Shown: positions 1 through 64,000 of the stretch, piece by piece
Layout: every line of letters starts with the position of its first letter
Position numbering within the stretch: position 1 is the stretch's first letter
IMG/VR virus record: IMGVR_UViG_3300046028_006182
Coordinates: 12,142 to 76,141 of that record
Direction: 5' to 3' (one strand)
Source: a virus
DNA: 64,000 nt
Notes under the pieces: model-generated
Database searches by the model: none
Seen by the model: only the letters and a program-made list of their open reading frames with translations
Told to the model about the DNA's origin: nothing
Program-made: the position numbers and the translations under genes

Positions 1-22
1 ATCCCCATCAAAAAATAACGAC

Positions 23-454
23 ATGCCGAATACAACCGGAACCAAGACAGTGACCCTTTTCCACAAGGGCCCTCTCCACCAGCCAATTCACCATGAGTTC
101 CAAGTAACAACTGGTGTTAGCGTAAAAGCTGGCCAACCCCTTAAGCTAACCACCGCGGGTACTGTAACACCCCTGGGCGCTAGTGATGGTAACCACTTAC
201 TGATTGGCTATGCTACCAGTGATGCAGCCGCTAGTGAGTATGTAACCGTTGTTACTCGCTTCCGCTTAATCCTCAATGCTGAGATTAATGCCGACTCTAC
301 TGATGCCGGCCCATCCTCATATAAGGGTTTAAGCGTAACCCAAGTTGACCCTACTTTTATGAAGTACGGCAATGAGGCTACTGCTGCTAACGTAAATGCC
401 TGGATATTAGCCCCTGGCGATGAGTTTGATGAAACCTTAGTTGGAGTATTGTAA
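23..454 (+). CDS. Capsid decoration/cement protein
   Basis: 143 aa beta-rich ORF directly upstream of the major capsid gene; VKAGQPLKL...LIGYA pattern. Confidence 0.6.
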   Translation: MPNTTGTKTVTLFHKGPLHQPIHHEFQVTTGVSVKAGQPLKLTTAGTVTPLGASDGNHLLIGYATSDAAASEYVTVVTRFRLILNAEINADSTDAGPSSYKGLSVTQVDPTFMKYGNEATAANVNAWILAPGDEFDETLVGVL

Positions 455-518
455 TATACTTCACCAGGGGTTAAGTTATTGTATATTTAAACCTAAATCC
501 AGAGTAAACTTCTATACC

Positions 519-1616
519 ATGCAAAGACAACAAAATAAAGAATTGCTCGGCTCTATCCGAGAAATGAAAAACGGCTTAGCAAAGCTAAGGGGGGATAAAA
601 ATAACCCCAAGGATATTTCAATGAGCGAATATATCCAAACCCGCTTTTCGATGACCCAAGAGGTATTCTATCATGAAATCGGCATCAACCCATCAGTTGA
701 TACCATTAGCCTCCTAGAGAATACTGGCGGCTTTGAGGAATACCGCTTCCTTATACCAGAGGTACTACGTGATGCAGTAAGCCTTGGCTTACGTAAATCC
801 CCTATCTACCCAAAGGTAATAGCATCGGAGCAAACCATCCCTCAACATGAGATTACACTACCCCATATCAACATGAGCGATGCCGCTCCATATAGTGTTG
901 GTGAGGGTGAGACTATCCCATTGGGCTCTGTATCTTTCGGCCAAAAGACCTTGAAGATTGGGAAGATTGGACGAGGCCTTACTATGACCTATGAGGTTAA
1001 GCAGTTTGTTGCCCTAAACATCTTGGCTATCTTCTTGCAAGACTTCGGAGTAAAACTCGGCCATGCGATTGATACTTTGATGATTGACGTTTTAATTAAC
1101 GGCGAGCAAGCAAACGGTAGTGAGTCAGCCCCAGTAGTGGGAGTTGCTGCTGCAAATACTCTAACCTACAAAGACCTTTTGAAAGTATGGATCCGCATGG
1201 GCCGCTTAGGGAAAAGGCCTTCAACTATCATAGCAGGGGAAGATGCTGCTATTGAGACTTGGGATTTGGACGAGTTTAAACTTCGTAAATCCGGTAACAC
1301 TGATGCTACATTGCGCATGGAGCAGCCAGTACCAAATAACATCAACTACTTCATCCATGGGGCAGTGCCTGATGACCAGAGCATCATCATTGACCCATCG
1401 GGAACTGTGATAAAGTACAATGCACAGCCTCTGCTTATTGAGATGGACAAAAAGATCTCCAACCAAACTCATGAGGCTTACGCTTCGTTAACAACAGGGT
1501 TCGGCATTGTATACCGCGACTCTCGGGTTATCGTTGATAGCTCATTGGCCTTCTCATCTAACGGCTTCCCGACCTACATGGACGTAGATGCTCTGGAGGT
1601 TGTAAACATCCTGTAA
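519..1616 (+). CDS. Major capsid protein (HK97 fold)
   Basis: FLIPEV, VGEGETIP and KIGRGLTMTYE motifs; followed by a terminator; start moved to ATG 519 after an A/C-rich leader. Confidence 0.85.
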   Translation: MQRQQNKELLGSIREMKNGLAKLRGDKNNPKDISMSEYIQTRFSMTQEVFYHEIGINPSVDTISLLENTGGFEEYRFLIPEVLRDAVSLGLRKSPIYPKVIASEQTIPQHEITLPHINMSDAAPYSVGEGETIPLGSVSFGQKTLKIGKIGRGLTMTYEVKQFVALNILAIFLQDFGVKLGHAIDTLMIDVLINGEQANGSESAPVVGVAAANTLTYKDLLKVWIRMGRLGKRPSTIIAGEDAAIETWDLDEFKLRKSGNTDATLRMEQPVPNNINYFIHGAVPDDQSIIIDPSGTVIKYNAQPLLIEMDKKISNQTHEAYASLTTGFGIVYRDSRVIVDSSLAFSSNGFPTYMDVDALEVVNIL

Positions 1617-1640
1617 TACCTTAGACACTAACGCTGCTTA

Positions 1641-1675
1641 AAGAGCCTCTATTCCCCCTTAGGATAGGGGCTCTT
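1641..1675 (+). terminator. Hairpin after capsid gene
   Basis: AAGAGCCTCTAT...ATAGGGGCTCTT inverted repeat. Confidence 0.7.
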
Positions 1676-1746
1676 CTAGCTTTATAGCACTTAAAGCTGA
1701 TAGTTACACCTTCCTACTTAGTTCATTTACTAGACAATCTACTGCT

Positions 1747-2397
1747 ATGCCCTACTACAAACTGGTTAACCCCGCTAATACATTCTATGACTCTATCTCT
1801 GGTATATACCTCAAGGGCCTTTACCCCGCCTACGTAGCCTCATCTCGGGTTTCAGAAAAAATCCGTATAGCCCTGGAGTCTGGGCTATTAGTAGCTATAC
1901 TGGAGGCAGAGTATAACTCATTAACTGACTCCTTACACGACGCTGTTAACCAGTCTAATGTATCGTTAGGGGTAATGCCCCCAAACCAGTTTTACTCTGC
2001 CGAGTCACAGGTAACAAACTTCCCATCCAATGCCCAGTCAGGCTCTGCTTACTTGGTAAGTGGTACGCCAGACTCTGAGCTAGAGGGCGTGGAGAATTAT
2101 TTGCTACTATACAATAACAGCCGAGCTCAATTCTTACTACCCTCAAGTGGCTCGGCTATCTGGCTAAAGTCTACAGGAGTAATAATGACCTATAATGGGT
2201 CTACTTGGGAAGCAGTTACTGGTACTGAAGCCTCCCCCGATACTATCCTCTCCGGTACTGGCTACAGATACGTATATAAGCCCGGCAACACCACCAAGGA
2301 TGAGGAGGGTAATCTACGCTTCTCTTGGGGAGAGGATGCTGAAGTAGTGGAGAAATACATTACTGGTGCTTGGGTGGCTCTAAATGAGCCTATCTAA
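1747..2397 (+). CDS. Virion accessory protein with DUF2793-like segment
   Basis: GSAYLV...FLLPSSGSAIW...YNGSTW pattern; N-terminus resembles that of 5443-5946. Confidence 0.5.
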   Translation: MPYYKLVNPANTFYDSISGIYLKGLYPAYVASSRVSEKIRIALESGLLVAILEAEYNSLTDSLHDAVNQSNVSLGVMPPNQFYSAESQVTNFPSNAQSGSAYLVSGTPDSELEGVENYLLLYNNSRAQFLLPSSGSAIWLKSTGVIMTYNGSTWEAVTGTEASPDTILSGTGYRYVYKPGNTTKDEEGNLRFSWGEDAEVVEKYITGAWVALNEPI

Positions 2398-2451
2398 TAG
2401 CTAGAAACAATCTATACTCTTTTAAGTTAACAGATAAACAAGTATACAAAA

Positions 2452-3648
2452 ATGAGAAATTCTAAGGTATTCTTAACAATGCTGCTAATAGTAATTACTA
2501 GCATAGAAGCATTTAGCCAAAATGGCATATTTCAAGAGACTACCCAGGTGGGAACCCTTAAAACCTCCTCCAAGGCAGCGGGTACCGATACTACCCTAGT
2601 AGAGGCTTGGAAGAACACAAAGGGGGGCGGAATGGGCTTATCTCTAAAAACTACCGCAGACTCCTGCGTATGGGAACTTAATGGTACTTACAACTCCTTT
2701 AAGAGCTCTAAACCTATGCTATTCCAGGACCACACCTATATCTCTAGTACTGACTTTATATCTACATCATCATTTAACGACACCTCCCAAGCAGAGGTAC
2801 GGATTTCATCAGATTACTTTGGGATGGGCTTTCCAGCAGTCAGCTTTAATACGGGTAATTTAGAGGGTGATACAACTGGGGTAGATGAGGTTATGGGAAT
2901 AACAGTATTTGATGGTAGGGTTAATAGTTCATACCTGGGAATGAATATAGGGTATATAAACAATGTAACTGGGTATATTAACAGGTTTTCCTTTGCTAAT
3001 AATGCCTTTAATTGGGATATGAACCCCAAAGATGGAGTAGATAGTATGAGGATAACGGGAACTAAGCTAGGTATGTTATTTACATCGGACGGCTCAATCA
3101 CAGTACCAACATCTACCGTTGATATAAGAGGAAGTCTAAGGGTTACGGATGGAACGCAGGGCGCAGGTAAGGTATTTACCGATGTTACAGGCAGCGGTAC
3201 TGGCACATGGCAAGACCACACCGCATACGGTGAAATGGGTTTTGGAGATAGCCTTAGAACATTAGCACTTACTCAAAACGTATGGAGTGTAGTAACCAAC
3301 ATCGCTAAAAATTTACTAAGCGAGGGTGCAATTAGCTTGCACAACGTAACCTATCAAGCAGACAGCTTAACAATAGATAGTAGCGGTACTTATCAATTAT
3401 TCGGCAATCTTTCAGTTGCAGGTACAAATCCGTCAATAATGAAATTTGGTATATTTAAAAACGGGGTGTTAATGTGTACTTGTACCCAACTAATGGGGTT
3501 AGAAAATAATGAAGTTATAGGATTATCATATAATGACATAGCACCATTAGTTAGTGGTGATGTGCTTCAATTGGTTTTAATGAATACCGCTAATAATGAC
3601 GATGCGGATTTGATTAGTGGTAAAATAACGATTAGCAAGATAAGATAA
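2452..3648 (+). CDS. Signal-peptide fibre-like protein with C-terminal C1q/BclA-like jelly-roll
   Basis: MRNSKVFLTMLLIVITSIEAFS-Q signal; DGTQGAGKVFT...GTGTWQ fibre motif; LTIDSSGTYQLFGNLS head motif. Confidence 0.5.
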   Translation: MRNSKVFLTMLLIVITSIEAFSQNGIFQETTQVGTLKTSSKAAGTDTTLVEAWKNTKGGGMGLSLKTTADSCVWELNGTYNSFKSSKPMLFQDHTYISSTDFISTSSFNDTSQAEVRISSDYFGMGFPAVSFNTGNLEGDTTGVDEVMGITVFDGRVNSSYLGMNIGYINNVTGYINRFSFANNAFNWDMNPKDGVDSMRITGTKLGMLFTSDGSITVPTSTVDIRGSLRVTDGTQGAGKVFTDVTGSGTGTWQDHTAYGEMGFGDSLRTLALTQNVWSVVTNIAKNLLSEGAISLHNVTYQADSLTIDSSGTYQLFGNLSVAGTNPSIMKFGIFKNGVLMCTCTQLMGLENNEVIGLSYNDIAPLVSGDVLQLVLMNTANNDDADLISGKITISKIR

Positions 3649-3761
3649 TGGGTAGACAGATAACATCACAAAAGGGAACGCAATATACTTTAACAGCTCC
3701 ACGGGGGTTCTAACCAAAAACTCTACATACACCCCCTAATAAAACCTAAAAACCCATTACT

Positions 3762-5045
3762 ATGAAAAGATTACTCTCTTTGATGCTGGCTATATCCCTA
3801 GCGATTACCCTGCAAGCTTTTACTATAACTAACCACAGCAGCCTAACCAGCAGCATGGCAAGTGGGACTCTTATACCTGGTGAGTTTTACCAAATCTCAG
3901 ATAGGAACTCGGTTACATTGCAAGCTATCTCTACTAAGGATGTAAGTAACACTGGCCCGGCCCAGTTCTTTGTAGCGGATTACCAAGGAGTAGGTAACTA
4001 CTACCCCGGCCTAGGAACACAGCTTGGCCAGTGGGAGCCTACTATCAGTGCTAGCTTGGGTAGTATATGTATTTATAATGGGCTACATTGGCGAAATAGC
4101 TCAGGTACATCTAGTAATACTCCACCCCCAAGTGACCCTACTAATTGGTACTCGCTTCCAAAACAAACTAGCAATGGGTATAAGCTAGAGATAAACACTA
4201 TAACTCTTGACTACCCCGGCTTAGATAGCATCCTAGTTAGGCAGGATAACAGGGGTAACTACGTGGAGAAACCCTACTATGAGTACGAATTTATACTTGA
4301 TAACCCCATAGACCAATTCCAGTGGGGTAATGACTCAGTTTATAATAACACAGTAAAGCAAGGAGCTATATACTGTTTGAATAACCAGAGGAATGTATTT
4401 AACAACAAAGCTCTATCGGGGGGTTTAATTAATGCGGAACTTAACCAAGGCTATATCTCTAACAATACAACCTCTGATGAGGGCATCCTTGACTTTTTTA
4501 ATAACACGTACTTTGTGTATGCTAATACCTCTGAGCAGGGTGGTAATATCATTGCTAGAGATAACTCTGGTTTTATTAGTCTTAACGTAGTTAGGAGCTT
4601 TAACTCCGAGATGGAAATCTCGGGAAACTCAGGTAAGATTGACGCTAACCTACTTTTCCAAGGGCACATGGCGGCAGAGAATAACGGAGATACTGCTAGG
4701 ATAGCGGGTATTACCATGTTCCATGGCTCATCCGTGAATATCAACAACAACAAAGGAGTTTGTGGTGCATGGGTACTGACAATTGGTGCGACTGTACTAG
4801 CGGATAACAATGAGGGTACTCTTCGATGGCTAACTCTTAGTAACACCTCTACCCTTGATGTACAGGGTAATAAGGGCACAGTAGAGAGGCTAAAGCTAGA
4901 TGGTTTTGGTACTCTACATATCTACAAAGAAAAGCCATTCACTGCCCACTACCTAGAGGTAGTACTAAAAGATGGCCAAGACTTTACAGTACTGCCAATA
5001 ACTTCCCAGTACTATGAGTTCTACAAACCCTTTAACCTTAAGTAA
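3762..5045 (+). CDS. Signal-peptide beta-helix protein with CBM-like insert
   Basis: Hydrophobic N-terminus ending LQA; Asn-rich ~22 aa repeats; YNGLHW...PPPSDPTNW. Confidence 0.5.
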   Translation: MKRLLSLMLAISLAITLQAFTITNHSSLTSSMASGTLIPGEFYQISDRNSVTLQAISTKDVSNTGPAQFFVADYQGVGNYYPGLGTQLGQWEPTISASLGSICIYNGLHWRNSSGTSSNTPPPSDPTNWYSLPKQTSNGYKLEINTITLDYPGLDSILVRQDNRGNYVEKPYYEYEFILDNPIDQFQWGNDSVYNNTVKQGAIYCLNNQRNVFNNKALSGGLINAELNQGYISNNTTSDEGILDFFNNTYFVYANTSEQGGNIIARDNSGFISLNVVRSFNSEMEISGNSGKIDANLLFQGHMAAENNGDTARIAGITMFHGSSVNINNNKGVCGAWVLTIGATVLADNNEGTLRWLTLSNTSTLDVQGNKGTVERLKLDGFGTLHIYKEKPFTAHYLEVVLKDGQDFTVLPITSQYYEFYKPFNLK

Positions 5046-5076
5046 TTTATTAATAATACTTTAAAACCCCATCACA

Positions 5077-5430
5077 ATGGAAAACACACCCTTGGGTATT
5101 GAAACCCTTAAAAAAGCTCTAGGCTTTATGCTAGGGCTAGGTACTGAGCTGGCCTCTGCTTTAGAGGATGGTAAAGTATCAATGGCAGAAGGCTTAGGCT
5201 TTATCGATAACCTATTTGCAATACCAGGTCTAGTTAAGGACCGTAAGCAGCTAGTAGATGAGCTTAAAAATCTTTCGGATGACGAGAGGCAAGAGCTATT
5301 CACCTATGCTGCCCAAGAGTTTGACCTAGCTAATGACGAAGTTGAGTCAGTAGTTGAACAAGCTCTAGCAACTGCCCAGTCAATCCTGGAGTTAGCTATT
5401 TCTATCAAGGACTTGAAAAACAAGTCGTAA
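5077..5430 (+). CDS. Hypothetical helical protein
   Basis: 117 aa ORF with AAAACCCCATCACAATG leader. Confidence 0.6.
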   Translation: MENTPLGIETLKKALGFMLGLGTELASALEDGKVSMAEGLGFIDNLFAIPGLVKDRKQLVDELKNLSDDERQELFTYAAQEFDLANDEVESVVEQALATAQSILELAISIKDLKNKS

Positions 5431-5442
5431 AACCCAGTACCC

Positions 5443-5946
5443 ATGAAAATTAAACCAACATACCTAGCTTTGGGTGAAAAAGCAACCATTTTTACGGATA
5501 GCAGCATGAAGCTAAAAGTAGTGAAAGGCCAGCCGGGTGTTATCTACGGCAAAGCCTCTAAGAAAGTAGCCAATGCTTTACGAGCAGGCCACTTAGTAGA
5601 GGTGAACGAGGAGGAATACCAAGCCCAAACCGAAGCCATGCAGCTAGCAGTAGCTGAGTCGATAGCCCTAGCCGGTAAGCAAGGCTCTAAACTAAGTAAC
5701 AAGAGCATGGCTACTTTGAGGCAGGCTGAGGAAGAAGCCGAAGACGAAGACGAGGAGGAAGAGGAAGACGACGACGCATCAGGTGCCGGCGATGAGGGTT
5801 ACTCAGAGGCTCAGCTAAATGCCATGACCAAAGATGAGATAGTTAAGCTCTTGGTTGATGAGTATGATGTGGAAAAGGATGATATCAAAGGCCTTAACAA
5901 GAAAGAGCTTGTAGACCGAGTTCTTGAAGAACAAAGCGAGGCATAA
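5443..5946 (+). CDS. Acidic-linker protein with C-terminal Rho-N/HeH-like domain
   Basis: LNAMTKDEIVKL...LNKKELVDRVL after an E/D tract. Confidence 0.55.
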   Translation: MKIKPTYLALGEKATIFTDSSMKLKVVKGQPGVIYGKASKKVANALRAGHLVEVNEEEYQAQTEAMQLAVAESIALAGKQGSKLSNKSMATLRQAEEEAEDEDEEEEEDDDASGAGDEGYSEAQLNAMTKDEIVKLLVDEYDVEKDDIKGLNKKELVDRVLEEQSEA

Positions 5947-5949
5947 GAC

Positions 5950-6717
5950 ATGGCAACTCCTATAGCTAGGTTTAGCTTTAGCAATAACTATCTGGTAGTG
6001 GCATTCAGTGATACCTCACTGAATAGCCCTACCAGTTGGCTATGGGACCTTGGGGACGGTTCAGCTTCAGTTATCACCCAAAATCTATCCCACACCTATA
6101 CTACCCCGGGTATATATCGAGTAGTACTACAGGCTACGAACTCAGACGGTAGCGACTCCTACACATTTGACGTAGTAGTAAGTGATGTTAATATAGTACC
6201 CTTTACAATAGCTCAGCTAGTGGCAATGGGTATACCATCGGGTATAACAATACCCCCGGACTACTTAAAAGCACAAGTAGCTAAATGGCAAACCCTACTA
6301 GGAGCCCCAAATTCAATAAATGTTCCTGCCCCCGATACTTACGATGAGACCAAGTGGCCTGCTCTTGCTAATGTATTAATAGCTAACCTAGTTATCTATG
6401 ACTATATAATTAGCTTGACTAACAACTCAATCATATCAGGAAATACTAGCAGCGGCTCAACGAGCGCTATTTCAGAAGTAAAACAAATTAAGACTGGTCC
6501 AACAGAAGTTGAGTATTTCTCGAGTAACCAGGCCCTATCTGACTTCCTTAAAGCATCTGACTTTTTTACCATGTCTAAGGGTAATATCTGTGGTATAGCA
6601 GATGCGCTAGGGATATACTTGAATATGTGCCCAGCTAGGAAGAACTCTGTACCTTTCATAGTAATTAAAAAGGAAACGGCTATAGCCCAGTGGGTATGGC
6701 CATATAATTGCAGCTAA
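5950..6717 (+). CDS. PKD-domain head-tail adaptor
   Basis: FSDTS..PTSWLWDLGDG...HTYTTPGIYRVVL PKD signature; IKTGPTEVEY adaptor-like motif; position. Confidence 0.7.
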   Translation: MATPIARFSFSNNYLVVAFSDTSLNSPTSWLWDLGDGSASVITQNLSHTYTTPGIYRVVLQATNSDGSDSYTFDVVVSDVNIVPFTIAQLVAMGIPSGITIPPDYLKAQVAKWQTLLGAPNSINVPAPDTYDETKWPALANVLIANLVIYDYIISLTNNSIISGNTSSGSTSAISEVKQIKTGPTEVEYFSSNQALSDFLKASDFFTMSKGNICGIADALGIYLNMCPARKNSVPFIVIKKETAIAQWVWPYNCS

Positions 6718-6718
6718 T

Positions 6719-7180
6719 ATGCAACAAAGCGACTGGACTAGGTATGAGAATGTAGTAAATAACTTTGCTATCTTACACCATAAGCAAGGCATTATCTGGG
6801 ATAGGTATCTCGGAGGAGTTAGTCTATACGGGGAGGAAGATGATGAAGCGTCCGCTAACCGAGAAACGATTACCCTTGAGGGGGGCCTAGTAGATTACAA
6901 TGTATTTAGAACTTGGCCTACATCCGTTCAAAAGGAAACCGGTAGCATAGATAACCAGAGCCAGGTTCTAATTTTGAATAAGGTATGGCTAAGCTCCCAG
7001 GGCTACTTGAATGCTAACTCTAACTTTGACTTTACCCCCGAGAGAGATTACTTCACGGTAGACGGTATAGAGTATACCTGTGAGGGCTTCACTTCCAGCT
7101 CCCAAACAAATACCAAATCCCTATTTATAAACTTGATACTCTCTAGGAAAGAGGTATCTACACCTGGACCAACTCTATAG
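6719..7180 (+). CDS. Putative head-closure protein
   Basis: Size and position; DYFTVDGIEY motif. Confidence 0.5.
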   Translation: MQQSDWTRYENVVNNFAILHHKQGIIWDRYLGGVSLYGEEDDEASANRETITLEGGLVDYNVFRTWPTSVQKETGSIDNQSQVLILNKVWLSSQGYLNANSNFDFTPERDYFTVDGIEYTCEGFTSSSQTNTKSLFINLILSRKEVSTPGPTL

Positions 7181-7182
7181 TA

Positions 7183-7698
7183 ATGAAAAGTAACGTAGTA
7201 CCCTACATAAGGTTCAAATTTTTTGGGGATTGGGTAGGGTATACTAATAAGATAAGAAATCTAAGTCCAGACCTATATGCCTCAATGCTCTATGGCCAGA
7301 GAAAAGCAGCAACTCGGCTAGCAGCAGTAGTAGTAGGGCATCTAAAAAATCAAGACATACCCGGGTGGGAGCCTAAGATGAACCCCTCTGCCTCCGGTGA
7401 TACTAGGACCCTGATTGACACGGGTACCTACCTAAACAACATACGAGCTTGGCGTGATAACTTTAGTTACTACGTAGGAGTTAAGAGGGGGATAAAAAGC
7501 TCATCGGGTGTAGAAGTAGCAAGGTATGCGATGATACACGAAGCAAAGTCTTATACAACTGGCGGCCCATACCGTCCTTTATGGGGCCCCTCTGTTGAGG
7601 AGATGGGTGGAGCAGAGGGTATGAGAGATATAGTTAAAGCCGTTATTATCAAGAAACTAGCTTTAAGAGGTTGGCGAGTTAAAAACTTTAATATATGA
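7183..7698 (+). CDS. Putative neck/tail completion protein
   Basis: LIDTGTYLNNI...YAMIHE...RPLWGP pattern. Confidence 0.6.
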   Translation: MKSNVVPYIRFKFFGDWVGYTNKIRNLSPDLYASMLYGQRKAATRLAAVVVGHLKNQDIPGWEPKMNPSASGDTRTLIDTGTYLNNIRAWRDNFSYYVGVKRGIKSSSGVEVARYAMIHEAKSYTTGGPYRPLWGPSVEEMGGAEGMRDIVKAVIIKKLALRGWRVKNFNI

Positions 7699-8654
7699 GT
7701 TCAGGTGTACCATTAACTAACATACTCCAAAGAATAGAGAGGAGCCTCTACATTGCCATCATTGGCGAGTTAGCAGAGAAAGGCTACTCGATTAACCCGG
7801 GCGAGGAACTCACAGTAACTCCTATATCCGCTACTAGCACCACTTACTTACTACCCGGTGACCTAAGAGAATACTTTAAACAAGGTTATCAGTTTGAGGT
7901 AGTGGCGACAGGGCCAAATCGGGGAGTACAAACTGTAACTATTGACTCTACTCTATCCAGTGGGAATACTGTAGTAACTATTGCCCTAGTACGTAACCCT
8001 ATCCTAACAAATGAGGTAATCTCATATCTAAAGTACCCAAATACACCTTTTGGAAAAACCGAGTACACCAATGACCTTGAGGCTATTAGCACCAATATGA
8101 AATTCTCGGTTGAGGTATTTAATAACTCGGATAGTGATACTAAGGGATTAATGAAAGTACCAAGGGTAGTAATAGTACCAAGGAGAAGGCTGCCAGGAAA
8201 CTTGGGAGCCTTCGGCGTATCTAATCTAACCCCAATATATGGAGCCCCTCCATCACCCTCTGTCCAGCCCCCCATCGTAAATTACCAAAAGTCTACTCCC
8301 CCAGCCAGGACGTTTGACTTAGAGTATGACATAGCTATAATAACTAATAAAAGCTATCAAAACCGTATAATAACTGAAATAATAGGGCTAGCTATACCCG
8401 TATTGGGGTATTTAGATGTGTATGATAGTGCAAGTACCCAAGAGAGGATTTGTATTGAGCAATTCGGTTATATAAATAGTGGCATGAGGGATAAGGGGGT
8501 AGTAGAGGAAGTTATCTCAATAAGGATATTAGACATCTTCCTAGTACCAGAGGCAGTAAGCACAACAATTATAAGCCCTCTACAACAGCTAGCTATAGAC
8601 ATATACTTAGATAACGATATCCCTAACCAGTTTAATCGAGTAATCATCGACTAG
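7695..8654 (+). CDS. Putative tail terminator
   Basis: Immediately upstream of the sheath gene. Confidence 0.4.
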   Translation: MSSGVPLTNILQRIERSLYIAIIGELAEKGYSINPGEELTVTPISATSTTYLLPGDLREYFKQGYQFEVVATGPNRGVQTVTIDSTLSSGNTVVTIALVRNPILTNEVISYLKYPNTPFGKTEYTNDLEAISTNMKFSVEVFNNSDSDTKGLMKVPRVVIVPRRRLPGNLGAFGVSNLTPIYGAPPSPSVQPPIVNYQKSTPPARTFDLEYDIAIITNKSYQNRIITEIIGLAIPVLGYLDVYDSASTQERICIEQFGYINSGMRDKGVVEEVISIRILDIFLVPEAVSTTIISPLQQLAIDIYLDNDIPNQFNRVIID

Positions 8655-8715
8655 CTATATACAATACCACTTAAACATTAATAAAAGAGAATAACCAAGA
8701 CGAAAAGCCTTTAAT

Positions 8716-10623
8716 ATGCCAACAGCACCTACAGTAAATATCTCCTTAGTAGATAGCTCGTTCCAAGCTCTGCAACCCCAAAGAGGCCTAAGCTTTGTAA
8801 TGGGTATAACCAAGAGGGGCCCAGTAAATGACCCCTCTACGATAATTACCTCATGGGCTCAGTTTACTGAGATATTTGGGGGGTATATAGGTAATAGCGA
8901 CTTCCCCCTGCTATGCAAAAGAGCTTTAGACCGGGGCGCGTTACTAAGGGTAAACCGGATAGTAAACTACACGGATATTACTGACCCGGCTACTATAACA
9001 GCCGACACCGCAGTATTGGATGCCGGGACTACTTTATCTTTTAGTGCTGCTCTAGTAACAAGCAACACCGTGAATTTAACTATTGACGGTATAGCGATTA
9101 CACAGGCATTTGCTACTGATAATGACACCACCTTTACTAACCTAATAGCTACTTTGAATGGTAACACTACCCTAGCAGCTAGCTATATATTTATCCCTAT
9201 CCCTGCTACTGGCTTAGGTAGTATAGAGGGGATAGTGATAGTTAATAAAGTACCATTGACGGCAGGAGCAAATGTAACTCTACACACTGTAACAGGAGGA
9301 GCAAGCCAAGCCACTATAACAGTTGCTAGCTTAACTGACGGCTCAATATTTGCTAATAGCTTGTATAATACTCCACTCTTTCAAATCACTGTTAAGAACC
9401 CCGGGGAAGATGGTAACTACATTATCGTATCTATAAATACCGCGAGCAACGGTAGCTCTGACTACTTTAACCTAGCAGTTACCCACTTGCTAGAGCCCAA
9501 TCTTAATGAGCTATACGAAAACTTGATAGTAGACACTGTTAGTGGTACAGGAGCTCCCGCAAATGCTTCCACTTACCTTTCAGCTCTATCTACCTCTAAG
9601 CTAATAGACTATACCTACCTAGATGCTGATACCGTTACTGGGCAACCAAGGCCATTAGATTGTGCTCTATATGCCTTTGATGGTGGTGATGGCTCTGCGG
9701 TAACGGTAACTGACTATGTTGGGGACTCAGCTGCAAAAACTGGCTTCCATGCTTTTGATGCTTACTCGGATGCCTACCAAATATGTGTACCTGAGCTATC
9801 AGATGATACCCTACACGTTGGGGGTGCTGCTTATGCTGCGGCAAGAAAAGACCTTCTTTACCTAGCCCACTTAGACAACAGCTTCATCACCCGTGCTGAC
9901 TTAACCACTGAGCGGGATGCCACTAATATTGACACCCGGTATGCGATGTTCTTTGCCGGGGGCTTGAAAGTAAGTGACCCTCAAACAGGGGTTACCAAGT
10001 CAATTAGTGAAATGGGCGATGTAATCGGCTTAATTGCTTATAGTGATACCGTAACAGGGGGCGGAGAATGGATGTCCTTTGCTGGAAAGAACCGGGGTTT
10101 CATCCCTAATGCTTTAGGCGTAGTAAATAACTTTGGAGGTACCGCTCAATACGCCGACATTGATTTGCTAGCTAAAAGGCAAATCAATATGGTAGTAAAC
10201 TCGGGAGGTACTATATATCTTAACAGTAACTTCACAGCACAGCTTGCAAGCTCTCGAGCCTCTTTTGCTGATACCATGCGATTTGTATTCCGATTAAGTA
10301 AGGAGCTAGGCTCTATACTTCAAAGGTATCTGCAAGAGCCTTTAGACCTACAGCTAACTAACCAGATATACGATGACGCTAAGGTACTCCTAGATGACTA
10401 CCTATCATCCAACAAAAGAGCATTGCTACGATACCTTTGGGTGGGTGGGCAAAACTCTAAGAGCTTAGCTGACTTATTTGCTACAACCAGCAATACCCAG
10501 CCTAATTGGGAAAACGGGATATACGAGATTACCTTGCAGATTAGTAAAACCCCTGCCTTGCAAGTTATAAATTGTACTATCAAGTTAACCCCATCTACTG
10601 CAACCGTAACCGTAAACTTCTAA
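8716..10623 (+). CDS. Tail sheath protein
   Basis: GITKRGPVNDP..ITSWAQFTEIFG, KNPGEDGN, W.SFAGKNRG motifs; 635 aa. Confidence 0.92.
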   Translation: MPTAPTVNISLVDSSFQALQPQRGLSFVMGITKRGPVNDPSTIITSWAQFTEIFGGYIGNSDFPLLCKRALDRGALLRVNRIVNYTDITDPATITADTAVLDAGTTLSFSAALVTSNTVNLTIDGIAITQAFATDNDTTFTNLIATLNGNTTLAASYIFIPIPATGLGSIEGIVIVNKVPLTAGANVTLHTVTGGASQATITVASLTDGSIFANSLYNTPLFQITVKNPGEDGNYIIVSINTASNGSSDYFNLAVTHLLEPNLNELYENLIVDTVSGTGAPANASTYLSALSTSKLIDYTYLDADTVTGQPRPLDCALYAFDGGDGSAVTVTDYVGDSAAKTGFHAFDAYSDAYQICVPELSDDTLHVGGAAYAAARKDLLYLAHLDNSFITRADLTTERDATNIDTRYAMFFAGGLKVSDPQTGVTKSISEMGDVIGLIAYSDTVTGGGEWMSFAGKNRGFIPNALGVVNNFGGTAQYADIDLLAKRQINMVVNSGGTIYLNSNFTAQLASSRASFADTMRFVFRLSKELGSILQRYLQEPLDLQLTNQIYDDAKVLLDDYLSSNKRALLRYLWVGGQNSKSLADLFATTSNTQPNWENGIYEITLQISKTPALQVINCTIKLTPSTATVTVNF

Positions 10624-10642
10624 TATTATAACCTGAGCTATT

Positions 10643-11101
10643 ATGGCACAAATTCAGAACCCCAGGAAGAAATTTAACTTCCAGATATATATACCAGGCC
10701 TTAACCCATTCCTTGCCCAGAATGTAACCTTACCCGATATCGGTACCGAGGTGGATGAGCATGGTGATGCAAACTATAAAGTTAAGACCCCCGGAATGTC
10801 AGTTGTAGGTACCTGTAAAGTAGAGAAAATCTCTATCGCTACCGGCTCAGATAACTGGATTTGGGAATGGGTACGACAATGCCAAGATGCTATCACGCAG
10901 GGTTTTACTTTACTACCTAGCCAGGTAAAAAGGACTATCCGAGTTGACCAGCTATCAGTTGATGGGATCACAGTTTTGAATACCTGGGAACTTATTGATG
11001 CTTACCCAAGCAATATCAATGGAGTTCAACTTAGCCGGGTTGAGTCAGGTAATACCATGGAGGATATCGACTTTCAAGTTGACTTAGTTCAAAGGCTATA
11101 G
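10643..11101 (+). CDS. Tail tube protein (T4 gp19-like)
   Basis: NPRKKFNF, WIWEW, WELIDAYPS motifs; follows sheath. Confidence 0.9.
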   Translation: MAQIQNPRKKFNFQIYIPGLNPFLAQNVTLPDIGTEVDEHGDANYKVKTPGMSVVGTCKVEKISIATGSDNWIWEWVRQCQDAITQGFTLLPSQVKRTIRVDQLSVDGITVLNTWELIDAYPSNINGVQLSRVESGNTMEDIDFQVDLVQRL

Positions 11102-11154
11102 TAAAACTAGGTAATCTATATACTATTACTTATTGACTCCTTACCCGGGGTACT

Positions 11155-11190
11155 AAAAAGGGGGGTTATCTAGGTAGCTCCCCTTTTTTT
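11155..11190 (+). terminator. Intrinsic terminator after tube gene
   Basis: GGGGGGTTATC/GTAGCTCCCC stem plus T7 tract. Confidence 0.75.
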
Positions 11191-11213
11191 ATTTAACCTA
11201 AACCCCATTTAGC

Positions 11214-12062
11214 ATGGCTGAAAGTACCTTTATTATCCCAATGAACTTGAGTACTGTAACCGTAAGGGAACAGACTGGAGAAGACGAAGAGCTCTTAACT
11301 CGAAATGAGTATGTAAACAAAGGCGAGTCTGTTTTGAGGTTCTTACAAAGTATCATCATTTCCGGTGAGATGTTTGATAACCGTAAACCCACCCTGGACG
11401 AGCTTAAGAACACCAGGACCTCTATCCTTAATTATCTACTTTTTAGATCCCGAATATTCTCACTAGGGGCTGAACTTAAATTTGTCTGGCAATTTAAGGA
11501 TAACAGGGGTAATATGGTCCCCTATGACATGGTAGAAGACCTCACTCCCTACTACTATGAGGTGGATGCTGATGCCGTACAAAACCTAAAGTCTTTACTT
11601 GCTACTAACCCCTCCGAGTACCAATCAGCCTATAATGAGTGGGCATCTAAACTTAGGGCCGAGAAAGACATAAGAAAAGTACTTGTTCCTACGCTACTGG
11701 ACGGTAACGAGTTACCAACAGGAAAGGGTAGAGAATTAACATTGCCAAGTGGACGAAAAGTAAGATACCAGTATATAACTAGCAATACTTCCAAGTATCT
11801 ACTAGAGCAGGACGAAAAGAACATATCTCTCAACGACTTATTCTATGCCAGGGTACTAGAGATGCTATCTGATGATGGCCGTTGGCTTACAGTAAAAACC
11901 CTTAGGCCTTTTACTTCTAAGGAACTAGCCACTCTACGGGGCGATATAAATACTTATGACTCCACATGGGAACCTAAGATGACAGTACCAAACCCCCACG
12001 GAGAAGACCTTATAGTTGACGTGATGGGCTTATCCGATTTTTTCTTCCCGGCTCTGACTTAG
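11214..12062 (+). CDS. Tail assembly chaperone (G-like)
   Basis: Between tube and TMP; VREQTGEDEELL N-terminus and DFFFP C-terminus. Confidence 0.7.
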   Translation: MAESTFIIPMNLSTVTVREQTGEDEELLTRNEYVNKGESVLRFLQSIIISGEMFDNRKPTLDELKNTRTSILNYLLFRSRIFSLGAELKFVWQFKDNRGNMVPYDMVEDLTPYYYEVDADAVQNLKSLLATNPSEYQSAYNEWASKLRAEKDIRKVLVPTLLDGNELPTGKGRELTLPSGRKVRYQYITSNTSKYLLEQDEKNISLNDLFYARVLEMLSDDGRWLTVKTLRPFTSKELATLRGDINTYDSTWEPKMTVPNPHGEDLIVDVMGLSDFFFPALT

Positions 12063-12229
12063 AACTGCAGGTAATGTATATGCACAAGTCAGGGCTAAAG
12101 CTAAGTGAATTAGAGATAAGGAATATGCCATCAAAGAGAAGGCTAAGATACATTGAGCTATGTGAGGTAGCCAATGAGGCCGATGAGAAACGAGCAGCAC
12201 CCAAAACTAAAAGTATAACCGATGTATAA
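12038..12229 (+). CDS. -1 frameshift extension of tail chaperone (GT-like), not in ORF track
   Basis: T-TTT-TTC slippery heptamer at 12038-12044; -1 frame open to TAA 12227-12229, encoding ...LSELEIRNMPSKRRLRYIEL... Confidence 0.7.
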   Translation, partial: FFLPGSDLELQVMYMHKSGLKLSELEIRNMPSKRRLRYIELCEVANEADEKRAAPKTKSITDV

Positions 12230-14297
12230 TTACTCAAATCTAGGCATAGGAGTAGCCATTAGCTTGAGAGACCAGTTCTCAGCTAAAGCTAATCGTGTTA
12301 CGGCTAGCATGAATGCTATGCACAACAATGCCCAGATGGTTATGCGTAAGAACCTTGGAGCTCTCCGCTCTATCGGCATGGGCATGAGTATGGCGTCGGT
12401 GGGAGGCATCATGGCTATGAGGGGCTGGATAAGAACTGGTGCAGACTTTGGCTACTCAATGTCGGCTGTGAAAGCTGTTACTGAGTCAACAACCGCTGAG
12501 TTTAATGCGTTAAGGATGGAAGCCTTACGATTGGGTAGAACTACCAAGTTTACTGCTATTGAAGTAGCGGGAGGTATGGAGTACATGGCTAAAGCCGGCA
12601 TGAAGTATCGAGACGTTATGAACTCTATTAGCTCTGCCACCTTACTTGCAGTAGCCACTGGTACTGAGCTAGGAGGAGCGGGTGGTACTGCCGACATGGC
12701 AACTAATATCCTAACGGCTTTTAACTTAAAGTCTAGCCAGTTCGATAATGTAGCCGATATGATTACCGCAGCAGTGAACAAGTCAAACGTCGATTTAACA
12801 GATTTCCATGAGGCTATCAAGTACTCAGCCAATGACTTTTATAATGCCAATATAGACTTTGCTCGAGCAGCCGCAGTAATAGGTACCTTGGGTAACGCCG
12901 GTATTAAGGGTAGTATGGCTGGTACTGCGGCTGGTAACGTGATCCGTGAATTAACAAAAGCCGTAACTCAATTCAGAACAAACCGGCAAGGGCAGGGTTT
13001 AGCTGCTCTAGGCCTAGCCCCAGAGGATATACTTGACTCAAAGGGCAATCTTCTAGATATCCTTGACATTATGGATAAGTTTAGAGGTAAGGTAACTATT
13101 GGGGATCCCACCTCTATAGCGGCTCTAGGAGCTGTAACAGGAGTAAGGGGTAACAGAGCTATGACTGCTTTAGTTAAAGAGCTCCAAATGGGGCCTAGTT
13201 TTAGAGAGCTATACCAAGAAATACTGGCATCCAAGGGAATGACTTCTCGGGTAGCAGCTGAGATGATGGACAACCTCAAGGGTGACATGATTATAATGCA
13301 ATCAGCCTGGGACGGATTTAAAATAGCCTTCACCGATGCCGTTGAGCCTGCCCTTAGGAGTACTCTACAACTGTTAACGAAAGTAGTAGATAAGATTACC
13401 CTGTTTATAGAGACTCCTGTAGGTAAATACTTAGCCGTTGCAGCTGCCGGCCTTGTGGTAGTAGCTGGAATTGCCGGGGTTTTCCTAACAGTCCTCGGTA
13501 GCGTAGGGCTACTGATACAGGGTGCCGCTGTATCTTTTAACGCTATGAAGATGGCAGGACTCTGGGCCTACAATGCTTTGATAGCTAGGGCTGGTAAATA
13601 CCTACTAGTACTTATGGGTATTAAAGCAGCGGAAGGTATAGGCATTAATAAGTCAGGCCAGTTTTACTCTAAAACTACTGGCCGATTTACTAAAGCCCCC
13701 AAGGGTAATGTATTCAGTAAAGTACTTGGAGGTATTTGGAAGAGTTTAGTTGGCATTGCTCCTTGGCTAGGTAGATTAGCTGCGGGCTTTGCTGGTATTG
13801 CAGGAGTTGGTGCAGGTACTATTGCCGCAGTTATAGCTGGAGTTATTGGAGTAGGAGTAGCTATCTGGGCTACCTGGGACTCTCTAGTTAGGGGTTTTAA
13901 AATGCTCGGTAATGCCATTAAGGGTATCGTAGCAACCATATTTCATTCTATTGCCTATATCTGGGACCTACTAACAACCTGGTCTTTCGAAACAGCTAAC
14001 CAGAATTTTAAAGACCGTCAGGACCTAGTATGGGGAAGAATACGCCAATCAGATAATAGCATAGCAGCGGAAGGTAAGAACCAGGTTGACTGGTCTAAGG
14101 ATAGGAGCTCAACCAGTATGATGAACTTTATTGGCAGAGGCTCACCAACAATAGCTAAAGATAGCCAAAGTCTTTATGACCAAGTACATAAGATAGGTAA
14201 CCCTACCTTGCAGATTGAGATAAACCAAACTGGCCAGATGTTACAAAAACACGCTATACCGATGACGGATGATGAGGTATTAAAAATTAAAATCTAA
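12222..14297 (+). CDS. Tail tape measure protein (TP901-type core)
   Basis: LGRTTKFTAIEVA, LGNAGIKGSMAGT, MMDNLKGD motifs; Ala/Gly-rich hydrophobic C-terminal half. Confidence 0.95.
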   Translation: MYNYSNLGIGVAISLRDQFSAKANRVTASMNAMHNNAQMVMRKNLGALRSIGMGMSMASVGGIMAMRGWIRTGADFGYSMSAVKAVTESTTAEFNALRMEALRLGRTTKFTAIEVAGGMEYMAKAGMKYRDVMNSISSATLLAVATGTELGGAGGTADMATNILTAFNLKSSQFDNVADMITAAVNKSNVDLTDFHEAIKYSANDFYNANIDFARAAAVIGTLGNAGIKGSMAGTAAGNVIRELTKAVTQFRTNRQGQGLAALGLAPEDILDSKGNLLDILDIMDKFRGKVTIGDPTSIAALGAVTGVRGNRAMTALVKELQMGPSFRELYQEILASKGMTSRVAAEMMDNLKGDMIIMQSAWDGFKIAFTDAVEPALRSTLQLLTKVVDKITLFIETPVGKYLAVAAAGLVVVAGIAGVFLTVLGSVGLLIQGAAVSFNAMKMAGLWAYNALIARAGKYLLVLMGIKAAEGIGINKSGQFYSKTTGRFTKAPKGNVFSKVLGGIWKSLVGIAPWLGRLAAGFAGIAGVGAGTIAAVIAGVIGVGVAIWATWDSLVRGFKMLGNAIKGIVATIFHSIAYIWDLLTTWSFETANQNFKDRQDLVWGRIRQSDNSIAAEGKNQVDWSKDRSSTSMMNFIGRGSPTIAKDSQSLYDQVHKIGNPTLQIEINQTGQMLQKHAIPMTDDEVLKIKI

Positions 14298-14773
14298 TGG
14301 TAGGCTACACTAGCAATGTATACTTGATTAACCTCGAGACTCTGGACAAGATAGCTATCCAGTTTACCCCCACCGAGATAAGTGTAGAGAGCACATCTAA
14401 TGATGTGGCTATAGCATCTATGGGTAGAAACCATCCTCTATACCAATATACTGGGGGAGATGAGAGCATAGAGTTTGAGATTGAGTGGGTAGCAAACGAT
14501 GAGGATTTAATGGACGTACAACGAGGAGTTAGTTGGCTTAAAGCTAACTCTAAGAATGACGGCTATGCGAATAAGAAACCTCGAGTGGCATTACTTTGGG
14601 GCTCGGAGCTATTTAATGATGCCGTATGGATTATCTCTAGCTGTAGCTACACTTACAGATTACCCCAGAAAGGCCGAGACTACTTCTTTATGAAAGCGAT
14701 ACAAAGAGTAGTATTAAAAAAGGTAACAGCTGGGAACTATACACATGATGACCTTAAAAACCACCGGCTATGA
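14297..14773 (+). CDS. Tube initiator/baseplate protein
   Basis: QFTPTEIS...YQYTGG...PRVALLWG pattern after TMP. Confidence 0.65.
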   Translation: MVGYTSNVYLINLETLDKIAIQFTPTEISVESTSNDVAIASMGRNHPLYQYTGGDESIEFEIEWVANDEDLMDVQRGVSWLKANSKNDGYANKKPRVALLWGSELFNDAVWIISSCSYTYRLPQKGRDYFFMKAIQRVVLKKVTAGNYTHDDLKNHRL

Positions 14774-15084
14774 GTACTACTAAATTACAAGAGAAACTCT
14801 GGCCAGATAATCCTTACTTTAGTGGGTCTTTCATTGTCGAGTTCAGCAGCACCGAGAAAGCTCTATACCGTAGGAAGATGGCTTACACGGTATCAATTAA
14901 GGACTCATACCATACCATAGTTGAGGGTGAGCAGCTATCGGACATAGCCTACAAGTATTACCGTAATGACCGTGAGTGGCATATAATAGCTGATGCCAAT
15001 GAGATATTTAACCCCTTTGATTTAACACCCGGCCAGCAGATAATAATACCATACCTGCCTAGGGTTAAAGCTATATTCCGATGA
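14770..15084 (+). CDS. LysM-domain baseplate protein (gpX-like)
   Basis: HTIVEGEQLSDIAYKYY...WHIIADAN.I.NPFDL.PGQ.IIIP. Confidence 0.9.
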   Translation: MSTTKLQEKLWPDNPYFSGSFIVEFSSTEKALYRRKMAYTVSIKDSYHTIVEGEQLSDIAYKYYRNDREWHIIADANEIFNPFDLTPGQQIIIPYLPRVKAIFR

Positions 15085-16583
15085 GCTCAGCATTGTTCCA
15101 CGGCTTTGGTTCTCCTTGGGTGAAAGTATTTAACCGCAAGGGGGAAGAGCTTAACCAGAATATCAATAGGTTTTCCTATAAGTACTCAGAGGATGAGGAT
15201 GATGAGTTATCTATCACCTTTGAAACGGATGACGAAACTATCCTAGATAAGCCCGAGATGCAGGAGGGAGTTGAGATGATTGTTACTTGGGGGTATCTTA
15301 ATGGGTTAGACACAGGCAAGAGGAAAGTATATATCCAAAACATAGAACCTTTCTTTGGTCCTAGTGGAATAGTTATAACTATTGTATGTACAGACAAACT
15401 AGCTACTTTAAGAAATACTAGCAAGTCAAAAGTGCATCTAAGTGCTACCCTAACCTCTTTAGCAACAACGATAGCAGATGATGCGGGAATAACCTTCGGG
15501 GGTATTGGAATAGATGAGGATGGGGAATACGTAGATGCCTTCATTCACGACAATGATAAAAGCCCATCGGTATTCGAGTCAACCGGTAATTTCTCTGCTG
15601 CTGTTGATAATACCGCTGCACCCATTGACAAGATGATGAGGATATACCCCGTCCTACCGCAAGGAAATAAGTCAGATATAAGGTTACTTAATGAGGTATG
15701 CAATGATGAGCCAGGTGGCCCCTACATAGTAGAGGGCAGAGATGACAAGTTGATTATTAAAAAGCGAAACTTCAGCCAAAAGCCTTTAAGGATATACGAG
15801 TATAGCTTTGGGGATGGAGAGTTAATATCCTTTAGCCCCGAAACTAAGAACCGGGTAGGAAAGAATAGCTCAACAAACGTAGAGGTAGGTGGGTGGGACC
15901 CACTCGAGAAGAAGTATACCTCTGTAAATGTAAACCAATCTAACTCACAAGACGTGAGGCTAGGTGACCAATGCGACGGAACACCTAGGTCTTTTGAGGT
16001 AACTAGTAACGAGGAGCTAGGTAATGCTTTCCCAGTATTTACAGGTAAGGTACTTGGAGAGAATGAGCTATACCCATCAATATCTACCGCTAGCGAGGAT
16101 TTCTTTGCGGACAGCGGGTACTATGTGGCTGCTGTAGATAATACAGCGATAATACTACGGGATAATCTCCCTATTTTAGATATCTCCGAAACGATACACT
16201 CCATAGATAGTGACCCCCTAGATATTGCCGCAAAGGGTAAGAACCGCTATGAAAAAGCCCAGCTTGACAAAAACCCGGGATCAGCTACAGTTGTTGGGCA
16301 CCCTTTATTAAAGACAGGGAAGTTAATAACCATGCTAGGTAAGTTGCCAAAGAAGTACACCGGTAATTACTACATAGTGGAGTGTGTCCATGAGCTTATC
16401 CCAGACTCAGGTTACTTATGCTACCTAAAGCTAACCAGGAATGCAACAAAGAAAGCCGAAGAGAGCGTGGGTAACGGAGTAGATACTGACGATATGATTA
16501 ATAACCTTATGGGGGATGATGAGGATATAATTGATGGCAAGGGTAGTATACCAACTTTTGACCCCAATTACCCCGACGAGTAG
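15081..16583 (+). CDS. Baseplate hub (gpD-like)
   Basis: VTWGY, QGNKSD, VGHPLLKTG...YTGNYYIVECVH motifs. Confidence 0.8.
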   Translation: MSSALFHGFGSPWVKVFNRKGEELNQNINRFSYKYSEDEDDELSITFETDDETILDKPEMQEGVEMIVTWGYLNGLDTGKRKVYIQNIEPFFGPSGIVITIVCTDKLATLRNTSKSKVHLSATLTSLATTIADDAGITFGGIGIDEDGEYVDAFIHDNDKSPSVFESTGNFSAAVDNTAAPIDKMMRIYPVLPQGNKSDIRLLNEVCNDEPGGPYIVEGRDDKLIIKKRNFSQKPLRIYEYSFGDGELISFSPETKNRVGKNSSTNVEVGGWDPLEKKYTSVNVNQSNSQDVRLGDQCDGTPRSFEVTSNEELGNAFPVFTGKVLGENELYPSISTASEDFFADSGYYVAAVDNTAIILRDNLPILDISETIHSIDSDPLDIAAKGKNRYEKAQLDKNPGSATVVGHPLLKTGKLITMLGKLPKKYTGNYYIVECVHELIPDSGYLCYLKLTRNATKKAEESVGNGVDTDDMINNLMGDDEDIIDGKGSIPTFDPNYPDE

Positions 16584-16600
16584 CTTATAAATATATACCC

Positions 16601-17296
16601 ATGACGATAGGAGACCTAATAAGAGATATGCTATACCTAGGGCTAGAGCGGTTCGGACTGTACTACGCAACCTATCGAGCATTCGTAATGGACGTTGAAG
16701 ACCCCCTACACCTAGGCCGAGTAAAGTTAAAGATACCCGAGATAGCTAAAAATGCCATCATCGACTACTGGGCTTTCCCTAAATCATTTTCTGGCCCCGG
16801 CTATGGTATTCAGAATATCCCCGAGAAAGGAGATATGGTCTGGGTAACATTTGAACTAGGTTCTCCCCGTAGGCCTATTTGGGAACATGGGCATTTTGGT
16901 AAGAATGAGCCCCCAAGTATAGAAAGACTAAAGAGCTACAACAATAGGTGGCTAAGAACTAAAGCTGGCCACACCATCGAGGTAGATGACAAGGAAGAGC
17001 TCATAAGGATAACTAACCTCTCCGATTTTAACATCCTGATAAAGAAAGACAAGATATACCTACTCTCTGAGCTATCTAACGCTAATGCCCAACCTATCTT
17101 ACTCGGGGATGAAACTATAAAGCAAGTGCAGCAGCTAAGTGATAACCTTGACACCTTCTTTAATGCCGTTAATGTGGCAGTACCTACACCCAGCGACGGG
17201 GGCGCTGCAATACAAACAACATTAAAGGCCGCAATAACTACACTTACCCCAGTTGATTTCTCTAATTGTAAATCAACTACCTCAAAAACAGACTAA
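16601..17296 (+). CDS. Baseplate spike (gpV/gp5 OB-fold)
   Basis: DPLHLGRVKLKIP, WAFP, PEKGDMVWVTFELG..RPIW. Confidence 0.9.
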   Translation: MTIGDLIRDMLYLGLERFGLYYATYRAFVMDVEDPLHLGRVKLKIPEIAKNAIIDYWAFPKSFSGPGYGIQNIPEKGDMVWVTFELGSPRRPIWEHGHFGKNEPPSIERLKSYNNRWLRTKAGHTIEVDDKEELIRITNLSDFNILIKKDKIYLLSELSNANAQPILLGDETIKQVQQLSDNLDTFFNAVNVAVPTPSDGGAAIQTTLKAAITTLTPVDFSNCKSTTSKTD

Positions 17297-17300
17297 GCCC

Positions 17301-17696
17301 ATGGAATTAGCTAATCAATTTATTGGAGGTGCTCTGGTATTCCCTATTGAGTTAAACAGCTTGGGGGGAGTAACCGCTACAACAGGGGCCGAGGTTATAA
17401 AAAACTCTATACGGATAATCCTTGGTTGGCCTTCTTCTCAAAGGTTCTTCTTGGGTGCCTTCGGCTCTAAGCTGGAAATGCTATTGCAGGAGCCGAATGA
17501 TAATATAGTAAAGGGCTTATTAAAAACTGTTACGATTGAAGCTCTTAGATTATGGGAGAAAAGGGTAGAGGTAAAGGACTCTATGGTAGTGAATATTGAG
17601 GCTGACCGCATTGACATACTATTAAGCTATCGGATTAAGGCTACCCAAGAAGAAGACTCTTTCATTTGGCCTTTCTATAAAACCATTAAGCAATGA
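17301..17696 (+). CDS. Baseplate wedge gp25/gpW-like
   Basis: RFFLGAFGSKL..LLQEP...WEKRV; start moved to ATG 17301. Confidence 0.85.
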   Translation: MELANQFIGGALVFPIELNSLGGVTATTGAEVIKNSIRIILGWPSSQRFFLGAFGSKLEMLLQEPNDNIVKGLLKTVTIEALRLWEKRVEVKDSMVVNIEADRIDILLSYRIKATQEEDSFIWPFYKTIKQ

Positions 17697-19360
17697 TACA
17701 GGATTGGATTAATTACACAGACAGGTCTTACCAGCAGATTAAAGCCTCACTATTAAGTAGGTTAGTAATCTCTAACCCCGAAGTAACTGACCATAGCGAG
17801 AGTAACCTCTTGGTAGTTATTATCGGTATGTTCTCGGGAGTAGCGGAGAAGTTGCACTATTATATTGACAATGCCGCACGGGAGTCTTTTATAGGTACTG
17901 CCCGTAGGTTTGTATCAATGGTAAAACTGGTTAGGATATTAGACTACCGAATTAAAGCTCGGTACCCATCCGTTGCGGATATACAGATTAGCTTTTTTGA
18001 TAGCGGCTCTACTCCTGTAGCTCTATCATCACCCGGATTGATACCAGCTCTATCTACCGTGGAGACGCTATCAGGTGTTACATACCGGGTGTTATCTAAT
18101 ATAGTAATACCCGCTGGTTCTCTAGTCTATAGCTTTAGTGCCGAGCAAGTTGACTTGATAACCGGGCAGAATATAGGTACTACTACCGGCCTAGCTAATC
18201 AGCAAGTTACCATCGGTACTACCTATGTTGATGGTACCATGGAAATTGATATTAACGGGGACCCCTGGGTATTACAAGAAACTTTAGGGTATTCCACCCC
18301 TACCGATAAACACTTCATAGTAGAGATAGACGTAGACGGTTTAGCCAAGGTTGTATTTGGAGACGGGGTAAATGCTGAGATACCCCAGCCGGGTTATACT
18401 ATCCTAGCCTCATACCGAACCACTCTCGGAGTATTGGGAAAGACTAATGCCAATACTATAACTACTGTTGGCTCTTTCACGGGTTCATCTTTCCCAGGGG
18501 CTACATCATATACTATAAATAACCCCCTTGCCTCAGTGGGCGGCTCGGATTACCAGGGTATTGAGAGCATTCGTAACCTAGCTCCTCGGAGTATTAGGAC
18601 CTTAAGTAGGGCAGTAACTCGACAGGACTACATCGACATAGCCCTCCTAGCTCCCGGTGTTGCAAAAGCCGCTCTTGAATATTACTGCGGTAAAAATATC
18701 TATATCTACATAGCACCTAACGGAGGGGGTATTGCACAGTCTGCCCTATTGGCTACAACTCTTGCCTACTTTGATGATAAGAAAATGGTAACAACCTTCC
18801 CTAGGATAAGGCCGGCAGGAGAGTCATACCTAGTAATTGTATTAACTGTTACTAAGAAGAATAGAGCAGACGCCACTTTGACTGAGCTAGACATAAGGGG
18901 GGCAGTAGAAAACTTCTATAGCTTTGATAACTCGGACATTAACAAAGTAATTGCTCTATCTGACCTATACTCGGTAGTAGACAATCTAAGCCGGGTAGAG
19001 AGGTTGACTATCGACTTTATAGGGCTTAGACCTTATGCTCGGCCGCAAAACCATAACCATGAGCTGAACTGGGATAAGGTTACTCTACTATCATCAACCA
19101 CGGTTAATGTGTGGAAGCTAGTATATACAGGTATTGGAGTATTTAGCCTATACCGTAACCAATCATTCCTAGCAAATATACCGATTAACACAGTATATAC
19201 TGACCCACTTAATACAATTACTATCGAATTGTACACAGGAGCTTACTCTATCTCTAATGAATGGGTATTTAAAACCTACCCTGCTAATCGGGATATACTT
19301 ATTGATGACTTCACAGTACCAACACTAATAAACACAGACCTAACCCTAAACATTCAATAG
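17693..19360 (+). CDS. Baseplate wedge J/gp6-like
   Basis: YTDRSYQQIK, FGDGVN, RAVTRQDY motifs. Confidence 0.9.
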   Translation: MIQDWINYTDRSYQQIKASLLSRLVISNPEVTDHSESNLLVVIIGMFSGVAEKLHYYIDNAARESFIGTARRFVSMVKLVRILDYRIKARYPSVADIQISFFDSGSTPVALSSPGLIPALSTVETLSGVTYRVLSNIVIPAGSLVYSFSAEQVDLITGQNIGTTTGLANQQVTIGTTYVDGTMEIDINGDPWVLQETLGYSTPTDKHFIVEIDVDGLAKVVFGDGVNAEIPQPGYTILASYRTTLGVLGKTNANTITTVGSFTGSSFPGATSYTINNPLASVGGSDYQGIESIRNLAPRSIRTLSRAVTRQDYIDIALLAPGVAKAALEYYCGKNIYIYIAPNGGGIAQSALLATTLAYFDDKKMVTTFPRIRPAGESYLVIVLTVTKKNRADATLTELDIRGAVENFYSFDNSDINKVIALSDLYSVVDNLSRVERLTIDFIGLRPYARPQNHNHELNWDKVTLLSSTTVNVWKLVYTGIGVFSLYRNQSFLANIPINTVYTDPLNTITIELYTGAYSISNEWVFKTYPANRDILIDDFTVPTLINTDLTLNIQ

Positions 19361-19363
19361 GCT

Positions 19364-20122
19364 ATGACCTTTAAAACCTTCCTATTCGACAGGCTACCCG
19401 CTAATATTTTCAAGGCCCTAGACTCCTACAAGGATAACTCAGGTAGGGGTTTACTTGAGCGGTACCTAGAGATATTTGGAGATGAGCTAGACGAGGATGT
19501 AGTTATACTGATTGAGGAACTTACTAGTCAGGTTGACCCCAAGCTAGCTAACCAAGATTACCTTAATCTTATCTCATATACCTTAGGAGATGTTCCCGAC
19601 TTCCTGGGTGTAGTAGCTACATACCGAAACCTATTAGCTACCATTATGTCTATTTACAAGATTAAGGGTACTAAGCGGAGTTATACTTTACTATTCGCTT
19701 TATTGGGGTTCCAGATTACTATTACAGAGACTCCTGTAATTGACCCATTACTGTACGATAACCTAGTGCTATTCGACTCGGGCAACCTATTCGACTCGAC
19801 TTGCCAGAATTGCTCAGGCTACTCAATTAACTTTACTTTTACCAATGGTAGCTGTACTAACCCCGCATCTTACACGCTGACAGCTGCTAACTTAGCGGCA
19901 ATCCGTAAAATTATCGTATTTAACGAGCCCATAAATGCTTACCTTGAAACGCTGACGAACTCAATTAGAGTATGTGAGGAATTAGATGGGTGCTTAGCCG
20001 AGGAAGCTACACTATCCACCTTAGATTATAATAACTATGATGAGGCCCTGCTATTTGACAATGGGGTAACTTTTGATAACCACATACTTACTTCCCAGGT
20101 GATAAGTGAGAGTGTATGCTAA
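19364..20122 (+). CDS. Baseplate/tail protein I-like
   Basis: LERYLEIFG, IYKIKGTKRS..LLF.LLG. Confidence 0.75.
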   Translation: MTFKTFLFDRLPANIFKALDSYKDNSGRGLLERYLEIFGDELDEDVVILIEELTSQVDPKLANQDYLNLISYTLGDVPDFLGVVATYRNLLATIMSIYKIKGTKRSYTLLFALLGFQITITETPVIDPLLYDNLVLFDSGNLFDSTCQNCSGYSINFTFTNGSCTNPASYTLTAANLAAIRKIIVFNEPINAYLETLTNSIRVCEELDGCLAEEATLSTLDYNNYDEALLFDNGVTFDNHILTSQVISESVC

Positions 20123-20441
20123 AACTACAGAGATGTCGGAGGTAACAGAGATTAATCTATCCATCGGGAATATAATTGCTATTGCCGGGGTAAGTCTAAC
20201 CGTAATAGTTACGGGGGGTGGACTAGCTGCTAACTGGATGAAAGTAAAAGTACACAACGCAGTACTAGAGGAAAGGATTAAAGCAGTACATGAGGACTAC
20301 TTAAAGCTTTGCGTTGCGATTGACAAGGAGAGGGTACGCAATGACTCCCACTATAACGTACTCTACTCTAAGCTAGAGCGAATGAGTGGGGTACTTAATA
20401 CTATAACTAGGAAACTTGACCGTAAAGTAGATAAAAGGTAG
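20106..20441 (+). CDS. Single-TM coiled-coil protein (possible lysis accessory)
   Basis: One hydrophobic helix then a charged coiled coil; true start may be the internal Met. Confidence 0.45.
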   Translation: MRVYAKTTEMSEVTEINLSIGNIIAIAGVSLTVIVTGGGLAANWMKVKVHNAVLEERIKAVHEDYLKLCVAIDKERVRNDSHYNVLYSKLERMSGVLNTITRKLDRKVDKR

Positions 20442-20445
20442 CGAC

Positions 20446-20745
20446 ATGGAGATAAAGATACTAGTGATACACTTGATTATAGCTCTAAGTGGAACTATAG
20501 CCCACATCTTCTCTAAGCTAGCCAGCCTAGAAGTGAGAAGAAACTTCTCTCTATCCGAGTGGCTCGGGCGTAATAAGTATAGGACTACTTTCTCTATCCT
20601 AAGTACGGCTATTGTAATGACTGTGATACTACCCCACGATGAAGTGGAGGGTTTAACAGCTTTTACAATAGGTTACACGATTGACTCTTTTATGAAGAAC
20701 TTAACTAAAACGCCAAAACTTAAAAACCCCGATGAAGAAGGATAA
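20446..20745 (+). CDS. Holin-like membrane protein
   Basis: 99 aa, 2-3 hydrophobic helices, charged C-terminal tail. Confidence 0.45.
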   Translation: MEIKILVIHLIIALSGTIAHIFSKLASLEVRRNFSLSEWLGRNKYRTTFSILSTAIVMTVILPHDEVEGLTAFTIGYTIDSFMKNLTKTPKLKNPDEEG

Positions 20746-21166
20746 CATCAATGCCTCTATAAAGGGGGAAGTAGAGATATATGCTCTACTAAAAGACGGG
20801 AGTAGAGAGCTACTACTCTCTAAGGACAATGCCCTGCAGGTAGTTGCTAAACGAATGATATTCCAAGGCCTATCCGGTGACCTAGTTAATGGAAAGCTAT
20901 CTAGCGTTGCACTATACAAAAATAGCCATACTACTCTACTAGCACTAGCTACTGTCTCCTCCTGGGACCACTCAGTAGCTGACGAGTTGACTATGACTGC
21001 AGTATTAGCTCCTGGGTACTTTGATGACACTATTACTTCCCTAGCCTTAATTAACTCAGCTTTAGTGGAGTTCTCAGTGTTAACTGGTTTCTCAGTTTAT
21101 AAAGACCTCACTACTGCTATTGAGGTTAAATGGAAATTGACTTTTATAAACCTTAATAACCTATAA
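20732..21166 (+). CDS. Putative tail-fibre attachment protein
   Basis: IKGEVEIY...N N-terminus and VKWKLTF C-terminus; adjacent to fibre gene. Confidence 0.45.
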   Translation: MKKDNINASIKGEVEIYALLKDGSRELLLSKDNALQVVAKRMIFQGLSGDLVNGKLSSVALYKNSHTTLLALATVSSWDHSVADELTMTAVLAPGYFDDTITSLALINSALVEFSVLTGFSVYKDLTTAIEVKWKLTFINLNNL

Positions 21167-21171
21167 CCTTT

Positions 21172-22518
21172 ATGGCAATAGAACGCAGATACCACAATTA
21201 CCGAGACCCCATTAAGAGCTCAACTATACATGAGTCAGCTCAAGGTATACTACCAGCGGGTAGGTACAGGGGGTTAAATGAGATTGATAATCCCTCGGGG
21301 CTAGGCTTTGATTTAGTGACTACAGGCAATAGCCTTAGAACTAGGGGATTTCGATTTGTAGACAATGAGACCCCGGCTAACAATGCCGATGACCAAGGGG
21401 TAGTTGTTACACCGGAAGGCCAAGTAGTTCATTTTGATGGGGCTACTGCTCTAGCTTTTGTTACAAACTCAGGTAACCTTAATGACCGCATAGACTTGAT
21501 AATCTACCGTCAGGATTGGGACACCACAGTAGGAGGCGTTGCTGGTACCTTCATAGTAATACAGGGGGGGATGGGTGGACCAGTTACCCCGAGTATACCA
21601 GACCCAGATACTGATGCTGCTATCGGGTATTTAGAAATACCTGCCGGTGCTACACTAGCATCCGCTATAACTTACGTACCCTATGATAGTCCCGATATCT
21701 CGGGTAGACCCTCTGCTAAAGTAGGTGAGTATAATAAGTTTACTAATCTAAACGCATTTAGCTATGCTCAAGCAGGAGTAACCGAGATACTGACCAGTAC
21801 TTCGGCAGAGGCTATCCAGCTATCGAGCTTCGCTAACTCAGTTAACTACATACCATCGGCTCACTCTAACATAGTGGGTATTAAATCACCGGTTGGTTAT
21901 GTAGCTGGTCTTACCTATAAGCTAACTAACTACGGGGCTGGCCCGATAAAGATAAGCAATAACTTATCAATGCCTAGTGCAGATGAGCTAGACAATATCT
22001 TTGGTATATTAGTAAATAGCCCGGCAGGCTACATAGTACTCCAACCCGGAGACTCAGCCATACTGGAGTTAGCTGACTCACAGTATTACATAGCTTGCTG
22101 GAGAGTAACACCAAGTGCTGATAACACAGGCGAGGATTGGATTACCCTAGGCACTGGCGGGGTATTTACCTATGTAAATAACTGGGCAACGGGAGCTCTA
22201 AGTAGCAACACAGCGAGATACCGAGTAACTGCTGCTGGTTATGTAGAGTTAGCTGGGCACGTACAGAAAACTGCGGGCTCTTTTGCGGTGGAGAATATCG
22301 TAACGAATATCCCGGCTGCTTTAATGCCAACGACAGCGGCATTCTATAGTGCTGGGGTAATGGTAGGACTGGGTGGCTCTGGCAATGTTAGAAGAAACGC
22401 AGTATTAACCTTATCTCCTACTAGCAGTAACCTACTAGCTATGCAGGCATTTGACTCGGCAATGGCAATAGGGGATGTAGTTCTGTTGGATGGTATAAGA
22501 TGGAGACCTGGTATCTAA
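21172..22518 (+). CDS. Tail fibre/receptor-binding protein
   Basis: RIDLII...P.IP...IGYLEIPAGAT N-terminal module; RYRV...VELAG...IPAALMP C-terminal module. Confidence 0.7.
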   Translation: MAIERRYHNYRDPIKSSTIHESAQGILPAGRYRGLNEIDNPSGLGFDLVTTGNSLRTRGFRFVDNETPANNADDQGVVVTPEGQVVHFDGATALAFVTNSGNLNDRIDLIIYRQDWDTTVGGVAGTFIVIQGGMGGPVTPSIPDPDTDAAIGYLEIPAGATLASAITYVPYDSPDISGRPSAKVGEYNKFTNLNAFSYAQAGVTEILTSTSAEAIQLSSFANSVNYIPSAHSNIVGIKSPVGYVAGLTYKLTNYGAGPIKISNNLSMPSADELDNIFGILVNSPAGYIVLQPGDSAILELADSQYYIACWRVTPSADNTGEDWITLGTGGVFTYVNNWATGALSSNTARYRVTAAGYVELAGHVQKTAGSFAVENIVTNIPAALMPTTAAFYSAGVMVGLGGSGNVRRNAVLTLSPTSSNLLAMQAFDSAMAIGDVVLLDGIRWRPGI

Positions 22519-22533
22519 TCATTAGATAGATGG

Positions 22534-22561
22534 AAGCCCTACTCTTAACTGAGTAGGGCTT
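22534..22561. terminator. Hairpin between convergent genes
   Basis: AAGCCCTACTC-ttaact-GAGTAGGGCTT perfect 11-bp stem. Confidence 0.7.
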
Positions 22562-23222
22562 TCTTGTCTTCGTTCTTTTGGAAGTAATCTCTTGCCGACT
22601 CAATAGCTATTTGTATCTCATGCTTAAGGCTTCTAACATAAGTAGTACCATTGCTCTTAGTGTCTAGCCCTAAATACTCAACCAATAGGGCAGTGGGTAT
22701 TTTAGATAGGTTATGCTTATCTGCCTCTGCCATGCGAGTAACAATATATGATGGAGGCTCTAGCTCGATAGTAAATAAAAAGAAAGCATCCTCCGAGAGG
22801 TTATCTTTCAAGTAATTCATTGCATCAGTAAGAACTCTTTGGGTGTCTAGCTCGGTATTTAAGATTTCATCATACCCTATATCGCAACCCTCAAAGAAGT
22901 GATAATCCTCAACTTGCATCGTTTGGGCGATAGCTTTGTTATTTTGATTATAGCTGGTATTCAATATCCTAAACTTATACATCTTTAGGGAATTGATTAC
23001 ATACCCGAGTAGGTTATCGGGTGTCTTAGTTTTGTGGTATTTTTGAAAGACATATAGTAATTTAATATCCAACCAGGAGAGGATATCCTCATATTCTACT
23101 TTAAAGTGGTGGGGGTTAATATCTCTAGCAATCTTTCTACGCAGGTTATAGGTTGATTGGTAGATGTGATTGAATAGCTTTTCATCGTACTCATCAAGAG
23201 TACGGAGTCTGTGTTCTTCCAT
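22545..23222 (-). CDS. Putative phage sigma factor
   Basis: Region-2-like EDILSWLDIKLLYVFQKY...YVINSL; helical HTH-like C-terminus; only credible minus-strand gene. Confidence 0.5.
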   Translation of the reverse strand: MEEHRLRTLDEYDEKLFNHIYQSTYNLRRKIARDINPHHFKVEYEDILSWLDIKLLYVFQKYHKTKTPDNLLGYVINSLKMYKFRILNTSYNQNNKAIAQTMQVEDYHFFEGCDIGYDEILNTELDTQRVLTDAMNYLKDNLSEDAFFLFTIELEPPSYIVTRMAEADKHNLSKIPTALLVEYLGLDTKSNGTTYVRSLKHEIQIAIESARDYFQKNEDKKALLS

Positions 23223-23256
23223 ATTACCCGGGGTTTATTAGTTATTATGTTATTCC

Positions 23257-23287
23257 CAAATTTAAGATAAATATTTGAAATTTGCAA
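23257..23287 (-). promoter_or_regulatory. Host-type promoter for the sigma-like gene
   Basis: Reverse strand TTGCAA-N17-TAAATTTG. Confidence 0.65.
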
Positions 23288-23411
23288 ATAACCCCATAAA
23301 AATAGTTTTTTAAATTCATCGAGATTACTCTTGTAAATATAACGTAACATAGGGAAATTAAGAATTTATTATTTTTAGAGGGGATTACTTTTATTAGAAA
23401 AGAATGATACT

Positions 23412-24815
23412 ATGGCGGATAAATTTCAGTTTGGGACAGACTTTCAACAGGAGATACTCAAGGTTACAGCTACTGACAAGAACAACTACAAGATAATACA
23501 GTTATACCAACCCGAATACTTTACTCTACTAACACACAAAGCTATAGCCTTTGCCTTTAAGCGTTATTTTAAGGCTACCGGGAGCTTACCTAATAAGATA
23601 GTATTAAGGGAGGAGCTAAGGAAGGTATTCAGGCTAAAGAGCTATAGTGCTGACTACGACGAAGCTACTAAAAACCGTACTTTTAAGATAGCCTCCAAGC
23701 TATACGCAACTCCCTCTACTAGACCCGAGGATATTATCGAGAGTACCAAGAAGTTTGCTAGGTTTACCCTGCTCAAGGAGGAAATCTCTAACGTGGACCT
23801 GCTCGACTTTGATAACTACGATAAATTCCAGACCAGGGTACAGAATGCTATTACCTTTGGGCATGAGTCATCCGATAGGGTTGGTACTTTTGTAGTGGGT
23901 GGGATAAGAGCTAGGCAAACAGAGCGAAAATTTAGATCCCCAATGGTGGAGTTGCCATACCGCCAATGGAACAAGATGATGAATGGCAATGGCTCTGAGA
24001 AAGGCAGCTTGATTTGTATATTGGGTAAAGAGAAGGACTTTAAAACGGGTATGCTTATAAACATCGCTAGAGCCCGACTGCGAAGAGCTAAAAAGATACT
24101 CTACATTGACCTTGAGAATAACGAAAGCCCCCTAGCAACTAGGGCTGAGCAATCAATAGCTCGGTTAACTAAGGAGGATATCCTTTTAGGTAAGAATGAC
24201 TTAGCTATCCAGAAGATAATGAGGAGGTACCAAAGGATAGGGGCTGAGTTATATATAAAAAGACTCCCCGCTTACCATGCTACCTGTAACACTATACAAG
24301 CCGAGATGGACAAGATGTATAGAGAGTATGGTATTAAGTTTGACGAGATAGTGTTAGACTTCATAGGCTTGCTGGGAGCACTCTCTGGCGCTAAGGATGA
24401 TTTACAACGTATCTCGGATGCCACCGTCGATTTCAAGAACCTGCTGTCCTCTAATCAAATAGACCTAGGGTACACAGCTATGCACGTAACTCGGGAGGGG
24501 GAAGCTGCTCGGAAGAATACATGCTACATACCTAATGACATTGCCAAGTGTAAAGACATTGGGCGACACGTAGATATGCTAGTGGGTATCAACTCAAATG
24601 ACAATGAGGACCGGGAAGGGGTTATGAGGGTAGAGATGATAGAGCAAAGGGATGGTTTACCCTTTGGTAGAGTACTTCTCTGGGTAGATAAGAAAACTCA
24701 GCACGTTAAGGAATTCACTATCAAAGAGGAGGAGGCCTATAAACAGCAGATGCAGGAGGTTATAGACTCTGCCGATGACGTTAAGCGCAAACAGAAAAAC
24801 TCTAAAGACTTATGA
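23412..24815 (+). CDS. dnaB: Replicative SF4 helicase (DnaB/gp41-like)
   Basis: Variant Walker A GKEKDFKT, ILYIDLEN, IVLDF, QRDG. Confidence 0.85.
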   Translation: MADKFQFGTDFQQEILKVTATDKNNYKIIQLYQPEYFTLLTHKAIAFAFKRYFKATGSLPNKIVLREELRKVFRLKSYSADYDEATKNRTFKIASKLYATPSTRPEDIIESTKKFARFTLLKEEISNVDLLDFDNYDKFQTRVQNAITFGHESSDRVGTFVVGGIRARQTERKFRSPMVELPYRQWNKMMNGNGSEKGSLICILGKEKDFKTGMLINIARARLRRAKKILYIDLENNESPLATRAEQSIARLTKEDILLGKNDLAIQKIMRRYQRIGAELYIKRLPAYHATCNTIQAEMDKMYREYGIKFDEIVLDFIGLLGALSGAKDDLQRISDATVDFKNLLSSNQIDLGYTAMHVTREGEAARKNTCYIPNDIAKCKDIGRHVDMLVGINSNDNEDREGVMRVEMIEQRDGLPFGRVLLWVDKKTQHVKEFTIKEEEAYKQQMQEVIDSADDVKRKQKNSKDL

Positions 24816-25783
24816 GCTATAACCAGCAACTAAGGGGTAAGATAGTAGAGTATTTTGTAAAGAGGTATTCTCTAAGGCCTGCTCCCCGGGGCTGGATGCG
24901 GGGAGATTGCCCTGTATGCAGGGACAAGAACATATTTGGCATTAACACCCACAGCCTATCCACTAATTGTTTTAAGAATAAGTGTACAGAGGGTATTAGT
25001 GCTAGTAAGCTCATTATGCAGATTGAGGGAATATCTACTCGGCACGAGCTATATAAGTTACTAGAAGCATTCGATGGTACTGCCTACTCGGAAGTAGAAG
25101 TAGACTATCAGCCCAGCAGAAAGAAAAAGCCTATAGAATTTCCCGAGTCATACATTCCTCTAGGTCTATCCGATAACTCCGTAATGGCCCGTAAGGCTAG
25201 GAAGGTTTGGAAAAGCCGGGGTTTTTCTATATATAAAGCCACCGTTAATGGCATAGGGTTTTGCTCATCTGGTGAGTACCGAGGCTACTTTATACTACCC
25301 TATTACGTAAAAGGGGAATTGGTATACTTTACAACTCGTAGGTTCTTATCCTCGTTTGGCCCCAAATTCAAGAACCCCAGTATAGATGACTTCAATGTAG
25401 GGAAAAGCCAGTTAATATATAACATCGACGCTTTCCATATCTACCAGAGTATAGACCTATTCGAGTCTATTACTAACGCTAATACCTTGGGGAGTAGAGG
25501 AGTTGCATTCGGGGGTAAATACCTTTCAGACTGGCAAAAGCAATTTATAATTGAGTCGCCCTGTGAAAGGTTAACTATATCCCTAGACCGAGACGCATAC
25601 AAGGAGGCTATTGAATTAGCCTTAGAGTTGGTTTTTTATAAAAAGGTGAGGATAGTACTTTTCAAGGACAGTCGAGATGCAAATGACCTGGGTAAAAAAG
25701 CCTACCTAGAGTTAAGAAAGAAATCAAAGTGGTTGGATTTTAAAACACTTAATAAAATGCTACAGGATGAGAAGAGTAAATAG
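24812..25783 (+). CDS. DNA primase (Zn finger + TOPRIM)
   Basis: CPVC...NCF..KC; FES; LDRDA; DANDLG. Confidence 0.85.
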   Translation: MSYNQQLRGKIVEYFVKRYSLRPAPRGWMRGDCPVCRDKNIFGINTHSLSTNCFKNKCTEGISASKLIMQIEGISTRHELYKLLEAFDGTAYSEVEVDYQPSRKKKPIEFPESYIPLGLSDNSVMARKARKVWKSRGFSIYKATVNGIGFCSSGEYRGYFILPYYVKGELVYFTTRRFLSSFGPKFKNPSIDDFNVGKSQLIYNIDAFHIYQSIDLFESITNANTLGSRGVAFGGKYLSDWQKQFIIESPCERLTISLDRDAYKEAIELALELVFYKKVRIVLFKDSRDANDLGKKAYLELRKKSKWLDFKTLNKMLQDEKSK

Positions 25784-26594
25784 CCTCCACATAACCCATC
25801 CCGACTTTGTTAAAGTATTAGAGTCAGTTATTGGGAAGAAAAGGATTACCCCCGACGAGATTGAACAGGTTTTTAAGAAAGCCTCCAAGTTACAAATCAC
25901 TAGCCGCTCCATAGATGTCAAAGCCTATAAAAATAACAAGCTATCAAACGTAGCTTTAGCCAAGAAAACTGATGGTGAGCTATTTAGCCATTTACTAAAG
26001 GTAATAAGACAGAGCCACAAGCATCGAGGAGTGAGGATGTATAATGAGGGTGATCCTGAGTGGGCTACTATTAAGAAACTAAGCAGCGAAGCCAATGCTT
26101 TTTGTGAGAACAACAGCCTAGAGCGGGTAGACGGATATAAGAAGTATATCCAAACAGCTATGCCACTAATGAAGTCCTTTATTCTACCGAGGATGCTAGG
26201 CTTATCCTCTGTGATAGCCGATACTTATGAAGCTTTAGAGGAGATAAGGCTAGATGATAACAAAGACCTTACTGCTAGGGTTTACCAAAGATACCTGCAG
26301 GTTATAAATGAAAAAACCTCTATCATCCCCAACTACTCCAAAGAGCCCCTACAATATAAGTACTTCATTGAGTGTGCTCAGATGTGCAAGCAGCTTAGAG
26401 TAGAGCCCCTCGACTTTATAAAAGCTCAATTCGAGTATCTACCGTCAGTGCCCTACCCATCCCAGCTAGTTGGAGAGAAGGCTAGGAATAGAGTAAGTAG
26501 GTACTTATATGATGTAGCCAGTAATAAGATACAAAAACCCCAGGATGACCCCGTATTGGTAATAGACTTCTCTAAGATTAAAAAGTCAAGATAA
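25767..26594 (+). CDS. Hypothetical replication-module protein
   Basis: 275 aa, translationally coupled between primase and helicase. Confidence 0.55.
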   Translation: MRRVNSLHITHPDFVKVLESVIGKKRITPDEIEQVFKKASKLQITSRSIDVKAYKNNKLSNVALAKKTDGELFSHLLKVIRQSHKHRGVRMYNEGDPEWATIKKLSSEANAFCENNSLERVDGYKKYIQTAMPLMKSFILPRMLGLSSVIADTYEALEEIRLDDNKDLTARVYQRYLQVINEKTSIIPNYSKEPLQYKYFIECAQMCKQLRVEPLDFIKAQFEYLPSVPYPSQLVGEKARNRVSRYLYDVASNKIQKPQDDPVLVIDFSKIKKSR

Positions 26595-26595
26595 C

Positions 26596-28041
26596 ATGGC
26601 TACTAAACAGGACACCCTGGTATTCCAGGTAAGTAATAACAAGACTAAAATAATTGGGGACCCTAAAACTATTGGTTTAATAAGGGAAGACTTTAAAGTA
26701 AGAAGCCCAAATGCCTTCTTCTCCCCCGCTTACAGAACTCGGAAATGGGATGGCTTTATCCGGTATATCACCGATGTAGGTAATTTTGATACCGGTTTAT
26801 TGCCCGATGTACTAGGCTATTGCGAGAAGCATAAACTACGAATAGAGATACAGGACCGGAGAGACTCATATAATCCCCCGGAAGTAGCCAGCAGTATCGG
26901 TGAGTTTAATCTTAGACCATACCAAGCCGATGTAGTAGCTGCCTGCATTAGTAATAAGATACACACTCTATCTTTCCCAAGGGGTATAGTAGTAGCAGCT
27001 ACCAACTCAGGTAAAAACTTAATGATAGCCTCAATATTCAAGTCTTTCCCCGAGCATACAAGGGGTATAGTCTTACTAAAAGAGAAGGAGTGGTACGAAA
27101 CATCAGTGATTGAGCTTTCAGAATTGCTAGGAGAAGAAGTTGGCTACCTCAATGCCAAGTCCTACAAGCCAGGTAGGTTATTGATAGCAATGATGCCCAC
27201 ACTATACTCGAAGCTTACTAAGCCAATTACTAAAGTAGAATACTCTAAACTACTAGCCGAGATAGACTTGGTTATCGCTGACGAGGGAGATACCACTACC
27301 TCTAACCAATTTAAAACAGTCCTACTTAAATGCTCTAATAGTTATGCACGGTATGCCCTTTCCGGTACCGCATTGATGGGTAAGTACAAAAAGGACTTGC
27401 TGAAACACTATGAGCTAAAGAAGTTCTTTGGGGATAAGTTGGTAGAGATAACGAATGATTTTATGATTTCAAAGGGCTATTCGACCAAGCCCCTAGTGGT
27501 TATAGTAAAGGGTAATAGAGAAGTGGAAATAAGCGGTGATTACCAAGAAGAATATACCCAAGGCATTGTTCAGAACAAAGCTCGTAACAAAAGGATTTTA
27601 CGAAGAGCGAAGTACCATGCCGGTAAAGGCAGATACCCTATGCTAATAATCTGCAAAAGGCATGAGCATATCGAGAAGTTAGCCAAGCTATTTAAAAAGG
27701 AATTACCGGGGGTAGTTATTGAAGCAGTCCACCACAAAACAGAAAACCGCAAAGATATAATCCAGGCCTTTACTAAGGGTAATATTGAAATACTGATAGC
27801 TTCCCACATAGTTAAACGGGCTAAGAACTTCCCTTTAATAAGGTACCTATGCAATGCCAGTGCGGGTGACTCGGAGGAGGATATAGTTCAGATGGTGGGC
27901 CGGGGATTAAGGACACATGAGTCTAAGTCCCGGATATACATTGATGACTTTCATGACACAGGTGCATACCTTCTAAGGCATTCAAGACACCGGATAAAGT
28001 ATTATAAAACCCAAAAGTTTAAGGTAATACAAAAATACTAA
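26596..28041 (+). CDS. SF2 helicase (UvsW-like)
   Basis: WDG, LRPYQ, ATNSGK, DEGD, LSGT, QMVGRGLR. Confidence 0.9.
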   Translation: MATKQDTLVFQVSNNKTKIIGDPKTIGLIREDFKVRSPNAFFSPAYRTRKWDGFIRYITDVGNFDTGLLPDVLGYCEKHKLRIEIQDRRDSYNPPEVASSIGEFNLRPYQADVVAACISNKIHTLSFPRGIVVAATNSGKNLMIASIFKSFPEHTRGIVLLKEKEWYETSVIELSELLGEEVGYLNAKSYKPGRLLIAMMPTLYSKLTKPITKVEYSKLLAEIDLVIADEGDTTTSNQFKTVLLKCSNSYARYALSGTALMGKYKKDLLKHYELKKFFGDKLVEITNDFMISKGYSTKPLVVIVKGNREVEISGDYQEEYTQGIVQNKARNKRILRRAKYHAGKGRYPMLIICKRHEHIEKLAKLFKKELPGVVIEAVHHKTENRKDIIQAFTKGNIEILIASHIVKRAKNFPLIRYLCNASAGDSEEDIVQMVGRGLRTHESKSRIYIDDFHDTGAYLLRHSRHRIKYYKTQKFKVIQKY

Positions 28042-28073
28042 TAGTATACTCTTATAAATAATACTGAACTATT

Positions 28074-28502
28074 ATGCCCAAGGATAAAGACAAAACCAAG
28101 AAAAGACGGAAGAGGCCCAGCAGTACACCAGAGAATTTCGATTGGTTTAAACCAGTAGTAACTGCGGATAAACTAGGGGGAGAAGAAGACCCTTGCTTTG
28201 GTAAGCTATACAGCTTGGTACATAAAGCTTGCGGTAGTTGTGGGGATAGCGAACTCTGTGCTATAGTATACTCCCACCAACTCCATAAAGCCCGTGCCGA
28301 GCAAGAAGAAAAGGTAGAGTTTAAGGACTTAGCTGAGGGTGCTTATAAAGCTGAGGGTGACAAGAAGATAAGAGCTCTTGCTAAAAAACTCCTGATAGCT
28401 GGTAAGTCCTCTAAAGTTATTAAAGCTAGGCTACTAACTAAGTATGGAGTAGTAGAAGCGGACGCTATAAAGATTATTAATAAACTTAAAGCCAAAATGT
28501 AA
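28074..28502 (+). CDS. Cys4 zinc-binding basic protein
   Basis: DPCFGK...CGSCGDSELC. Confidence 0.55.
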   Translation: MPKDKDKTKKRRKRPSSTPENFDWFKPVVTADKLGGEEDPCFGKLYSLVHKACGSCGDSELCAIVYSHQLHKARAEQEEKVEFKDLAEGAYKAEGDKKIRALAKKLLIAGKSSKVIKARLLTKYGVVEADAIKIINKLKAKM

Positions 28503-28506
28503 GGCG

Positions 28507-29382
28507 ATGAAAAAGAGTATAAAAGACGTATCCCAATACCAGGTACCATTTACTTGGGGAACAGAGCTTCATAGCAAAGAGCTAGCTATAATGTTTAATA
28601 AGCAGCGGGAGGTAATCGAGCTATTTTCTAGCATTGAGAGATTACCAGCTTTGCCTCTAGACATCGGTAAAGCCGATAGCATGAGCTTTCTAAGAGACCT
28701 GCTATTTAGGGCTAACATCGAGCTATCAGAGGCTTACACTGAGTACCTAAAGCTATTAACCATGCTTTCCTCTAATGTAGATAGAGAAGACATGATACCT
28801 ACGCTATATGCTTTTAATGAGGAGCTAGCTGACATAGCTCACTTCCTTATTGAGGCCATGATATACTCCAATATAGAGGTAGACGATTTAGAGAATTACC
28901 TAGATATCTACCTTGAGAGAAATGAGTTCAAGGGTATGTCTAGTAAAGGTAACCCGTTAGCAACATCACTTAGGGTAGCCCAGTACTTAAACAACACCAT
29001 TGGTTATCCCCAAATTTTGAAGTTGCCGGCTTTCAATATCCTAGCAGGCTATGAGGAAGAAAGCATTTGCTTGAAGGGTGGTTCTCGTATTACCCCCGAT
29101 AGGCTATTCATATTCCAGGACAGTGCTTGGAGGATAACCCATGAGTTAATGAGCTGTGCTAACCACTTACGGAGCTCTAACTGGTCACTATCCGGTACTC
29201 AAACGGATTTTGCTTTATACCACGAGAAATTACTTTCCGTTTGGATAGAGTTTTGCAGACTGCTAGTGGCCTTGGATATTGACGTTGTTAACATCTATAG
29301 CCTCTACTACCGAAAAAATATTATAAACCAAGAGAGAGCTAAATCTCTGATATTAAAAACAACCCATGGGAAGAAAAGTTAA
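28507..29382 (+). CDS. All-alpha NTP pyrophosphohydrolase (MazG/dimeric dUTPase-like)
   Basis: ELSEA...EELADIAHFLIE; C-terminal YYRKNIINQER. Confidence 0.7.
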   Translation: MKKSIKDVSQYQVPFTWGTELHSKELAIMFNKQREVIELFSSIERLPALPLDIGKADSMSFLRDLLFRANIELSEAYTEYLKLLTMLSSNVDREDMIPTLYAFNEELADIAHFLIEAMIYSNIEVDDLENYLDIYLERNEFKGMSSKGNPLATSLRVAQYLNNTIGYPQILKLPAFNILAGYEEESICLKGGSRITPDRLFIFQDSAWRITHELMSCANHLRSSNWSLSGTQTDFALYHEKLLSVWIEFCRLLVALDIDVVNIYSLYYRKNIINQERAKSLILKTTHGKKS

Positions 29383-30271
29383 AAAGGTTAAGCCTTTAAA
29401 AGTAAAAGAGTTTAACTTCAAGGATGCCCAATTAGCTTGGGCGGGCCTTAATGAGTATTTGGCTACCCAGGAGAAAGAGGTTTATGCTAGAGGCGGCGGT
29501 AGGTATGGACCCGCTCTAAGAAGCTACGACAATATCGTATATATTAGGGATGGGAGGATAGACCCCAACTTTGACTTCTCCAGTATGCTTGGATATACCG
29601 GCCAGAAGTGGACTTCTCTAGTAAAAAACTATGTTGACCTTAATTATCTTGACTTAGTTAAGTCCGAAATACTACGGCGGGAGAAAACTAAGTCTAGGAG
29701 CTATAACTTTAGCTTCCATTTCAGCAATAAGTACCACTCTGGGAAAGATTGCTTGATAAGTATATCTTTTATCCGTAGGCTAGATAAAGATAGGCCCATG
29801 CTAATCTTTACAACTAGGGCTACAGAGGTAACGAAGAGGCTAATCTTTGACCTGCTACTTATCCAAAGGATAGGAGAGTATGTATATGGTGAAGGTACTA
29901 GGTTTGAGGTTATGTTATTCCTACCGATGATGTATATCTCGGCAGAGCACTTTACTTACTACCATGCCTATAAACCAATACCTAGGGTATTGGGTATGCC
30001 AAAGAACAAAGGGAAGCTGGGCAAGTTCAGTGCTAGATGTTGGGAAATATACCGCAGGTTTAAAAAGATTGACGTTACCAAGGTAAAGTTTAAGTCGGAC
30101 CAGAAGGCAATAGCTCAACTGCAAAGGGTTGTAGCCGGTAAGTCTTTAGGTAAACCCCTAATTGCTGAGCAGCTTAGGTTAGGTACTATCATTGAGTTCC
30201 CAGAGGATTGCATTTCCCCTAAGGAGCGTAAGAGGTTTGTAAGATTAAGAAATCAAAAGGCTAAGGAATGA
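29366..30271 (+). CDS. Divergent thymidylate-synthase-fold protein 1
   Basis: KDCLISISF...TTRATEVTKRLIFD aligns with TS PC...RSxD...N. Confidence 0.55.
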   Translation: MGRKVKKVKPLKVKEFNFKDAQLAWAGLNEYLATQEKEVYARGGGRYGPALRSYDNIVYIRDGRIDPNFDFSSMLGYTGQKWTSLVKNYVDLNYLDLVKSEILRREKTKSRSYNFSFHFSNKYHSGKDCLISISFIRRLDKDRPMLIFTTRATEVTKRLIFDLLLIQRIGEYVYGEGTRFEVMLFLPMMYISAEHFTYYHAYKPIPRVLGMPKNKGKLGKFSARCWEIYRRFKKIDVTKVKFKSDQKAIAQLQRVVAGKSLGKPLIAEQLRLGTIIEFPEDCISPKERKRFVRLRNQKAKE

Positions 30272-31059
30272 GCACATACTACAATCTAACTACCGCAATA
30301 AACCTAACCAGGGATAAGCTATTCAGCATGGGTACAATTACCCCCACTGAGAAGTGGCAAGGTAAAGAAGTTAATCGGGATATGCTAGAGCTCCTGGATG
30401 TTCACGTGAAGGTATTAGAGGTTCCAAATACTTCCCTAGAGTTAGCTGAGTTAATACAGCCCAATTTACCCTGGGCAGATATACACTTCGTTGAAAGGGT
30501 TGGAGGTAAACCCCTTAATCCGGGTGAGTCATACAAACAATGGCCTTTCTATGGACAGGACAGTGCCATGAGAAGCGTATCTCAGAAATTCTCACATACT
30601 TACATGGAAAGGTATTGGCCTAAGAAAGCTGGCATATCACCCGGTACACTAGAGTCCTCCTTTCTTAATAAGGGCATCAGGTATAGCTATGGGGATTTGC
30701 TTGATGTAATAGAGCTTCTAAAGAAGGAGCCTTCTACTAGGCAGGCATACCTTCCTATTTGGTTTCCAGAAGACACGGGGGTAACTTTCGGTGGTAGAGT
30801 TCCTTGTACACTGGGTTACCACTTTATAATTAGGGATGGGTTAATCAATGTAACTTACTACCTCCGCTCATGCGATGTTTTGAGGCACATGCAAGATGAT
30901 ATTTATTTAACTTGCTTACTCTTAAATTATGTGAAAGATGCACTATCAGAGGTAATGCCCGAACTAAAGAACGGGTACTACTCTATGCACATAGTATCTC
31001 TACACTGCTTTGCTATTGAGAAGAATAAGTTAAAAGCCCGACTAAAAAGCCCTGCATGA
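30268..31059 (+). CDS. Thymidylate synthase/pyrimidine (hydroxy)methylase homologue 2
   Basis: TRQA, RVPCTLGYHF, YLRSCDVLRHMQDD, SLHCF. Confidence 0.85.
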   Translation: MSTYYNLTTAINLTRDKLFSMGTITPTEKWQGKEVNRDMLELLDVHVKVLEVPNTSLELAELIQPNLPWADIHFVERVGGKPLNPGESYKQWPFYGQDSAMRSVSQKFSHTYMERYWPKKAGISPGTLESSFLNKGIRYSYGDLLDVIELLKKEPSTRQAYLPIWFPEDTGVTFGGRVPCTLGYHFIIRDGLINVTYYLRSCDVLRHMQDDIYLTCLLLNYVKDALSEVMPELKNGYYSMHIVSLHCFAIEKNKLKARLKSPA

Positions 31060-31472
31060 AAGAAAGAATATCCCGATTAGACTACTTTAAGGAGATGGTA
31101 CAAGTCGTCTCAAAAAGAGCTACTTGTGGCAGAGCTTGCCAGGGAGCTATAATTGTTAAAGAAAATAGGGTAATCTCTACCGGTTATAATGGGCCCGTAT
31201 CAAGGAGTAAACATTGTGAAGAGCTTGGCTGCAATGTAAATGAGTCCTGCAAAGTAAGCGTACACGCTGAAGCTAACTCAATATACTTTGCTGCCAAGCA
31301 TGGCATAGCCACGGAAGGAGCCTCATTATACTGTAGTACTGCCCCTTGCCACCTATGCGCTCAGGCTATTATCCAAGCTGGTATCACAGAGGTATTCTAC
31401 ATCAATGACTATAGGGATAGAGCAGGTATAGAAATACTGGAGTCTAGTAAAGTAGAAGTATCTAAATTATAA
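31056..31472 (+). CDS. dCMP deaminase
   Basis: RATC, TGYNG, HAEAN, PCHLC. Confidence 0.93.
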   Translation: MKERISRLDYFKEMVQVVSKRATCGRACQGAIIVKENRVISTGYNGPVSRSKHCEELGCNVNESCKVSVHAEANSIYFAAKHGIATEGASLYCSTAPCHLCAQAIIQAGITEVFYINDYRDRAGIEILESSKVEVSKL

Positions 31473-31493
31473 AGTACAACTCGTACCAACAAT

Positions 31494-33680
31494 ATGGAAG
31501 CTAGGTATAAGATTTGCAAGAACCTTGCACAAGTAAAAAAGCTAATAGCCTGCTGCAAAGAAACGGGATATGCGTGCTTAGATTTCGAGACAACCTCTGG
31601 CAAATTCTACGAGATAACCGAGCACCCCACAGTATTAGGCATATCTTATCAGCCCGGCTCAGCGGTAGTAGTACCCCTTTACCATGATGAGTCCCCGTTC
31701 AAACATAACTACAGAAAGGTATTAAAGCTAATAGGTAGGGAGGTAATATCAAATCCCGATATTGTTAAGATTGGGCAAAACTTTAAATTTGAGCACTCCT
31801 GGTTTCTAAGGTTTAATATAGTACCAAGAGGTAGGATATTAGATACAATGTTAGCTAAGTACTTACTGGATGAGGAAAGGCCGCATGACTTGAAGAGTAT
31901 GGTTTCTAGGTTTATACCTGAGTACTCTGACTATGAGAGCGAGATACAAGCCCTTGCTCGGCAGCATGGCTGGGCAAAGATACCTATGGAGCCACTAGCT
32001 AAATACAATGCCCTAGATTGCATACTCACTTTTAAGCTAATGCTATTCTTTGAGCCGAAGTTAATGGAGCTTAATATGTATTCGCTATTTAGAAACCTCT
32101 TGATGCAACTTAGCAGGACTCTTGCTGAGTCTGAGTATAGGGGTATTCTAGTGGATAAGCAATACTTAGAGGGTATAACTGCTGACACTCGTAAGAAGCT
32201 AGATGACCTTTACCAAGAGAAAGTAATTGGGCATAAGGTTATTAAAAGGTATATCCGAAAATCTACAAAGGTAAAGGTAAAAGCTTTAATTAAAAGCGTA
32301 AAGCAGGAGATAAGCGATTTACAAGAGTCGGGCAAAGGGATGAGTGACCGGGTAATAGTTAGTAGGTTAACTAAAATACAAAACTACTCTAGGGGCATAT
32401 TCACTACCAAAAAGGAGTTAAAGATGGTTGAGCCTATTAATCTAAACAGCTCACACCAACTAATAGACTTTCTTTTTACCTCGAAGCATGGTCTACAGCT
32501 ACCAGTAGTTAGATTTACAGTTGACAAGAAAACCAAGCAGCAGAAAACTACCCCATCAACGGATGAGACCAGCTTGCTAGAGCTACGAGAGCTAGATGAA
32601 ACGGGTTTTATTGATACCCTATTACTACACCGCTCAGAGCAAAAGCTATACAGTACCTATATGGTGGGTATATTAGAGAAGATATCCTCTAAAAATAGAA
32701 TACACACTAAGTTCAATATCCATGGTACTGTTACTGGCAGGCTATCTTCAACCAACCCAAATCTACAAAACATTCCCCGAAGTACTACATCATCCCTTAT
32801 CAAGAAGATGTTTATCCCACCACCGGGCTACCTAATACTTGAGGTCGATTACTCCCAAGCAGAGCTAAGGATAGTAGCTGAGCTTGCAAAGGAGAAAACC
32901 ATGATTAAGTGGTTCAATGAGGGTAGAAACATACACGTAGCGGTAGCTTGCAAAGCTAATGGTCGTGAAGATGACTATGATGAGATTTATAAGATAAGCA
33001 AAGACCCAAGCCACCCCGACTACAATTACTGGACTATCCGTAAGAAAAGGGCTAAGACTATTAACTTTGGTATCTTGTATGGGCAGGGTGCTAAGAAGTT
33101 AGCAGAAACTCTAAACTCTAAACTAGAGGAGGGTGAAAAGAAAACATCAGAGCAAGCGGCAGCTAAGTTCAAAAAGGAGTGGCTAGAAACTTTCCCAAGG
33201 ATTGATAAGTGGATTAAAGGGCAATTCAGATTTGCCTATGATAATGGATATGTCCCCACAGTATTTGGTAGGAAAAGGAGATTACCTGATATTTACCTTG
33301 AGAACTCTCACAAAGGTAAATTCCTAGAGGCTCAAAGACAATCAGTAAATGCCCCGATACAGGGTGCATCATCTGACTTTACCCTATTCAGCTCTATTAT
33401 CGTGAGGGAATATATACTTAAAGGCTTACTCCCTAGGGATATGTTGCAATGCTATACAGTACATGACTCAATTGGTTATTACATAAGACCCGAGGATTTA
33501 CACAGAGTAGTACCGATACTTGACGAGATATGCTCTAATCCCCAGACCGGGAAATACTTTCACTTCCAAGCTAAGTACGTTAAGATGAAGGTATCATTTG
33601 AGGTGGGCAGAAACTGGGGAAGTTTACAAGATTACAACCCAAGCATAAACTATACAGATTTTTTAAACCAACAAAACTAG
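31494..33680 (+). CDS. polA: DNA polymerase family A (3'-5' exonuclease + polymerase)
   Basis: DFET, TGRLSS..PNLQNIP, DYSQAELR, AKTINFGILYG, VHDS. Confidence 0.97.
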   Translation: MEARYKICKNLAQVKKLIACCKETGYACLDFETTSGKFYEITEHPTVLGISYQPGSAVVVPLYHDESPFKHNYRKVLKLIGREVISNPDIVKIGQNFKFEHSWFLRFNIVPRGRILDTMLAKYLLDEERPHDLKSMVSRFIPEYSDYESEIQALARQHGWAKIPMEPLAKYNALDCILTFKLMLFFEPKLMELNMYSLFRNLLMQLSRTLAESEYRGILVDKQYLEGITADTRKKLDDLYQEKVIGHKVIKRYIRKSTKVKVKALIKSVKQEISDLQESGKGMSDRVIVSRLTKIQNYSRGIFTTKKELKMVEPINLNSSHQLIDFLFTSKHGLQLPVVRFTVDKKTKQQKTTPSTDETSLLELRELDETGFIDTLLLHRSEQKLYSTYMVGILEKISSKNRIHTKFNIHGTVTGRLSSTNPNLQNIPRSTTSSLIKKMFIPPPGYLILEVDYSQAELRIVAELAKEKTMIKWFNEGRNIHVAVACKANGREDDYDEIYKISKDPSHPDYNYWTIRKKRAKTINFGILYGQGAKKLAETLNSKLEEGEKKTSEQAAAKFKKEWLETFPRIDKWIKGQFRFAYDNGYVPTVFGRKRRLPDIYLENSHKGKFLEAQRQSVNAPIQGASSDFTLFSSIIVREYILKGLLPRDMLQCYTVHDSIGYYIRPEDLHRVVPILDEICSNPQTGKYFHFQAKYVKMKVSFEVGRNWGSLQDYNPSINYTDFLNQQN

Positions 33681-33684
33681 GCGT

Positions 33685-34371
33685 ATGAGAATTGGATTAT
33701 CCGGACCAAGTGGCTCTGGCAAGACGACGATAGCTAAGATATTAGCAGAGTCATTAGGTATACCCTTTATCCCGACATCGGTAGAGAATGTATTAAGTGA
33801 GTGGCAAAAAGAATACCTAAGTCAGAAGTACGGTTATGAAGCTAAGGGCCATAAGAATGTTATCCAGCTATCGGGAGCTAATCCTGAATTTGCAAAAGAG
33901 TTCCAGCTCATGGTTAAATCGGGTAGAGCAGCTCTATTAGCTGAGCATGAAAGCTACATAGTAGACCGTACCGCTATTGACAACATGGCTTATTACTTAT
34001 CAGAGGGTGCTGCCTATGACACCTATGAGCAGTCCGTCCTATTCCTTATGGATGTTAGGGATAATCTAAAAGCCCTAGATGTTGTATTTGTTATAAAAGC
34101 AGTACAGCCTAGTAGAGAGGTAGAAGATAACAACTCTCGTATACCCAACTGGATATATCAGAAAGGGGTAGAGGGTAACTTCATTACAGCGAAGAATTTA
34201 ATTTACGACCTTGAGTCTTTAGATGAGTTGCAAGAGCTTCCCTTAGTACAGACTATAGGCTACTGGGATTTAAGAACTCGCCAGCAGGATATGCTAACTC
34301 GTATAGCCAAGAGGGTAGAGATGAAAGCTGACTTCATCAAGAAAGTAAAAATGAGAACCGATGAGTACTAA
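33685..34371 (+). CDS. P-loop nucleotide monophosphate kinase
   Basis: GPSGSGKTT; VDRTAID..AY. Confidence 0.75.
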   Translation: MRIGLSGPSGSGKTTIAKILAESLGIPFIPTSVENVLSEWQKEYLSQKYGYEAKGHKNVIQLSGANPEFAKEFQLMVKSGRAALLAEHESYIVDRTAIDNMAYYLSEGAAYDTYEQSVLFLMDVRDNLKALDVVFVIKAVQPSREVEDNNSRIPNWIYQKGVEGNFITAKNLIYDLESLDELQELPLVQTIGYWDLRTRQQDMLTRIAKRVEMKADFIKKVKMRTDEY

Positions 34372-34837
34372 GAGCTTAAGCCTACTCCTCCAAGCCAAGA
34401 AGTTTAACCTATCTAAGGTTAAAATACACGTAGATGGCAAGGATATTGAGATTGACTTGTATAAAGAGCTAAGGGTAGAACGTAGGCTAGTTAATATGGG
34501 GAGCGATGAGTTACGTCAGTTACCCCCGATATACGGCTTCTTAAAAACTATCGAGGCAAGGCTTACCGAGCAAGTAGAATTAGCAGTAAACAATGAAGAA
34601 AGGGTTTACTCTTTATTATTTGTAAGATATAAGAAAGATTTAGTAAAGGGAAGGCCCCCATCTGATGATACCGCAAAATACCTAGTAGTAGGTAGCAAGA
34701 AGTATCAAAAGGCAAAGGTAGAAACCATAAACCTTAGGGCTAACCTTAACAAGATTAAAGCAGCTACTCGTTCCTTTGAGATGAAGAAAGAGCTACTGCA
34801 AACCTTATCAGCTAACTCTAGGAAAGAGAAAGTATAA
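34361..34837 (+). CDS. UvsY-like recombination mediator
   Basis: Coiled coil ending FEMKKELLQTLSANSRKE; next to SSB and RecA. Confidence 0.55.
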   Translation: MSTKSLSLLLQAKKFNLSKVKIHVDGKDIEIDLYKELRVERRLVNMGSDELRQLPPIYGFLKTIEARLTEQVELAVNNEERVYSLLFVRYKKDLVKGRPPSDDTAKYLVVGSKKYQKAKVETINLRANLNKIKAATRSFEMKKELLQTLSANSRKEKV

Positions 34838-34864
34838 CCATATAACTATAAAAACCCCATCACA

Positions 34865-35665
34865 ATGGCAAAGAAAGTGAAAGACGACCTAGGGTCCAAC
34901 AAGAAATCAAAAATGAGCTTACAAGAGAAGCTGGCAAAGAAAAGAGAGGATGTAAAGAAAGGTGAGGGCGGGAACATTGATATGTTCTATGTAAAGGAGG
35001 GTGTAAATCGTTTTAGGCCGGCATTCTGTGGAGAAGATGTTGACTTCTCAATAGAAGTTATCTCTTTCTACCTCGGTAAGGAGATTAAAGGTTTTGTATC
35101 TCCCCATACCGTAGGTAAACCTTGCGCCGGTATGGAGGTATATAATGCCCTATTGAAGTCCTCTAATGAGAGCGACAAGGAGCTAGCTAATGAATGCAAA
35201 CCCAAAAGGAAGCAAGCTATTGCGATGCACAAATACAATGACGACAAGGGCAAAGAGCTTGACACCCGGTCGGGAGTTAAATTAACTCCTCTAGCCAATG
35301 GAGTATATGGGCAAATCCTGGATTTCTTTTTAGATGAGGAACATGGGGACTTTACCCACCCTAAAGATGGGTATGACATTAAGATAAAGCGTGAGGGTAG
35401 TGGGAAAGAAAATACAAGCTATACTGCTACTCCTTGTAAACCAACCGCTTTACCTAAAGAGCTTCAGAAAGAGGTATATAGCCCATCTAAGTTACTAGAT
35501 GAAGTTATCCCCTCTTATGAGGAGACCGTTTCCAAAATGAAAGAATTTCTGGGGTTGGATGAGGATGATGACCTTACTCAATTTATCCAAGAGATCTCCG
35601 GTAAGAAATCTAGCTCTAAGAAATCTAGCTCTACCAAAGAGGTTAAGAAGAAAAAGAAGAAGTAG
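34865..35665 (+). CDS. Single-stranded DNA-binding protein (gp32-like)
   Basis: GDFTHPKDGYDIKIKREGSG..TSY. Confidence 0.75.
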   Translation: MAKKVKDDLGSNKKSKMSLQEKLAKKREDVKKGEGGNIDMFYVKEGVNRFRPAFCGEDVDFSIEVISFYLGKEIKGFVSPHTVGKPCAGMEVYNALLKSSNESDKELANECKPKRKQAIAMHKYNDDKGKELDTRSGVKLTPLANGVYGQILDFFLDEEHGDFTHPKDGYDIKIKREGSGKENTSYTATPCKPTALPKELQKEVYSPSKLLDEVIPSYEETVSKMKEFLGLDEDDDLTQFIQEISGKKSSSKKSSSTKEVKKKKKK

Positions 35666-35687
35666 AGCATCGCAATATGCTTAAACT

Positions 35688-35723
35688 AAAGGGGAGTTAC
35701 TTTAACGAGTACTCCCCTTTTTT
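35688..35723 (+). terminator. Intrinsic terminator
   Basis: GGGGAGT...ACTCCCC plus T6. Confidence 0.75.
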
Positions 35724-35743
35724 AATCTAAAAACCCCAAGATA

Positions 35744-36892
35744 ATGGCAAAAAAGAAAGGTGGCTCAGGCATCACGGTTATGACCGAGTCAGAGATAAAT
35801 AAAAAGTACGCAGGCCTATCCACTAATGCGGCAGATGCCGAGGAAGAGGCTGGTAATATGTTAAGAATACCCACTAGGTGTATTTGGTTGAACTATCAAA
35901 CGGGTGGGGGATTTGTTTATGGTAGGGTACATGAGGTATTCGGCTATGAGTCATCAGGTAAAACCCTTTTAGCTAAGGAGGTGGGCATAGCTACTCAAAA
36001 GTTAGGGGGCGTAGTAATTTGGGGTGATGCCGAGAATGCTTTTGATTTAGCTTGGGCTAAGAAGGTAGGCCTAGACTTAACCCGTATGTTTATATACAAC
36101 CGTAATGACATTGAGGGTTTTTCTGACTGGGCTAGAGATATGTGCGTAGCTCAACGAAGTAAACTAACTAACAATGAACCAATTACTTTAGTTTTAGACT
36201 CTATTGCTGCACTAGAGTGCATAGATAACCTCAATGCCGACTCACTTGACTCGAAGGCGCAGATGGGTAATAGAGCTAAAGCTATCTACCGCTTTTACCG
36301 AGAACGTAACAACCTATTCTCTAAGCTAGGTATAACGGTTATAATGATTAACCAAGTACGTAGCAAGGTAGGAGCATCTATGTTTGAAGCTGCTACAACC
36401 CAGCCCGGGGGGGAGGCTACTAGGTTCTATTCATCTATACGAATAGCTATCGTACCTAGCAAGATGATTAAAGGACACTGGAATGATGCCTCGGGTGAGT
36501 GGGTAGACTCAAGGCTGAAAGAGAATGATGTAAAGGTAGGTAAAGAGGTTATTGTAAAGATTGAAAAGAATAAAACAGCTGCCACTGAGTCCGATGTGAG
36601 AACCGAGGTATACTTTAAACCCGATAAGTCTGGTTACGTAGGGTTCTCTAAGTATGCAGGGCTAGATAAGATACTCCTGGACACAGGTATACTTAAAAAG
36701 TCGGGCATGAGCTATGTATACCGATACAAGAAAGCAGACCACGTATTGACTAAGAAGCGGGATGGGATTATACCATGCTTGCAGAGCGATGACAATGCCC
36801 GTAGAGTAATCCTACAAAAGCTCGGGGTATTAACGATTTCAAAGGCAGCAGAAAGGCTGGAGTCTATAAAAACTAACCTATTCCCTGTATGA
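35744..36892 (+). CDS. recA: RecA/UvsX recombinase
   Basis: GYESSGKT, DAE, VLDSIAAL, INQVR, PGG.A..FYSSIR, KNK. Confidence 0.95.
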   Translation: MAKKKGGSGITVMTESEINKKYAGLSTNAADAEEEAGNMLRIPTRCIWLNYQTGGGFVYGRVHEVFGYESSGKTLLAKEVGIATQKLGGVVIWGDAENAFDLAWAKKVGLDLTRMFIYNRNDIEGFSDWARDMCVAQRSKLTNNEPITLVLDSIAALECIDNLNADSLDSKAQMGNRAKAIYRFYRERNNLFSKLGITVIMINQVRSKVGASMFEAATTQPGGEATRFYSSIRIAIVPSKMIKGHWNDASGEWVDSRLKENDVKVGKEVIVKIEKNKTAATESDVRTEVYFKPDKSGYVGFSKYAGLDKILLDTGILKKSGMSYVYRYKKADHVLTKKRDGIIPCLQSDDNARRVILQKLGVLTISKAAERLESIKTNLFPV

Positions 36893-37791
36893 GTACTCAG
36901 ATAATCCTTATAATAGACGGGCAGAATAACCTATACAGAGCTCACCATTCTTATCATGGTTTGAAGTCTACCTCTAATGAGCATACTTCTTGCATCTTTG
37001 GGTTCCCGTCTATTATAAAGCCCTTGCTTCAAAAGTTTAAGCCCCACAAAACCATAATATGCTGGGATGGTAAGCGAAGCAAAGAGCGATTGGAGATACT
37101 ACCCACTTACAAAGCTAAGAGGTCGGAAAGTATAACCGGCAATGAAGTAAGGGAAGCTATCCAAGAGCAGAGGCCCACAGTAATGAAATTGATATATGCC
37201 CTGGGTATTTGCCAAGCCTATAGCAAACAGGTTGAGGGGGATGACATGCTATATATGGTATGGCGAAGGTACAAGAGGCTAATCAAATCGGGTAAGAGCT
37301 ATAAATTGATTATAGTATCACGTGATAAGGATTTCCATCAACTTATAGATAAGGACACATCAGTATGGGACCCCTTCAAGGGTATGCTGCTAACTAAGAA
37401 TAACTTGAAAGCCTTATTTAACTATGAGCCACACGAGGTAGTAGACTACCTATGCTTACTAGGGGATAGTTCAGATAATATCCCCGGATATCGGGGCTTC
37501 GGTGAGAAAAGGGTTAGAGAATTCATAGATAACTACAAACTCGTGAATGGGCAATACCGGATAAAAAAACCCATGAGAGTAGACCTCATCAAGTTAGCTG
37601 ATACTCTAGCGGTTAATAGGAAGCTAATAGACCTTGCCATGTTTCACAGGAAGCACCAACCTAACAAAACTATCGAGTACTTCAATTCTAAAAGAAACCC
37701 GAAGCTAGACGTAGGGGCTGTGAAGAATATAGCTAGGAAGTATAGCATAGGGACTTTCTTTAAAAGTGATTTCCTAAAAACCTTTGAGTAA
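36889..37791 (+). CDS. 5'-3' exonuclease/flap endonuclease
   Basis: IIDG, YKAKR, EGDD, SRDKD, GDSSDNIPG..GFG. Confidence 0.93.
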   Translation: MSTQIILIIDGQNNLYRAHHSYHGLKSTSNEHTSCIFGFPSIIKPLLQKFKPHKTIICWDGKRSKERLEILPTYKAKRSESITGNEVREAIQEQRPTVMKLIYALGICQAYSKQVEGDDMLYMVWRRYKRLIKSGKSYKLIIVSRDKDFHQLIDKDTSVWDPFKGMLLTKNNLKALFNYEPHEVVDYLCLLGDSSDNIPGYRGFGEKRVREFIDNYKLVNGQYRIKKPMRVDLIKLADTLAVNRKLIDLAMFHRKHQPNKTIEYFNSKRNPKLDVGAVKNIARKYSIGTFFKSDFLKTFE

Positions 37792-38783
37792 TGAGAAGAA
37801 AACCTATAGCCTTAGCCGTATCTGATATCCACTTCAATGAGTGGGCTCAGTATAATTCAGATGGAACAAGAACCTACCAAGGTAAAAGAATACTAAGCAC
37901 TCTAGCGAACCGATGCAAAAAATTAAATGTTCCTTTAATCTTTACCGGAGATTTACTACACGATAACGATAGAGTAACAAATACTATACTCCGAGACGTT
38001 AACGACTCCTTTAGAAATTTAAAAAGGAAAGGGGTGCGCTTTATAGCTATAGATGGTAACCATGACCAGGTGAGGAAGAATTACATTGATAGCTTCAGCC
38101 CTAACTATATTGAGTCTTTGAGTTATGCTTTCTCTAATATTGATTACTGCAGGTTCACTGCCACCAAGGTATCAGACGGCATACTAGCCATAGGTATACC
38201 TTATATAACTAACAACAAGGACTACGGTACAGCTGTAAAGATATGTGTAGACAAGCTAGAGGAGATAGACCCCCGGCACAAACGTAAGTGGGTATGCTTG
38301 ATACACACATCACTACCGGGTGCAAAGGAGCCGTCAGGCTTTGAGAGAACGGAGGCTGAGAATATGAACCGTACCTTTTACAAGATGTTTAAGGATTTTG
38401 ACTTAGTATTATCCGGCCACATACATAAACCCCAAAGAGTAGCTAAGGGTATCTACATGCTGGGTGCTCCTGCCCATCAAACGAAGTCAGACATGGGTTG
38501 TGAGATGGGCTATTGGGAAGTATATGAAGACCTTACTATGAAGTTTAAGGCCTTAGATGAACCCCAATACATACCGGAGCATGAGGCTAAAGACTATGAC
38601 ACATACAATTATATAGTACCTACGGTTAGAGAACCGGTATTGCCCGAAGGTACCCAGGAAGCTCAGAAATTTCTAAACACGGACAGCAGGGTTAAGATTG
38701 CCAAGAAGTATTGCAAGGCTAGGGGTATCAAGAGCAAGAAACTAAGGAACACATTAGACGAAATACTAAGAGAGGTAGAATGA
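37791..38783 (+). CDS. sbcD: Mre11/SbcD-like nuclease
   Basis: SDIH, GD, GNHD, GHIH metallophosphoesterase motifs. Confidence 0.9.
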   Translation: MRRKPIALAVSDIHFNEWAQYNSDGTRTYQGKRILSTLANRCKKLNVPLIFTGDLLHDNDRVTNTILRDVNDSFRNLKRKGVRFIAIDGNHDQVRKNYIDSFSPNYIESLSYAFSNIDYCRFTATKVSDGILAIGIPYITNNKDYGTAVKICVDKLEEIDPRHKRKWVCLIHTSLPGAKEPSGFERTEAENMNRTFYKMFKDFDLVLSGHIHKPQRVAKGIYMLGAPAHQTKSDMGCEMGYWEVYEDLTMKFKALDEPQYIPEHEAKDYDTYNYIVPTVREPVLPEGTQEAQKFLNTDSRVKIAKKYCKARGIKSKKLRNTLDEILREVE

Positions 38784-40615
38784 CAAACTTTATAAGTATA
38801 GACATTGAGGGGTTCGGCTCAGTAGTAGAGCCCATAACCTACAGTCTTAACCAGAACGCCATCTCGGTAATTACCGGAGATAATGGCGTAGGTAAGACCC
38901 GAATAACCAATGCCTTGGTATGGTGCTTGTTCGGAAAGACATTACAGAAGCTAACTAGAGTAGAACCTTATGAGTGGCTAAAGGGGAAGAACTATAAGGG
39001 TACTAGGGTAACTGTTCACTTCCAGATGGGCAATGACCACTACTCTATTGACCGCTTTAAGAATTACAAAGGGAAAGTAGGCGGGGTAAAAGGTGGAAAT
39101 AGGGTAGTTGTTTTAAAGAACAAAGTAGAGTCTAGCATTAAGAATGTTAAGACTATCAACAATGAGATAGAGGACATACTAGGCATTAAGTATGAGGTCT
39201 TTATCAATACCATAGTTTTTGGACAGAAGCTGAGTAAGATAATAACAGAGAAAGGCCCTAAGCAGAAGGAAATATTTGAGTCAGCTTTTGAGGTTAGCTA
39301 TCTAACTAAGGCTAAGGACTTAGCAAGTAAGAAAGCTACAGCTATAGGGGATGAGTATAGGGAGAAGCTCGGTAAAGCAGAAAGCCTCTCCAAATTACTA
39401 GCGAATACCCAGAGCCATCTAGAGTCAGTAACTAAGCTGAACAAAGCTATCACTAAATCCTACAACAGCAATAAGCACAGGCTTAAACAGGAGATAGCTC
39501 ACCTTAGGGAGCGAGTAAAGAGTGGGCAAGCGATAGTAAGTAAACTAGATAAAGCTATATTTAGAAGGGGTGAACTGGAAATACAGATGCACAACCTCCA
39601 AAACCATTTGCAAAAGAGGACCCGAGCTATTGAGGATGACCGACATGAGCTAGACAAGGTAAGCAAGAACTTGATATACTCCCTATCTATAAACCGAAAA
39701 GACCTAGACTACTCTAGTAATCCTGACAATAGCACTTGTAAAGTATGCGGGCAATCATTGCCCGATAAGACTGAGGAATTTAGGTTAGATAGGGTAGCTA
39801 CCTTAGAGAAAGATAGGAAGGCCCTAGAGAGAAAGCTTAAAGAAAACTCAAAGCAAATCCAGGCTTTACCAGGAACAGAGGAGATAGAGAGTATCACTTT
39901 AGAGCTATCTAAAGTTAGTAGTGAGTATCGGGAGCTAGACAAAACCATTACCATACTTGAGGTAAAGAACCCCCGTAACTTACAACCCAAGATAACTAAG
40001 AAACTCAAGGAGTTAAAGACCCTACATAATGAGGTAGAACCAATCGAGCCTATCATAGAGAAGATTACTAGACTAAAGGCTAGCAAAAAGAAAGCAGAGC
40101 GTAAAGTAGAAAAGCTAGAGAAATCTCTTGAGGTATACAAGTGGTTAGTTAATGACCCCCTATCTAACAAGGGCATAAAGAATTACATATTCCACACCAT
40201 GATGGAGCAGGTTAACTCAGAGCTATTGAAGTACGGTAACCATTGGGGCTACGGTATAAGATTTTCAATAGACCTAGAGAGTGCTAATAAGGTGTTCTAC
40301 TCGGAGATATCAACTGAGCGGGGGGTAATCAACTATGATGACCTATCCGGGGGTGAGCAGCAGGTAATAGATGTTTGCGTAGCTTTTGCCATGCACGATG
40401 TGTTTATTAAAAAGCTTAATTGCAACATCCTAATACTGGATGAGATATTTGAGCACCTAGATAAAAAGAACATATCCTTAATCGAAGAGTTAATAATGAT
40501 TAAAGCAAGGGGTAAGAACATTCACATTATAACCCACAACAAAGACTTCAAGCCGCAAGGCTCAGTTATTGTAGGCATACATAAGGATAGCCATGGTTAT
40601 ACCAAGTTAACTTGA
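38780..40615 (+). CDS. sbcC: Rad50/SbcC-like ATPase
   Basis: GDNGVGKT, CKVC zinc hook, LSGGE, ILILDE, ITH. Confidence 0.92.
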   Translation: MTNFISIDIEGFGSVVEPITYSLNQNAISVITGDNGVGKTRITNALVWCLFGKTLQKLTRVEPYEWLKGKNYKGTRVTVHFQMGNDHYSIDRFKNYKGKVGGVKGGNRVVVLKNKVESSIKNVKTINNEIEDILGIKYEVFINTIVFGQKLSKIITEKGPKQKEIFESAFEVSYLTKAKDLASKKATAIGDEYREKLGKAESLSKLLANTQSHLESVTKLNKAITKSYNSNKHRLKQEIAHLRERVKSGQAIVSKLDKAIFRRGELEIQMHNLQNHLQKRTRAIEDDRHELDKVSKNLIYSLSINRKDLDYSSNPDNSTCKVCGQSLPDKTEEFRLDRVATLEKDRKALERKLKENSKQIQALPGTEEIESITLELSKVSSEYRELDKTITILEVKNPRNLQPKITKKLKELKTLHNEVEPIEPIIEKITRLKASKKKAERKVEKLEKSLEVYKWLVNDPLSNKGIKNYIFHTMMEQVNSELLKYGNHWGYGIRFSIDLESANKVFYSEISTERGVINYDDLSGGEQQVIDVCVAFAMHDVFIKKLNCNILILDEIFEHLDKKNISLIEELIMIKARGKNIHIITHNKDFKPQGSVIVGIHKDSHGYTKLT

Positions 40616-40653
40616 AGTACTCTTAGTAATGAACAACTAAAACGGTAGTATAC

Positions 40654-41217
40654 ATGGGTACTAGGATAAACAGCAGAGCCAAGGGGGCAAAGCACGAGAA
40701 AGAAGTTGCTAAGTTACTAGAGGCTTGGACTGGTAAAGAGTTTGCTAGGGTACCCAGCTCTGGGGGGCTAAGGTGGCACAAGACAAGTAATACCACTGGA
40801 GATATAACCTGTACAACAGAGGGCCACTACTTCCCGTTTTCAGTTGAAATAAAAGCCCGTAACAAAGTAGACTTTAGCAGAATACTAATCCCTTATAATG
40901 GTAACTCTAAGGCTGAGAAAGATAAGGACTCAGAGTTTGAAACCTTCTGGCAACAGGCTATCTCTGATGCTGACCGGGCAAAGAAAGAGCCCATACTATT
41001 TGTGAGGTACAATGGCATGAAGAAAGACCTATACTTTGTAGCTATAACCAAAGACCTGTTCTATGATTACTTTAAGCAGGCTACCTCCTGTACTAAGTAT
41101 CTAGTATATGGAGATAAAGAGTTTGTAGTAATACCCTCCACTGAGCTGTTTAAAGCTAACTATAAAAAGATAAAAGCCCACATTAAAACCTTGAGAAGCC
41201 ATGGGAAGAAAAAGTGA
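40654..41217 (+). CDS. Holliday junction resolvase (PD-(D/E)xK)
   Basis: SRAKGAKHE, RVPSSGG, GDI, VEIK, WQQA. Confidence 0.8.
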   Translation: MGTRINSRAKGAKHEKEVAKLLEAWTGKEFARVPSSGGLRWHKTSNTTGDITCTTEGHYFPFSVEIKARNKVDFSRILIPYNGNSKAEKDKDSEFETFWQQAISDADRAKKEPILFVRYNGMKKDLYFVAITKDLFYDYFKQATSCTKYLVYGDKEFVVIPSTELFKANYKKIKAHIKTLRSHGKKK

Positions 41218-41938
41218 TAGGCTAGTATGGTGTATAGCTTACATCAATGCCAAGAATTTAGGGGTAATAGAGAGGGAGCTAAGGAAAGTAAAGAGCCTTG
41301 GTACTATCACAGCCTTCATTCCCACCGTTAAAATCCTTAAGAAGAACTTTAAAAATAAAGAACACTTCCAGGAAGTACCCTTACTATTTAACTATGGCTT
41401 CTTCTCGATGCCATTGTCAGTAGCTACCAATGCAGAGTCTTTAAAAATCCTAAAGGAGAAGGTAACCTGCATACATGCTTGGGTAAAGGACCCAGCAAAG
41501 GTATATGAAACTAAACCTAAGCTCCAAGAGGAGGGAGAGGGGGAAGATACGGTTAGGGTTATCCCAATGAAAGATGAGTATAGTACTCGGGTGGCTATTG
41601 CCACAGAGGAAGAGATAGCTGCTATCGTTCAAGCAGAGAGCGATACGTCTATATATTCTAAGGAAGACCTATCCCGAGTAAAGGAGGGGCAACTAATCGT
41701 ATTGCATGGTTACCCTTTTGAAGGGTTAAAAGCAAGGGTAGTAAAAATTGATAGCCTTAAGAAATCCATAACAGTAGACATCGACTCGGAGATTGACTCC
41801 GTAATGAGGAGTACCGTGGTATCTTTTGATAATGTTTTTTGGTCGGTCTACCACTCAGACACAAACATTGACGATGACGTAGCCAATACGCCGCCTAGTA
41901 AAAGAAATAAGCTAATTACTAATTACTACAATGAATAG
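41201..41938 (+). CDS. NusG-family transcription elongation/antitermination factor
   Basis: NGN: W.....AFIPT...PLLFNYGF; KOW: GQLIVLHGYPFEGLKARV. Confidence 0.8.
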   Translation: MGRKSDRLVWCIAYINAKNLGVIERELRKVKSLGTITAFIPTVKILKKNFKNKEHFQEVPLLFNYGFFSMPLSVATNAESLKILKEKVTCIHAWVKDPAKVYETKPKLQEEGEGEDTVRVIPMKDEYSTRVAIATEEEIAAIVQAESDTSIYSKEDLSRVKEGQLIVLHGYPFEGLKARVVKIDSLKKSITVDIDSEIDSVMRSTVVSFDNVFWSVYHSDTNIDDDVANTPPSKRNKLITNYYNE

Positions 41939-41940
41939 CC

Positions 41941-42870
41941 ATGGGTTTACAAGACAATCCCGCTTGGAAGTGCCTAAACTTAGATGAGCAAACAGCTATA
42001 ACGCTAAAGCATATCAGTGGCAAGTCAAGCTGGGAAATAGGAGAGATAATGGGTAAAGCCCACTACAAGATGCTGGAGATACTTCAAAGGGGTGAGGTAC
42101 TTATGAAGCTATTTACGAACTACTATAAGTACGAGGAGAATTTCCCCCCAACGGACCTGGCTATTGATAAACCCCTCTATGAATACTTGCAGGGCTGCAT
42201 AGTTGGTCGTAATATGCCGGGCTCGGTAATCAAGGGCATAGATAACCCGGTATTCCAAAAGCCATTGAGCAGAGATAAGATGATTAATAAGGCTATAGAA
42301 GTTTGGGTAAAGTCATCTAACCAAAGGCTGGTACTTCTATCCCACACTATATTAGAGTTTGACAGGTGGAATAACTACCGCATACTGCCTGAGAGTATAC
42401 AGGAGCCCTCCGGATTTAAGAGGCGAAATAAGAATGCCGAAAAGAAAAGGATAGCTAGTTGGGTAGAGATTGATAAGACTATACTTTACCACCTTGAGGA
42501 GGAGTTATCTATACAAGAGGACCATGCTTACAAAGGCATGGGCTTTTGTGTATTATTCCAGGGCTCTTTCAGCCTGGGTAAGATTAAGAGATTTACTATC
42601 AATGACCATACCATTAAAGTACTATCCTCTTACAAGATATACCTATTCCCCGAGAATAAACCTACGGAGCTATTCAAGGAGCTAGTAGAGGAGTATTTCT
42701 CGAACGGCTCTAACACTCCCCGAATAGGCCAAGATTTCTGGAAGAAGTATCGGGACCTAGTAGAGCTAGCTATAAACTATAAAGAGGTACAAGGGATAAA
42801 ACCAGAGCGGGAACAGATAACTCCTAGCTTGAACCATTCAACCCAATCTAGAGGTTACTCGAATAAATAA
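41941..42870 (+). CDS. Protein with N-terminal sigma-region-4-like HTH
   Basis: LNLDEQTAITL....GKSSWEIGEIMG. Confidence 0.55.
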   Translation: MGLQDNPAWKCLNLDEQTAITLKHISGKSSWEIGEIMGKAHYKMLEILQRGEVLMKLFTNYYKYEENFPPTDLAIDKPLYEYLQGCIVGRNMPGSVIKGIDNPVFQKPLSRDKMINKAIEVWVKSSNQRLVLLSHTILEFDRWNNYRILPESIQEPSGFKRRNKNAEKKRIASWVEIDKTILYHLEEELSIQEDHAYKGMGFCVLFQGSFSLGKIKRFTINDHTIKVLSSYKIYLFPENKPTELFKELVEEYFSNGSNTPRIGQDFWKKYRDLVELAINYKEVQGIKPEREQITPSLNHSTQSRGYSNK

Positions 42871-42937
42871 ATTGTATCGAGTGTATTTTTTTATTAAATG
42901 ATTTTGTATCTTTGTACTAACTAAAAATAATAATAGA

Positions 42938-43513
42938 GTGGCAAATCCGAAAACTAAAAAACCTAGACTCACATCAGTTGGTAATATATCACCAGCGGAG
43001 AAGGAGATGACCAAGTTTAAGTATAAAGACCTTAAGATTGCCTGCATATTAAGGGGCATGAGGTTCCGGGATGCTGTTGAAGCAGACTATCCGCGGCTAA
43101 GGTCTTTCTTTATGAACAACTATTGGGAAGACATCGACCGGGAAGCTATTAATAGGTATGATGATTGGGTAGATGGTAAATTGAAAGACCCGATACTAAA
43201 ACACCCAACCCTTAGACTGGGCTACGTAGCAAGGGAAGACGAGGAGGGTAAGTCAGTAAGAAGAAACAAGCGCCTTAAATCTATGCCTGCTGTAAAGAAG
43301 AAGAAGGCCAAGAAGAATGAAACCTTTGGTATTAGGGCTGGTACTAAAAAAGAATATACATACAAACTGGAGGCTGCGGGAAAGGATGTAGAAGAAACTA
43401 TCAAGCTGGTAATGACCCAATTTCCCGACGCATCCAACAAGTCCATCAAGATATGGTATAAGAAGGCTAAAGATGCTAGACTAAAACCTAAAACCAATGA
43501 GGATAAGGGATAA
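42938..43513 (+). CDS. Basic hypothetical protein, C-terminal HTH-like
   Basis: GTG start; upstream TATCTTTG at 42907. Confidence 0.55.
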   Translation: MANPKTKKPRLTSVGNISPAEKEMTKFKYKDLKIACILRGMRFRDAVEADYPRLRSFFMNNYWEDIDREAINRYDDWVDGKLKDPILKHPTLRLGYVAREDEEGKSVRRNKRLKSMPAVKKKKAKKNETFGIRAGTKKEYTYKLEAAGKDVEETIKLVMTQFPDASNKSIKIWYKKAKDARLKPKTNEDKG

Positions 43514-43814
43514 CAGGTATTACATAGTTAACTATGGGGACCTATCAGATATATGTTTAGTACGGCGCTCTTTCAAGAGCAAGAAGGCTGCTAAAGCTTA
43601 TCGAGAAGACTCCCCAATAAGTAAGTACCTAGAGGTTATCTCTGGTACTAAAGCTGCTAAGAAAAAACTACCCTTTAGTAGTAAAAAGGACAGTATCAAG
43701 TATACCTATCCTGAGAACATAATAACTATGCAATCCATGAAGTCCTTTAGGACTGCTAAAAGGCGAGAACGAAGAGGCTTAAAGAATACATTTGATAACA
43801 TTACAAACCAATAA
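43497..43814 (+). CDS. Basic hypothetical protein with YP...K.FR motif
   Basis: YTYPENIITMQSMKSFR. Confidence 0.55.
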   Translation: MRIRDNRYYIVNYGDLSDICLVRRSFKSKKAAKAYREDSPISKYLEVISGTKAAKKKLPFSSKKDSIKYTYPENIITMQSMKSFRTAKRRERRGLKNTFDNITNQ

Positions 43815-44079
43815 CCCAATGAAGGTAATTACCATGAAGTACCCAGCTACACTAAGTGATGTAGAGGGAGAAGAAGGCTCCATAAAGATGGACCTAACCA
43901 AAGGCGTTGAGCAGAAATCAGAGCCTGACCCCCGGTCCGAGCTAGTTATCCTAGCAGAGGTAAATAACTACAACTCAAACCAGCTAGAGCTAGCCCGGGT
44001 AATCCTGGAGTCATCTGAGCCGGGTACCGAGGTATTTATTACAAGACGTATAATATCCGGGGATGTCGAGCAGGAATAA
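43792..44079 (+). CDS. Hypothetical protein
   Basis: Coupled ORF; start probably at the internal Met. Confidence 0.45.
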   Translation: MITLQTNNPMKVITMKYPATLSDVEGEEGSIKMDLTKGVEQKSEPDPRSELVILAEVNNYNSNQLELARVILESSEPGTEVFITRRIISGDVEQE

Positions 44080-44386
44080 AGTTCTATTGAGAGCTATCAG
44101 TATATTACCCTTTGCAGGGTTATTGGTTCTGCTCTCAAGTATAGGGTATGTATTCTTTTTAGTATCAAGATACCTAACAGAGTGGGTAATCAGGCTAGAC
44201 ATATACCCTCTGAGCCCAAAAGCTGACCATAAGCCCAAATTAGTAAAGTGGCTCTATAAATGGGCTTTCCCCATTTTAAAAATCCCCTTGCTCCTATGCG
44301 CGATTATGGCCAATGCTATATCCCTCATTATCAGGTTTATCGCTAACCCCTTAAGGAAATTAGTACTCTGGGTAAAGCCCAAATAG
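44063..44386 (+). CDS. Two-TM membrane protein
   Basis: Two hydrophobic segments. Confidence 0.5.
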   Translation: MSSRNKVLLRAISILPFAGLLVLLSSIGYVFFLVSRYLTEWVIRLDIYPLSPKADHKPKLVKWLYKWAFPILKIPLLLCAIMANAISLIIRFIANPLRKLVLWVKPK

Positions 44387-44468
44387 TACCCTATTTAAGA
44401 TAACTAGAAACACCCAATACTCTTATTTTTTACATTTCATTAATTATAAACCAAAAATTTCTAAAGCC

Positions 44469-44954
44469 ATGGCTAAGAAGAAAGAAGTTAAGGCACCTGC
44501 CGTAACAGTAGTTTCCATTGAGGTTGACGCTACTCGTCAACTAGTAATCCTAACAATGAGCGATGACTCTGTGTTAGAGTTCCCATTATCTACCGCAGGA
44601 GTTACTACCTCTGCCCCTGCTAAATCTGCTAAGGCTACCCCTGCTGCCGAAGAGGAAGAGGAAGAGGAAGAGGAAGACGATGACGACGATGACGACGATG
44701 ATGACGATGACGACGACGATGACGACGATGATGACGATGACGACGACGATGACGACGACGATGATGACGATGATGACGACGATGATGAGGAAGATGACGA
44801 CGATGATGAGGAAGACCTTAGCTCAATGTCCGTTGCCGAGTTGGAGAAGAAAGCGAAAGCTGAGGGTATCCGCTACGACAAGAAAATTAAGGGCTACAAA
44901 GACCTTAAGGACAAGAAGAAGAAAGAGGCTCTTATCGAGCTAATTGAGGCATAA
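44469..44954 (+). CDS. Poly-acidic protein with C-terminal Rho-N/HeH-like domain
   Basis: 56 consecutive D/E then DLSSMSVAEL...KKEALIELI. Confidence 0.7.
   Translation: MAKKKEVKAPAVTVVSIEVDATRQLVILTMSDDSVLEFPLSTAGVTTSAPAKSAKATPAAEEEEEEEEEDDDDDDDDDDDDDDDDDDDDDDDDDDDDDDDDDDDDDEEDDDDDEEDLSSMSVAELEKKAKAEGIRYDKKIKGYKDLKDKKKKEALIELIEA
44649..44816 (+). repeat. GAN trinucleotide tract (poly-Glu/Asp)
   Basis: 56 GAA/GAG/GAC/GAT codons. Confidence 0.95.
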
Positions 44955-44977
44955 TCTCGGGCGAGATTGAGGATGGG

Positions 44978-45012
44978 AAAGGGATGCACTATTATCTAGT
45001 GCATCCCTTTTT
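44978..45012 (+). terminator. Intrinsic terminator
   Basis: GGGATGCACTA/TAGTGCATCCC plus T tract. Confidence 0.85.
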
Positions 45013-45032
45013 AATTAATAAAAGCCTGCACG

Positions 45033-45413
45033 ATGGTAAGAAAGCTATTTGAGAATGTCAAAGAGGGGGATGAGGTATACTTCCTAGACCCTAATACCTT
45101 TGAAATTAAGTCCATAAAGATTAAGACTACTACCCAAGCTATTATAGGCCAAGGCTTTGTTGATTTAGAGTATTGGCTATTGGAGCCCCCGAAGCTAGAA
45201 GTAGACTCCAGTAAGTACCCCGAAATAAAAGGCCAACGAATAAAGGATAACTTCTTATTTGAAGGTACCAACCTAGATGACCTGGGGTTAAGCAAGGTAC
45301 TAAGGTTTCAGAAGAAAGCAGAGGCTGTCGTAGTATCAACAAACCCCCCAACAGTTTATGCAACAAGTAAAGAGTTTATAGAGCTATGGATGCAGGGCAA
45401 AGTATCAATCTAG
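45033..45413 (+). CDS. Hypothetical protein
   Basis: ORF in tightly packed + strand series. Confidence 0.55.
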   Translation: MVRKLFENVKEGDEVYFLDPNTFEIKSIKIKTTTQAIIGQGFVDLEYWLLEPPKLEVDSSKYPEIKGQRIKDNFLFEGTNLDDLGLSKVLRFQKKAEAVVVSTNPPTVYATSKEFIELWMQGKVSI

Positions 45414-45646
45414 AGATTACCACGGAGGAAGCCTCGGCTCTTTACCTAGCACTAGGGGACCAGATAAACCAGTGTAATTTCTATATCTCCCATCTGAAAG
45501 ACCTAGAGGACTCTACGGAAGCTATGGATGAGGTACTAACCTTGCATGAGTTAGCAACCTCTGCCCTTTCTAAAGTTAGTCAGGCCTTAAGCAAACCCCT
45601 TACTATTCCCAAACCCGACTTCAATAAGATAAGAGATGGCAGATAG
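45386..45646 (+). CDS. Hypothetical protein
   Basis: Coupled ORF. Confidence 0.5.
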   Translation: MDAGQSINLEITTEEASALYLALGDQINQCNFYISHLKDLEDSTEAMDEVLTLHELATSALSKVSQALSKPLTIPKPDFNKIRDGR

Positions 45647-46217
45647 TAACCTATATAGGGCTAGAGTATCTTTAATTAATAGCCTTGGTCGACTAGGAGC
45701 ACCCAGCCCCAACTACCAGGTAACTGTTAAAACTCTATACCTGTCCGCTAGCTTCATAAAGACTTCTCGGCACCTGCTTAAACTCTTCTCTGAGCTCTAC
45801 GGGGTGAAGATGCTTTTAAGGGAGGTTCGCTCATTTGATTACCAAACCCCAAATGGACACAAAATCAAAGGCATTACCCTTATCGGGAGCTCCGAGGATA
45901 TAGAACTCCTAACTGTGTCAATTTATGATTTGCTTGATAGAATTGATTACCTGCTTAATTCTCTAGTAACTGAACAAACAAAACAGGAATTACTATCAGA
46001 AGTTAACTCCAAATTACTAGAGTTAGTAGAAATTAGACGCCTTAACCCTAAATCAAGGGTACTATCCCTAGATAAGCAAATAGCTATCAAAACCTTCCTA
46101 GCCTACAGTAATATCCCTATGAGCCCTAGTAGGGGAGTAAAGTATACAACTATAGAGCGTATGAGGTATTCAGACTTTACTAGTACTAAAATCCTAAAAC
46201 CTAATAAATTCATATAA
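45636..46217 (+). CDS. Hypothetical protein, weakly similar to the core of 52700-53455
   Basis: ITLIGSSEDIE vs IEILGEEHNIE. Confidence 0.5.
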   Translation: MADSNLYRARVSLINSLGRLGAPSPNYQVTVKTLYLSASFIKTSRHLLKLFSELYGVKMLLREVRSFDYQTPNGHKIKGITLIGSSEDIELLTVSIYDLLDRIDYLLNSLVTEQTKQELLSEVNSKLLELVEIRRLNPKSRVLSLDKQIAIKTFLAYSNIPMSPSRGVKYTTIERMRYSDFTSTKILKPNKFI

Positions 46218-46597
46218 TGGACTACATACTCCAAACCTTAGTAGAGCTCAGAGAAATACACACTAAGAAACTAGAGCTAAATCGCTCAATGGCTAATGGT
46301 AGTAACTCATCTAGGGAAAAGTATTACAGTAGGTTCATGGGAGTACTGAATAGTCGGGAACAGCTGCTAGAGAAAAGGCTTCTCGATTTTGGAGCTACGG
46401 GTAGAGTATGTATTGTTTCCTACAAGCTGGGGGATTTAGCTCAGTCGATGCTACTATATGAGGTACCCGATGCAGAAGTGGAGAACCTGCTAAGGATAAA
46501 GCTAAGGGCGGCTATGCAGAGTAGAATAGACCTAAAGGATATTAGTTTTATACAAATACCCCTGGGTAAAGCATTGAGTACCAATCCCTTTTTATGA
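46217..46597 (+). CDS. Hypothetical protein
   Basis: Coupled ORF (TAATG). Confidence 0.55.
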   Translation: MDYILQTLVELREIHTKKLELNRSMANGSNSSREKYYSRFMGVLNSREQLLEKRLLDFGATGRVCIVSYKLGDLAQSMLLYEVPDAEVENLLRIKLRAAMQSRIDLKDISFIQIPLGKALSTNPFL

Positions 46598-46667
46598 AAA
46601 TCTCAATTCTAGAGAATTAAAATCTCTTTATTTTTTTAATCATTTAAACATTTCAAACACCATCACC

Positions 46668-47288
46668 ATGTCAAAAAAAGACAAGAGTAGTGCCAAGAGC
46701 TCAAATGAGCTTACACTTAAAACAGCTAAAAACTACGATGAGGCTGTAAAAATCGCTGACGACGTAAAAACAGCAAAAACCACGGCTATCGAGGCCTGGA
46801 AGAATTTCCTGAAAGCTAACAAGCTAAAGAATGGCCAGCAGCCGGAAGACAAGAAGCTACAAGCAGAGTTGGAAGGTATCAATGGTAATAAAGCTGCCTT
46901 GAAAGCGCTTTACGAAAAAGCCCTTGAGCAAGTAAAGTCTTTGAAACCAGCGGCAGAACGTACTGTAAAGCACGTATATCCAAAGGGAGTTACCTCATCT
47001 AAGGATAAGAAAAACTACCGTACCACTATCCGTACTAAATGCGCGAAGCTTGGTATCGAGATCGAGGAATACTACACGGACCAGGCCAAGTATGACGCTC
47101 TAGCTGAGAAAGCAGCTCCGGCTAAGAAGGCTGAAAAGACCGAAAAGGCTGAGAAAACCGAGAAGAAGGCTGAGAAAACCGAGAAGAAGGCGGACAAAGC
47201 CGAGAAAACTGGTAAAGGCGATAAGAAATCGGACAAGAAATCGGACAAGAAAGCCGACAAGAAAAGCAAGGCCTCTAAAGAGGACTAA
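46668..47288 (+). CDS. Lys-rich histone-like protein with KAEKTE repeats and YP motif
   Basis: HVYPKGVTSSKDKKNYR; KAEKTE/KKSD repeats ~47125-47265. Confidence 0.65.
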   Translation: MSKKDKSSAKSSNELTLKTAKNYDEAVKIADDVKTAKTTAIEAWKNFLKANKLKNGQQPEDKKLQAELEGINGNKAALKALYEKALEQVKSLKPAAERTVKHVYPKGVTSSKDKKNYRTTIRTKCAKLGIEIEEYYTDQAKYDALAEKAAPAKKAEKTEKAEKTEKKAEKTEKKADKAEKTGKGDKKSDKKSDKKADKKSKASKED

Positions 47289-47328
47289 GCTAATAACTCC
47301 TTTATCTGATTACATGAAATGCCTTTAT

Positions 47329-47363
47329 AAGGGCGGCTGGCTATAGAACTGGCCGCCCTTTTT
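47329..47363 (+). terminator. Intrinsic terminator
   Basis: GGGCGGCTGG/CTGGCCGCCC plus T5. Confidence 0.8.
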
Positions 47364-47381
47364 ATTTCTAAAACCAAACCC

Positions 47382-47933
47382 ATGGCCAGGAGTAGAATGA
47401 CCAATTATAAGAACCCCGGGGAAGATGCCCACGTAGACCTTATAGAGACCCACTTAAAAGCAAAAAACCAGGAGATGTTGGTAGCTAAACTACGTACCAA
47501 TGACTTCAGGTTTTTTACAATGAATAACCATCAAAACTCAATACCCAAGGGCGTAGCTTTAAAATTGAAAAGGCATTCAGTTATGCTCAGAAAACTGAAC
47601 AATGCCGCTGAGTTAGTGGATGAGCAATACGACACCGAGCTAGCATTCGTTATCAAACTAACCCCCCCTCACAAGCCTTTTGTATATGTATACCTAAGAG
47701 GTAAGCTATACCTTAAGATACGCATGGACCATGAGCAGAAGAAGGAGATTAACTTTAAGAAGGTTAGGGCTGGCTACAAATTCCCTAAAGAAATGAGCCA
47801 TGCTGAACGAAAAGACTGGCGAGATATAAATAACCGGATTGATAACCCCCGGGCTAGGCTTAAGCCTACCCAAGAGCAAAAGGATTTCTATTTCCATTGG
47901 AAGCCCAAAATAATAATTACTATTAAAAAATAA
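47382..47933 (+). CDS. Basic hypothetical protein with FP...K.WR motif
   Basis: YKFPKEMSHAERKDWR. Confidence 0.55.
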   Translation: MARSRMTNYKNPGEDAHVDLIETHLKAKNQEMLVAKLRTNDFRFFTMNNHQNSIPKGVALKLKRHSVMLRKLNNAAELVDEQYDTELAFVIKLTPPHKPFVYVYLRGKLYLKIRMDHEQKKEINFKKVRAGYKFPKEMSHAERKDWRDINNRIDNPRARLKPTQEQKDFYFHWKPKIIITIKK

Positions 47934-47995
47934 GGTACCCCGGTGTAAATATTTTCAAATTTTTTGATTAATTTTGTTCTGTTAAATATCCGATA

Positions 47996-48340
47996 ATGAA
48001 AAGGAGAGAAATGGAGATACTCACTACCGCTTGCGAATTGAAAATCCAATCACTGGAGGAAATTGCTAACGACGACCTATTGATATACCAGATGCTGGGG
48101 GAGTTAGAGGGCGACGGCTATGATTGTGAAAAGATGGAGGTATCAAATAAAATACTACAGGAGATATCAGTATATGCTGCATTCATGGACACCTTTGATT
48201 TAACCCGATTAAGTGTTACACACACCAAGTCCTTGATTTTTGTAATTAAGAACCATGTACCCGTTAAAAAGAAAAAGAAAGCCGCTGTGCTGCTTAAATT
48301 GCAGCAGTGGAGTAAATTACCCTCACTAGTATTAAATTAA
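47996..48340 (+). CDS. Hypothetical protein
   Basis: ORF with upstream TAATTTTG element. Confidence 0.55.
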   Translation: MKRREMEILTTACELKIQSLEEIANDDLLIYQMLGELEGDGYDCEKMEVSNKILQEISVYAAFMDTFDLTRLSVTHTKSLIFVIKNHVPVKKKKKAAVLLKLQQWSKLPSLVLN

Positions 48341-48344
48341 CCCC

Positions 48345-48584
48345 ATGGCCAATAAGATTAAGAAGCCCCCAATGAACAAGGTTGAGTCCTCTAATATTTC
48401 AGAAGTAGGGCATGACGATGATAATAACCGATTGTTTATATCCTTTAAGTCAGGTAAGACCTACTACTACGAGGAGATTGCCCGATGGGTTTACAATGAT
48501 ATGATGTCATCTCCATCAATCGGTAAATACTTTCACCACGAAATAAGAAGCCTATATGGGGATGGAACCATTTACACTAATTGA
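48345..48584 (+). CDS. KTSC-domain protein
   Basis: VESSNISEVGHD...L.ISFKSGKTY.Y......Y..MM.SPSIGKYF...IR. Confidence 0.9.
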   Translation: MANKIKKPPMNKVESSNISEVGHDDDNNRLFISFKSGKTYYYEEIARWVYNDMMSSPSIGKYFHHEIRSLYGDGTIYTN

Positions 48585-48744
48585 GGCAATAGGAGCAATA
48601 CTTCTAGTAAATCTATTTGCTATAGTGATTGTTTTCCCTGTAATTAGCAATATATCTGCTTGGTGGCAGTCTAAATATGCCCCCAGGCAATGGGAGAAGA
48701 AAGGAAAGCATTGGAATATTAAAAACAAGTACCTAAAACAATAA
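48556..48744 (+). CDS. Small single-TM protein
   Basis: Hydrophobic helix plus basic tail. Confidence 0.45.
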   Translation: MGMEPFTLIEAIGAILLVNLFAIVIVFPVISNISAWWQSKYAPRQWEKKGKHWNIKNKYLKQ

Positions 48745-48749
48745 TCACT

Positions 48750-49229
48750 ATGAGAATGTCAGCAACAACCACAAAACCCCTAGACCAATACCTAGGCTAC
48801 AGGGTAAGACAAATTATCACGGGCCCTAACAAAGGGCTCTATCAACTTTATGCGGGTAAAAACCCCAAAGGCTCTACTTTCTTTACAATTGCCGGAGCCC
48901 GAGAGTATGCGAAAAGCTTAACTCCATCCGGCAAGAAGAAGCAGTTCTCTGGTTTTAGGGATGGCGATATCGTTAATAGGATAGAGCGAGCAGCAAGGAT
49001 GAAACATTATAATGAGCTATCTCTTGCCCAAAAGCAAGCAGAGGAAGCTAGGGATATCTCAATGAGACCCCGTACACGACCAAGCATAGCTGATACAATG
49101 CAGGCTGTTGAGAAAGCCGGGAAAGTAAAAGCTCCTTTTGACGGGATGAAAAACAACGCCCGTAAGCAATTCATTGAACGTACCGCCTCAAAAAGGAAGG
49201 GTATTTCTGATAACAAGAGAACTAAGTAA
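48750..49229 (+). CDS. Basic hypothetical protein
   Basis: 159 aa ORF. Confidence 0.55.
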   Translation: MRMSATTTKPLDQYLGYRVRQIITGPNKGLYQLYAGKNPKGSTFFTIAGAREYAKSLTPSGKKKQFSGFRDGDIVNRIERAARMKHYNELSLAQKQAEEARDISMRPRTRPSIADTMQAVEKAGKVKAPFDGMKNNARKQFIERTASKRKGISDNKRTK

Positions 49230-49247
49230 ACTCGAGGGACAAAAGCT

Positions 49248-49679
49248 ATGAGGGAGTTGAAAGTAAAGAACCGGGAAACTGGAGAGGTAAAGAGCTTTAG
49301 TCCTAGAGCATTTAGCTTATTTTCGGACACTAAGACCAAAGATGGGGTAGACTTATACGAGGGAGATATAGTCAGAATATCGACTATAGACTCCCTTGTT
49401 GAGTCTTTTAATAGGGACATAAGGACTATTGAAAAGATTACTGAGCCTACCCTTGCTCAGCAAAAAAGGCTAGAGAGGCTAAATAGGATTTTGAAGGCTA
49501 TAGAATATGTGAGTGGTAGTACTAACTCGGCATCACTAGTTTGTCAGATAGGCTATAACACGTATAGCTGCAGGTTCTCACTCTACATATTAGAGCCTGA
49601 CCGATGGGGAGTATCACCCTTTGTATGTGACCTTACCCAAAGCAATGTAGAGCTATTTAATATTATAGCCTATAAATAG
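49248..49679 (+). CDS. YopX-like protein
   Basis: MRELK, KDGVDLYEGDIV. Confidence 0.6.
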   Translation: MRELKVKNRETGEVKSFSPRAFSLFSDTKTKDGVDLYEGDIVRISTIDSLVESFNRDIRTIEKITEPTLAQQKRLERLNRILKAIEYVSGSTNSASLVCQIGYNTYSCRFSLYILEPDRWGVSPFVCDLTQSNVELFNIIAYK

Positions 49680-49686
49680 CCTTGCA

Positions 49687-49758
49687 ATTTAGAGTTGACA
49701 ATGGGTAAATTAGTTTGTATCTTTGTTTTATTAGTTAATTAGTCAAAACGAACGAAAG
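49687..49758 (+). promoter_or_regulatory. Early promoter repeat 1
   Basis: TTGACA-N17-TATCTTTG-TTTTATTAGTTAAT...AAAACGAACGAA-ATG. Confidence 0.85.
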
Positions 49759-50352
49759 ATGGCTTACAACAAGATGGACCCCAAATACTTCCACTTCTAT
49801 GCTCTAATGATGGACCTAGCTGACGAGGCTATTGTATTCATCGCAATCTCCGATGCCCCAGCTAAGTTACAGGAGAAGTTGAATGAGCGTATAGAATTTC
49901 TAATCCAGACCGCTAGGAAATTACATGATGACCTACAAAACTTCGGGGTAGATGTAATGAAGCCCCAAAGAAAAACCAAGCTTCTTTTTGAGAGGATGCT
50001 CAGCATATATATCCTAAGCCAAAATCTTAGTGGCAGCCGAAAGTGGGTTACCAAAAAGAAAAGCCGTTTAAGAAACTCCTACTCCGCTTTTGATAAAGCT
50101 CAGGTACTTACTGTGGACTCATTGGTAGAATTAGACCTAGAGGCTCGTATCACCTGCTTACTTGACTTCCTATATGCAGTACTAGATAAGCCCAAACTAT
50201 TTACTGAAGCAGGAGAGCCAATCATGGCAAATACCCACACTGCAAGGGGCTGTTGGGAAATGCTAGAGTTTATCGATATCCCCATGCCATCCTTTGAGAG
50301 CTATACTGAACTATCCCAGCAAAATACATTGAACCTAGTAAACTTGAACTAA
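49759..50352 (+). CDS. Hypothetical early protein
   Basis: ATG directly after promoter repeat. Confidence 0.6.
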   Translation: MAYNKMDPKYFHFYALMMDLADEAIVFIAISDAPAKLQEKLNERIEFLIQTARKLHDDLQNFGVDVMKPQRKTKLLFERMLSIYILSQNLSGSRKWVTKKKSRLRNSYSAFDKAQVLTVDSLVELDLEARITCLLDFLYAVLDKPKLFTEAGEPIMANTHTARGCWEMLEFIDIPMPSFESYTELSQQNTLNLVNLN

Positions 50353-50927
50353 TGAACATATTCTACTTGTCAAAAGACCCAAGGAAATGCGCTAGGTATC
50401 ATGTGGATAAGCACGTAGTGAAGATGATAGTTGAAACAGCCCAGTTGCTGAGTACGGCATTAGTTAAGAACGGTTACCGCTCTATTCAATCACCCGACAC
50501 ACCTATCTATAAGCCTACCCATCCAAATCACCCCAGTAATATATGGGCTAGGGCCAGCCAAGCTAATTTTGAATGGCTACATGACCTAGGTATAGAGCTA
50601 TGTAAAGAGTATGAGTTTCGATATAAAAGGGAGCATAAAACCAAAGCTACATTAGGTAACATCCTATTTGTGTACACTGTACTTGAGGCTAAGAAATCCT
50701 TTAGTACAGATAGTTTTACTCCCCCACCTGCGGTAATGCCCAATGAATTTATAATTGAGGGTAGGTCTATCGCCAGCTATCGGAACTACTACTCAAATGA
50801 CAAATTCCGATTACTTAGGTACTCGGGTAGAAACTTTAAATTTCCGGGGGGTATGCTAGGCAACTATCCCCCCTTTGTTGACAAGTACCATAGACCTGAA
50901 CCAGGCGCATGGCTACCTAATAAATAG
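50352..50927 (+). CDS. Pyrimidine-dimer DNA glycosylase/DenV-like family protein
   Basis: MNIF.L..DP..CA.YH.DKHVVKMIVE.AQLLST, YKPTH.NHP..W. Confidence 0.85.
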   Translation: MNIFYLSKDPRKCARYHVDKHVVKMIVETAQLLSTALVKNGYRSIQSPDTPIYKPTHPNHPSNIWARASQANFEWLHDLGIELCKEYEFRYKREHKTKATLGNILFVYTVLEAKKSFSTDSFTPPPAVMPNEFIIEGRSIASYRNYYSNDKFRLLRYSGRNFKFPGGMLGNYPPFVDKYHRPEPGAWLPNK

Positions 50928-50989
50928 CCTTTGATTTTAGGGTTGTTTGTTTCAATTTCAATTTGTATCTTTGTCTTATTAGTTAATCA
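50921..50989 (+). promoter_or_regulatory. Early promoter repeat 2
   Basis: TTGTTT-N17-TATCTTTG-TCTTATTAGTTAAT. Confidence 0.85.
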
Positions 50990-51008
50990 TTATAAACCGA
51001 TTAAAAAC

Positions 51009-51404
51009 ATGAGAGCATCAACAACACCCGCTACCCAAACCAAAAGGTTGAACCCCCATACTAAGGGCTCAATGGAATTTACCGAAGCTGAGGGTTACTT
51101 CACCCCTCGACAAATTGCCTTTATACAGGAGGCTAAAAAGACCCTTCGAGATTTAGCTCACCCGATGAGGTCAGCGATGATTGAAACCATCAATAAATCC
51201 GGCAAGGAAGGCATCACAGTGGGTGAGCTTCAGCACACCCTAAAGATTGAGCAATCTGTTACCTCGGCCCATCTGAAAGAGTTACGTTCCTCGGGTATTG
51301 CTCGAGTAAAAAGGGAGGGTAAATTCCGAGTATACACGATTGACCATGACGTGCTAAACCAAATCATGGACAACGCGGAAATCATTGCAAGGGTAGCTCA
51401 ATAA
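51009..51404 (+). CDS. ArsR-family HTH regulator
   Basis: LAHPMR...TVGEL...IEQSVTSAHLKELRSSGI...REGKFRVY; start corrected to ATG 51009. Confidence 0.88.
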   Translation: MRASTTPATQTKRLNPHTKGSMEFTEAEGYFTPRQIAFIQEAKKTLRDLAHPMRSAMIETINKSGKEGITVGELQHTLKIEQSVTSAHLKELRSSGIARVKREGKFRVYTIDHDVLNQIMDNAEIIARVAQ

Positions 51405-51410
51405 CGGGTT

Positions 51411-51740
51411 ATGCCGAGGAAGAGATACCTACTTACAGCTGGTTTCCTCTTGGGTACTTACTGGCTGGGTACATTGGAAGTTGAGCCCATAAAGCCCATA
51501 CCTACCGATGATACTCGGCCAGTAATGGACACCTCTAGAAGACTAGTAGACTATGACTGGGAGAAAGACCGGTATATTTATGAGGGTGACTATGACTCAT
51601 TAAGAAAGCACCCCTTTAGAAGTACCTTTATTTCTATACAGGAGTACGATGCTATACCTAATAGAATAAACCCTAGCCTAGAGCCCGGTTTTAAAGAGCC
51701 CGGTTATTATATTGACCTCGATAATATCGAAAACCCATGA
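51411..51740 (+). CDS. Hypothetical protein with N-terminal hydrophobic anchor
   Basis: MPRKRYLLTAGFLLGTYWLG. Confidence 0.5.
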   Translation: MPRKRYLLTAGFLLGTYWLGTLEVEPIKPIPTDDTRPVMDTSRRLVDYDWEKDRYIYEGDYDSLRKHPFRSTFISIQEYDAIPNRINPSLEPGFKEPGYYIDLDNIENP

Positions 51741-52090
51741 CCACAGATAATAAACATTACGAAGCTCGCAAATACTTCTTGGCTGACCTGTGTAGAATGC
51801 TCGGAATAAACACCGCCCATGACTATGATGGTATCGAGTCCGAGGAGGATATAGTAATCTATGAAAGGGTTACCCGAAATAAAATACAAAAGCTAGTGGA
51901 TGAAGCTAGTAAATCGAATATGCCGAGCCCGGGGGACTACTCCCGACTAACACTAGCAGACCATGAGATGATAGACGATTACCACACCCTGGGTATGCCT
52001 ACAGATGAGATAGTCATTGAGATGGAGGCTGAATACATCACATCAACGGAGGTGGAGCGGTCTCTTAAAGAGTGGGGTAGAAACCGTTAA
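51737..52090 (+). CDS. Hypothetical acidic protein
   Basis: ATGA-coupled ORF. Confidence 0.55.
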   Translation: MTTDNKHYEARKYFLADLCRMLGINTAHDYDGIESEEDIVIYERVTRNKIQKLVDEASKSNMPSPGDYSRLTLADHEMIDDYHTLGMPTDEIVIEMEAEYITSTEVERSLKEWGRNR

Positions 52091-52121
52091 CCTTAACTAC
52101 ACCCTAAAATAAAGGCCTTTA

Positions 52122-52180
52122 AATTTAGGGTTGCACAGTATTAATTCATTTTGTATCTTTGTCTTATTAGTTAATCATTA
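52122..52180 (+). promoter_or_regulatory. Early promoter repeat 3
   Basis: TTGCAC-N17-TATCTTTG-TCTTATTAGTTAAT. Confidence 0.85.
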
Positions 52181-52204
52181 TAAACTTAATCAAAAGTAAA
52201 CGCC

Positions 52205-52615
52205 ATGAAAAGCAACCCAAGTACCAAAGGTAATAACCCTGCTAAAGACGCAGCTACTACCGAAACCAAAAAAGTTGGTAAAGTAAAAACCAACCCATCT
52301 ACCCCGAAAGCTGATGCTCCAGCCGATGTAAAAGCGAAAAGCGCTGACGAGGTGAAGAAAAAGATTACCGCAGAAAAAGACCTTCTGTACCTTTACCCCG
52401 AGTCAGTTAATACTTTGGAAAAGCGCAAGACTTACCGCCGAGGTATACGTACCAAAATCCACTCTCTTGCAAAGCAGCTTGTAAAAGCTGAGGGCAAAGA
52501 GAAGAAGGAGCTCATCAAGGAGGTAAACGAATTTGCCAAAGAGCACTACACCAAAGAGGGTATTGCTAAAAATGTTACGCCCCTGCTTGCTTCTACCGCC
52601 GACTCTAAGAAGTAA
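52205..52615 (+). CDS. Lys-rich protein with YP...K.YR motif
   Basis: YLYPESVNTLEKRKTYRRGIRTK. Confidence 0.65.
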   Translation: MKSNPSTKGNNPAKDAATTETKKVGKVKTNPSTPKADAPADVKAKSADEVKKKITAEKDLLYLYPESVNTLEKRKTYRRGIRTKIHSLAKQLVKAEGKEKKELIKEVNEFAKEHYTKEGIAKNVTPLLASTADSKK

Positions 52616-52628
52616 GCGGGAGCGAGGA

Positions 52629-52674
52629 TTAGGACTGGGCATAGGGAAAGAAGCCGCCCAGTCCTAACCTTTTT
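52629..52674 (+). terminator. Intrinsic terminator
   Basis: TTAGGACTGGGC/GCCCAGTCCTAA plus T tract. Confidence 0.75.
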
Positions 52675-52699
52675 ATTCACTTTCAAAAACGCGAACGAC

Positions 52700-53455
52700 A
52701 TGACCGTTGATAAGTCAGAAAAAATCCGGGGTAAGATAAAAGCCCTACTAGCAAAACAGCTGAGCGCTGAGAAGCTCGGTGAACTATCCGAAGCTCAGAA
52801 ATGCGCTAACCTTATATCTCGATTAACCCTCGAGTACAACATCTCTCTTGACGAAACCTTTGAGCAGTCTAATACCACGGGTGAGAGAGCCTACCATATA
52901 CACAAGAAAGTTATCCCTACTGCGGAAGTAGAAAGACGGCACGAGTCCGACTGGGTAAGGTCCCTATACATGGTACTTGCTAAAGCTAACTATTGCAGAA
53001 CCCTGCTAGTTATCTCTAGGGGGGGTGACCGAATAGAAATACTCGGGGAAGAGCACAATATCGAGACTGTAGATGCCCTTTGCCGAGTACTGATGGAACA
53101 GCTCAGAGGATTATCTCTATCTGAATTTACCAAGTACCAGGGGCCCGAGAAAAGAAATACCTACCGAAGAGGCTTCCTACGGGGAGCGGTAAACGGTATC
53201 CGGGAACAACTTGAAGCCCAGGCAAAAGAACAAGAGACCAAGGGAGTACAGCTAGAAGATGGTAAATTCCTTCCAGCTCTAGTTATTACCACCAGCAAAG
53301 AGGCTATTACTACAGCTATTAACGAATTTGCTAGAAACGAATACAAAGGCTTTGCTTCTAAGTCCTCTGCCCGACAGGGTTTGAGTGGAGTAGGAGGTGC
53401 TGCTCGAGGACGGGAAGTAGGACGTAATATCAACCTCGGAAAAGGCATCAACTAA
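52700..53455 (+). CDS. DUF2786-like protein
   Basis: KIKALLA.....SEA......L..EYNI; RRGFLRG; GAARGREVG. Confidence 0.75.
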   Translation: MTVDKSEKIRGKIKALLAKQLSAEKLGELSEAQKCANLISRLTLEYNISLDETFEQSNTTGERAYHIHKKVIPTAEVERRHESDWVRSLYMVLAKANYCRTLLVISRGGDRIEILGEEHNIETVDALCRVLMEQLRGLSLSEFTKYQGPEKRNTYRRGFLRGAVNGIREQLEAQAKEQETKGVQLEDGKFLPALVITTSKEAITTAINEFARNEYKGFASKSSARQGLSGVGGAARGREVGRNINLGKGIN

Positions 53456-53802
53456 TGGGCACCACTGAGTACTATATGAAAGCTCCTTGTAAGGAATGCC
53501 CGTTTAGGGTAGATGTATATCCTTACTTAACGCCCGAGAGAGGCGAGGAGCTAGCAAGCTCAGCAACTAATAAGTATAACTCCTTCCCTTGCCATAAGAC
53601 AACCGAAAATATAGATATTGAGGATGGCTTTGGGCGGACTGTTACTCAAAACTCAAAAGTATGTGCTGGGTTCTTAACCTTGCAGTATAATGAGACCGGC
53701 TGCTCATTACCCGATGGGTTTACACCGTCTAACTTGATTTACTCCGACTCTTTTGAAATGATACAGGTATATGAAAATCCCGAAGAATATGGCCCAAGTT
53801 AG
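53455..53802 (+). CDS. Cys-rich protein (DUF6283-like)
   Basis: PCKECPFR...FPCHKT...CAG. Confidence 0.65.
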   Translation: MGTTEYYMKAPCKECPFRVDVYPYLTPERGEELASSATNKYNSFPCHKTTENIDIEDGFGRTVTQNSKVCAGFLTLQYNETGCSLPDGFTPSNLIYSDSFEMIQVYENPEEYGPS

Positions 53803-54139
53803 AGCACACCTATTAGGATATAGCCTTGAGTATCAATACTACCCACACGTAAGTAAAGAACGTGGGCCCTATATTCTTATAACTATCCCAATGCTACGTA
53901 TCTCTATACGGGGTAAGCTACACAAGGAGGGTAAGCTATATGTATGCAAGGAAACCAAGTTGGGGGATATTGAAATACCCCGAGAAGTGGTTAAATATTG
54001 CATATCTCAAGTAAACGAAAATCAAGCAAATCATATACTTTTACCTAAGCGTATCTTAGATAAACTAGAGAAGACATGGGCAAAGAAAAAACTACACCGA
54101 AATCAATCAGAGAGGAGCAAACGGAAGCGCAGGAAATAA
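53771..54139 (+). CDS. Hypothetical basic protein
   Basis: Coupled ORF. Confidence 0.5.
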   Translation: MKIPKNMAQVRAHLLGYSLEYQYYPHVSKERGPYILITIPMLRISIRGKLHKEGKLYVCKETKLGDIEIPREVVKYCISQVNENQANHILLPKRILDKLEKTWAKKKLHRNQSERSKRKRRK

Positions 54140-54459
54140 ACGCAAGGCTCCTAAAGCGAGCTGTAAAGCTAGAGGTAGAGCATTTTATGAGCTTTATCCC
54201 CAGAGGAGGCCTTTATGACCTTGACGAGGTATATAGGGGTAAGCTAAAGCTAGTTCTAATCTACTTAGCCGTAAAGATGACCTATGACGAGGATGTTTCT
54301 CCAAGATACCTACGTACACTTATTGAACTATACGCCAGGGGTGTCTGGCACCGGGTTGTAAAGGCTACTATGGGCCCTACTCTGATGGAGTCATCTTCTT
54401 TATTACTTCCCTATATAGCCCAGTTCTATGGGTATGTTAAAGGGCGACAACAAAATTAA
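54076..54459 (+). CDS. Hypothetical protein
   Basis: Coupled ORF. Confidence 0.5.
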   Translation: MGKEKTTPKSIREEQTEAQEINARLLKRAVKLEVEHFMSFIPRGGLYDLDEVYRGKLKLVLIYLAVKMTYDEDVSPRYLRTLIELYARGVWHRVVKATMGPTLMESSSLLLPYIAQFYGYVKGRQQN

Positions 54460-54477
54460 AACATAAAAACCTAAACC

Positions 54478-54858
54478 ATGGCACTAGAGCTAGTAACTAT
54501 TACCAAGGAGCATATCCAAAAAATTGCTCGATATATCTACTTTCCCGACACTACTGATGAGGCTAAGACCTTTACAGTTGAAGAGCAAGAAAGAAACCTT
54601 AAATCTCTTGAGCACTGTACTTCGGTTTGGGTTAAGCTATTCGAAGTATTGCCTCTATCTACTAAGATAGCTATTCAGTACTCTAGGCATCCCGATGGTA
54701 AAGACTATATATTTATCATCCACACCAACTTAGTTCCCACTGACTACCCCATTGCAAATCAGTTTTTGGGCGAGATTGCCGATGAAGGCTCCGTAGATGG
54801 GCAATACTATGTGAGGGAATACATTACCTTCATGCTACATAGATTTGAACACGCATGA
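54478..54858 (+). CDS. Hypothetical protein, probable paralogue of 61047-61427
   Basis: ITKEHIQKIAR...W..L...LP..T.IA...S.HP.....I.I.T shared pattern. Confidence 0.6.
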   Translation: MALELVTITKEHIQKIARYIYFPDTTDEAKTFTVEEQERNLKSLEHCTSVWVKLFEVLPLSTKIAIQYSRHPDGKDYIFIIHTNLVPTDYPIANQFLGEIADEGSVDGQYYVREYITFMLHRFEHA

Positions 54859-55127
54859 GCCAGGACGAAATCAAAAAAGTAACTAGACTGACCCGACTAC
54901 ACGTTGATATCCTTGTAGCTGTTAGTATATTGCAGAACCATGTGCCTTACAAGCAATTCTGTAAAAACGCTCAACATAAAGTAGCGATAGATGAGCTTAT
55001 AGAACTAGGACATATCCACAAAACCTCATACCGAAAAACTGAGTGGTTGCAGATAGGTAGCCATGTAGTTACGAACTCCTATGATGGCTTTGTTAGAGGT
55101 ATACTATCATTTAAGCCCACTATATAG
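54855..55127 (+). CDS. Hypothetical protein
   Basis: ATGA-coupled ORF. Confidence 0.5.
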   Translation: MSQDEIKKVTRLTRLHVDILVAVSILQNHVPYKQFCKNAQHKVAIDELIELGHIHKTSYRKTEWLQIGSHVVTNSYDGFVRGILSFKPTI

Positions 55128-55134
55128 CCATCTA

Positions 55135-55190
55135 ATTTAGAGTTGTTTCATGGTAAATTAGTTTGTATCTTTGTTTTATTAGTTAATTAG
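55135..55190 (+). promoter_or_regulatory. Early promoter repeat 4
   Basis: TTGTTT-N17-TATCTTTG-TTTTATTAGTTAAT. Confidence 0.85.
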
Positions 55191-55205
55191 TATAAACCAA
55201 CTAAG

Positions 55206-55565
55206 ATGACACTATCAATCCCAACCCTAGTAGCTGTAATAGAAGATGCTACCCATTTAGAAGGGCTCTTTACTCCCCCTTCTGTAAGCCAGACTCCTTT
55301 AGATAACTTGGTAAGAAAGGCTGCCCAGCATGTTGCCAATCAACTCGGACCAGACGGTGACCGAGACGTGCTAGAACATTGGACACGAGTACTGGTGATG
55401 TCAGTAATTACCTCATTCGTAGACCGCGACATCGCTTCATTCATAGACCATAGCCCTGCATCCTTCATAGATGCCGAAAGAGAACTAAATAAATGGGATA
55501 TCACCTTTGAAGATGAAGAATGCCATCGAGTTCGCTTAACCTATATCGAGGACTATGGAAGCTAA
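55206..55565 (+). CDS. Hypothetical early protein
   Basis: Single gene between repeats 4 and 5. Confidence 0.6.
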   Translation: MTLSIPTLVAVIEDATHLEGLFTPPSVSQTPLDNLVRKAAQHVANQLGPDGDRDVLEHWTRVLVMSVITSFVDRDIASFIDHSPASFIDAERELNKWDITFEDEECHRVRLTYIEDYGS

Positions 55566-55571
55566 ACCCAA

Positions 55572-55656
55572 TAAATAGCCTTTGATTTTAGGGTTGTTTG
55601 TTTCAATTTCAATTTGTATCTTTGTTTTATTAGTTAATCAGTCAAAACGAACGAAA
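55572..55656 (+). promoter_or_regulatory. Early promoter repeat 5
   Basis: Near-identical to repeat 2 over ~68 bp, plus AAAACGAACGAA leader. Confidence 0.85.
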
Positions 55657-55938
55657 ATGCCCCTACCTTTAAAATTAACGCAAGAGTCCCGAGAGCGACT
55701 CCATAACCAAAGGATAAAATCCGTTGGAGAAGACTTTGTTTTACTTGAGGACGGTACACACTTGCAACTAGCCCAATGGGCAGTACACCAGGTGAATGAG
55801 TCCACCGAAAAGATTAAAAAGCCCTTCGTTAATCCCCAGCAGACTCCTCGAAACATATCCCGAGCTACCCTGCACTTGGATGACAAAACCGACCGCGATC
55901 CCGATTTCTATAGCCCTAAATCTAATAACCATGCCTAG
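55657..55938 (+). CDS. Hypothetical early protein
   Basis: Start corrected to ATG 55657 after the repeat. Confidence 0.55.
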   Translation: MPLPLKLTQESRERLHNQRIKSVGEDFVLLEDGTHLQLAQWAVHQVNESTEKIKKPFVNPQQTPRNISRATLHLDDKTDRDPDFYSPKSNNHA

Positions 55939-56704
55939 AGCAGCTAAAACTCCCCGCCACTCTAGGAAACAGATGGACGAAGCCATGCACAAGTATATAG
56001 TAATGGCAGAAGAGAGTGCCGTAATTGCATTTACTTTACAATTACCTATAACAACCCAAATAGGTTACACCAGTAAAACACTGGACATCGTTGACCTTGA
56101 TAACTTGCCGATGCCCCCTGCCAGGCTTTACGTTATACCCGCAAAAACCCAAGCTGAGTTTTGGGCTATCATTGCGGTGGACTCATTCTATACTTGGTGG
56201 AGTAAATACTCAAAGCTCTATCAAGAATGCCCCCGGGTATTATTTTACCTTAAGTCAGCCCGGTTTCACCCAGGGCTGGAGCATCTATCAGACCCGCTCG
56301 AGTCCGTAGTAGTTTACCTTATGAACCCCGATGACAATGAACTATGGGTTATTACCGATAAGCAACGAGCCCTAAGCTTCAAAAATTGGGATATAGAGAC
56401 CTCTACGAATTATCGGCTGGGTGAAGATATCCTTAAAGAGGAAATGGATAAATTACCCGACTCTGCCAAAGTTAAAGTACTATACCGTGCCCTGGACCGG
56501 ATGGATAACAAAAAAACAAAAGGCAAACTGGGCTGCTTACTTGAAGTACTTGGGTACCGAGAGCTACAAGATAGTCCCGGTTACTATGAGCCTATTCCTA
56601 AAGAAGAGTTTGTAGTAATACCCCACACAGAGAGGTACACTGCCGATTACCATGATGAGGATGACCGGGCCTCTGACAACATCCCTAACACTATAAGCCG
56701 ATAG
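55931..56704 (+). CDS. Hypothetical protein
   Basis: Start corrected to ATG 55931 (MPRAAK), coupled to the upstream stop. Confidence 0.55.
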   Translation: MPRAAKTPRHSRKQMDEAMHKYIVMAEESAVIAFTLQLPITTQIGYTSKTLDIVDLDNLPMPPARLYVIPAKTQAEFWAIIAVDSFYTWWSKYSKLYQECPRVLFYLKSARFHPGLEHLSDPLESVVVYLMNPDDNELWVITDKQRALSFKNWDIETSTNYRLGEDILKEEMDKLPDSAKVKVLYRALDRMDNKKTKGKLGCLLEVLGYRELQDSPGYYEPIPKEEFVVIPHTERYTADYHDEDDRASDNIPNTISR

Positions 56705-56705
56705 T

Positions 56706-57107
56706 ATGAACATAAGAGCTCAACAAATTCTACTGACAGCCATAGTAATGGCCGCTGCGATAATGGGTACTATTACTATAGCTAGCCTTATTATCTACTC
56801 AGCAGGTATAGTAGATAAGCCCCAAAGACCTCAATACGAGTTTATTGCAAGCCCAAATGATTACCAAGAGCTGGGCTTCCAAATGGACACTACTATCCGG
56901 GTATATGACCTTGATGAGTTAATCTATGAGGGTACTGATACTTTGGAAGCTATCGCTATATCTCTACACTCACTAGATACCTTACTAGGGGTAGCAGTGA
57001 TAAAGGGCGATTGTTTTCATATTGAAAAGGATGCTCAAGCATCACATGACTTGCTTTATAAAATGATACGAGGCGCAGAGTGTATTAATGCACTAGACCT
57101 CTATTAA
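56706..57107 (+). CDS. N-terminally membrane-anchored protein
   Basis: Long hydrophobic N-terminal helix. Confidence 0.55.
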   Translation: MNIRAQQILLTAIVMAAAIMGTITIASLIIYSAGIVDKPQRPQYEFIASPNDYQELGFQMDTTIRVYDLDELIYEGTDTLEAIAISLHSLDTLLGVAVIKGDCFHIEKDAQASHDLLYKMIRGAECINALDLY

Positions 57108-57140
57108 AACTATGCTCAAAAGAACTTTAACTCTATAACT

Positions 57141-57413
57141 ATGGCTCAGCATATTCATATACCCTTAGGTAAAGATGCCTTCCTAATAAACACAGGCGTA
57201 TCTAGTAACGGTATGCCTGCTATAAGTATTTGCATGAGAGCTGAGGAAGACCCCGTAGAAAACGGAATACTTAGACATAGCTCGATAGAAGCTGCCACTC
57301 AGTTTATAGATGACCGGGGGGCGCTTATAATAAGCGTGGGAAGTATGCAAGCACTAGAGGTATTAGAGGAATGTTTAAAAAGAATAAGAGCTCAGCTAGA
57401 GCTAAAACAATAA
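57141..57413 (+). CDS. Hypothetical protein
   Basis: 90 aa ORF before terminator. Confidence 0.5.
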   Translation: MAQHIHIPLGKDAFLINTGVSSNGMPAISICMRAEEDPVENGILRHSSIEAATQFIDDRGALIISVGSMQALEVLEECLKRIRAQLELKQ

Positions 57414-57443
57414 CTGGTTTCTTCGTTCGTTACCTGTGACTGG

Positions 57444-57480
57444 GTACCCGGTAGGACTCAAAACTCTACCGGGTACTTTT
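57444..57480 (+). terminator. Intrinsic terminator
   Basis: GTACCCGGTAG/CTACCGGGTAC plus T4. Confidence 0.85.
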
Positions 57481-57490
57481 ATTTAAACCC

Positions 57491-57579
57491 GAATTAAAGG
57501 CTTTATAATTTGAGGTTGTTTGTTTCAATTTCAATTTGTATCTTTGTTTTATTAGTTAATCAGTCAAAACGAACGAACG
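57491..57579 (+). promoter_or_regulatory. Early promoter repeat 6
   Basis: TTGTTT-N17-TATCTTTG...AAAACGAACGAACG-ATG. Confidence 0.85.
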
Positions 57580-57852
57580 ATGTCATCCTGGAACCAAAAA
57601 CCCTACGACTCTAAACTCCTTTCCCAGAAAGGCCCCTGCGACAATGTAGAACTTCTTGCCCATTACCGTAAGCTAATCTATGGAACCCTACATTTGAATG
57701 GGGCGGATTACGAAACCAAAAAGGTACTAATGCAAATCTTTGACCTTTACGTAACCAAAGATACTATACGCGAATACATCAACTATTCAGCCGAAGACCT
57801 TTGCAGGATGATGCTCACCGAAACTATGGTACCTAAAAACATCGGAAACTAA
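57580..57852 (+). CDS. Hypothetical early protein
   Basis: ATG directly after repeat. Confidence 0.6.
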   Translation: MSSWNQKPYDSKLLSQKGPCDNVELLAHYRKLIYGTLHLNGADYETKKVLMQIFDLYVTKDTIREYINYSAEDLCRMMLTETMVPKNIGN

Positions 57853-57866
57853 AAACCCTTTACTAT

Positions 57867-58265
57867 ATGAAGCCTACACGAGGACCTCAAAGAAGGACTA
57901 CTATAATAGAGCTAGCTCATCAATTAAAGCAGAGCTTGCAGAGAGAGGCTCAGCCATATCCTTTAAAAGACTATGTAAAGAGCTTAATGATTTCACACGA
58001 TGCCGGGATGCCGGGCCCCTGGGAGGAATTTTGCGAAAAGATTGAACAGTACACCAACGCAGTCCGGGTTTACCAATCCTTTATCACAGAGTCTGATATA
58101 CTATTACACCTAGCCTCTACCATAAAGAAGATAAACAAAAGGCTTTCCCAGGAGAGAGGCTCTAAGATTGACTTGATAGGTACTTACCTATCCGGCCCAC
58201 CCTACACTCTACTCCAATACATCGACAGATTGGATAAACTATCATTTAAAGAGCCTAAACTATAA
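57867..58265 (+). CDS. Hypothetical protein
   Basis: 132 aa ORF. Confidence 0.5.
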   Translation: MKPTRGPQRRTTIIELAHQLKQSLQREAQPYPLKDYVKSLMISHDAGMPGPWEEFCEKIEQYTNAVRVYQSFITESDILLHLASTIKKINKRLSQERGSKIDLIGTYLSGPPYTLLQYIDRLDKLSFKEPKL

Positions 58266-58269
58266 AAAC

Positions 58270-58848
58270 ATGGGACTAAAACCCTACTACCGAAACCGGG
58301 CTATCCTAAAGCTCACATCTCATCCCCTAGTTACAGTGGGCCAAAAGCGATTGCTTAAGCTAGCAATCCACCTATATAAGACCAACTTCGATAAGCTGGG
58401 CAGGTACTTTGACTTCGGTACCTACCACAATGCGGGAGCCCAATGGGAACACCCGACAACCAAACAGATTGTATGTGGGACTTCTGGGTGTGCTATAGGG
58501 GAATTACCTTACCTTGAGGAAAACGTTTGGATTTTTAGCGATAACGCTCCTATCCTAAAGGACTTATACCTTAGAAGCCATATAGACCCCGTAGAGTTCA
58601 GAGAGGAGAATGAAATAATACCAAGCATTGTGGAGTACAGCAGCCTTACGTGGTTTAAAATAAAAAGGAAGGAGTACGCTCACCTATTCCTACCGGTCAG
58701 GCAGAACATCTTAGCTTATGGGGGTAAAGAACTTGGCGCCGGAGCCACTCCCCAAGAGGTAGCGGATAACATAATAATATTCCTCTGTGTACAGCTAAAC
58801 TTAAGGTACTTATTACTTGACCTAAAACCCTATGAGCATGAGAGTTAA
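58270..58848 (+). CDS. CxTxGC-motif protein, paralogue A
   Basis: FDFGTY..CGTSGCAIGELPY..HLF.P..VADNI. Confidence 0.65.
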   Translation: MGLKPYYRNRAILKLTSHPLVTVGQKRLLKLAIHLYKTNFDKLGRYFDFGTYHNAGAQWEHPTTKQIVCGTSGCAIGELPYLEENVWIFSDNAPILKDLYLRSHIDPVEFREENEIIPSIVEYSSLTWFKIKRKEYAHLFLPVRQNILAYGGKELGAGATPQEVADNIIIFLCVQLNLRYLLLDLKPYEHES

Positions 58849-59041
58849 ATACTTGAAAGATGAAACCATGCCAGACTTGGTATGGATGACACGATTAGAA
58901 CTTGGGAGGTATAAGCGCACGGCTATGATTAATCACGCCACTAGGACCGTAAGACCTTGCCATGGTTACTACCCAAATCACAAATTCGCGGCTCTAAATA
59001 GGCGTATAGCTTATCGGATGAATTACCAGTGGCTAGGCTAG
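58832..59041 (+). CDS. Small basic hypothetical protein
   Basis: Coupled ORF. Confidence 0.45.
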   Translation: MSMRVKYLKDETMPDLVWMTRLELGRYKRTAMINHATRTVRPCHGYYPNHKFAALNRRIAYRMNYQWLG

Positions 59042-59078
59042 TATAAACAAATAACAAGAACCTTTAAAAAGCTATAAA

Positions 59079-59663
59079 ATGGAATACACTTTTCCTAATG
59101 TGGTTAACAACTTCACTGATACCCAAAAGAAAGAAGCTCTAGATAAGCTATACCATCTGCCCGATGCAAATGACTATGACAGTGGTTTAAATCGCTTGCT
59201 AAGACTTTACACCCACCTAGTAGAGGGTGATACCGGCATACGTACCTTTAACTTCGGAACATACAATTCCGGGCCCACAGAGAGAGGCGATAAGGGTAAT
59301 ACTATACACTATTGCCAAACTGCAGGCTGTGCGGTAGGAGAACTACCCTATATTGAACCAAGCAGTTGGTTATTCCAGCAAGCCTCACACCCAATACTTA
59401 ACCCTAAGCTACGTAAGCGAGCAAGAGCTAAGTTTGAGAGTGTTAACCACATACTTGACACCATAGAGATGTATACTATGTACTGGTTCAACATCTCAAG
59501 GGATGAGTCCTTGCATCTCTTTATACCCCAGCAACAGAGTCCTTTAAAATTCGGGGGTATAAAGGTGAGCAGACACGCTACTAAATTACAAGTAGCTGAC
59601 AATATCCTCTACTTTTTAATATGCAAACACCTCCTACCATCACCTGAATTAAAGGCTTTATAA
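59079..59663 (+). CDS. CxTxGC-motif protein, paralogue B
   Basis: FNFGTY..CQTAGCAVGELPY..HLF.P..VADNI. Confidence 0.65.
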   Translation: MEYTFPNVVNNFTDTQKKEALDKLYHLPDANDYDSGLNRLLRLYTHLVEGDTGIRTFNFGTYNSGPTERGDKGNTIHYCQTAGCAVGELPYIEPSSWLFQQASHPILNPKLRKRARAKFESVNHILDTIEMYTMYWFNISRDESLHLFIPQQQSPLKFGGIKVSRHATKLQVADNILYFLICKHLLPSPELKAL

Positions 59664-59734
59664 TTTAGAGTTGTTTCATGGTAAATTAGTTTGTATCTTT
59701 GTTTTATTAGTTAATTAGTCAAAACGAACGAACG
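59646..59734 (+). promoter_or_regulatory. Early promoter repeat 7
   Basis: Core matches repeat 4; leader as repeats 6 and 8. Confidence 0.85.
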
Positions 59735-60151
59735 ATGACCCCATTAACCATTGCCCCCATTACCCAGGCTTTTATCAATGCCTTTTGCACCTCAACCGTT
59801 GAATACCCAATCGGAAGTGGACAATACGTTGAAGGCTTAAACATGGTACCCATCTCTGCACTCAATGACCCCAATCTCGATGCCGAGAAAGAATTTCCGG
59901 GAGTATCACTAGAGCTAAAGGCTTTATATGTCAACCACTCGATTAAAAAGGAGCTCGAAGAGCGAAATCCTGAAACTTACGTGCCGGGTACCTTTACAGA
60001 ACTTGAAAAGGTTGCTTGGGCTCATCATACCCTTATGAATGCCTATGCCATGAACATCGGCTCACATGAGGACTGGAGAAAAGCTTTCCACGAAATTGCC
60101 AATGAAAGACCATTAACCTACAAACTGCTTGAGCTATATGCTTGGGGCTAA
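59735..60151 (+). CDS. Hypothetical early protein
   Basis: ATG directly after repeat. Confidence 0.6.
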   Translation: MTPLTIAPITQAFINAFCTSTVEYPIGSGQYVEGLNMVPISALNDPNLDAEKEFPGVSLELKALYVNHSIKKELEERNPETYVPGTFTELEKVAWAHHTLMNAYAMNIGSHEDWRKAFHEIANERPLTYKLLELYAWG

Positions 60152-60160
60152 AAGACCACT

Positions 60161-60451
60161 ATGAAAACCATTAAACACTACAAGGAGCTAACCATGGTTC
60201 AGCTTGCTGCTCTACTCTTATTCCAATCCATGGAATGCCCATCTGATGCACCCCAAGCTCACTTCCTAGAAGAGCTAAATGGTATACTATCTAATATCCT
60301 CGGAACTAATGCTATTGATGCACTAGACGAGGACGGAATGATAGCTGGACATGAATACTTAGCACCAGAGGACGAGGAAGAGCTCAGATTGCTCTATGCC
60401 TTCGACTTTATGGAGGCCTTAAGTTATCTGCAAAACTTCCCCCCGAATTAA
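60161..60451 (+). CDS. Acidic hypothetical protein
   Basis: 96 aa ORF. Confidence 0.5.
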   Translation: MKTIKHYKELTMVQLAALLLFQSMECPSDAPQAHFLEELNGILSNILGTNAIDALDEDGMIAGHEYLAPEDEEELRLLYAFDFMEALSYLQNFPPN

Positions 60452-60533
60452 AGGCTATGCAATTTAGAGTTGACAGATGGTATATAATGATGTATCTTTG
60501 TTTTATTAGTTAATTAGTCAAAACGAACGAACG
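60445..60533 (+). promoter_or_regulatory. Early promoter repeat 8
   Basis: TTGACA-N17-TATCTTTG...AAAACGAACGAACG-ATG. Confidence 0.85.
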
Positions 60534-61043
60534 ATGAACCCCTTAATCCCAAAAGATTACATTAACTCCAAAACCATACACAGCTTCATTAATGTGATGG
60601 GCCTGGGAATAGAAACCACTGACAGGTACCATGATGGACCAGTCTACCACTCTCCAAACCTTGACCAGATGTTTCGACTCAAGTTTTATCAAGACTTCAT
60701 TGACCCTGCCTCGTTCTACCACTTCGATATACCCAATTATGCTCAAGCCGGGCTTGTCAACGAGGTAATGAGTAGAACCTGTACCAAAGAGCTTTGGAAA
60801 GAAAAGCTGCACCAATGGAGGAAACACAATTACCAGATGTGCTTAGCTGCGACAGACTATTGCCCATTCGCTATACTATACACGAACCCAAGTACGGGGC
60901 GACTAGAATACTTTGATGTATATAAAACCCGACTAGAGGCCCTGGAAAACCTGAAGACTGCCCCTAAGGGTGCCTTCATTAAGGAAACACCTGAACACGA
61001 TGACGCTAACTCTTTTATTAACTACGCAGAAAGACAACTCTAA
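60534..61043 (+). CDS. Hypothetical early protein
   Basis: ATG directly after repeat. Confidence 0.6.
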   Translation: MNPLIPKDYINSKTIHSFINVMGLGIETTDRYHDGPVYHSPNLDQMFRLKFYQDFIDPASFYHFDIPNYAQAGLVNEVMSRTCTKELWKEKLHQWRKHNYQMCLAATDYCPFAILYTNPSTGRLEYFDVYKTRLEALENLKTAPKGAFIKETPEHDDANSFINYAERQL

Positions 61044-61046
61044 CCC

Positions 61047-61427
61047 ATGCAAAGCCCACAGCTTCAACCTATAACCTTGAAACTTGCAGAACAGCTTGCA
61101 AGGCTATTCCACAAAAGGCCTAAGATGCCTGAGCTAACGGAGGACAATAAGACAACCTGGGAAAGATACGGGGAAGACGATGCCATGATATGGTTATCTA
61201 TTCTCCGAAAACTACCTAAGGGAACACACATTGCCTTTTCCCAAAGCTACCACCCAAGCTCCCATAACCTAACCATTGTCATATACACTGATATAGAGAA
61301 CACACACGGTATAGGTGAGAGCTATGACTTTTCCCAATTCCGAAACTGCCTATCCGGAGAAAGCGGACACGAAATCCAACAAGCCGGGGTAGAATACTAT
61401 CAATTCACTCTAGTCGAAAACTATTAA
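61047..61427 (+). CDS. Hypothetical protein, probable paralogue of 54478-54858
   Basis: Same length (126 aa); ITLKLAEQLAR...W..I...LP..T.IA...S.HP. Confidence 0.6.
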   Translation: MQSPQLQPITLKLAEQLARLFHKRPKMPELTEDNKTTWERYGEDDAMIWLSILRKLPKGTHIAFSQSYHPSSHNLTIVIYTDIENTHGIGESYDFSQFRNCLSGESGHEIQQAGVEYYQFTLVENY

Positions 61428-61430
61428 GCC

Positions 61431-62105
61431 ATGCCTAAAGAAACTATCTACGTACCGCACTACTTCCACGGGGAATACGATATACCCGAAATACTAAGGG
61501 CTGTTAACCTACCTTGGAGAGTAATCCAAGCCTCAGTATATCTCGACGGCCCTACTATGAACAACCTAATAGAGGACCTAGATTTAGATGAGGACAGCAT
61601 AAACGACTACCTTATGTCCCTACACGGCGTCTCGACAGAGGAAGATGAACCTATTGCCACGGTATTAGCTATAGAGTATGATCCCGAACTATTGACTGAG
61701 CAATGGGCTCTCAATATCCTTAACATCGGCATAAACATAACAATTGAGGCCTACGGGGATGACGACAGAGAGGACTACATGCCCGACACCGTAAGAGCTC
61801 TAATCGCTATACTATCAAAGGTAGGCCACCAACCATTAGCTGACAGACTCATACAAGAGCTCGATAAGGTAACAGACAAACCTGAACCTGAACCTGAGCC
61901 TGAGCCAAAAGCTCCCACTAAATACTCAACTGCCCATTTAGATAGACTGGGTATGGAATACGAAGCTGCATACCCATCACCGGGGGGAATAAATGACTTG
62001 GAAGGACTCTATAACTGGGAAGCCGGTGACCCAGCTAACCGAGTACTACAGATACTTAAATCAGAGGAGGAGGCCAAGGCTTACCTTAAATCTCTGAAAA
62101 GATAA
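61431..62105 (+). CDS. Acidic hypothetical protein with EP linker
   Basis: D/E-rich; KPEPEPEPEPK. Confidence 0.55.
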   Translation: MPKETIYVPHYFHGEYDIPEILRAVNLPWRVIQASVYLDGPTMNNLIEDLDLDEDSINDYLMSLHGVSTEEDEPIATVLAIEYDPELLTEQWALNILNIGINITIEAYGDDDREDYMPDTVRALIAILSKVGHQPLADRLIQELDKVTDKPEPEPEPEPKAPTKYSTAHLDRLGMEYEAAYPSPGGINDLEGLYNWEAGDPANRVLQILKSEEEAKAYLKSLKR

Positions 62106-62155
62106 ACATCCCTAAACCACAGGGAATACAATACACGTTCGTTCCGTTCGAGGGG

Positions 62156-62180
62156 GGGAGCTCACAAGGCTCCCTTTCTT
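62156..62180 (+). terminator. Intrinsic terminator
   Basis: GGGAGC-tcacaag-GCTCCC plus TTTCTT. Confidence 0.7.
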
Positions 62181-62359
62181 GTGTAAATCCTTAAACTGCT
62201 AGTAAATACTATGATAGAACTCATGGTAATATACTATAAGCTAGACAGTTAACTAGAGTAGGGTACTCTACAAGAATATCCCAACCAACTAGTGCACGAT
62301 ACTAGAGCCATATAATAAGTAACCATATCCCTAAAAAGCTAAAGAAAAAACTACTAAAG

Positions 62360-63100
62360 ATGAAACCAGAGAGAAGACACCCAAGACCATTGGGAACAAC
62401 CGACCTTGCAATCAAATATCACAAATCACAGAACAACAAGGACCTAATACTATTATATAAGCACATCATAAAGAACTACGTAAAGACCAGCTTTAGGCTT
62501 AATGGGATTTCGGCTAGTATGGAGGAATTGGCAAACTATCTAGGTTTGAGTCCAGCAAGGCTTCAGGTTCTGTTTTTAGCGGTAACAGGAGAAATGGCTA
62601 ATGTGTTTAGTGATAAAGGAGAGGTAGAGAAGGCTTTGAGGGCTGTAACGTTCTCGAGCCTAGAAGGAGCCCTAGCGGATCGAGGCCGTATACTCCAACA
62701 CCTTGATATGCTTATGTTTGACCAGCAATCACGATACACCCCGTTCTTGACCGCAGAGGTAGGGAAAACACTTAAACTCCTATTAGAGAGCCACAAGCCC
62801 GTAGCCGAAATCATTAAGATGTTCTCTGCCTTACCTGCCACAACCCAAATCAATATCCTGAATGCCCAAGGGCCAACTGAGAATACTAACAACTACCTAA
62901 CCGTTACTAAGGCCGTAGAGGCCCTAAACGAAAACCAAACATCCCTACAACAGAGCCCACTAGACATGCAGGCCATTGCAGCCGAATACGACCTATCCCA
63001 TAGTCCCGAAGTACGAGCCACACATCAGCATAGTAATGTTAATGAGTCTGCTGGTTCAGGTAGGGTTGAAGGTACAGTGATTAAGGTATCGGGTTCTTAG
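62360..63100 (+). CDS. HTH-containing protein, possible small terminase or origin-binding protein
   Basis: SMEELANYLGLSPARL HTH; QINILN motif; adjacent to repeat-rich non-coding DNA. Confidence 0.4.
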   Translation: MKPERRHPRPLGTTDLAIKYHKSQNNKDLILLYKHIIKNYVKTSFRLNGISASMEELANYLGLSPARLQVLFLAVTGEMANVFSDKGEVEKALRAVTFSSLEGALADRGRILQHLDMLMFDQQSRYTPFLTAEVGKTLKLLLESHKPVAEIIKMFSALPATTQINILNAQGPTENTNNYLTVTKAVEALNENQTSLQQSPLDMQAIAAEYDLSHSPEVRATHQHSNVNESAGSGRVEGTVIKVSGS

Positions 63101-63120
63101 CTTTTCCTGGTATTGGTTTG

Positions 63121-63153
63121 AGGCCCATTGCCCTTTGTGGTGATGGGCTTTTT
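63121..63153 (+). terminator. Intrinsic terminator
   Basis: GCCCATTGCC/GGTGATGGGC plus T5. Confidence 0.7.
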
Positions 63154-63181
63154 AGTGTACGGTACCGCACCCCTACCTTGT

Positions 63182-63315
63182 AAAAGGCCTACAACAAGGG
63201 GCGTGTATAAGGCCGCCACTGGCCTTCTCTAATTTTGTATTGGGCCCCAAAAGCCTACAACAATGGGCCCGAACTGGCCAGGCTTTAGGCCATTCTCTAA
63301 ATTGTATCAGGCCAC
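63182..63315. repeat. Degenerate ~67-bp tandem duplication with TGTATnnGGCC boxes
   Basis: GCCTACAACAA and TTCTCTAA.(T)TTGTAT..GGCC each occur twice, about 67 bp apart. Confidence 0.7.
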
Positions 63316-63366
63316 TGATGGCCGAAGAATTAAAGCCTTTAATGGCCAAAAATTAAAGAGCCCCCT

Positions 63367-63425
63367 ATTTTAGGGTTGCACAGTATTATTTCAATTTGTA
63401 TCTTTGTCTTATTAGTTAATCATTA
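63367..63425 (+). promoter_or_regulatory. Early promoter repeat 9
   Basis: TTGCAC-N17-TATCTTTG-TCTTATTAGTTAAT. Confidence 0.85.
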
Positions 63426-63437
63426 AAAATAGAACGA

Positions 63438-63704
63438 ATGCAACCCCTATATAAAACCCCGACACTCAATGCCCTTACGGCTTACTTTGCACTCCTTAAC
63501 AATGCACTGAAACCCCTCATTGAAGAACGATACAAAAACACCATCTCCTTCCCTATCTCTACCGAAGAAGATGCCATATTACTTATCTCGAATGTTTGTA
63601 CGGACATTGACGACAAATACAATGATGGCATCCCTACTACCATCAGCGAAAACCACTTCTATAAACACTTTTCTCACATAAACCGTAAAAACTCAATCTC
63701 ATGA
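63438..63704 (+). CDS. Hypothetical early protein
   Basis: ATG after repeat 9. Confidence 0.6.
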   Translation: MQPLYKTPTLNALTAYFALLNNALKPLIEERYKNTISFPISTEEDAILLISNVCTDIDDKYNDGIPTTISENHFYKHFSHINRKNSIS

Positions 63705-63826
63705 AAATCACTCGACTACTGATTGCCTTGCTAGTTACCGCAATCCTTTTTAACAGTTGTGCATCCACTAAATTGCCCAATGGCCGGAAAAAACACCAAG
63801 GCTGCGCACAGGGTAAACAATGGTAA
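63701..63826 (+). CDS. 41-aa lipoprotein (not in ORF track)
   Basis: MKITRLLIALLVTAILFNS-CASTKLPNGRKKHQGCAQGKQW; ATGA coupling; followed by a terminator. Confidence 0.7.
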   Translation: MKITRLLIALLVTAILFNSCASTKLPNGRKKHQGCAQGKQW

Positions 63827-63854
63827 ACCCCTATCCTTAATCCTAATTATCATC

Positions 63855-63885
63855 AAGGGCTCTCTACCACGGGGAGCCCTTTTTT
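63855..63885 (+). terminator. Intrinsic terminator
   Basis: AAGGGCTCTC/GGGAGCCCTT plus T tract. Confidence 0.8.
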
Positions 63886-63941
63886 GTGTGGCGCTGTATT
63901 GGGCCATTAATAGCTGTATGTGGCCACATGCCTTTTGATGG

Positions 63942-64000
63942 GTACCAACTGGAGTACCAACTGGAGTACCAACTGGAGTACCAACTGGAGTACCAACTGG
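63942..64000. repeat. Perfect 12-bp tandem repeat GTACCAACTGGA (4.9 copies, runs off window)
   Basis: Read directly. Confidence 0.95.

What the first reader, a model, noticed from the sequence alone, without database searches (positions are those of the whole stretch)
28507..34371. Candidate undescribed pyrimidine-modification pathway: tandem TS-fold genes, both with Asp at the specificity position
Seen: one tightly packed run of MazG/dUTPase-like hydrolase, TS-fold 1, TS-fold 2, dCMP deaminase, PolA and dNMP kinase. Counting from the Arg of E. coli ThyA R166-S-C-D...N177, TS2 reads RSCDVLRHMQDD and TS1 reads RATEVTKRLIFD. Both have Asp at 177, both keep a candidate catalytic Cys (VPC, KDC), and the conserved Gly is replaced by His or Arg. 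Established: Asn177 selects dUMP whereas Asp selects dCMP (T4 dCMP hydroxymethylase). TS enzymes are obligate dimers, and hydrolase + synthase + kinase + dedicated polymerase is the logic of T4 hmC and SPO1 hmU substitution. Inference, three alternatives: (a) a heterodimeric or two-step dCMP-modifying enzyme giving a modified C in DNA; (b) modification of dCMP then deamination to a modified U replacing T; (c) a non-canonical dTMP route via 5-methyl-dCMP. I saw no glycosyltransferase in the window.
Basis: partly seen in the sequence, partly recalled or inferred. Interest (0 to 1): 0.85.

Follow-up and report, generated by a model that had tools for sequence, protein, structure and literature searches.

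The report
Paired cytosine-type thymidylate-synthase-fold phage enzymes
A complete 76-kb lake-water phage carries, next to its DNA polymerase, a known type of gene cassette for altering cytosine nucleotides before DNA synthesis, plus a second, never-characterised enzyme of the same fold that also occurs in cultured phages such as mycobacteriophage Muddy.

Summary
Six co-oriented, overlapping genes encode a dimeric-dUTPase-family NTP pyrophosphatase, TS1, TS2, a dCMP deaminase, PolA and a P-loop kinase.

- **TS2** is a Pfam thymidylate-synthase homologue. It has Asp at E. coli position 177, Arg at 143 and His at 173, and it lacks the C-terminal lid.
- **TS1** has no Pfam or PDB sequence match. 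Its AlphaFold model (pLDDT 94) matches only TS-superfamily structures (Z 9.2-13.9; next unrelated 4.9).
- Across 212 TS1 relatives, the Cys146, Arg166, acid-169 and Asp177 equivalents are 98-100% conserved.

The cassette of Asp177 TS, deaminase, NTP pyrophosphatase and PolA is already published for cytosine-modified metaviromes, including the route from 5-methyl-dC nucleotides to thymidine nucleotides.

- 77 of 79 informative IMG/VR TS1 loci have TS2 directly downstream.
- TS2 also occurs alone in jumbo-phage contigs, so TS1 depends on TS2 and not the reverse.
- TS1 relatives sit in the same slot in Muddy (gp47), PMBT14, Yersinia P744 and Clostridium perfringens phages.

The product is unknown. 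Two facts argue against complete cytosine replacement: a lineage-wide C5-methyltransferase gene and extreme GATC avoidance. This scan has already noted the same pair in other genomes.

The parts
28507..29382 (+). All-alpha NTP pyrophosphatase of the dimeric dUTPase/dCTPase family (291 aa). Proposed to supply the dNMP substrate and exclude the canonical dNTP.
   Evidence: PF08761 scores 27.7 bits against a cut-off of 22.9; phrog_12184 gives E 1.9e-13. AF2 pLDDT is 90. VIA matches: 1w2y (C. jejuni dUTPase) Z 12.8, 5myd Z 10.6, 2yay Z 8.5, and the next chain 6.7. E72, E75, E106 and D109 are invariant in 34 homologues. It lies upstream of TS1 in 66 of 80 IMG/VR loci.
29366..30271 (+). TS1: divergent thymidylate-synthase-fold protein (301 aa) of an uncharacterised family (phrog_34294 / phrog_13667). 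Cys129, Arg151, Glu154 and Asp162 sit at the positions of E. coli C146, R166, D169 and N177.
   Evidence: No Pfam or PDB sequence hit. AF2 pLDDT 94. TS-superfamily chains score Z 9.2-13.9 and the next chain 4.9. Alignment register. Conservation over 212 sequences. Family size: 399 clusters at 90% identity and 194 representatives at 50% identity.
30268..31059 (+). TS2: thymidylate synthase homologue (263 aa) with Asp at position 177, Arg at 143, Thr at 147 and His at 173, and no C-terminal lid. Predicted dCMP C5 one-carbon transferase.
   Evidence: PF00303 28.1 bits; phrog_160 E 1.8e-24. Residue mapping. More than 4000 homologue clusters. 40-45% identical to the annotated TS genes of Muddy, PMBT14, Serratia phage Serbin, Yersinia P744 and Brevundimonas phages.
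31056..31472 (+). dCMP deaminase (138 aa) of the classical zinc-dependent ComEB / T4 Cd type.
   Evidence: PF00383 E 1.6e-18; phrog_174 E 1.9e-42. The HAE and PCxxC motifs are visible in the translation. Closest solved relatives: S. mutans dCMP deaminase 2hvv at 1.3e-28, cyanophage S-TIM5 4p9c, and T4 Cd 1vq2. PBCV-1 7fh4 scores only 2e-10.
31494..33680 (+). Family A DNA polymerase with 3'-5' exonuclease (728 aa).
   Evidence: PF00476 E 3.5e-80; PF01612 E 6.4e-19. Lies downstream of the TS genes in 79 of 80 TS1 loci.
33685..34371 (+). P-loop (d)NMP kinase, thymidylate-kinase-like (228 aa).
   Evidence: Walker A motif GPSGSGKT. phrog_2107 'thymidylate kinase' E 8.3e-11; AAA_28/AAA_18. A Tmk-like kinase opens the same cassette in Muddy, PMBT14 and P744.

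Best explanation
This is a replication-module cassette that remodels the pyrimidine deoxynucleotide pool before DNA synthesis.

Proposed pathway:
1. The dimeric-dUTPase-family pyrophosphatase turns dCTP (and/or dUTP) into the monophosphate.
2. TS2, a self-sufficient TS homologue retargeted to cytosine (Asp177), adds a one-carbon group to C5 of dCMP. Hydroxymethyl is somewhat more likely than methyl.
3. The Tmk-like kinase and host NDP kinase raise the product to the triphosphate.
4. The adjacent PolA incorporates it.
5. The classical dCMP deaminase diverts part of the (modified) dCMP pool towards thymidine-type nucleotides, as Cd does in T4.

TS1 is a second, catalytically competent TS-fold enzyme for a cytosine nucleotide. 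It entered the cassette together with the pyrophosphatase and depends on TS2. It most likely either acts on TS2's product or makes a different C5 adduct at the nucleotide level. Its product is unknown.

Shown here: gene content, folds, residue states, conservation and co-occurrence. Inferred: every substrate, every product, and whether virion DNA is modified at all.
For: **Gene identities and tight coupling:**

**TS2**
- Asp at position 177 and the catalytic Cys are confirmed by HMMER and MAFFT alignments to L. casei and E. coli TS, T4 gp42 and Xp12 gp59.
- Asp211, Cys180, Arg200, Asp203, Arg177 and His207 are invariant in 40 homologues. They are equally conserved whether or not TS1 is present.
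- Hydroxymethyl is favoured for three reasons: TS2 ends 17 residues after the His207 equivalent, whereas E. coli has 57 and the Xp12 methylase keeps the TS-like tail; position 143 is not hydrophobic; and the complete genome has no DHFR.

**TS1**
- TS fold.
- K81, W82, Y89, C129, R151 and D162 are 99-100% conserved, E154 98% and R158 95%, over 212 sequences.

**Co-occurrence**
- 77 of 80 TS1 loci have TS2 immediately downstream, 66 have the hydrolase upstream and 79 have PolA downstream.
- Only about 14 of 80 TS2 loci have TS1.
- 0 of 28 solo-TS2 jumbo-phage records match the TS1 profile.

**Not ordinary dTMP supply:** relatives add ThyX to the pair (L001, L004 and 3-4 of 25 long contigs).

**Published context**
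- Asp177 TS, deaminase, PRA-PH/MazG and PolA co-localise on cytosine-modified contigs (PMC8670742; 10.1101/2024.12.05.627091).
- The residue rules for positions 177, 143 and 169 come from PMC13326640.
Against: - No chemical data exist for this phage or for any cultured carrier of the cassette. Literature searches found none.
- The complete genome encodes a DNA C5-cytosine methyltransferase-like protein. So do 16 of 17 complete relatives. That enzyme would have no substrate if every C were 5-substituted.
- GATC is almost absent (15 observed, 221 expected). At least one restriction pressure is therefore met by site avoidance rather than by a protective base.
- TS2 has Arg at position 143, not the Asp/Glu of proven hydroxymethylases. 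Five of seven deaminase-linked Asp177 TS homologues tested in 10.1101/2024.12.05.627091 made 5-methyl-dCMP. Methyl therefore remains fully possible.
- The hydrolase's closest structures are dUTPases, and its base specificity is unknown.
- The TS1-to-TS2 sequence relationship is not significant by profile comparison (E 0.19 and 0.015). The residue equivalences rest on fold plus register.
Confidence: 0.55

Rival explanations
1. Xp12-type economy. TS2 methylates dCMP to 5-methyl-dCMP, and the deaminase converts 5-methyl-dC nucleotides to thymidine nucleotides. The cassette is then mainly a dUMP-independent thymidylate route. It would yield either 5mC-substituted DNA or canonical DNA. TS1 would be an accessory to this route.
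For: - The deaminase is fused in operon order to TS2.
- The genome has no ThyA with Asn177, no ThyX and only one PF00303 hit.
- The kinase is thymidylate-kinase-like.
- The published route runs from 5mdCMP, via 5mdCTP deamination, to dTTP. Five of seven in-cis Asp177 TS homologues made 5mdCMP (10.1101/2024.12.05.627091).
- A C5-methyltransferase gene and GATC avoidance fit DNA that still contains ordinary C, or only 5mC.
Against: - PF00383 deaminase is absent from 15 of 25 long relatives, and from 10 of 17 complete ones, that keep hydrolase-TS1-TS2-PolA.
- The deaminase here is nearest to classical monophosphate dCMP deaminases (2hvv, 1.3e-28). It is far from the PBCV-1 type that resembles the published 5mC-selective enzyme (7fh4, 2e-10) and is only 27% identical to Xp12 gp58.
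- TS2 lacks the C-terminal segment that Xp12 gp59 and ThyA keep. From established TS enzymology, that segment is needed for hydride transfer.
- No DHFR is present, whereas Xp12 has one beside its TS.
- Some relatives carry ThyX as well.
- This model gives TS1 no role.
Confidence: 0.2
2. TS1 and TS2 form one obligate heterodimeric enzyme. Each subunit would complete the other's active site, as the two subunits of a TS homodimer do.
For: - The tandem is translationally coupled: the ATGA overlap at 30268-30271 holds the TS1 stop and the TS2 start.
- The tandem is kept in 77 of 80 loci and across hosts from Mycobacterium to Clostridium.
- TS enzymes are obligate dimers with shared active sites (established knowledge).
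- TS2 keeps only one of the two partner-donated arginines (R158-Q159 against E. coli R126-R127).
Against: - TS2-type genes stand alone in most sampled loci and in complete jumbo-phage records without any TS1 match.
- Paired and solo TS2 show no difference at catalytic positions.
- TS1 keeps its own full Cys/Arg/acid/Asp set. It is therefore not a degenerate helper subunit.
- No TS1 fusion to another recognised domain was found among the longer TS1-family proteins checked or in the search of proteins longer than 527 aa.
Confidence: 0.12
3. TS1 is not an enzyme. It would be a nucleotide-binding regulator, a scaffold of a dNTP-synthesising complex, or an inhibitor of a host enzyme or defence that senses pyrimidine nucleotides.
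For: - No activity is known for the family.
- Two of the four TS phosphate-binding arginines have poor counterparts: position 42 is variable, and R105 is Arg in only 64% of sequences.
- T4 is known to assemble its nucleotide enzymes into a complex (established knowledge).
Against: The nucleophile Cys (100%), the W80- and Y94-like residues K81-W82 and Y89 (99-100%), R151 (100%), E154 (98%) and D162 (100%) are conserved. This is the pattern expected of a working C5-chemistry active site, not of a binding module.
Confidence: 0.06
4. This is ordinary phage thymidylate synthesis. TS2 would be a divergent ThyA acting on dUMP produced by the dUTPase-like hydrolase and the dCMP deaminase.
For: - Database annotations of the homologues read 'thymidylate synthase'.
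- The hydrolase resembles dUTPases structurally.
- Deaminase, dUTPase, TS and Tmk make up the textbook dTTP route.
Against: - Asp at position 177 is invariant in the family. This substitution switches TS from dUMP to dCMP (Liu & Santi 1992 and Hardy & Nalivaika 1992, as cited in PMC8670742).
- His147 is replaced, Gly173 is replaced, and the C-terminal lid is missing.
- ThyX coexists with the pair in some relatives.
Confidence: 0.04

Closest known systems
Metavirome neighbourhood 'Asp177 TS homologue + in-cis dCMP-family deaminase + PRA-PH/MazG pyrophosphatase + PolA' (MetaGPA; PMC8670742 and bioRxiv 10.1101/2024.12.05.627091)
   Same: The gene set and order around the polymerase are the same, and the TS has Asp at position 177. 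In those studies the neighbourhood is associated with contigs whose cytosines are modified.
   Different: Those papers do not describe a second TS-fold gene between the pyrophosphatase and the TS. The hydrolase here belongs to the dimeric-dUTPase family rather than PRA-PH. The deaminase here is of the classical dCMP-deaminase type. Whether any tested contig carried a TS1 homologue is unknown.
Bacteriophage T4 hydroxymethylcytosine pathway (gp56 dCTPase/dUTPase, gp42 dCMP hydroxymethylase, Cd dCMP deaminase, gp1 dNMP kinase)
   Same: The logic is the same: all-alpha NTP pyrophosphatase, Asp-type TS homologue, dCMP deaminase, dNMP kinase and a phage polymerase. TS1's best Foldseek match is T4 dCH.
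   Different: - T4 has one TS-fold hydroxymethylase with Asp at position 143. Here there are two TS-fold genes, with Arg (TS2) and Gly (TS1) at that position.
- No glucosyltransferase was found.
- The polymerase is family A, not family B.
- A C5-methyltransferase gene is present.
Xanthomonas phage Xp12 / PaMx74 5-methylcytosine module (gp59 dCMP methyltransferase, gp58 deaminase, DHFR)
   Same: An Asp177 TS homologue is directly followed by a dCMP-family deaminase near PolA.
   Different: - Xp12 gp59 is only about 24% identical to TS2. It keeps the ThyA-like C-terminus and Gly173, and it has Asn at position 143.
- Xp12 has a DHFR and a HAD hydrolase but no TS1-like gene.
Flavin-dependent 5-hydroxy-dCMP synthases (RB69 gp48, DLP3 gp80, HY126 AfhB; PDB 9iqc/9iqu; PMC13326640)
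   Same: This is the best structural match to the TS1 model (9iqc: Z 13.9, rmsd 4.0, 185 residues aligned). It is a minimal TS fold acting on dCMP, with Asp at position 177.
   Different: The diagnostic D169N substitution is absent: TS1 has Glu (98% conserved) and TS2 has Asp. Sequence identity is about 12%. No arabinosyl- or glycosyltransferase genes were found.
Unannotated genes in cultured phages: Muddy gp47, PMBT14 gp48, Yersinia vB_YenM_P744 ORF027 ('pyrimidine hmase synthase'), C. perfringens phage C2/CPD4 hypothetical protein
   Same: They occupy the same slot between the NTP pyrophosphatase and the Asp177 TS, upstream of the deaminase and PolA. They hit the broad TS1 HMM at 24.9-136 bits. 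All keep the Cys, Arg and Asp of the Cys...R-x-x-E-x7-D motif, and all except Muddy gp47 also keep the Glu.
   Different: They are very divergent from the window's TS1: the narrow-profile hhalign E-values range from 1.5e-4 to 9e-9. Muddy gp47 lacks the Glu154 equivalent. None has been studied.

Membership tests
Thymidylate synthase / pyrimidine hydroxymethylase superfamily (TS fold) | Alpha/beta TS fold | tested here: met
   TS1: the AF2 model (pLDDT 94) matches seven TS-superfamily chains at Z 9.2-13.9, and the next unrelated chain scores Z 4.9. TS2: PF00303 scores above the gathering threshold.
Thymidylate synthase / pyrimidine hydroxymethylase superfamily (TS fold) | Sequence membership in Pfam PF00303 | tested here: met
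   TS2 scores 28.1 bits against a cut-off of 24.3. TS1 does NOT meet this: it has no Pfam hit at E <= 0.1, and neither the single sequence nor the 48-sequence profile gives a PDB sequence hit. TS1 belongs to the superfamily by fold only.
Thymidylate synthase / pyrimidine hydroxymethylase superfamily (TS fold) | Catalytic Cys146, Arg166 and the acid at position 169 | tested here: met
   TS2 has C180, R200 and D203, all invariant. TS1 has C129 (100%), R151 (100%) and E154 (98%; Glu instead of Asp). The TS1 register comes from a non-significant profile alignment supported by the fold.
Canonical ThyA (dUMP to dTMP) | Asn177, His147, Gly173 and a C-terminal lid closing over the folate | tested here: not met
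   TS2 has Asp211, Thr181 and His207, and only 17 residues follow the His207 equivalent (E. coli has 57). TS1 has Asp162, Leu130 and Arg158.
T4-type dCMP hydroxymethylase | Asp at 177 together with an acidic residue at 143 (rule stated in PMC13326640) | tested here: not met
   Asp177 is present in both proteins. Position 143 is Arg in TS2 (invariant in its family) and Gly in TS1 (96%), whereas T4 gp42 has Asp. The same activity by other means is not excluded.
Xp12-type dCMP methyltransferase | Asp177 TS that retains ThyA-like hydride-transfer architecture, with folate recycling (DHFR) | tested here: inconclusive
   Asp177 is met. TS2 lacks the C-terminal tail that Xp12 gp59 has, and the complete genome has no DHFR. 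The host DHFR could serve instead, and the activity was not tested.
5-hydroxy-dCMP synthase (RB69 gp48 / AfhB) | D169N substitution (diagnostic in PMC13326640) | tested here: not met
   TS2 has Asp203 and TS1 has Glu154. The best structural match of TS1 is nevertheless 9iqc.
Published cytosine-modification neighbourhood (MetaGPA) | Asp177 TS within 3 kb of a PF00383 deaminase, an all-alpha NTP pyrophosphatase and PolA | tested here: met
   All four lie within 5.2 kb on one strand.
Published cytosine-modification neighbourhood (MetaGPA) | Virion DNA actually carries modified cytosine | not testable with these tools
   Only assembled contigs of a lake-water metagenome hold the sequence. No nucleoside or signal-level data are available.
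Dimeric dUTPase / all-alpha NTP pyrophosphatase | All-alpha fold with conserved acidic metal-binding residues | tested here: met
   PF08761 scores above its cut-off. VIA matches are 1w2y Z 12.8, 5myd Z 10.6 and 2yay Z 8.5. E72, E75, E106 and D109 are invariant. Base specificity (dUTP or dCTP) was not testable.
dCMP deaminase (PF00383) | HAE and PCxxC zinc motifs, and family score | tested here: met
   'VHAE' and 'PCHLC' are in the translation. PF00383 gives E 1.6e-18 and 2hvv gives 1.3e-28.

The most novel reading that the evidence does not exclude
TS1 is a new catalytic branch of the thymidylate-synthase superfamily that works after TS2. It would add its cysteine to C6 of TS2's product (5-hydroxymethyl-dCMP, for example) and regenerate the exocyclic-methylene intermediate. 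It would then trap that intermediate with something other than water or hydride. The result would be a C5-substituted deoxycytidine nucleotide, and hence a DNA base, that has not been described. This base would occur in a phage group spanning freshwater, gut and soil viromes and cultured phages, including the therapeutic mycobacteriophage Muddy.
Probability: 0.2. Interest if true: 0.85.

Novelty: new variant of a known kind. Interest (0 to 1): 0.6.

Why it matters
Pre-replicative cytosine modification by TS homologues is a main way phages evade restriction and CRISPR. Its enzymes have also become sequencing tools. The published residue rules (positions 177, 143 and 169) do not predict a product for either TS here.

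One of the two proteins belongs to a large family:
- 399 clusters at 90% identity and 496 confirmed IMG/VR stretches;
- no Pfam model and no experimental data;
- an intact-looking active site.

The same slot is occupied in cultured phages (Muddy, PMBT14, Yersinia P744 and C. perfringens phages), so the question can be answered with routine LC-MS and expression assays. A positive result would add a new reaction to a classic enzyme fold. It would also show whether phages used therapeutically carry non-canonical DNA. A negative result would show that Asp177 cassettes do not always mean modified DNA.

Tried and rejected
**TS1 sequence and fusion searches**
- Sequence searches of TS1 against Pfam, PDB chains (single sequence and 48-sequence profile) and BLASTP against TS2 gave nothing significant.
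- hhalign of the TS1 profile against the TS2 profile and against a mixed TS alignment gave E 0.19 and 0.015. I used these only for register.
- The search for fused forms gave nothing. No TS1 relative longer than 527 aa was found. The C-terminal tail printed for the longest relative is low-complexity, and none of the six longer relatives matched another cassette protein.

**Literature and expression**
- Searches for DNA-modification data on Muddy, PMBT14, P744, Serbinvirus and C. perfringens phages found none.
- 'Pyrimidine hmase' appears in no held paper.
- Iyer et al. 2013 (PMC3763556) is not held.
- No RNA holder was listed for the stretch, so nothing can be said about expression.

**Structure searches**
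- Foldseek on the hydrolase model returned only helical-bundle noise. VIA-wide resolved it.

**Hypermodification genes in the own genome**
- The searches found no GT1, GT2 or carbamoyltransferase.
- The Tet_JBP and T4 beta-GT searches also found nothing, but these two rang in no control genome, so they are weak negatives.

**Ideas rejected or left untested**
- I considered the C5-methyltransferase as part of the cassette. It is absent from five cultured or complete carriers of the cassette, so it is specific to this phage lineage.
- I compared paired and solo TS2 sequences for lost partner-dependent residues. There were no differences at catalytic positions.
- A heterodimer model (AlphaFold-multimer) could not be run with the tools offered.

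Full report
**Setting**

The window is bases 12142-76141 of a complete 76,141-bp IMG/VR virus record with 59-bp direct terminal repeats. The sequence is held by lake-water metagenomes.

The finding lies in the replication module. Upstream of it are:
- a DnaB-like helicase and a primase;
- a UvsW-like helicase.

Downstream of it are:
- a gp32-like SSB and a RecA/UvsX-like recombinase;
- a flap endonuclease;
- Mre11/Rad50-like proteins and a PD-(D/E)XK nuclease.

**Observation**

The six ORFs are as described and tightly packed. The hydrolase and TS1 overlap by 17 nt. TS1/TS2 and TS2/deaminase each overlap by 4 nt.

*Hydrolase*
- It passes the Pfam dUTPase_2 threshold.
- It folds with pLDDT 90 into an all-alpha protein.
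- Its only strong structural matches are dimeric dUTPases: 1w2y Z 12.8, 5myd Z 10.6 and 2yay Z 8.5. The next chain scores 6.7.
- Four acidic residues are invariant.
- It is therefore a dUTPase/dCTPase-type all-alpha NTP pyrophosphatase. Its base preference cannot be read from sequence.

*TS2*
- It passes PF00303.
- Alignments to L. casei and E. coli TS, T4 gp42 and Xp12 gp59 place Cys180 on C146, R200-S-C-D203 on R166-D169, and Asp211 on N177.
- Arg177 falls on L143, Thr181 on H147, and His207 on G173.
- Only 17 residues follow the His207 equivalent.
- These states are invariant in 40 homologues.

*TS1*
- It has no Pfam hit and no PDB sequence hit, even as a 48-sequence profile.
- With an alignment of 48 homologues it folds at pLDDT 94 and pTM 0.88.
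- An all-against-all structural search returns seven chains at Z 9.2-13.9, all from the TS superfamily: the flavin-dependent dCMP hydroxylase 9iqc, MilA, three ThyA structures, T4 dCH and a DHFR-TS. It then drops to Z 4.9.
- Foldseek ranks T4 dCH, the HY126 dCMP hydroxylase and MilA first.
- Profile-profile alignment is not significant but gives one consistent register: G126=L143, C129=C146, R151=R166, E154=D169, R158=G173 and D162=N177.
- Over 212 full-length family members, C129, R151, D162, K81, W82 and Y89 are 99-100% conserved, E154 98%, G126 96% and R158 95%.

**What is already known**

- Asp at position 177 switches TS from dUMP to dCMP. TS homologues with Asp177 are enriched on cytosine-modified metavirome contigs, where they co-occur with PRA-PH-type pyrophosphatases and dCMP-family deaminases (PMC8670742).
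- A follow-up preprint shows that 70% of deaminases on modified contigs lie within 3 kb of a TS. The other neighbours are PRA-PH and PolA.
- In that preprint, five of seven tested TS homologues made 5-methyl-dCMP. The deaminase characterised in detail, mSCD-B5, converted 5-methyl-dCTP to dTTP (10.1101/2024.12.05.627091).
- Residue rules come from PMC13326640. A hydrophobic residue at 143 favours methyl, and Asp or Glu favours hydroxymethyl. D169N marks the flavin-dependent 5-hydroxy-dCMP synthases.

Neither TS here fits the product rules. TS2 has Arg143 and Asp169. TS1 has Gly143 and Glu169.

**Comparative evidence on TS1**

*Family size*
- TS1 has 399 relatives (clusters at 90% identity). All are unnamed and none has a Pfam domain.
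- There are 194 representatives at 50% identity.
- 496 IMG/VR stretches are confirmed relatives.
- The family corresponds to phrog_34294 and phrog_13667, both of 'unknown function'.

*Asymmetric dependence on TS2*
- In 80 IMG/VR TS1 loci, a TS2-type gene follows directly in 77. One further locus ends just after TS1. Two short contigs have an unrelated 170-191-aa ORF instead.
- The hydrolase precedes TS1 in 66 loci and PolA follows in 79.
- Only about 14 of the 80 best TS2-type loci contain TS1. Most of the rest lie on 100-430-kb contigs behind a metallophosphoesterase gene.
- None of 28 such records matches the TS1 profile, and seven of these are at least 90% complete.
- TS2 sequences keep all catalytic residues whether paired or solo.
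- TS2 therefore looks autonomous. TS1 looks like an add-on that is only useful where TS2 is present. This argues against an obligate heterodimer. It favours a second step or a second product.

*Deaminase and ThyX in relatives*
- The deaminase is optional. PF00383 is found in 10 of 25 long TS1 contigs and in 7 of 17 complete ones.
- ThyX is added in a few relatives.
- The conserved core is therefore not a thymidylate route.

**Cultured phages**

The same order recurs in several cultured or complete phages: kinase, NTP pyrophosphatase, an unannotated protein of 250-300 aa, Asp177 TS, deaminase, PolA. It is seen in:
- mycobacteriophage Muddy (gp49-gp44);
- Pseudomonas phage PMBT14 (gp50-gp45);
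- Yersinia phage vB_YenM_P744, where the protein is annotated 'pyrimidine hmase synthase';
- a complete Manatee Spring myovirus genome;
- in reduced form, Clostridium perfringens phages such as C2 and CPD4.

A broad TS1 HMM hits the unannotated protein in each of them:

| Phage protein | Bit score |
|---|---|
| C. perfringens phage C2 | 136 |
| Manatee Spring myovirus | 69 |
| Yersinia P744 ORF027 | 47 |
| PMBT14 gp48 | 40 |
| Muddy gp47 | 25 |

The next-best hits are the TS2-type proteins themselves. The Cys...R-x-x-E-x7-D motif is visible in all except the Glu in Muddy gp47. Xp12 has no TS1. I found no published DNA-composition data for any of these phages.

**Mechanism proposed**

Shown:
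- a pyrophosphatase, two TS-fold proteins with intact nucleophile and cytosine-type specificity residues, a classical dCMP deaminase, PolA and a Tmk-like kinase, all in one operon;
- TS1 depends on TS2 in its distribution.

Inferred, step by step:
1. The hydrolase makes dCMP (and/or dUMP).
2. TS2 transfers a one-carbon unit to C5 of dCMP.
3. The kinase and host NDK give the triphosphate.
4. PolA incorporates it.
5. The deaminase feeds the thymidine branch, as in T4. It is nearest to S. mutans ComEB-type, cyanophage S-TIM5 and T4 Cd enzymes.

I lean towards hydroxymethyl rather than methyl for TS2, for three reasons:
- it lacks the C-terminal lid that ThyA and the Xp12 methylase keep;
- position 143 is not hydrophobic;
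- the complete genome has no DHFR.

This preference is weak.

TS1 keeps W80- and Y94-like residues, Cys, Arg and a conservative Glu at the folate-contacting position 169. It probably still performs C5 chemistry on a cytosine nucleotide. With Gly at 143, its cleft should be open to water or another nucleophile. Its substrate could be dCMP, TS2's product, or a ribo- or diphosphate form. The substrate and its product are unknown.

**Evidence that cuts the other way**

- The part of the genome outside the window encodes a diverged but motif-complete DNA C5-cytosine methyltransferase. It scores PF00145 at E 1.3e-18 and has the motifs 'GHPDCG' and 'ENL'.
- The same family is present in 22 of 25 long TS1 contigs and in 16 of 17 complete ones. 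It is absent from five cultured or complete carriers of the cassette.
- A C5-methyltransferase is pointless on DNA whose cytosines are all 5-substituted. In this lineage, replacement may therefore be partial, or the pathway may serve nucleotide supply.
- GATC occurs 15 times against 221 expected. All other 4-bp palindromes lie at 0.66-1.10 of expectation. At least one restriction pressure is handled by site avoidance.

These facts keep the Xp12-like 'thymidylate through 5-methyl-dC' reading alive at about 0.2. They hold my confidence in the main model to 0.55.

**Verdict**

- The cassette is a known kind.
- The TS1 family is a real, widespread and untested branch of the TS fold.
- This scan has noted the same pair several times in other genomes (e1-6022914, e1-5923699, e1-3503987, e1-5350282).
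- Cultured carriers make the question directly testable.

Noticed in passing
Own genome G000:C1:5079-6065 (+), upstream of the window (the window starts at G000 12142): A diverged DNA C5-cytosine methyltransferase-like gene (PF00145, E 1.3e-18; motifs 'GHPDCG', 'ENL' and 'RERARIQGIPD'). The same family is present in 22 of 25 long TS1-bearing IMG/VR contigs but in none of five cultured or complete cassette phages. This is odd for a phage thought to replace cytosine.
   Followed up: partly
Whole genome G000 (window 1-64000 included): GATC is almost absent: 15 sites against 221 expected from trinucleotide frequencies (O/E 0.07). The other fifteen 4-bp palindromes lie at 0.66-1.10. This points to a GATC-directed host restriction or Dam-dependent system that is met by site avoidance.
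   Followed up: partly
L001 (MT121960.1) 4452-9551 and L002 (MT121964.1) 4974-7735: Human-gut relatives carry two TS1-family paralogues each. MT121960 also has a trimeric dUTPase, ThyX and a TS2-type gene in one run. That makes up to three TS-fold genes plus ThyX in one cassette.
   Followed up: partly
L013-L054 and others (IMG/VR contigs of 100-430 kb): A tight clade of TS2-type (Asp177, Arg143) genes stands alone in jumbo-phage-sized contigs. It lies directly downstream of a calcineurin-like metallophosphoesterase gene, with no TS1, deaminase or PolA nearby.
   Followed up: partly
L101 2559-3071 and L135 3331-3906: In two short IMG/VR contigs, the slot after TS1 holds an unrelated 170-191-aa ORF with no Pfam match instead of TS2.
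   Followed up: partly
window 28074-28502 (+): A 142-aa ORF with a basic N-terminus and a Cys cluster (CFGK...CGSCGDSELC) sits between the UvsW-like helicase and the hydrolase. It has no significant Pfam or PHROG family.
   Followed up: no

Follow-up and report, generated by a model that had tools for sequence, protein, structure and literature searches.

Two short tracts found directly before transcription terminators in the genome of an uncultured lake-water phage may be anti-leader elements acting at the RNA level, i.e., one half of a self-limiting RNA pairing of the icaR or OppZ type; we put the probability of this reading at about 0.5. As judged by calculation alone, the messages carrying these tracts would probably damp their own translation. 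The host of the phage is of the Bacteroidota type, and the phage genome is complete at 76,141 bp. The phage is present in two lake-water DNA runs; contigs from the second lake sample, when compared, represent the same phage, with only two SNPs, neither of them at the motifs, and with no joints. All positions refer to the window, that is, to the whole analysed stretch of 64,000 nt, unless called genome positions; gene 761 is named by its genome position.

The phage promoters are of the Bacteroidota type. In five promoter repeats, the ATG is adjoined by the sense motif AACGAACGAA, which starts at 49747, 55646, 57568, 59723 and 60522, so that the assignment of a common leader to repeats 1 and 5-8 in the preliminary description was correct at all five:

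49667..49761, + strand: promoter repeat 1; leader AACGAACGAA at 49747-49756, ATG at 49759
55566..55659, + strand: promoter repeat 5, with TTG, 20 nt, and TATCTTTG; leader AACGAACGAA at 55646-55655, ATG at 55657
57488..57582, + strand: promoter repeat 6; (AACG)3 leader at 57568-57579, ATG at 57580
59643..59737, + strand: promoter repeat 7; (AACG)3 leader at 59723-59734, ATG at 59735
60442..60536, + strand: promoter repeat 8; (AACG)3 leader at 60522-60533, ATG at 60534

The same motif is seen at +5 to +15 of gene 761, about 120 nt from the promoter of that gene, and thus appears to be tied to start sites and not to the distance from a promoter. The unit closing at terminator 1 is predicted to begin at repeat 5, and repeat 6 is the first promoter of the predicted unit closing at terminator 2; both units closed by tract-bearing terminators include motif-carrying leaders. 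The unit of repeat 1 (P49717) closes at a third terminator of the early block, at 52626, where the 3'UTR is only 10 nt long and has no antisense tract; therefore, the repeat 1 leader could be a target in trans at most. The notion that several cassettes are affected stands for the five that carry the motif, but it does not extend to four of the nine cassettes, from which the motif is missing, and the P49717 unit ends without a tract.

Start sites of the phage are devoid of Shine-Dalgarno sequences: the cores occur in 4 of 97 start regions, against a background of 15.6%, and the A content at positions -14 to -11 is 53-75%. This signature matches that of Flavobacterium johnsoniae, in which initiation is tuned by these upstream adenines and by mRNA structure (PMC6847099). 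The predicted duplex between leader and tract spans the A-rich positions; since there is no Shine-Dalgarno sequence at these starts, such pairing would mask the start-site signals.

The two 3' ends are made of the following elements:

57414..57442, + strand: anti-leader tract of 3'UTR 1, core TTCGTTCGTT at 57422-57431
57415-57421, + strand: upstream arm TGGTTTC of 3'UTR 1, predicted to pair with codons 4-6 of gene 57580
57437-57442, + strand: second helix arm TGACTG of 3'UTR 1
57443..57484, + strand: intrinsic terminator 1, 13-bp stem rich in G+C, loop of 9 nt, then TTTTATTT
62109..62125, + strand: small hairpin (5 bp) at the beginning of 3'UTR 2, from the fold
62134..62150, + strand: anti-leader tract of 3'UTR 2, with CGTTCGTTCCGTTCG at 62136-62150
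62156..62183, + strand: intrinsic terminator 2, stem GGGAGC/GCTCCC, then a weaker T-run TTTCTTGTGT

Both cores lie exactly where they had been placed, each between a stop codon (ending at 57413 for site 1 and at 62105 for site 2) and a terminator, whose hairpin has a predicted energy of -20.8 kcal/mol (57443-57477) or -11.1 kcal/mol (62156-62174), respectively. In centroid folds of the isolated 3' ends, both tracts are single-stranded, and the terminator hairpin follows immediately 3' of them. Similarity between the two 3'UTRs is confined to the motif, and hence they are best regarded as independent occurrences. Read as reverse complements, site 1 consists of CAGTCA, a gap, AACGAACGAA, G, and AAACC, and site 2 of (AACG)3 with a 1-nt insertion, followed by TG.

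The non-random signal is the location of the tracts. On the + strand of the whole genome, GTTCGTT is found at the two 3'UTR sites only, in agreement with the earlier remark that the motif is not seen in other intergenic regions. The preliminary description would have regarded a chance frequency of this heptamer as evidence against a function; the count of two is indeed close to chance, and the heptamer count alone is uninformative because shuffled sequences give a similar number (3.5 for both strands together), but the length of the match and its position are not at chance level. Site 1 is the best + strand complement to the 21-nt leader core genome-wide, at -18.7 kcal/mol, compared to the bests of -12.4 to -16.5 kcal/mol in twelve Markov genomes that served as the null; site 2 ranks third in the genome, at -14.7 kcal/mol, which does not surpass the typical best of a random genome. 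Sites of this kind occur within 35 nt upstream of 2 of the 11 intergenic terminators, exactly these two; under genome or intergenic Markov models, two or more such hits among 11 would arise with a probability of 7e-7 to 8e-6 before post-hoc correction, the pairing hypothesis having been formed and tested on the same data. Duplex energy alone is not special, since the comparison of all 3'UTRs with all start regions produced chance duplexes of -18 to -24 kcal/mol.

Site 1 is predicted to form 6 + 9-10 bp with the leader. With the start region of gene 57580, which is predicted to bind 3'UTR 1 more strongly than any other partner (-26.0 kcal/mol), the pairing extends to as many as 22 bp, split into three helices (6 + 9 + 7 bp between -19 and +17). 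Site 2 would form 12 bp, interrupted by a single bulged C, with leader positions -12 to -1 and in addition pair with the UG of the AUG. The matches were understated in the preliminary description, the real complementarity being longer. Duplexes that span leader positions -12 to -1, and that may or may not include the start codon, range from -15 to -26 kcal/mol; for 3'UTR 2, the predicted pairing is stronger with the (AACG)3 leaders of the unit to which it belongs (-15 to -16 kcal/mol vs -10.6 to -11 kcal/mol for the others). We folded two full-length messages, with ends deduced from promoter motifs and terminators, namely P60492-T62180 (1,679 nt) and P55616-T57480 (1,855 nt). In both, the leader core pairs with the tract with a probability of 0.85-1.0, and this pairing is part of the minimum free energy (MFE) structure; in particular, the repeat 8 leader pairs with 62134-62148 in the 1,679-nt predicted message. 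Scrambling of the tract leaves the leader mostly free in the folds, and in four control units the pairing between leader and 3' end is 0.00-0.15.

The mechanism may be thought of as follows. Host RNA polymerase would start at the repeated Bacteroidota-type promoters, giving short 5' leaders of about 29 nt, the last 12 nt of which are (AACG)2-3. When transcription reaches the terminator at 57443 or 62156, the message would gain an unpaired tract 5' of the hairpin. This tract would then pair with the leader at about -12 to -1, site 1 adding CAGTC at -19 to -15 and site 2 adding the UG of AUG. In a cis version the finished message would be closed 5' to 3'; in a trans version a 3' fragment protected by the terminator would act on the five motif-bearing cassettes and on gene 761. 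In either case, pairing would conceal the A-tract and A-3 signals needed by ribosomes of these hosts, and translation of the first early gene of a cassette would be limited, which would amount to delayed self-repression. The ends of the transcripts, pairing within the cell and the effect on translation are all what we infer. Among the points that speak against this scheme, (AACG)n is a tandem tetramer, which slippage can generate, and ribosomes translating the message while it is still being transcribed could keep the leader covered. A broader version, which we offer tentatively and consider doubtful, is that at least six early genes are tagged with a common (AACG)n leader and two long early units end in anti-leader tracts, so that completed transcripts or protected tails would stop translation of the tagged set, making up a transcription-length timer, in a translation system devoid of Shine-Dalgarno sequences, for early proteins that are probably involved in host takeover.

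Attempts to find relatives in which the pairing might covary were made at several levels. Megablast and blastn comparisons with phage records gave no usable close relatives, and neither the promoter pattern nor a neighbouring protein of 224 amino acids gave anything usable when compared to IMG/VR. In a word-indexed search of 5.8 billion proteins, each of two early proteins matched only itself; the promoter pattern was found in six metagenome contigs, none of which showed relatedness at the protein or DNA level. When the 246-aa protein encoded at 62360-63100 served as query in an exhaustive HMMER search, the homologues retrieved had at most 37% identity. Distant relatives were reached by alignment search of IMG/VR; in seven of them, which have repeated leaders of their own, leader antisense is not enriched before terminators (lowest fraction 0.008 in about 55 tests), and TGACTA gave one weak, non-significant 8-nt case in a relative. 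Search of Rfam returned no family match. The earlier suggestion of a 3'UTR RNA or 5'-3' pairing is partly supported, in that the structural premises hold up (placement, single-strandedness, start-site complementarity and folds).

The absence of the feature from the distant relatives fits with the tracts being functionless, either as decayed inverted copies of leader and start codon left by recombination between cassettes, or as chance products of CGTT tandem slippage. The reverse complements of both tracts do resemble diverged leader and start-codon copies, the cassettes are mosaic repeats and prone to recombination, and, as said, the heptamer count is at chance and the site 2 energy is typical of a random-genome best. 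However, the tracts occur twice independently, in unrelated 3'UTRs, and both times within the approximately 0.5% of the genome that lies just before terminators; a genome that is about 89% coding has little room for useless sequence; and we are not aware of any process by which leader copies of 15-30 nt would be inserted, in inverted orientation, before terminators in particular. We consider this explanation rather unlikely. It is less likely still that site 1 serves as read-through insulation in the manner of sib of phage lambda, i.e., that it acts only when the terminator at 57443 is read through and pairs with the start of gene 57580 about 140 nt downstream, such that translation of this gene would depend on transcripts from its own promoter; the duplex may also undergo cleavage, and site 2 would be unrelated or do something different. 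The start region of the next gene is, at -26.0 kcal/mol, the best partner of 3'UTR 1, and the 196-nt read-through RNA (z-score -5.5) shows the long-range pairing in its MFE structure as well as in the centroid. Site 2 nevertheless has nothing equivalent downstream of it (gene 62360, -6.9 kcal/mol; P63398, -14.3 kcal/mol), read-through may be rare because terminator 1 is strong, and the proposed NusG-like antiterminator of the phage is unconfirmed by Pfam, searches of which gave no NusG/KOW domain in 41201-41938 and no match of any kind for the early proteins.

It is improbable that the motif works as a DNA site, with (AACG)n bound by a phage or host protein (a repressor of early genes, a roadblock or a looping factor), or with the inverted copies being invertase crossovers that flip a 118-bp terminator-promoter segment. 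The motif does occur in both orientations and is confined to non-coding control regions or a gene start, and site 1 together with the leader at 57561-57580 forms a 20-nt inverted repeat, 80% complementary, whose arms, separated by 118 nt, enclose terminator 1 together with promoter repeat 6. Cores resembling ACGTWCGT are present in the inverted repeats of Bacteroides invertible promoters, and ACGTTCGT lies within site 2; a literature search for the longer form ARACGTWCGT, the consensus of such invertase repeats, returned no match. The phage genome, on the other hand, encodes neither a serine nor a tyrosine recombinase (no Resolvase or Phage_integrase domain), and contigs have one orientation only at a run depth of about 1,200-fold, although contigs cannot reveal minor forms. 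Inverted repeats flanking a promoter-bearing segment are there, but no recombinase is encoded, and the second orientation is not seen in the contigs. Moreover, the copy in gene 761 is inside the coding start, about 120 nt from the promoter, where an operator would hardly be expected; DNA operators are seldom direct 4-bp repeats; and a binding site just 5' of a terminator has no obvious role. Finally, the identical 5'-3' pairing might serve to stabilise or process the message rather than to repress its translation, similar to hbs mRNA of Bacillus subtilis, for which a 5'/3'-UTR interaction affecting mRNA decay has been reported (PMC5737220). The pairing predicted for such a role is the same as in the self-limiting scheme, but the duplex leaves the first ~17 nt of the message unpaired and covers the start region itself, so that repression would be the more direct consequence; we give stabilisation little credence.

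Among known systems, self-limiting pairing as proposed here is close to icaR, in which a short 3'UTR motif complements the ribosome-loading region of its own message; blocked initiation and a double-stranded segment are likewise predicted here. The icaR 3'UTR is long and is directed at the Shine-Dalgarno sequence, whereas in the phage there is no such sequence, the target is the A-rich leader at -12 to -1 with the start codon, and the tract is directly before the terminator of predicted polycistronic early transcripts. The phage leader type is, furthermore, common to five cassettes, with the complement found in two separate 3'UTRs, and the phage case is computed only. Another relevant precedent comes from Vibrio cholerae, where the 3'UTR-derived small RNAs OppZ and CarZ act in autoregulation (PMC7398697). 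Here too, the putative regulator resides in the 3'UTR of an operon, shares the operon terminator and would pair with a start region on the transcript to which it belongs, which would lead to delayed negative feedback; a single-stranded seed upstream of the terminator hairpin, as in these and in CpxQ-type RNAs, is seen in the folds of both tracts. OppZ and CarZ differ, however, in being cut out by RNase E and in needing Hfq, which Bacteroidota are not known to have, and the predicted phage target is the leader of the first cistron, common to other operons.

Phages themselves offer further parallels. Lambda sib controls an upstream gene through RNase III decay, in read-through RNA only, and the 3' end of the T7 gene 1.1-1.2 mRNA pairs with a ribosome-binding site; in both, as proposed here, a 3' sequence of the phage controls a gene of the same message, and the end of the transcript decides the outcome. 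Unlike in sib, only site 1 has a partner in read-through RNA, site 2 having none downstream, and this partner is a downstream gene. PeSL promoter/stem-loop cassettes of T4-type phages, described as recombination modules, similarly involve repeated early promoters, some with terminator hairpins, that partition the early region into small orphan-gene cassettes, but that concept includes no antisense relation between 3' end and leader.

If the self-limiting reading is correct, the phage would have a compact, RNA-only feedback loop built of short parts (12-30 nt), in a host where start-site accessibility would be the main control point because Shine-Dalgarno recognition is lacking. A shared leader tag with two 3'UTR complements would make up a small regulon of the phage that works without a regulatory protein, and Bacteroidota phages would join the few known bacterial cases of pairing between 5' and 3' UTRs or of autoregulation by 3'UTR-derived RNA.

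Two other roles for the tracts were considered and rejected. An internal promoter for an independent small RNA is not apparent, as the ~150 nt that precede each tract contain no TAnnTTTG box. Nor do the tracts look like leaders of minus-strand genes: near both sites, the minus strand has no TAnnTTTG box and only tiny ORFs. A GTG comes after the reverse complement of site 2 and begins a frame of 16 codons.

The two antisense tracts lie where the preliminary description placed them; a stop codon precedes each of them, and a hairpin plus T-run comes after it. The sense motif, of which they are the reverse complement, adjoins the ATG in promoter repeats 1 and 5-8, again as described; the leaders of repeats 2, 3, 4 and 9 do not carry it. 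The restriction of the tract to two 3' UTRs, first noted in intergenic regions, extends to the whole genome, as GTTCGTT, a 7-mer of the tract, occurs on the + strand at these two places only. Apart from the repeats, a single copy of the sense motif is found, spanning +5 to +15 in the gene at genome position 761.

Tract and leader elements (window positions unless marked as genome)
57422-57431, + strand: core of the tract in the first 3' UTR (site 1), before terminator 1 at 57443
62136-62150, + strand: tract in the second 3' UTR (site 2), before terminator 2 at 62156
49740, 55640, 57562, 59717 and 60516: TAGTCA/CAGTCA element of this phage, just upstream of ATG
Genome 761-776, upstream of the window start by 11.4 kb: AACGAACGAAC, within a 160-aa Lys/Ala-rich early gene (codons 2-5)

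Of the five motif leaders, four belong to predicted promoter-to-terminator units with a tract at their end. The unit starting at repeats 1-3 is closed by terminator 52626, which has no tract, so that the tracts could reach the fifth motif leader, in repeat 1, in trans only; the same holds for the gene at genome position 761. This gene is served by a TATCTTTG promoter of its own, about 120 nt upstream, and has a separate terminator and a structured leader of some 118 nt. In this phage, (AACG)n sits between the TAGTCA/CAGTCA element and the ATG.

The genome-wide count of GTTCGTT, proposed earlier as a check, is not above chance (2 versus about 1.7 expected per strand), yet the placement before terminators is non-random. 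By simple arithmetic, about one in two or three genomes this large should contain 10 nt complementary to some stretch of a 17-nt leader, and the best sites in Markov genomes (-12.4 to -16.5 kcal/mol) agree with that expectation. Site 1, at -18.7 kcal/mol, is better than all twelve Markov genomes, and site 2, at -14.7 kcal/mol, does not beat them; duplexes also arise by chance, at -18 to -24 kcal/mol, when every 3' UTR is compared with every start region, so energy alone proves little. As for location, a leader complement is present within 35 nt upstream of 2 of the 11 intergenic + strand terminators, namely at sites 1 and 2, with genome-wide fractions of 0.0002 and 0.0009 versus 0.03-0.88 for the remaining terminators. 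Per window, the probability is 1.2e-4 in the genome model and 3.8e-4 in the intergenic one; at least two such cases in 11 then have a probability of 7e-7 to 8e-6, and the placement of the two tracts is non-random even with a 100- to 1,000-fold post-hoc penalty. The two 3' UTRs are unrelated outside the motif, which indicates two separate events. That the tracts are a scar or a product of chance, a reading that the 7-mer count and the energy of site 2 favour and that this placement opposes, seems to us rather unlikely.

The second-best + strand complement of the 21-nt leader core is at 22916 (+), with -18.0 kcal/mol, within the minus-strand ORF 22545-23222. This ORF is among the very few long minus-strand ORFs without an overlapping + strand ORF, and has a terminator-like hairpin (22536-22559) at its 3' end.

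When the 3' ends are folded in isolation, neither tract is paired. Site 1 is predicted to pair in two places, TGACTG with CAGTCA (leader positions -19 to -14) and the core with positions -12 to -3; for gene 57580, the first gene of repeat 6, a third predicted helix joins TGGTTTC to GGAACCA of codons 4-6, for 22 bp in all and -26.0 kcal/mol. The predicted duplex of site 2 with (AACG)3 leaders runs from -12 to -1, interrupted by one bulge, and takes in the UG of AUG (-15 to -16 kcal/mol); on the two shorter leaders it is weaker, at -10.6 to -11 kcal/mol.

Full-length messages were folded with transcription starts set about 5 nt after the -7 box; these are equilibrium predictions that ignore ribosomes and folding during transcription. 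Two messages, one of 1,679 nt (repeat 8 to terminator 2) and one of 1,855 nt (repeat 5 to terminator 1), have the leader on the 3' tract both in the minimum free energy structure and in the ensemble, with a pairing probability of 0.85-1.0 per core nucleotide. When the message begins at repeat 7 (2,478 nt), the tract is taken by the 5'-terminal leader, and the internal leader is free. In the predicted fold, most of the leader is free once the tract is scrambled. Four tract-free control units give mean probabilities of 0.00-0.15 between the start region and the 60 nt before the terminator, versus 0.55 for the repeat 8 unit over the same 23 positions.

The earlier proposal of 5'-3' pairing or a small RNA is partly supported, by tract placement and by predicted pairing in message folds. 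We give a probability of about 0.5 to functional RNA pairing that would limit translation of the tagged first genes, acting in cis once the message is complete, or in trans via a terminator-protected tail. The same pairing might stabilise the message and not repress it, which we think quite improbable; a site acting at the DNA level is equally improbable. The phage has no recombinase. Insulation against read-through would concern site 1 only, and is improbable, if somewhat less so than these two. The closest known cases to the proposed tract-leader pairing are icaR (PMC3868564) and OppZ/CarZ (PMC7398697). The anti-leader signal is clean and testable, and comes from one orphan genome and from calculation.

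The early proteins of the phage are orphans, and the relatives to which the 246-aa protein (62360-63100) led have no more than 37% identity. Their leaders are A/U-rich, often with TAGTCA, then a few A/T, ahead of the ATG; these distant relatives have no (AACG)n, and antisense before their terminators is not enriched. The feature therefore appears to be lineage-specific or recent, which neither supports nor excludes a function. TAGTCA or CAGTCA just upstream of ATG recurs in repeated leaders of four distant relatives from IMG/VR (L011, L012, L015 and L017) and of this phage. In L015 (12415-12440), a 3' UTR about 48 nt before a terminator has TGACTAAA, complement of its own TTTAGTCA leader element; alone, this 8-mer is not significant in A/T-rich DNA. 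The 22-nt TATCTTTGTATTATTAGTTAAT, comprising the -7 box and following bases of the phage promoters, has exact matches in six metagenome contigs (L021-L026), which show no relation to the phage by tblastn and blastn and of which three have one element in common; chance matching in A/T-rich DNA is plausible.

The virus record is complete at 76,141 bp, with a terminal overlap of 35 bp, and the window covers its bases 12142-76141. The phage, from a lake-water metagenome (word depth about 1,200-fold) and found with two SNPs in a second lake study, encodes tail sheath, tape measure, baseplate, DnaB-like helicase and family A DNA polymerase, nearly all on the + strand. It has distant synteny with phage DP SC_6_H4_2017 from human faeces (about 40 genes, 20-57% protein identity). 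Two proteins in 41201-42870, without a Pfam match at E <= 0.01, are both conserved in that phage.

All nine repeats (family D2) have TTG, 20 nt, then TATCTTTG, in agreement with the sigma-A consensus of Bacteroidota, TTTG at -33 and TAnnTTTG at -7 (quoted in PMC7366714); promoters in relatives read TTTGCA...TAnnTTTG. An SD-like core precedes 4 of 97 phage + strand genes versus a background rate of 15.6% (-25 to -1, whole genome), a depletion, and A accounts for 53-75% at -14 to -11 in the start regions of 97 phage genes. In Flavobacterium johnsoniae, the initiation rate is set by A at -12, -13, -3 and -6 and by low secondary structure (PMC6847099), and the phage start regions, as judged from sequence, have the signature of this type. 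SD depletion with A-rich -14 to -11 is the signature of Bacteroidota and points to a host of this group for the lake phage. In the (AACG)3 leader, adenines stand at -14 to -11, -8, -7, -4 and -3, which makes 'translation leader' a fair name.

Assembly contigs of the source run end at every promoter repeat in 49727-63417, which suggests that the repeats are long and alike enough to fragment short-read assembly. Repeats 7 and 8 start within the genes before them, overlapping their 3' ends at 59643-59663 and 60442-60451, so that the repeat also codes for the C-terminal residues and stop codons of those genes.
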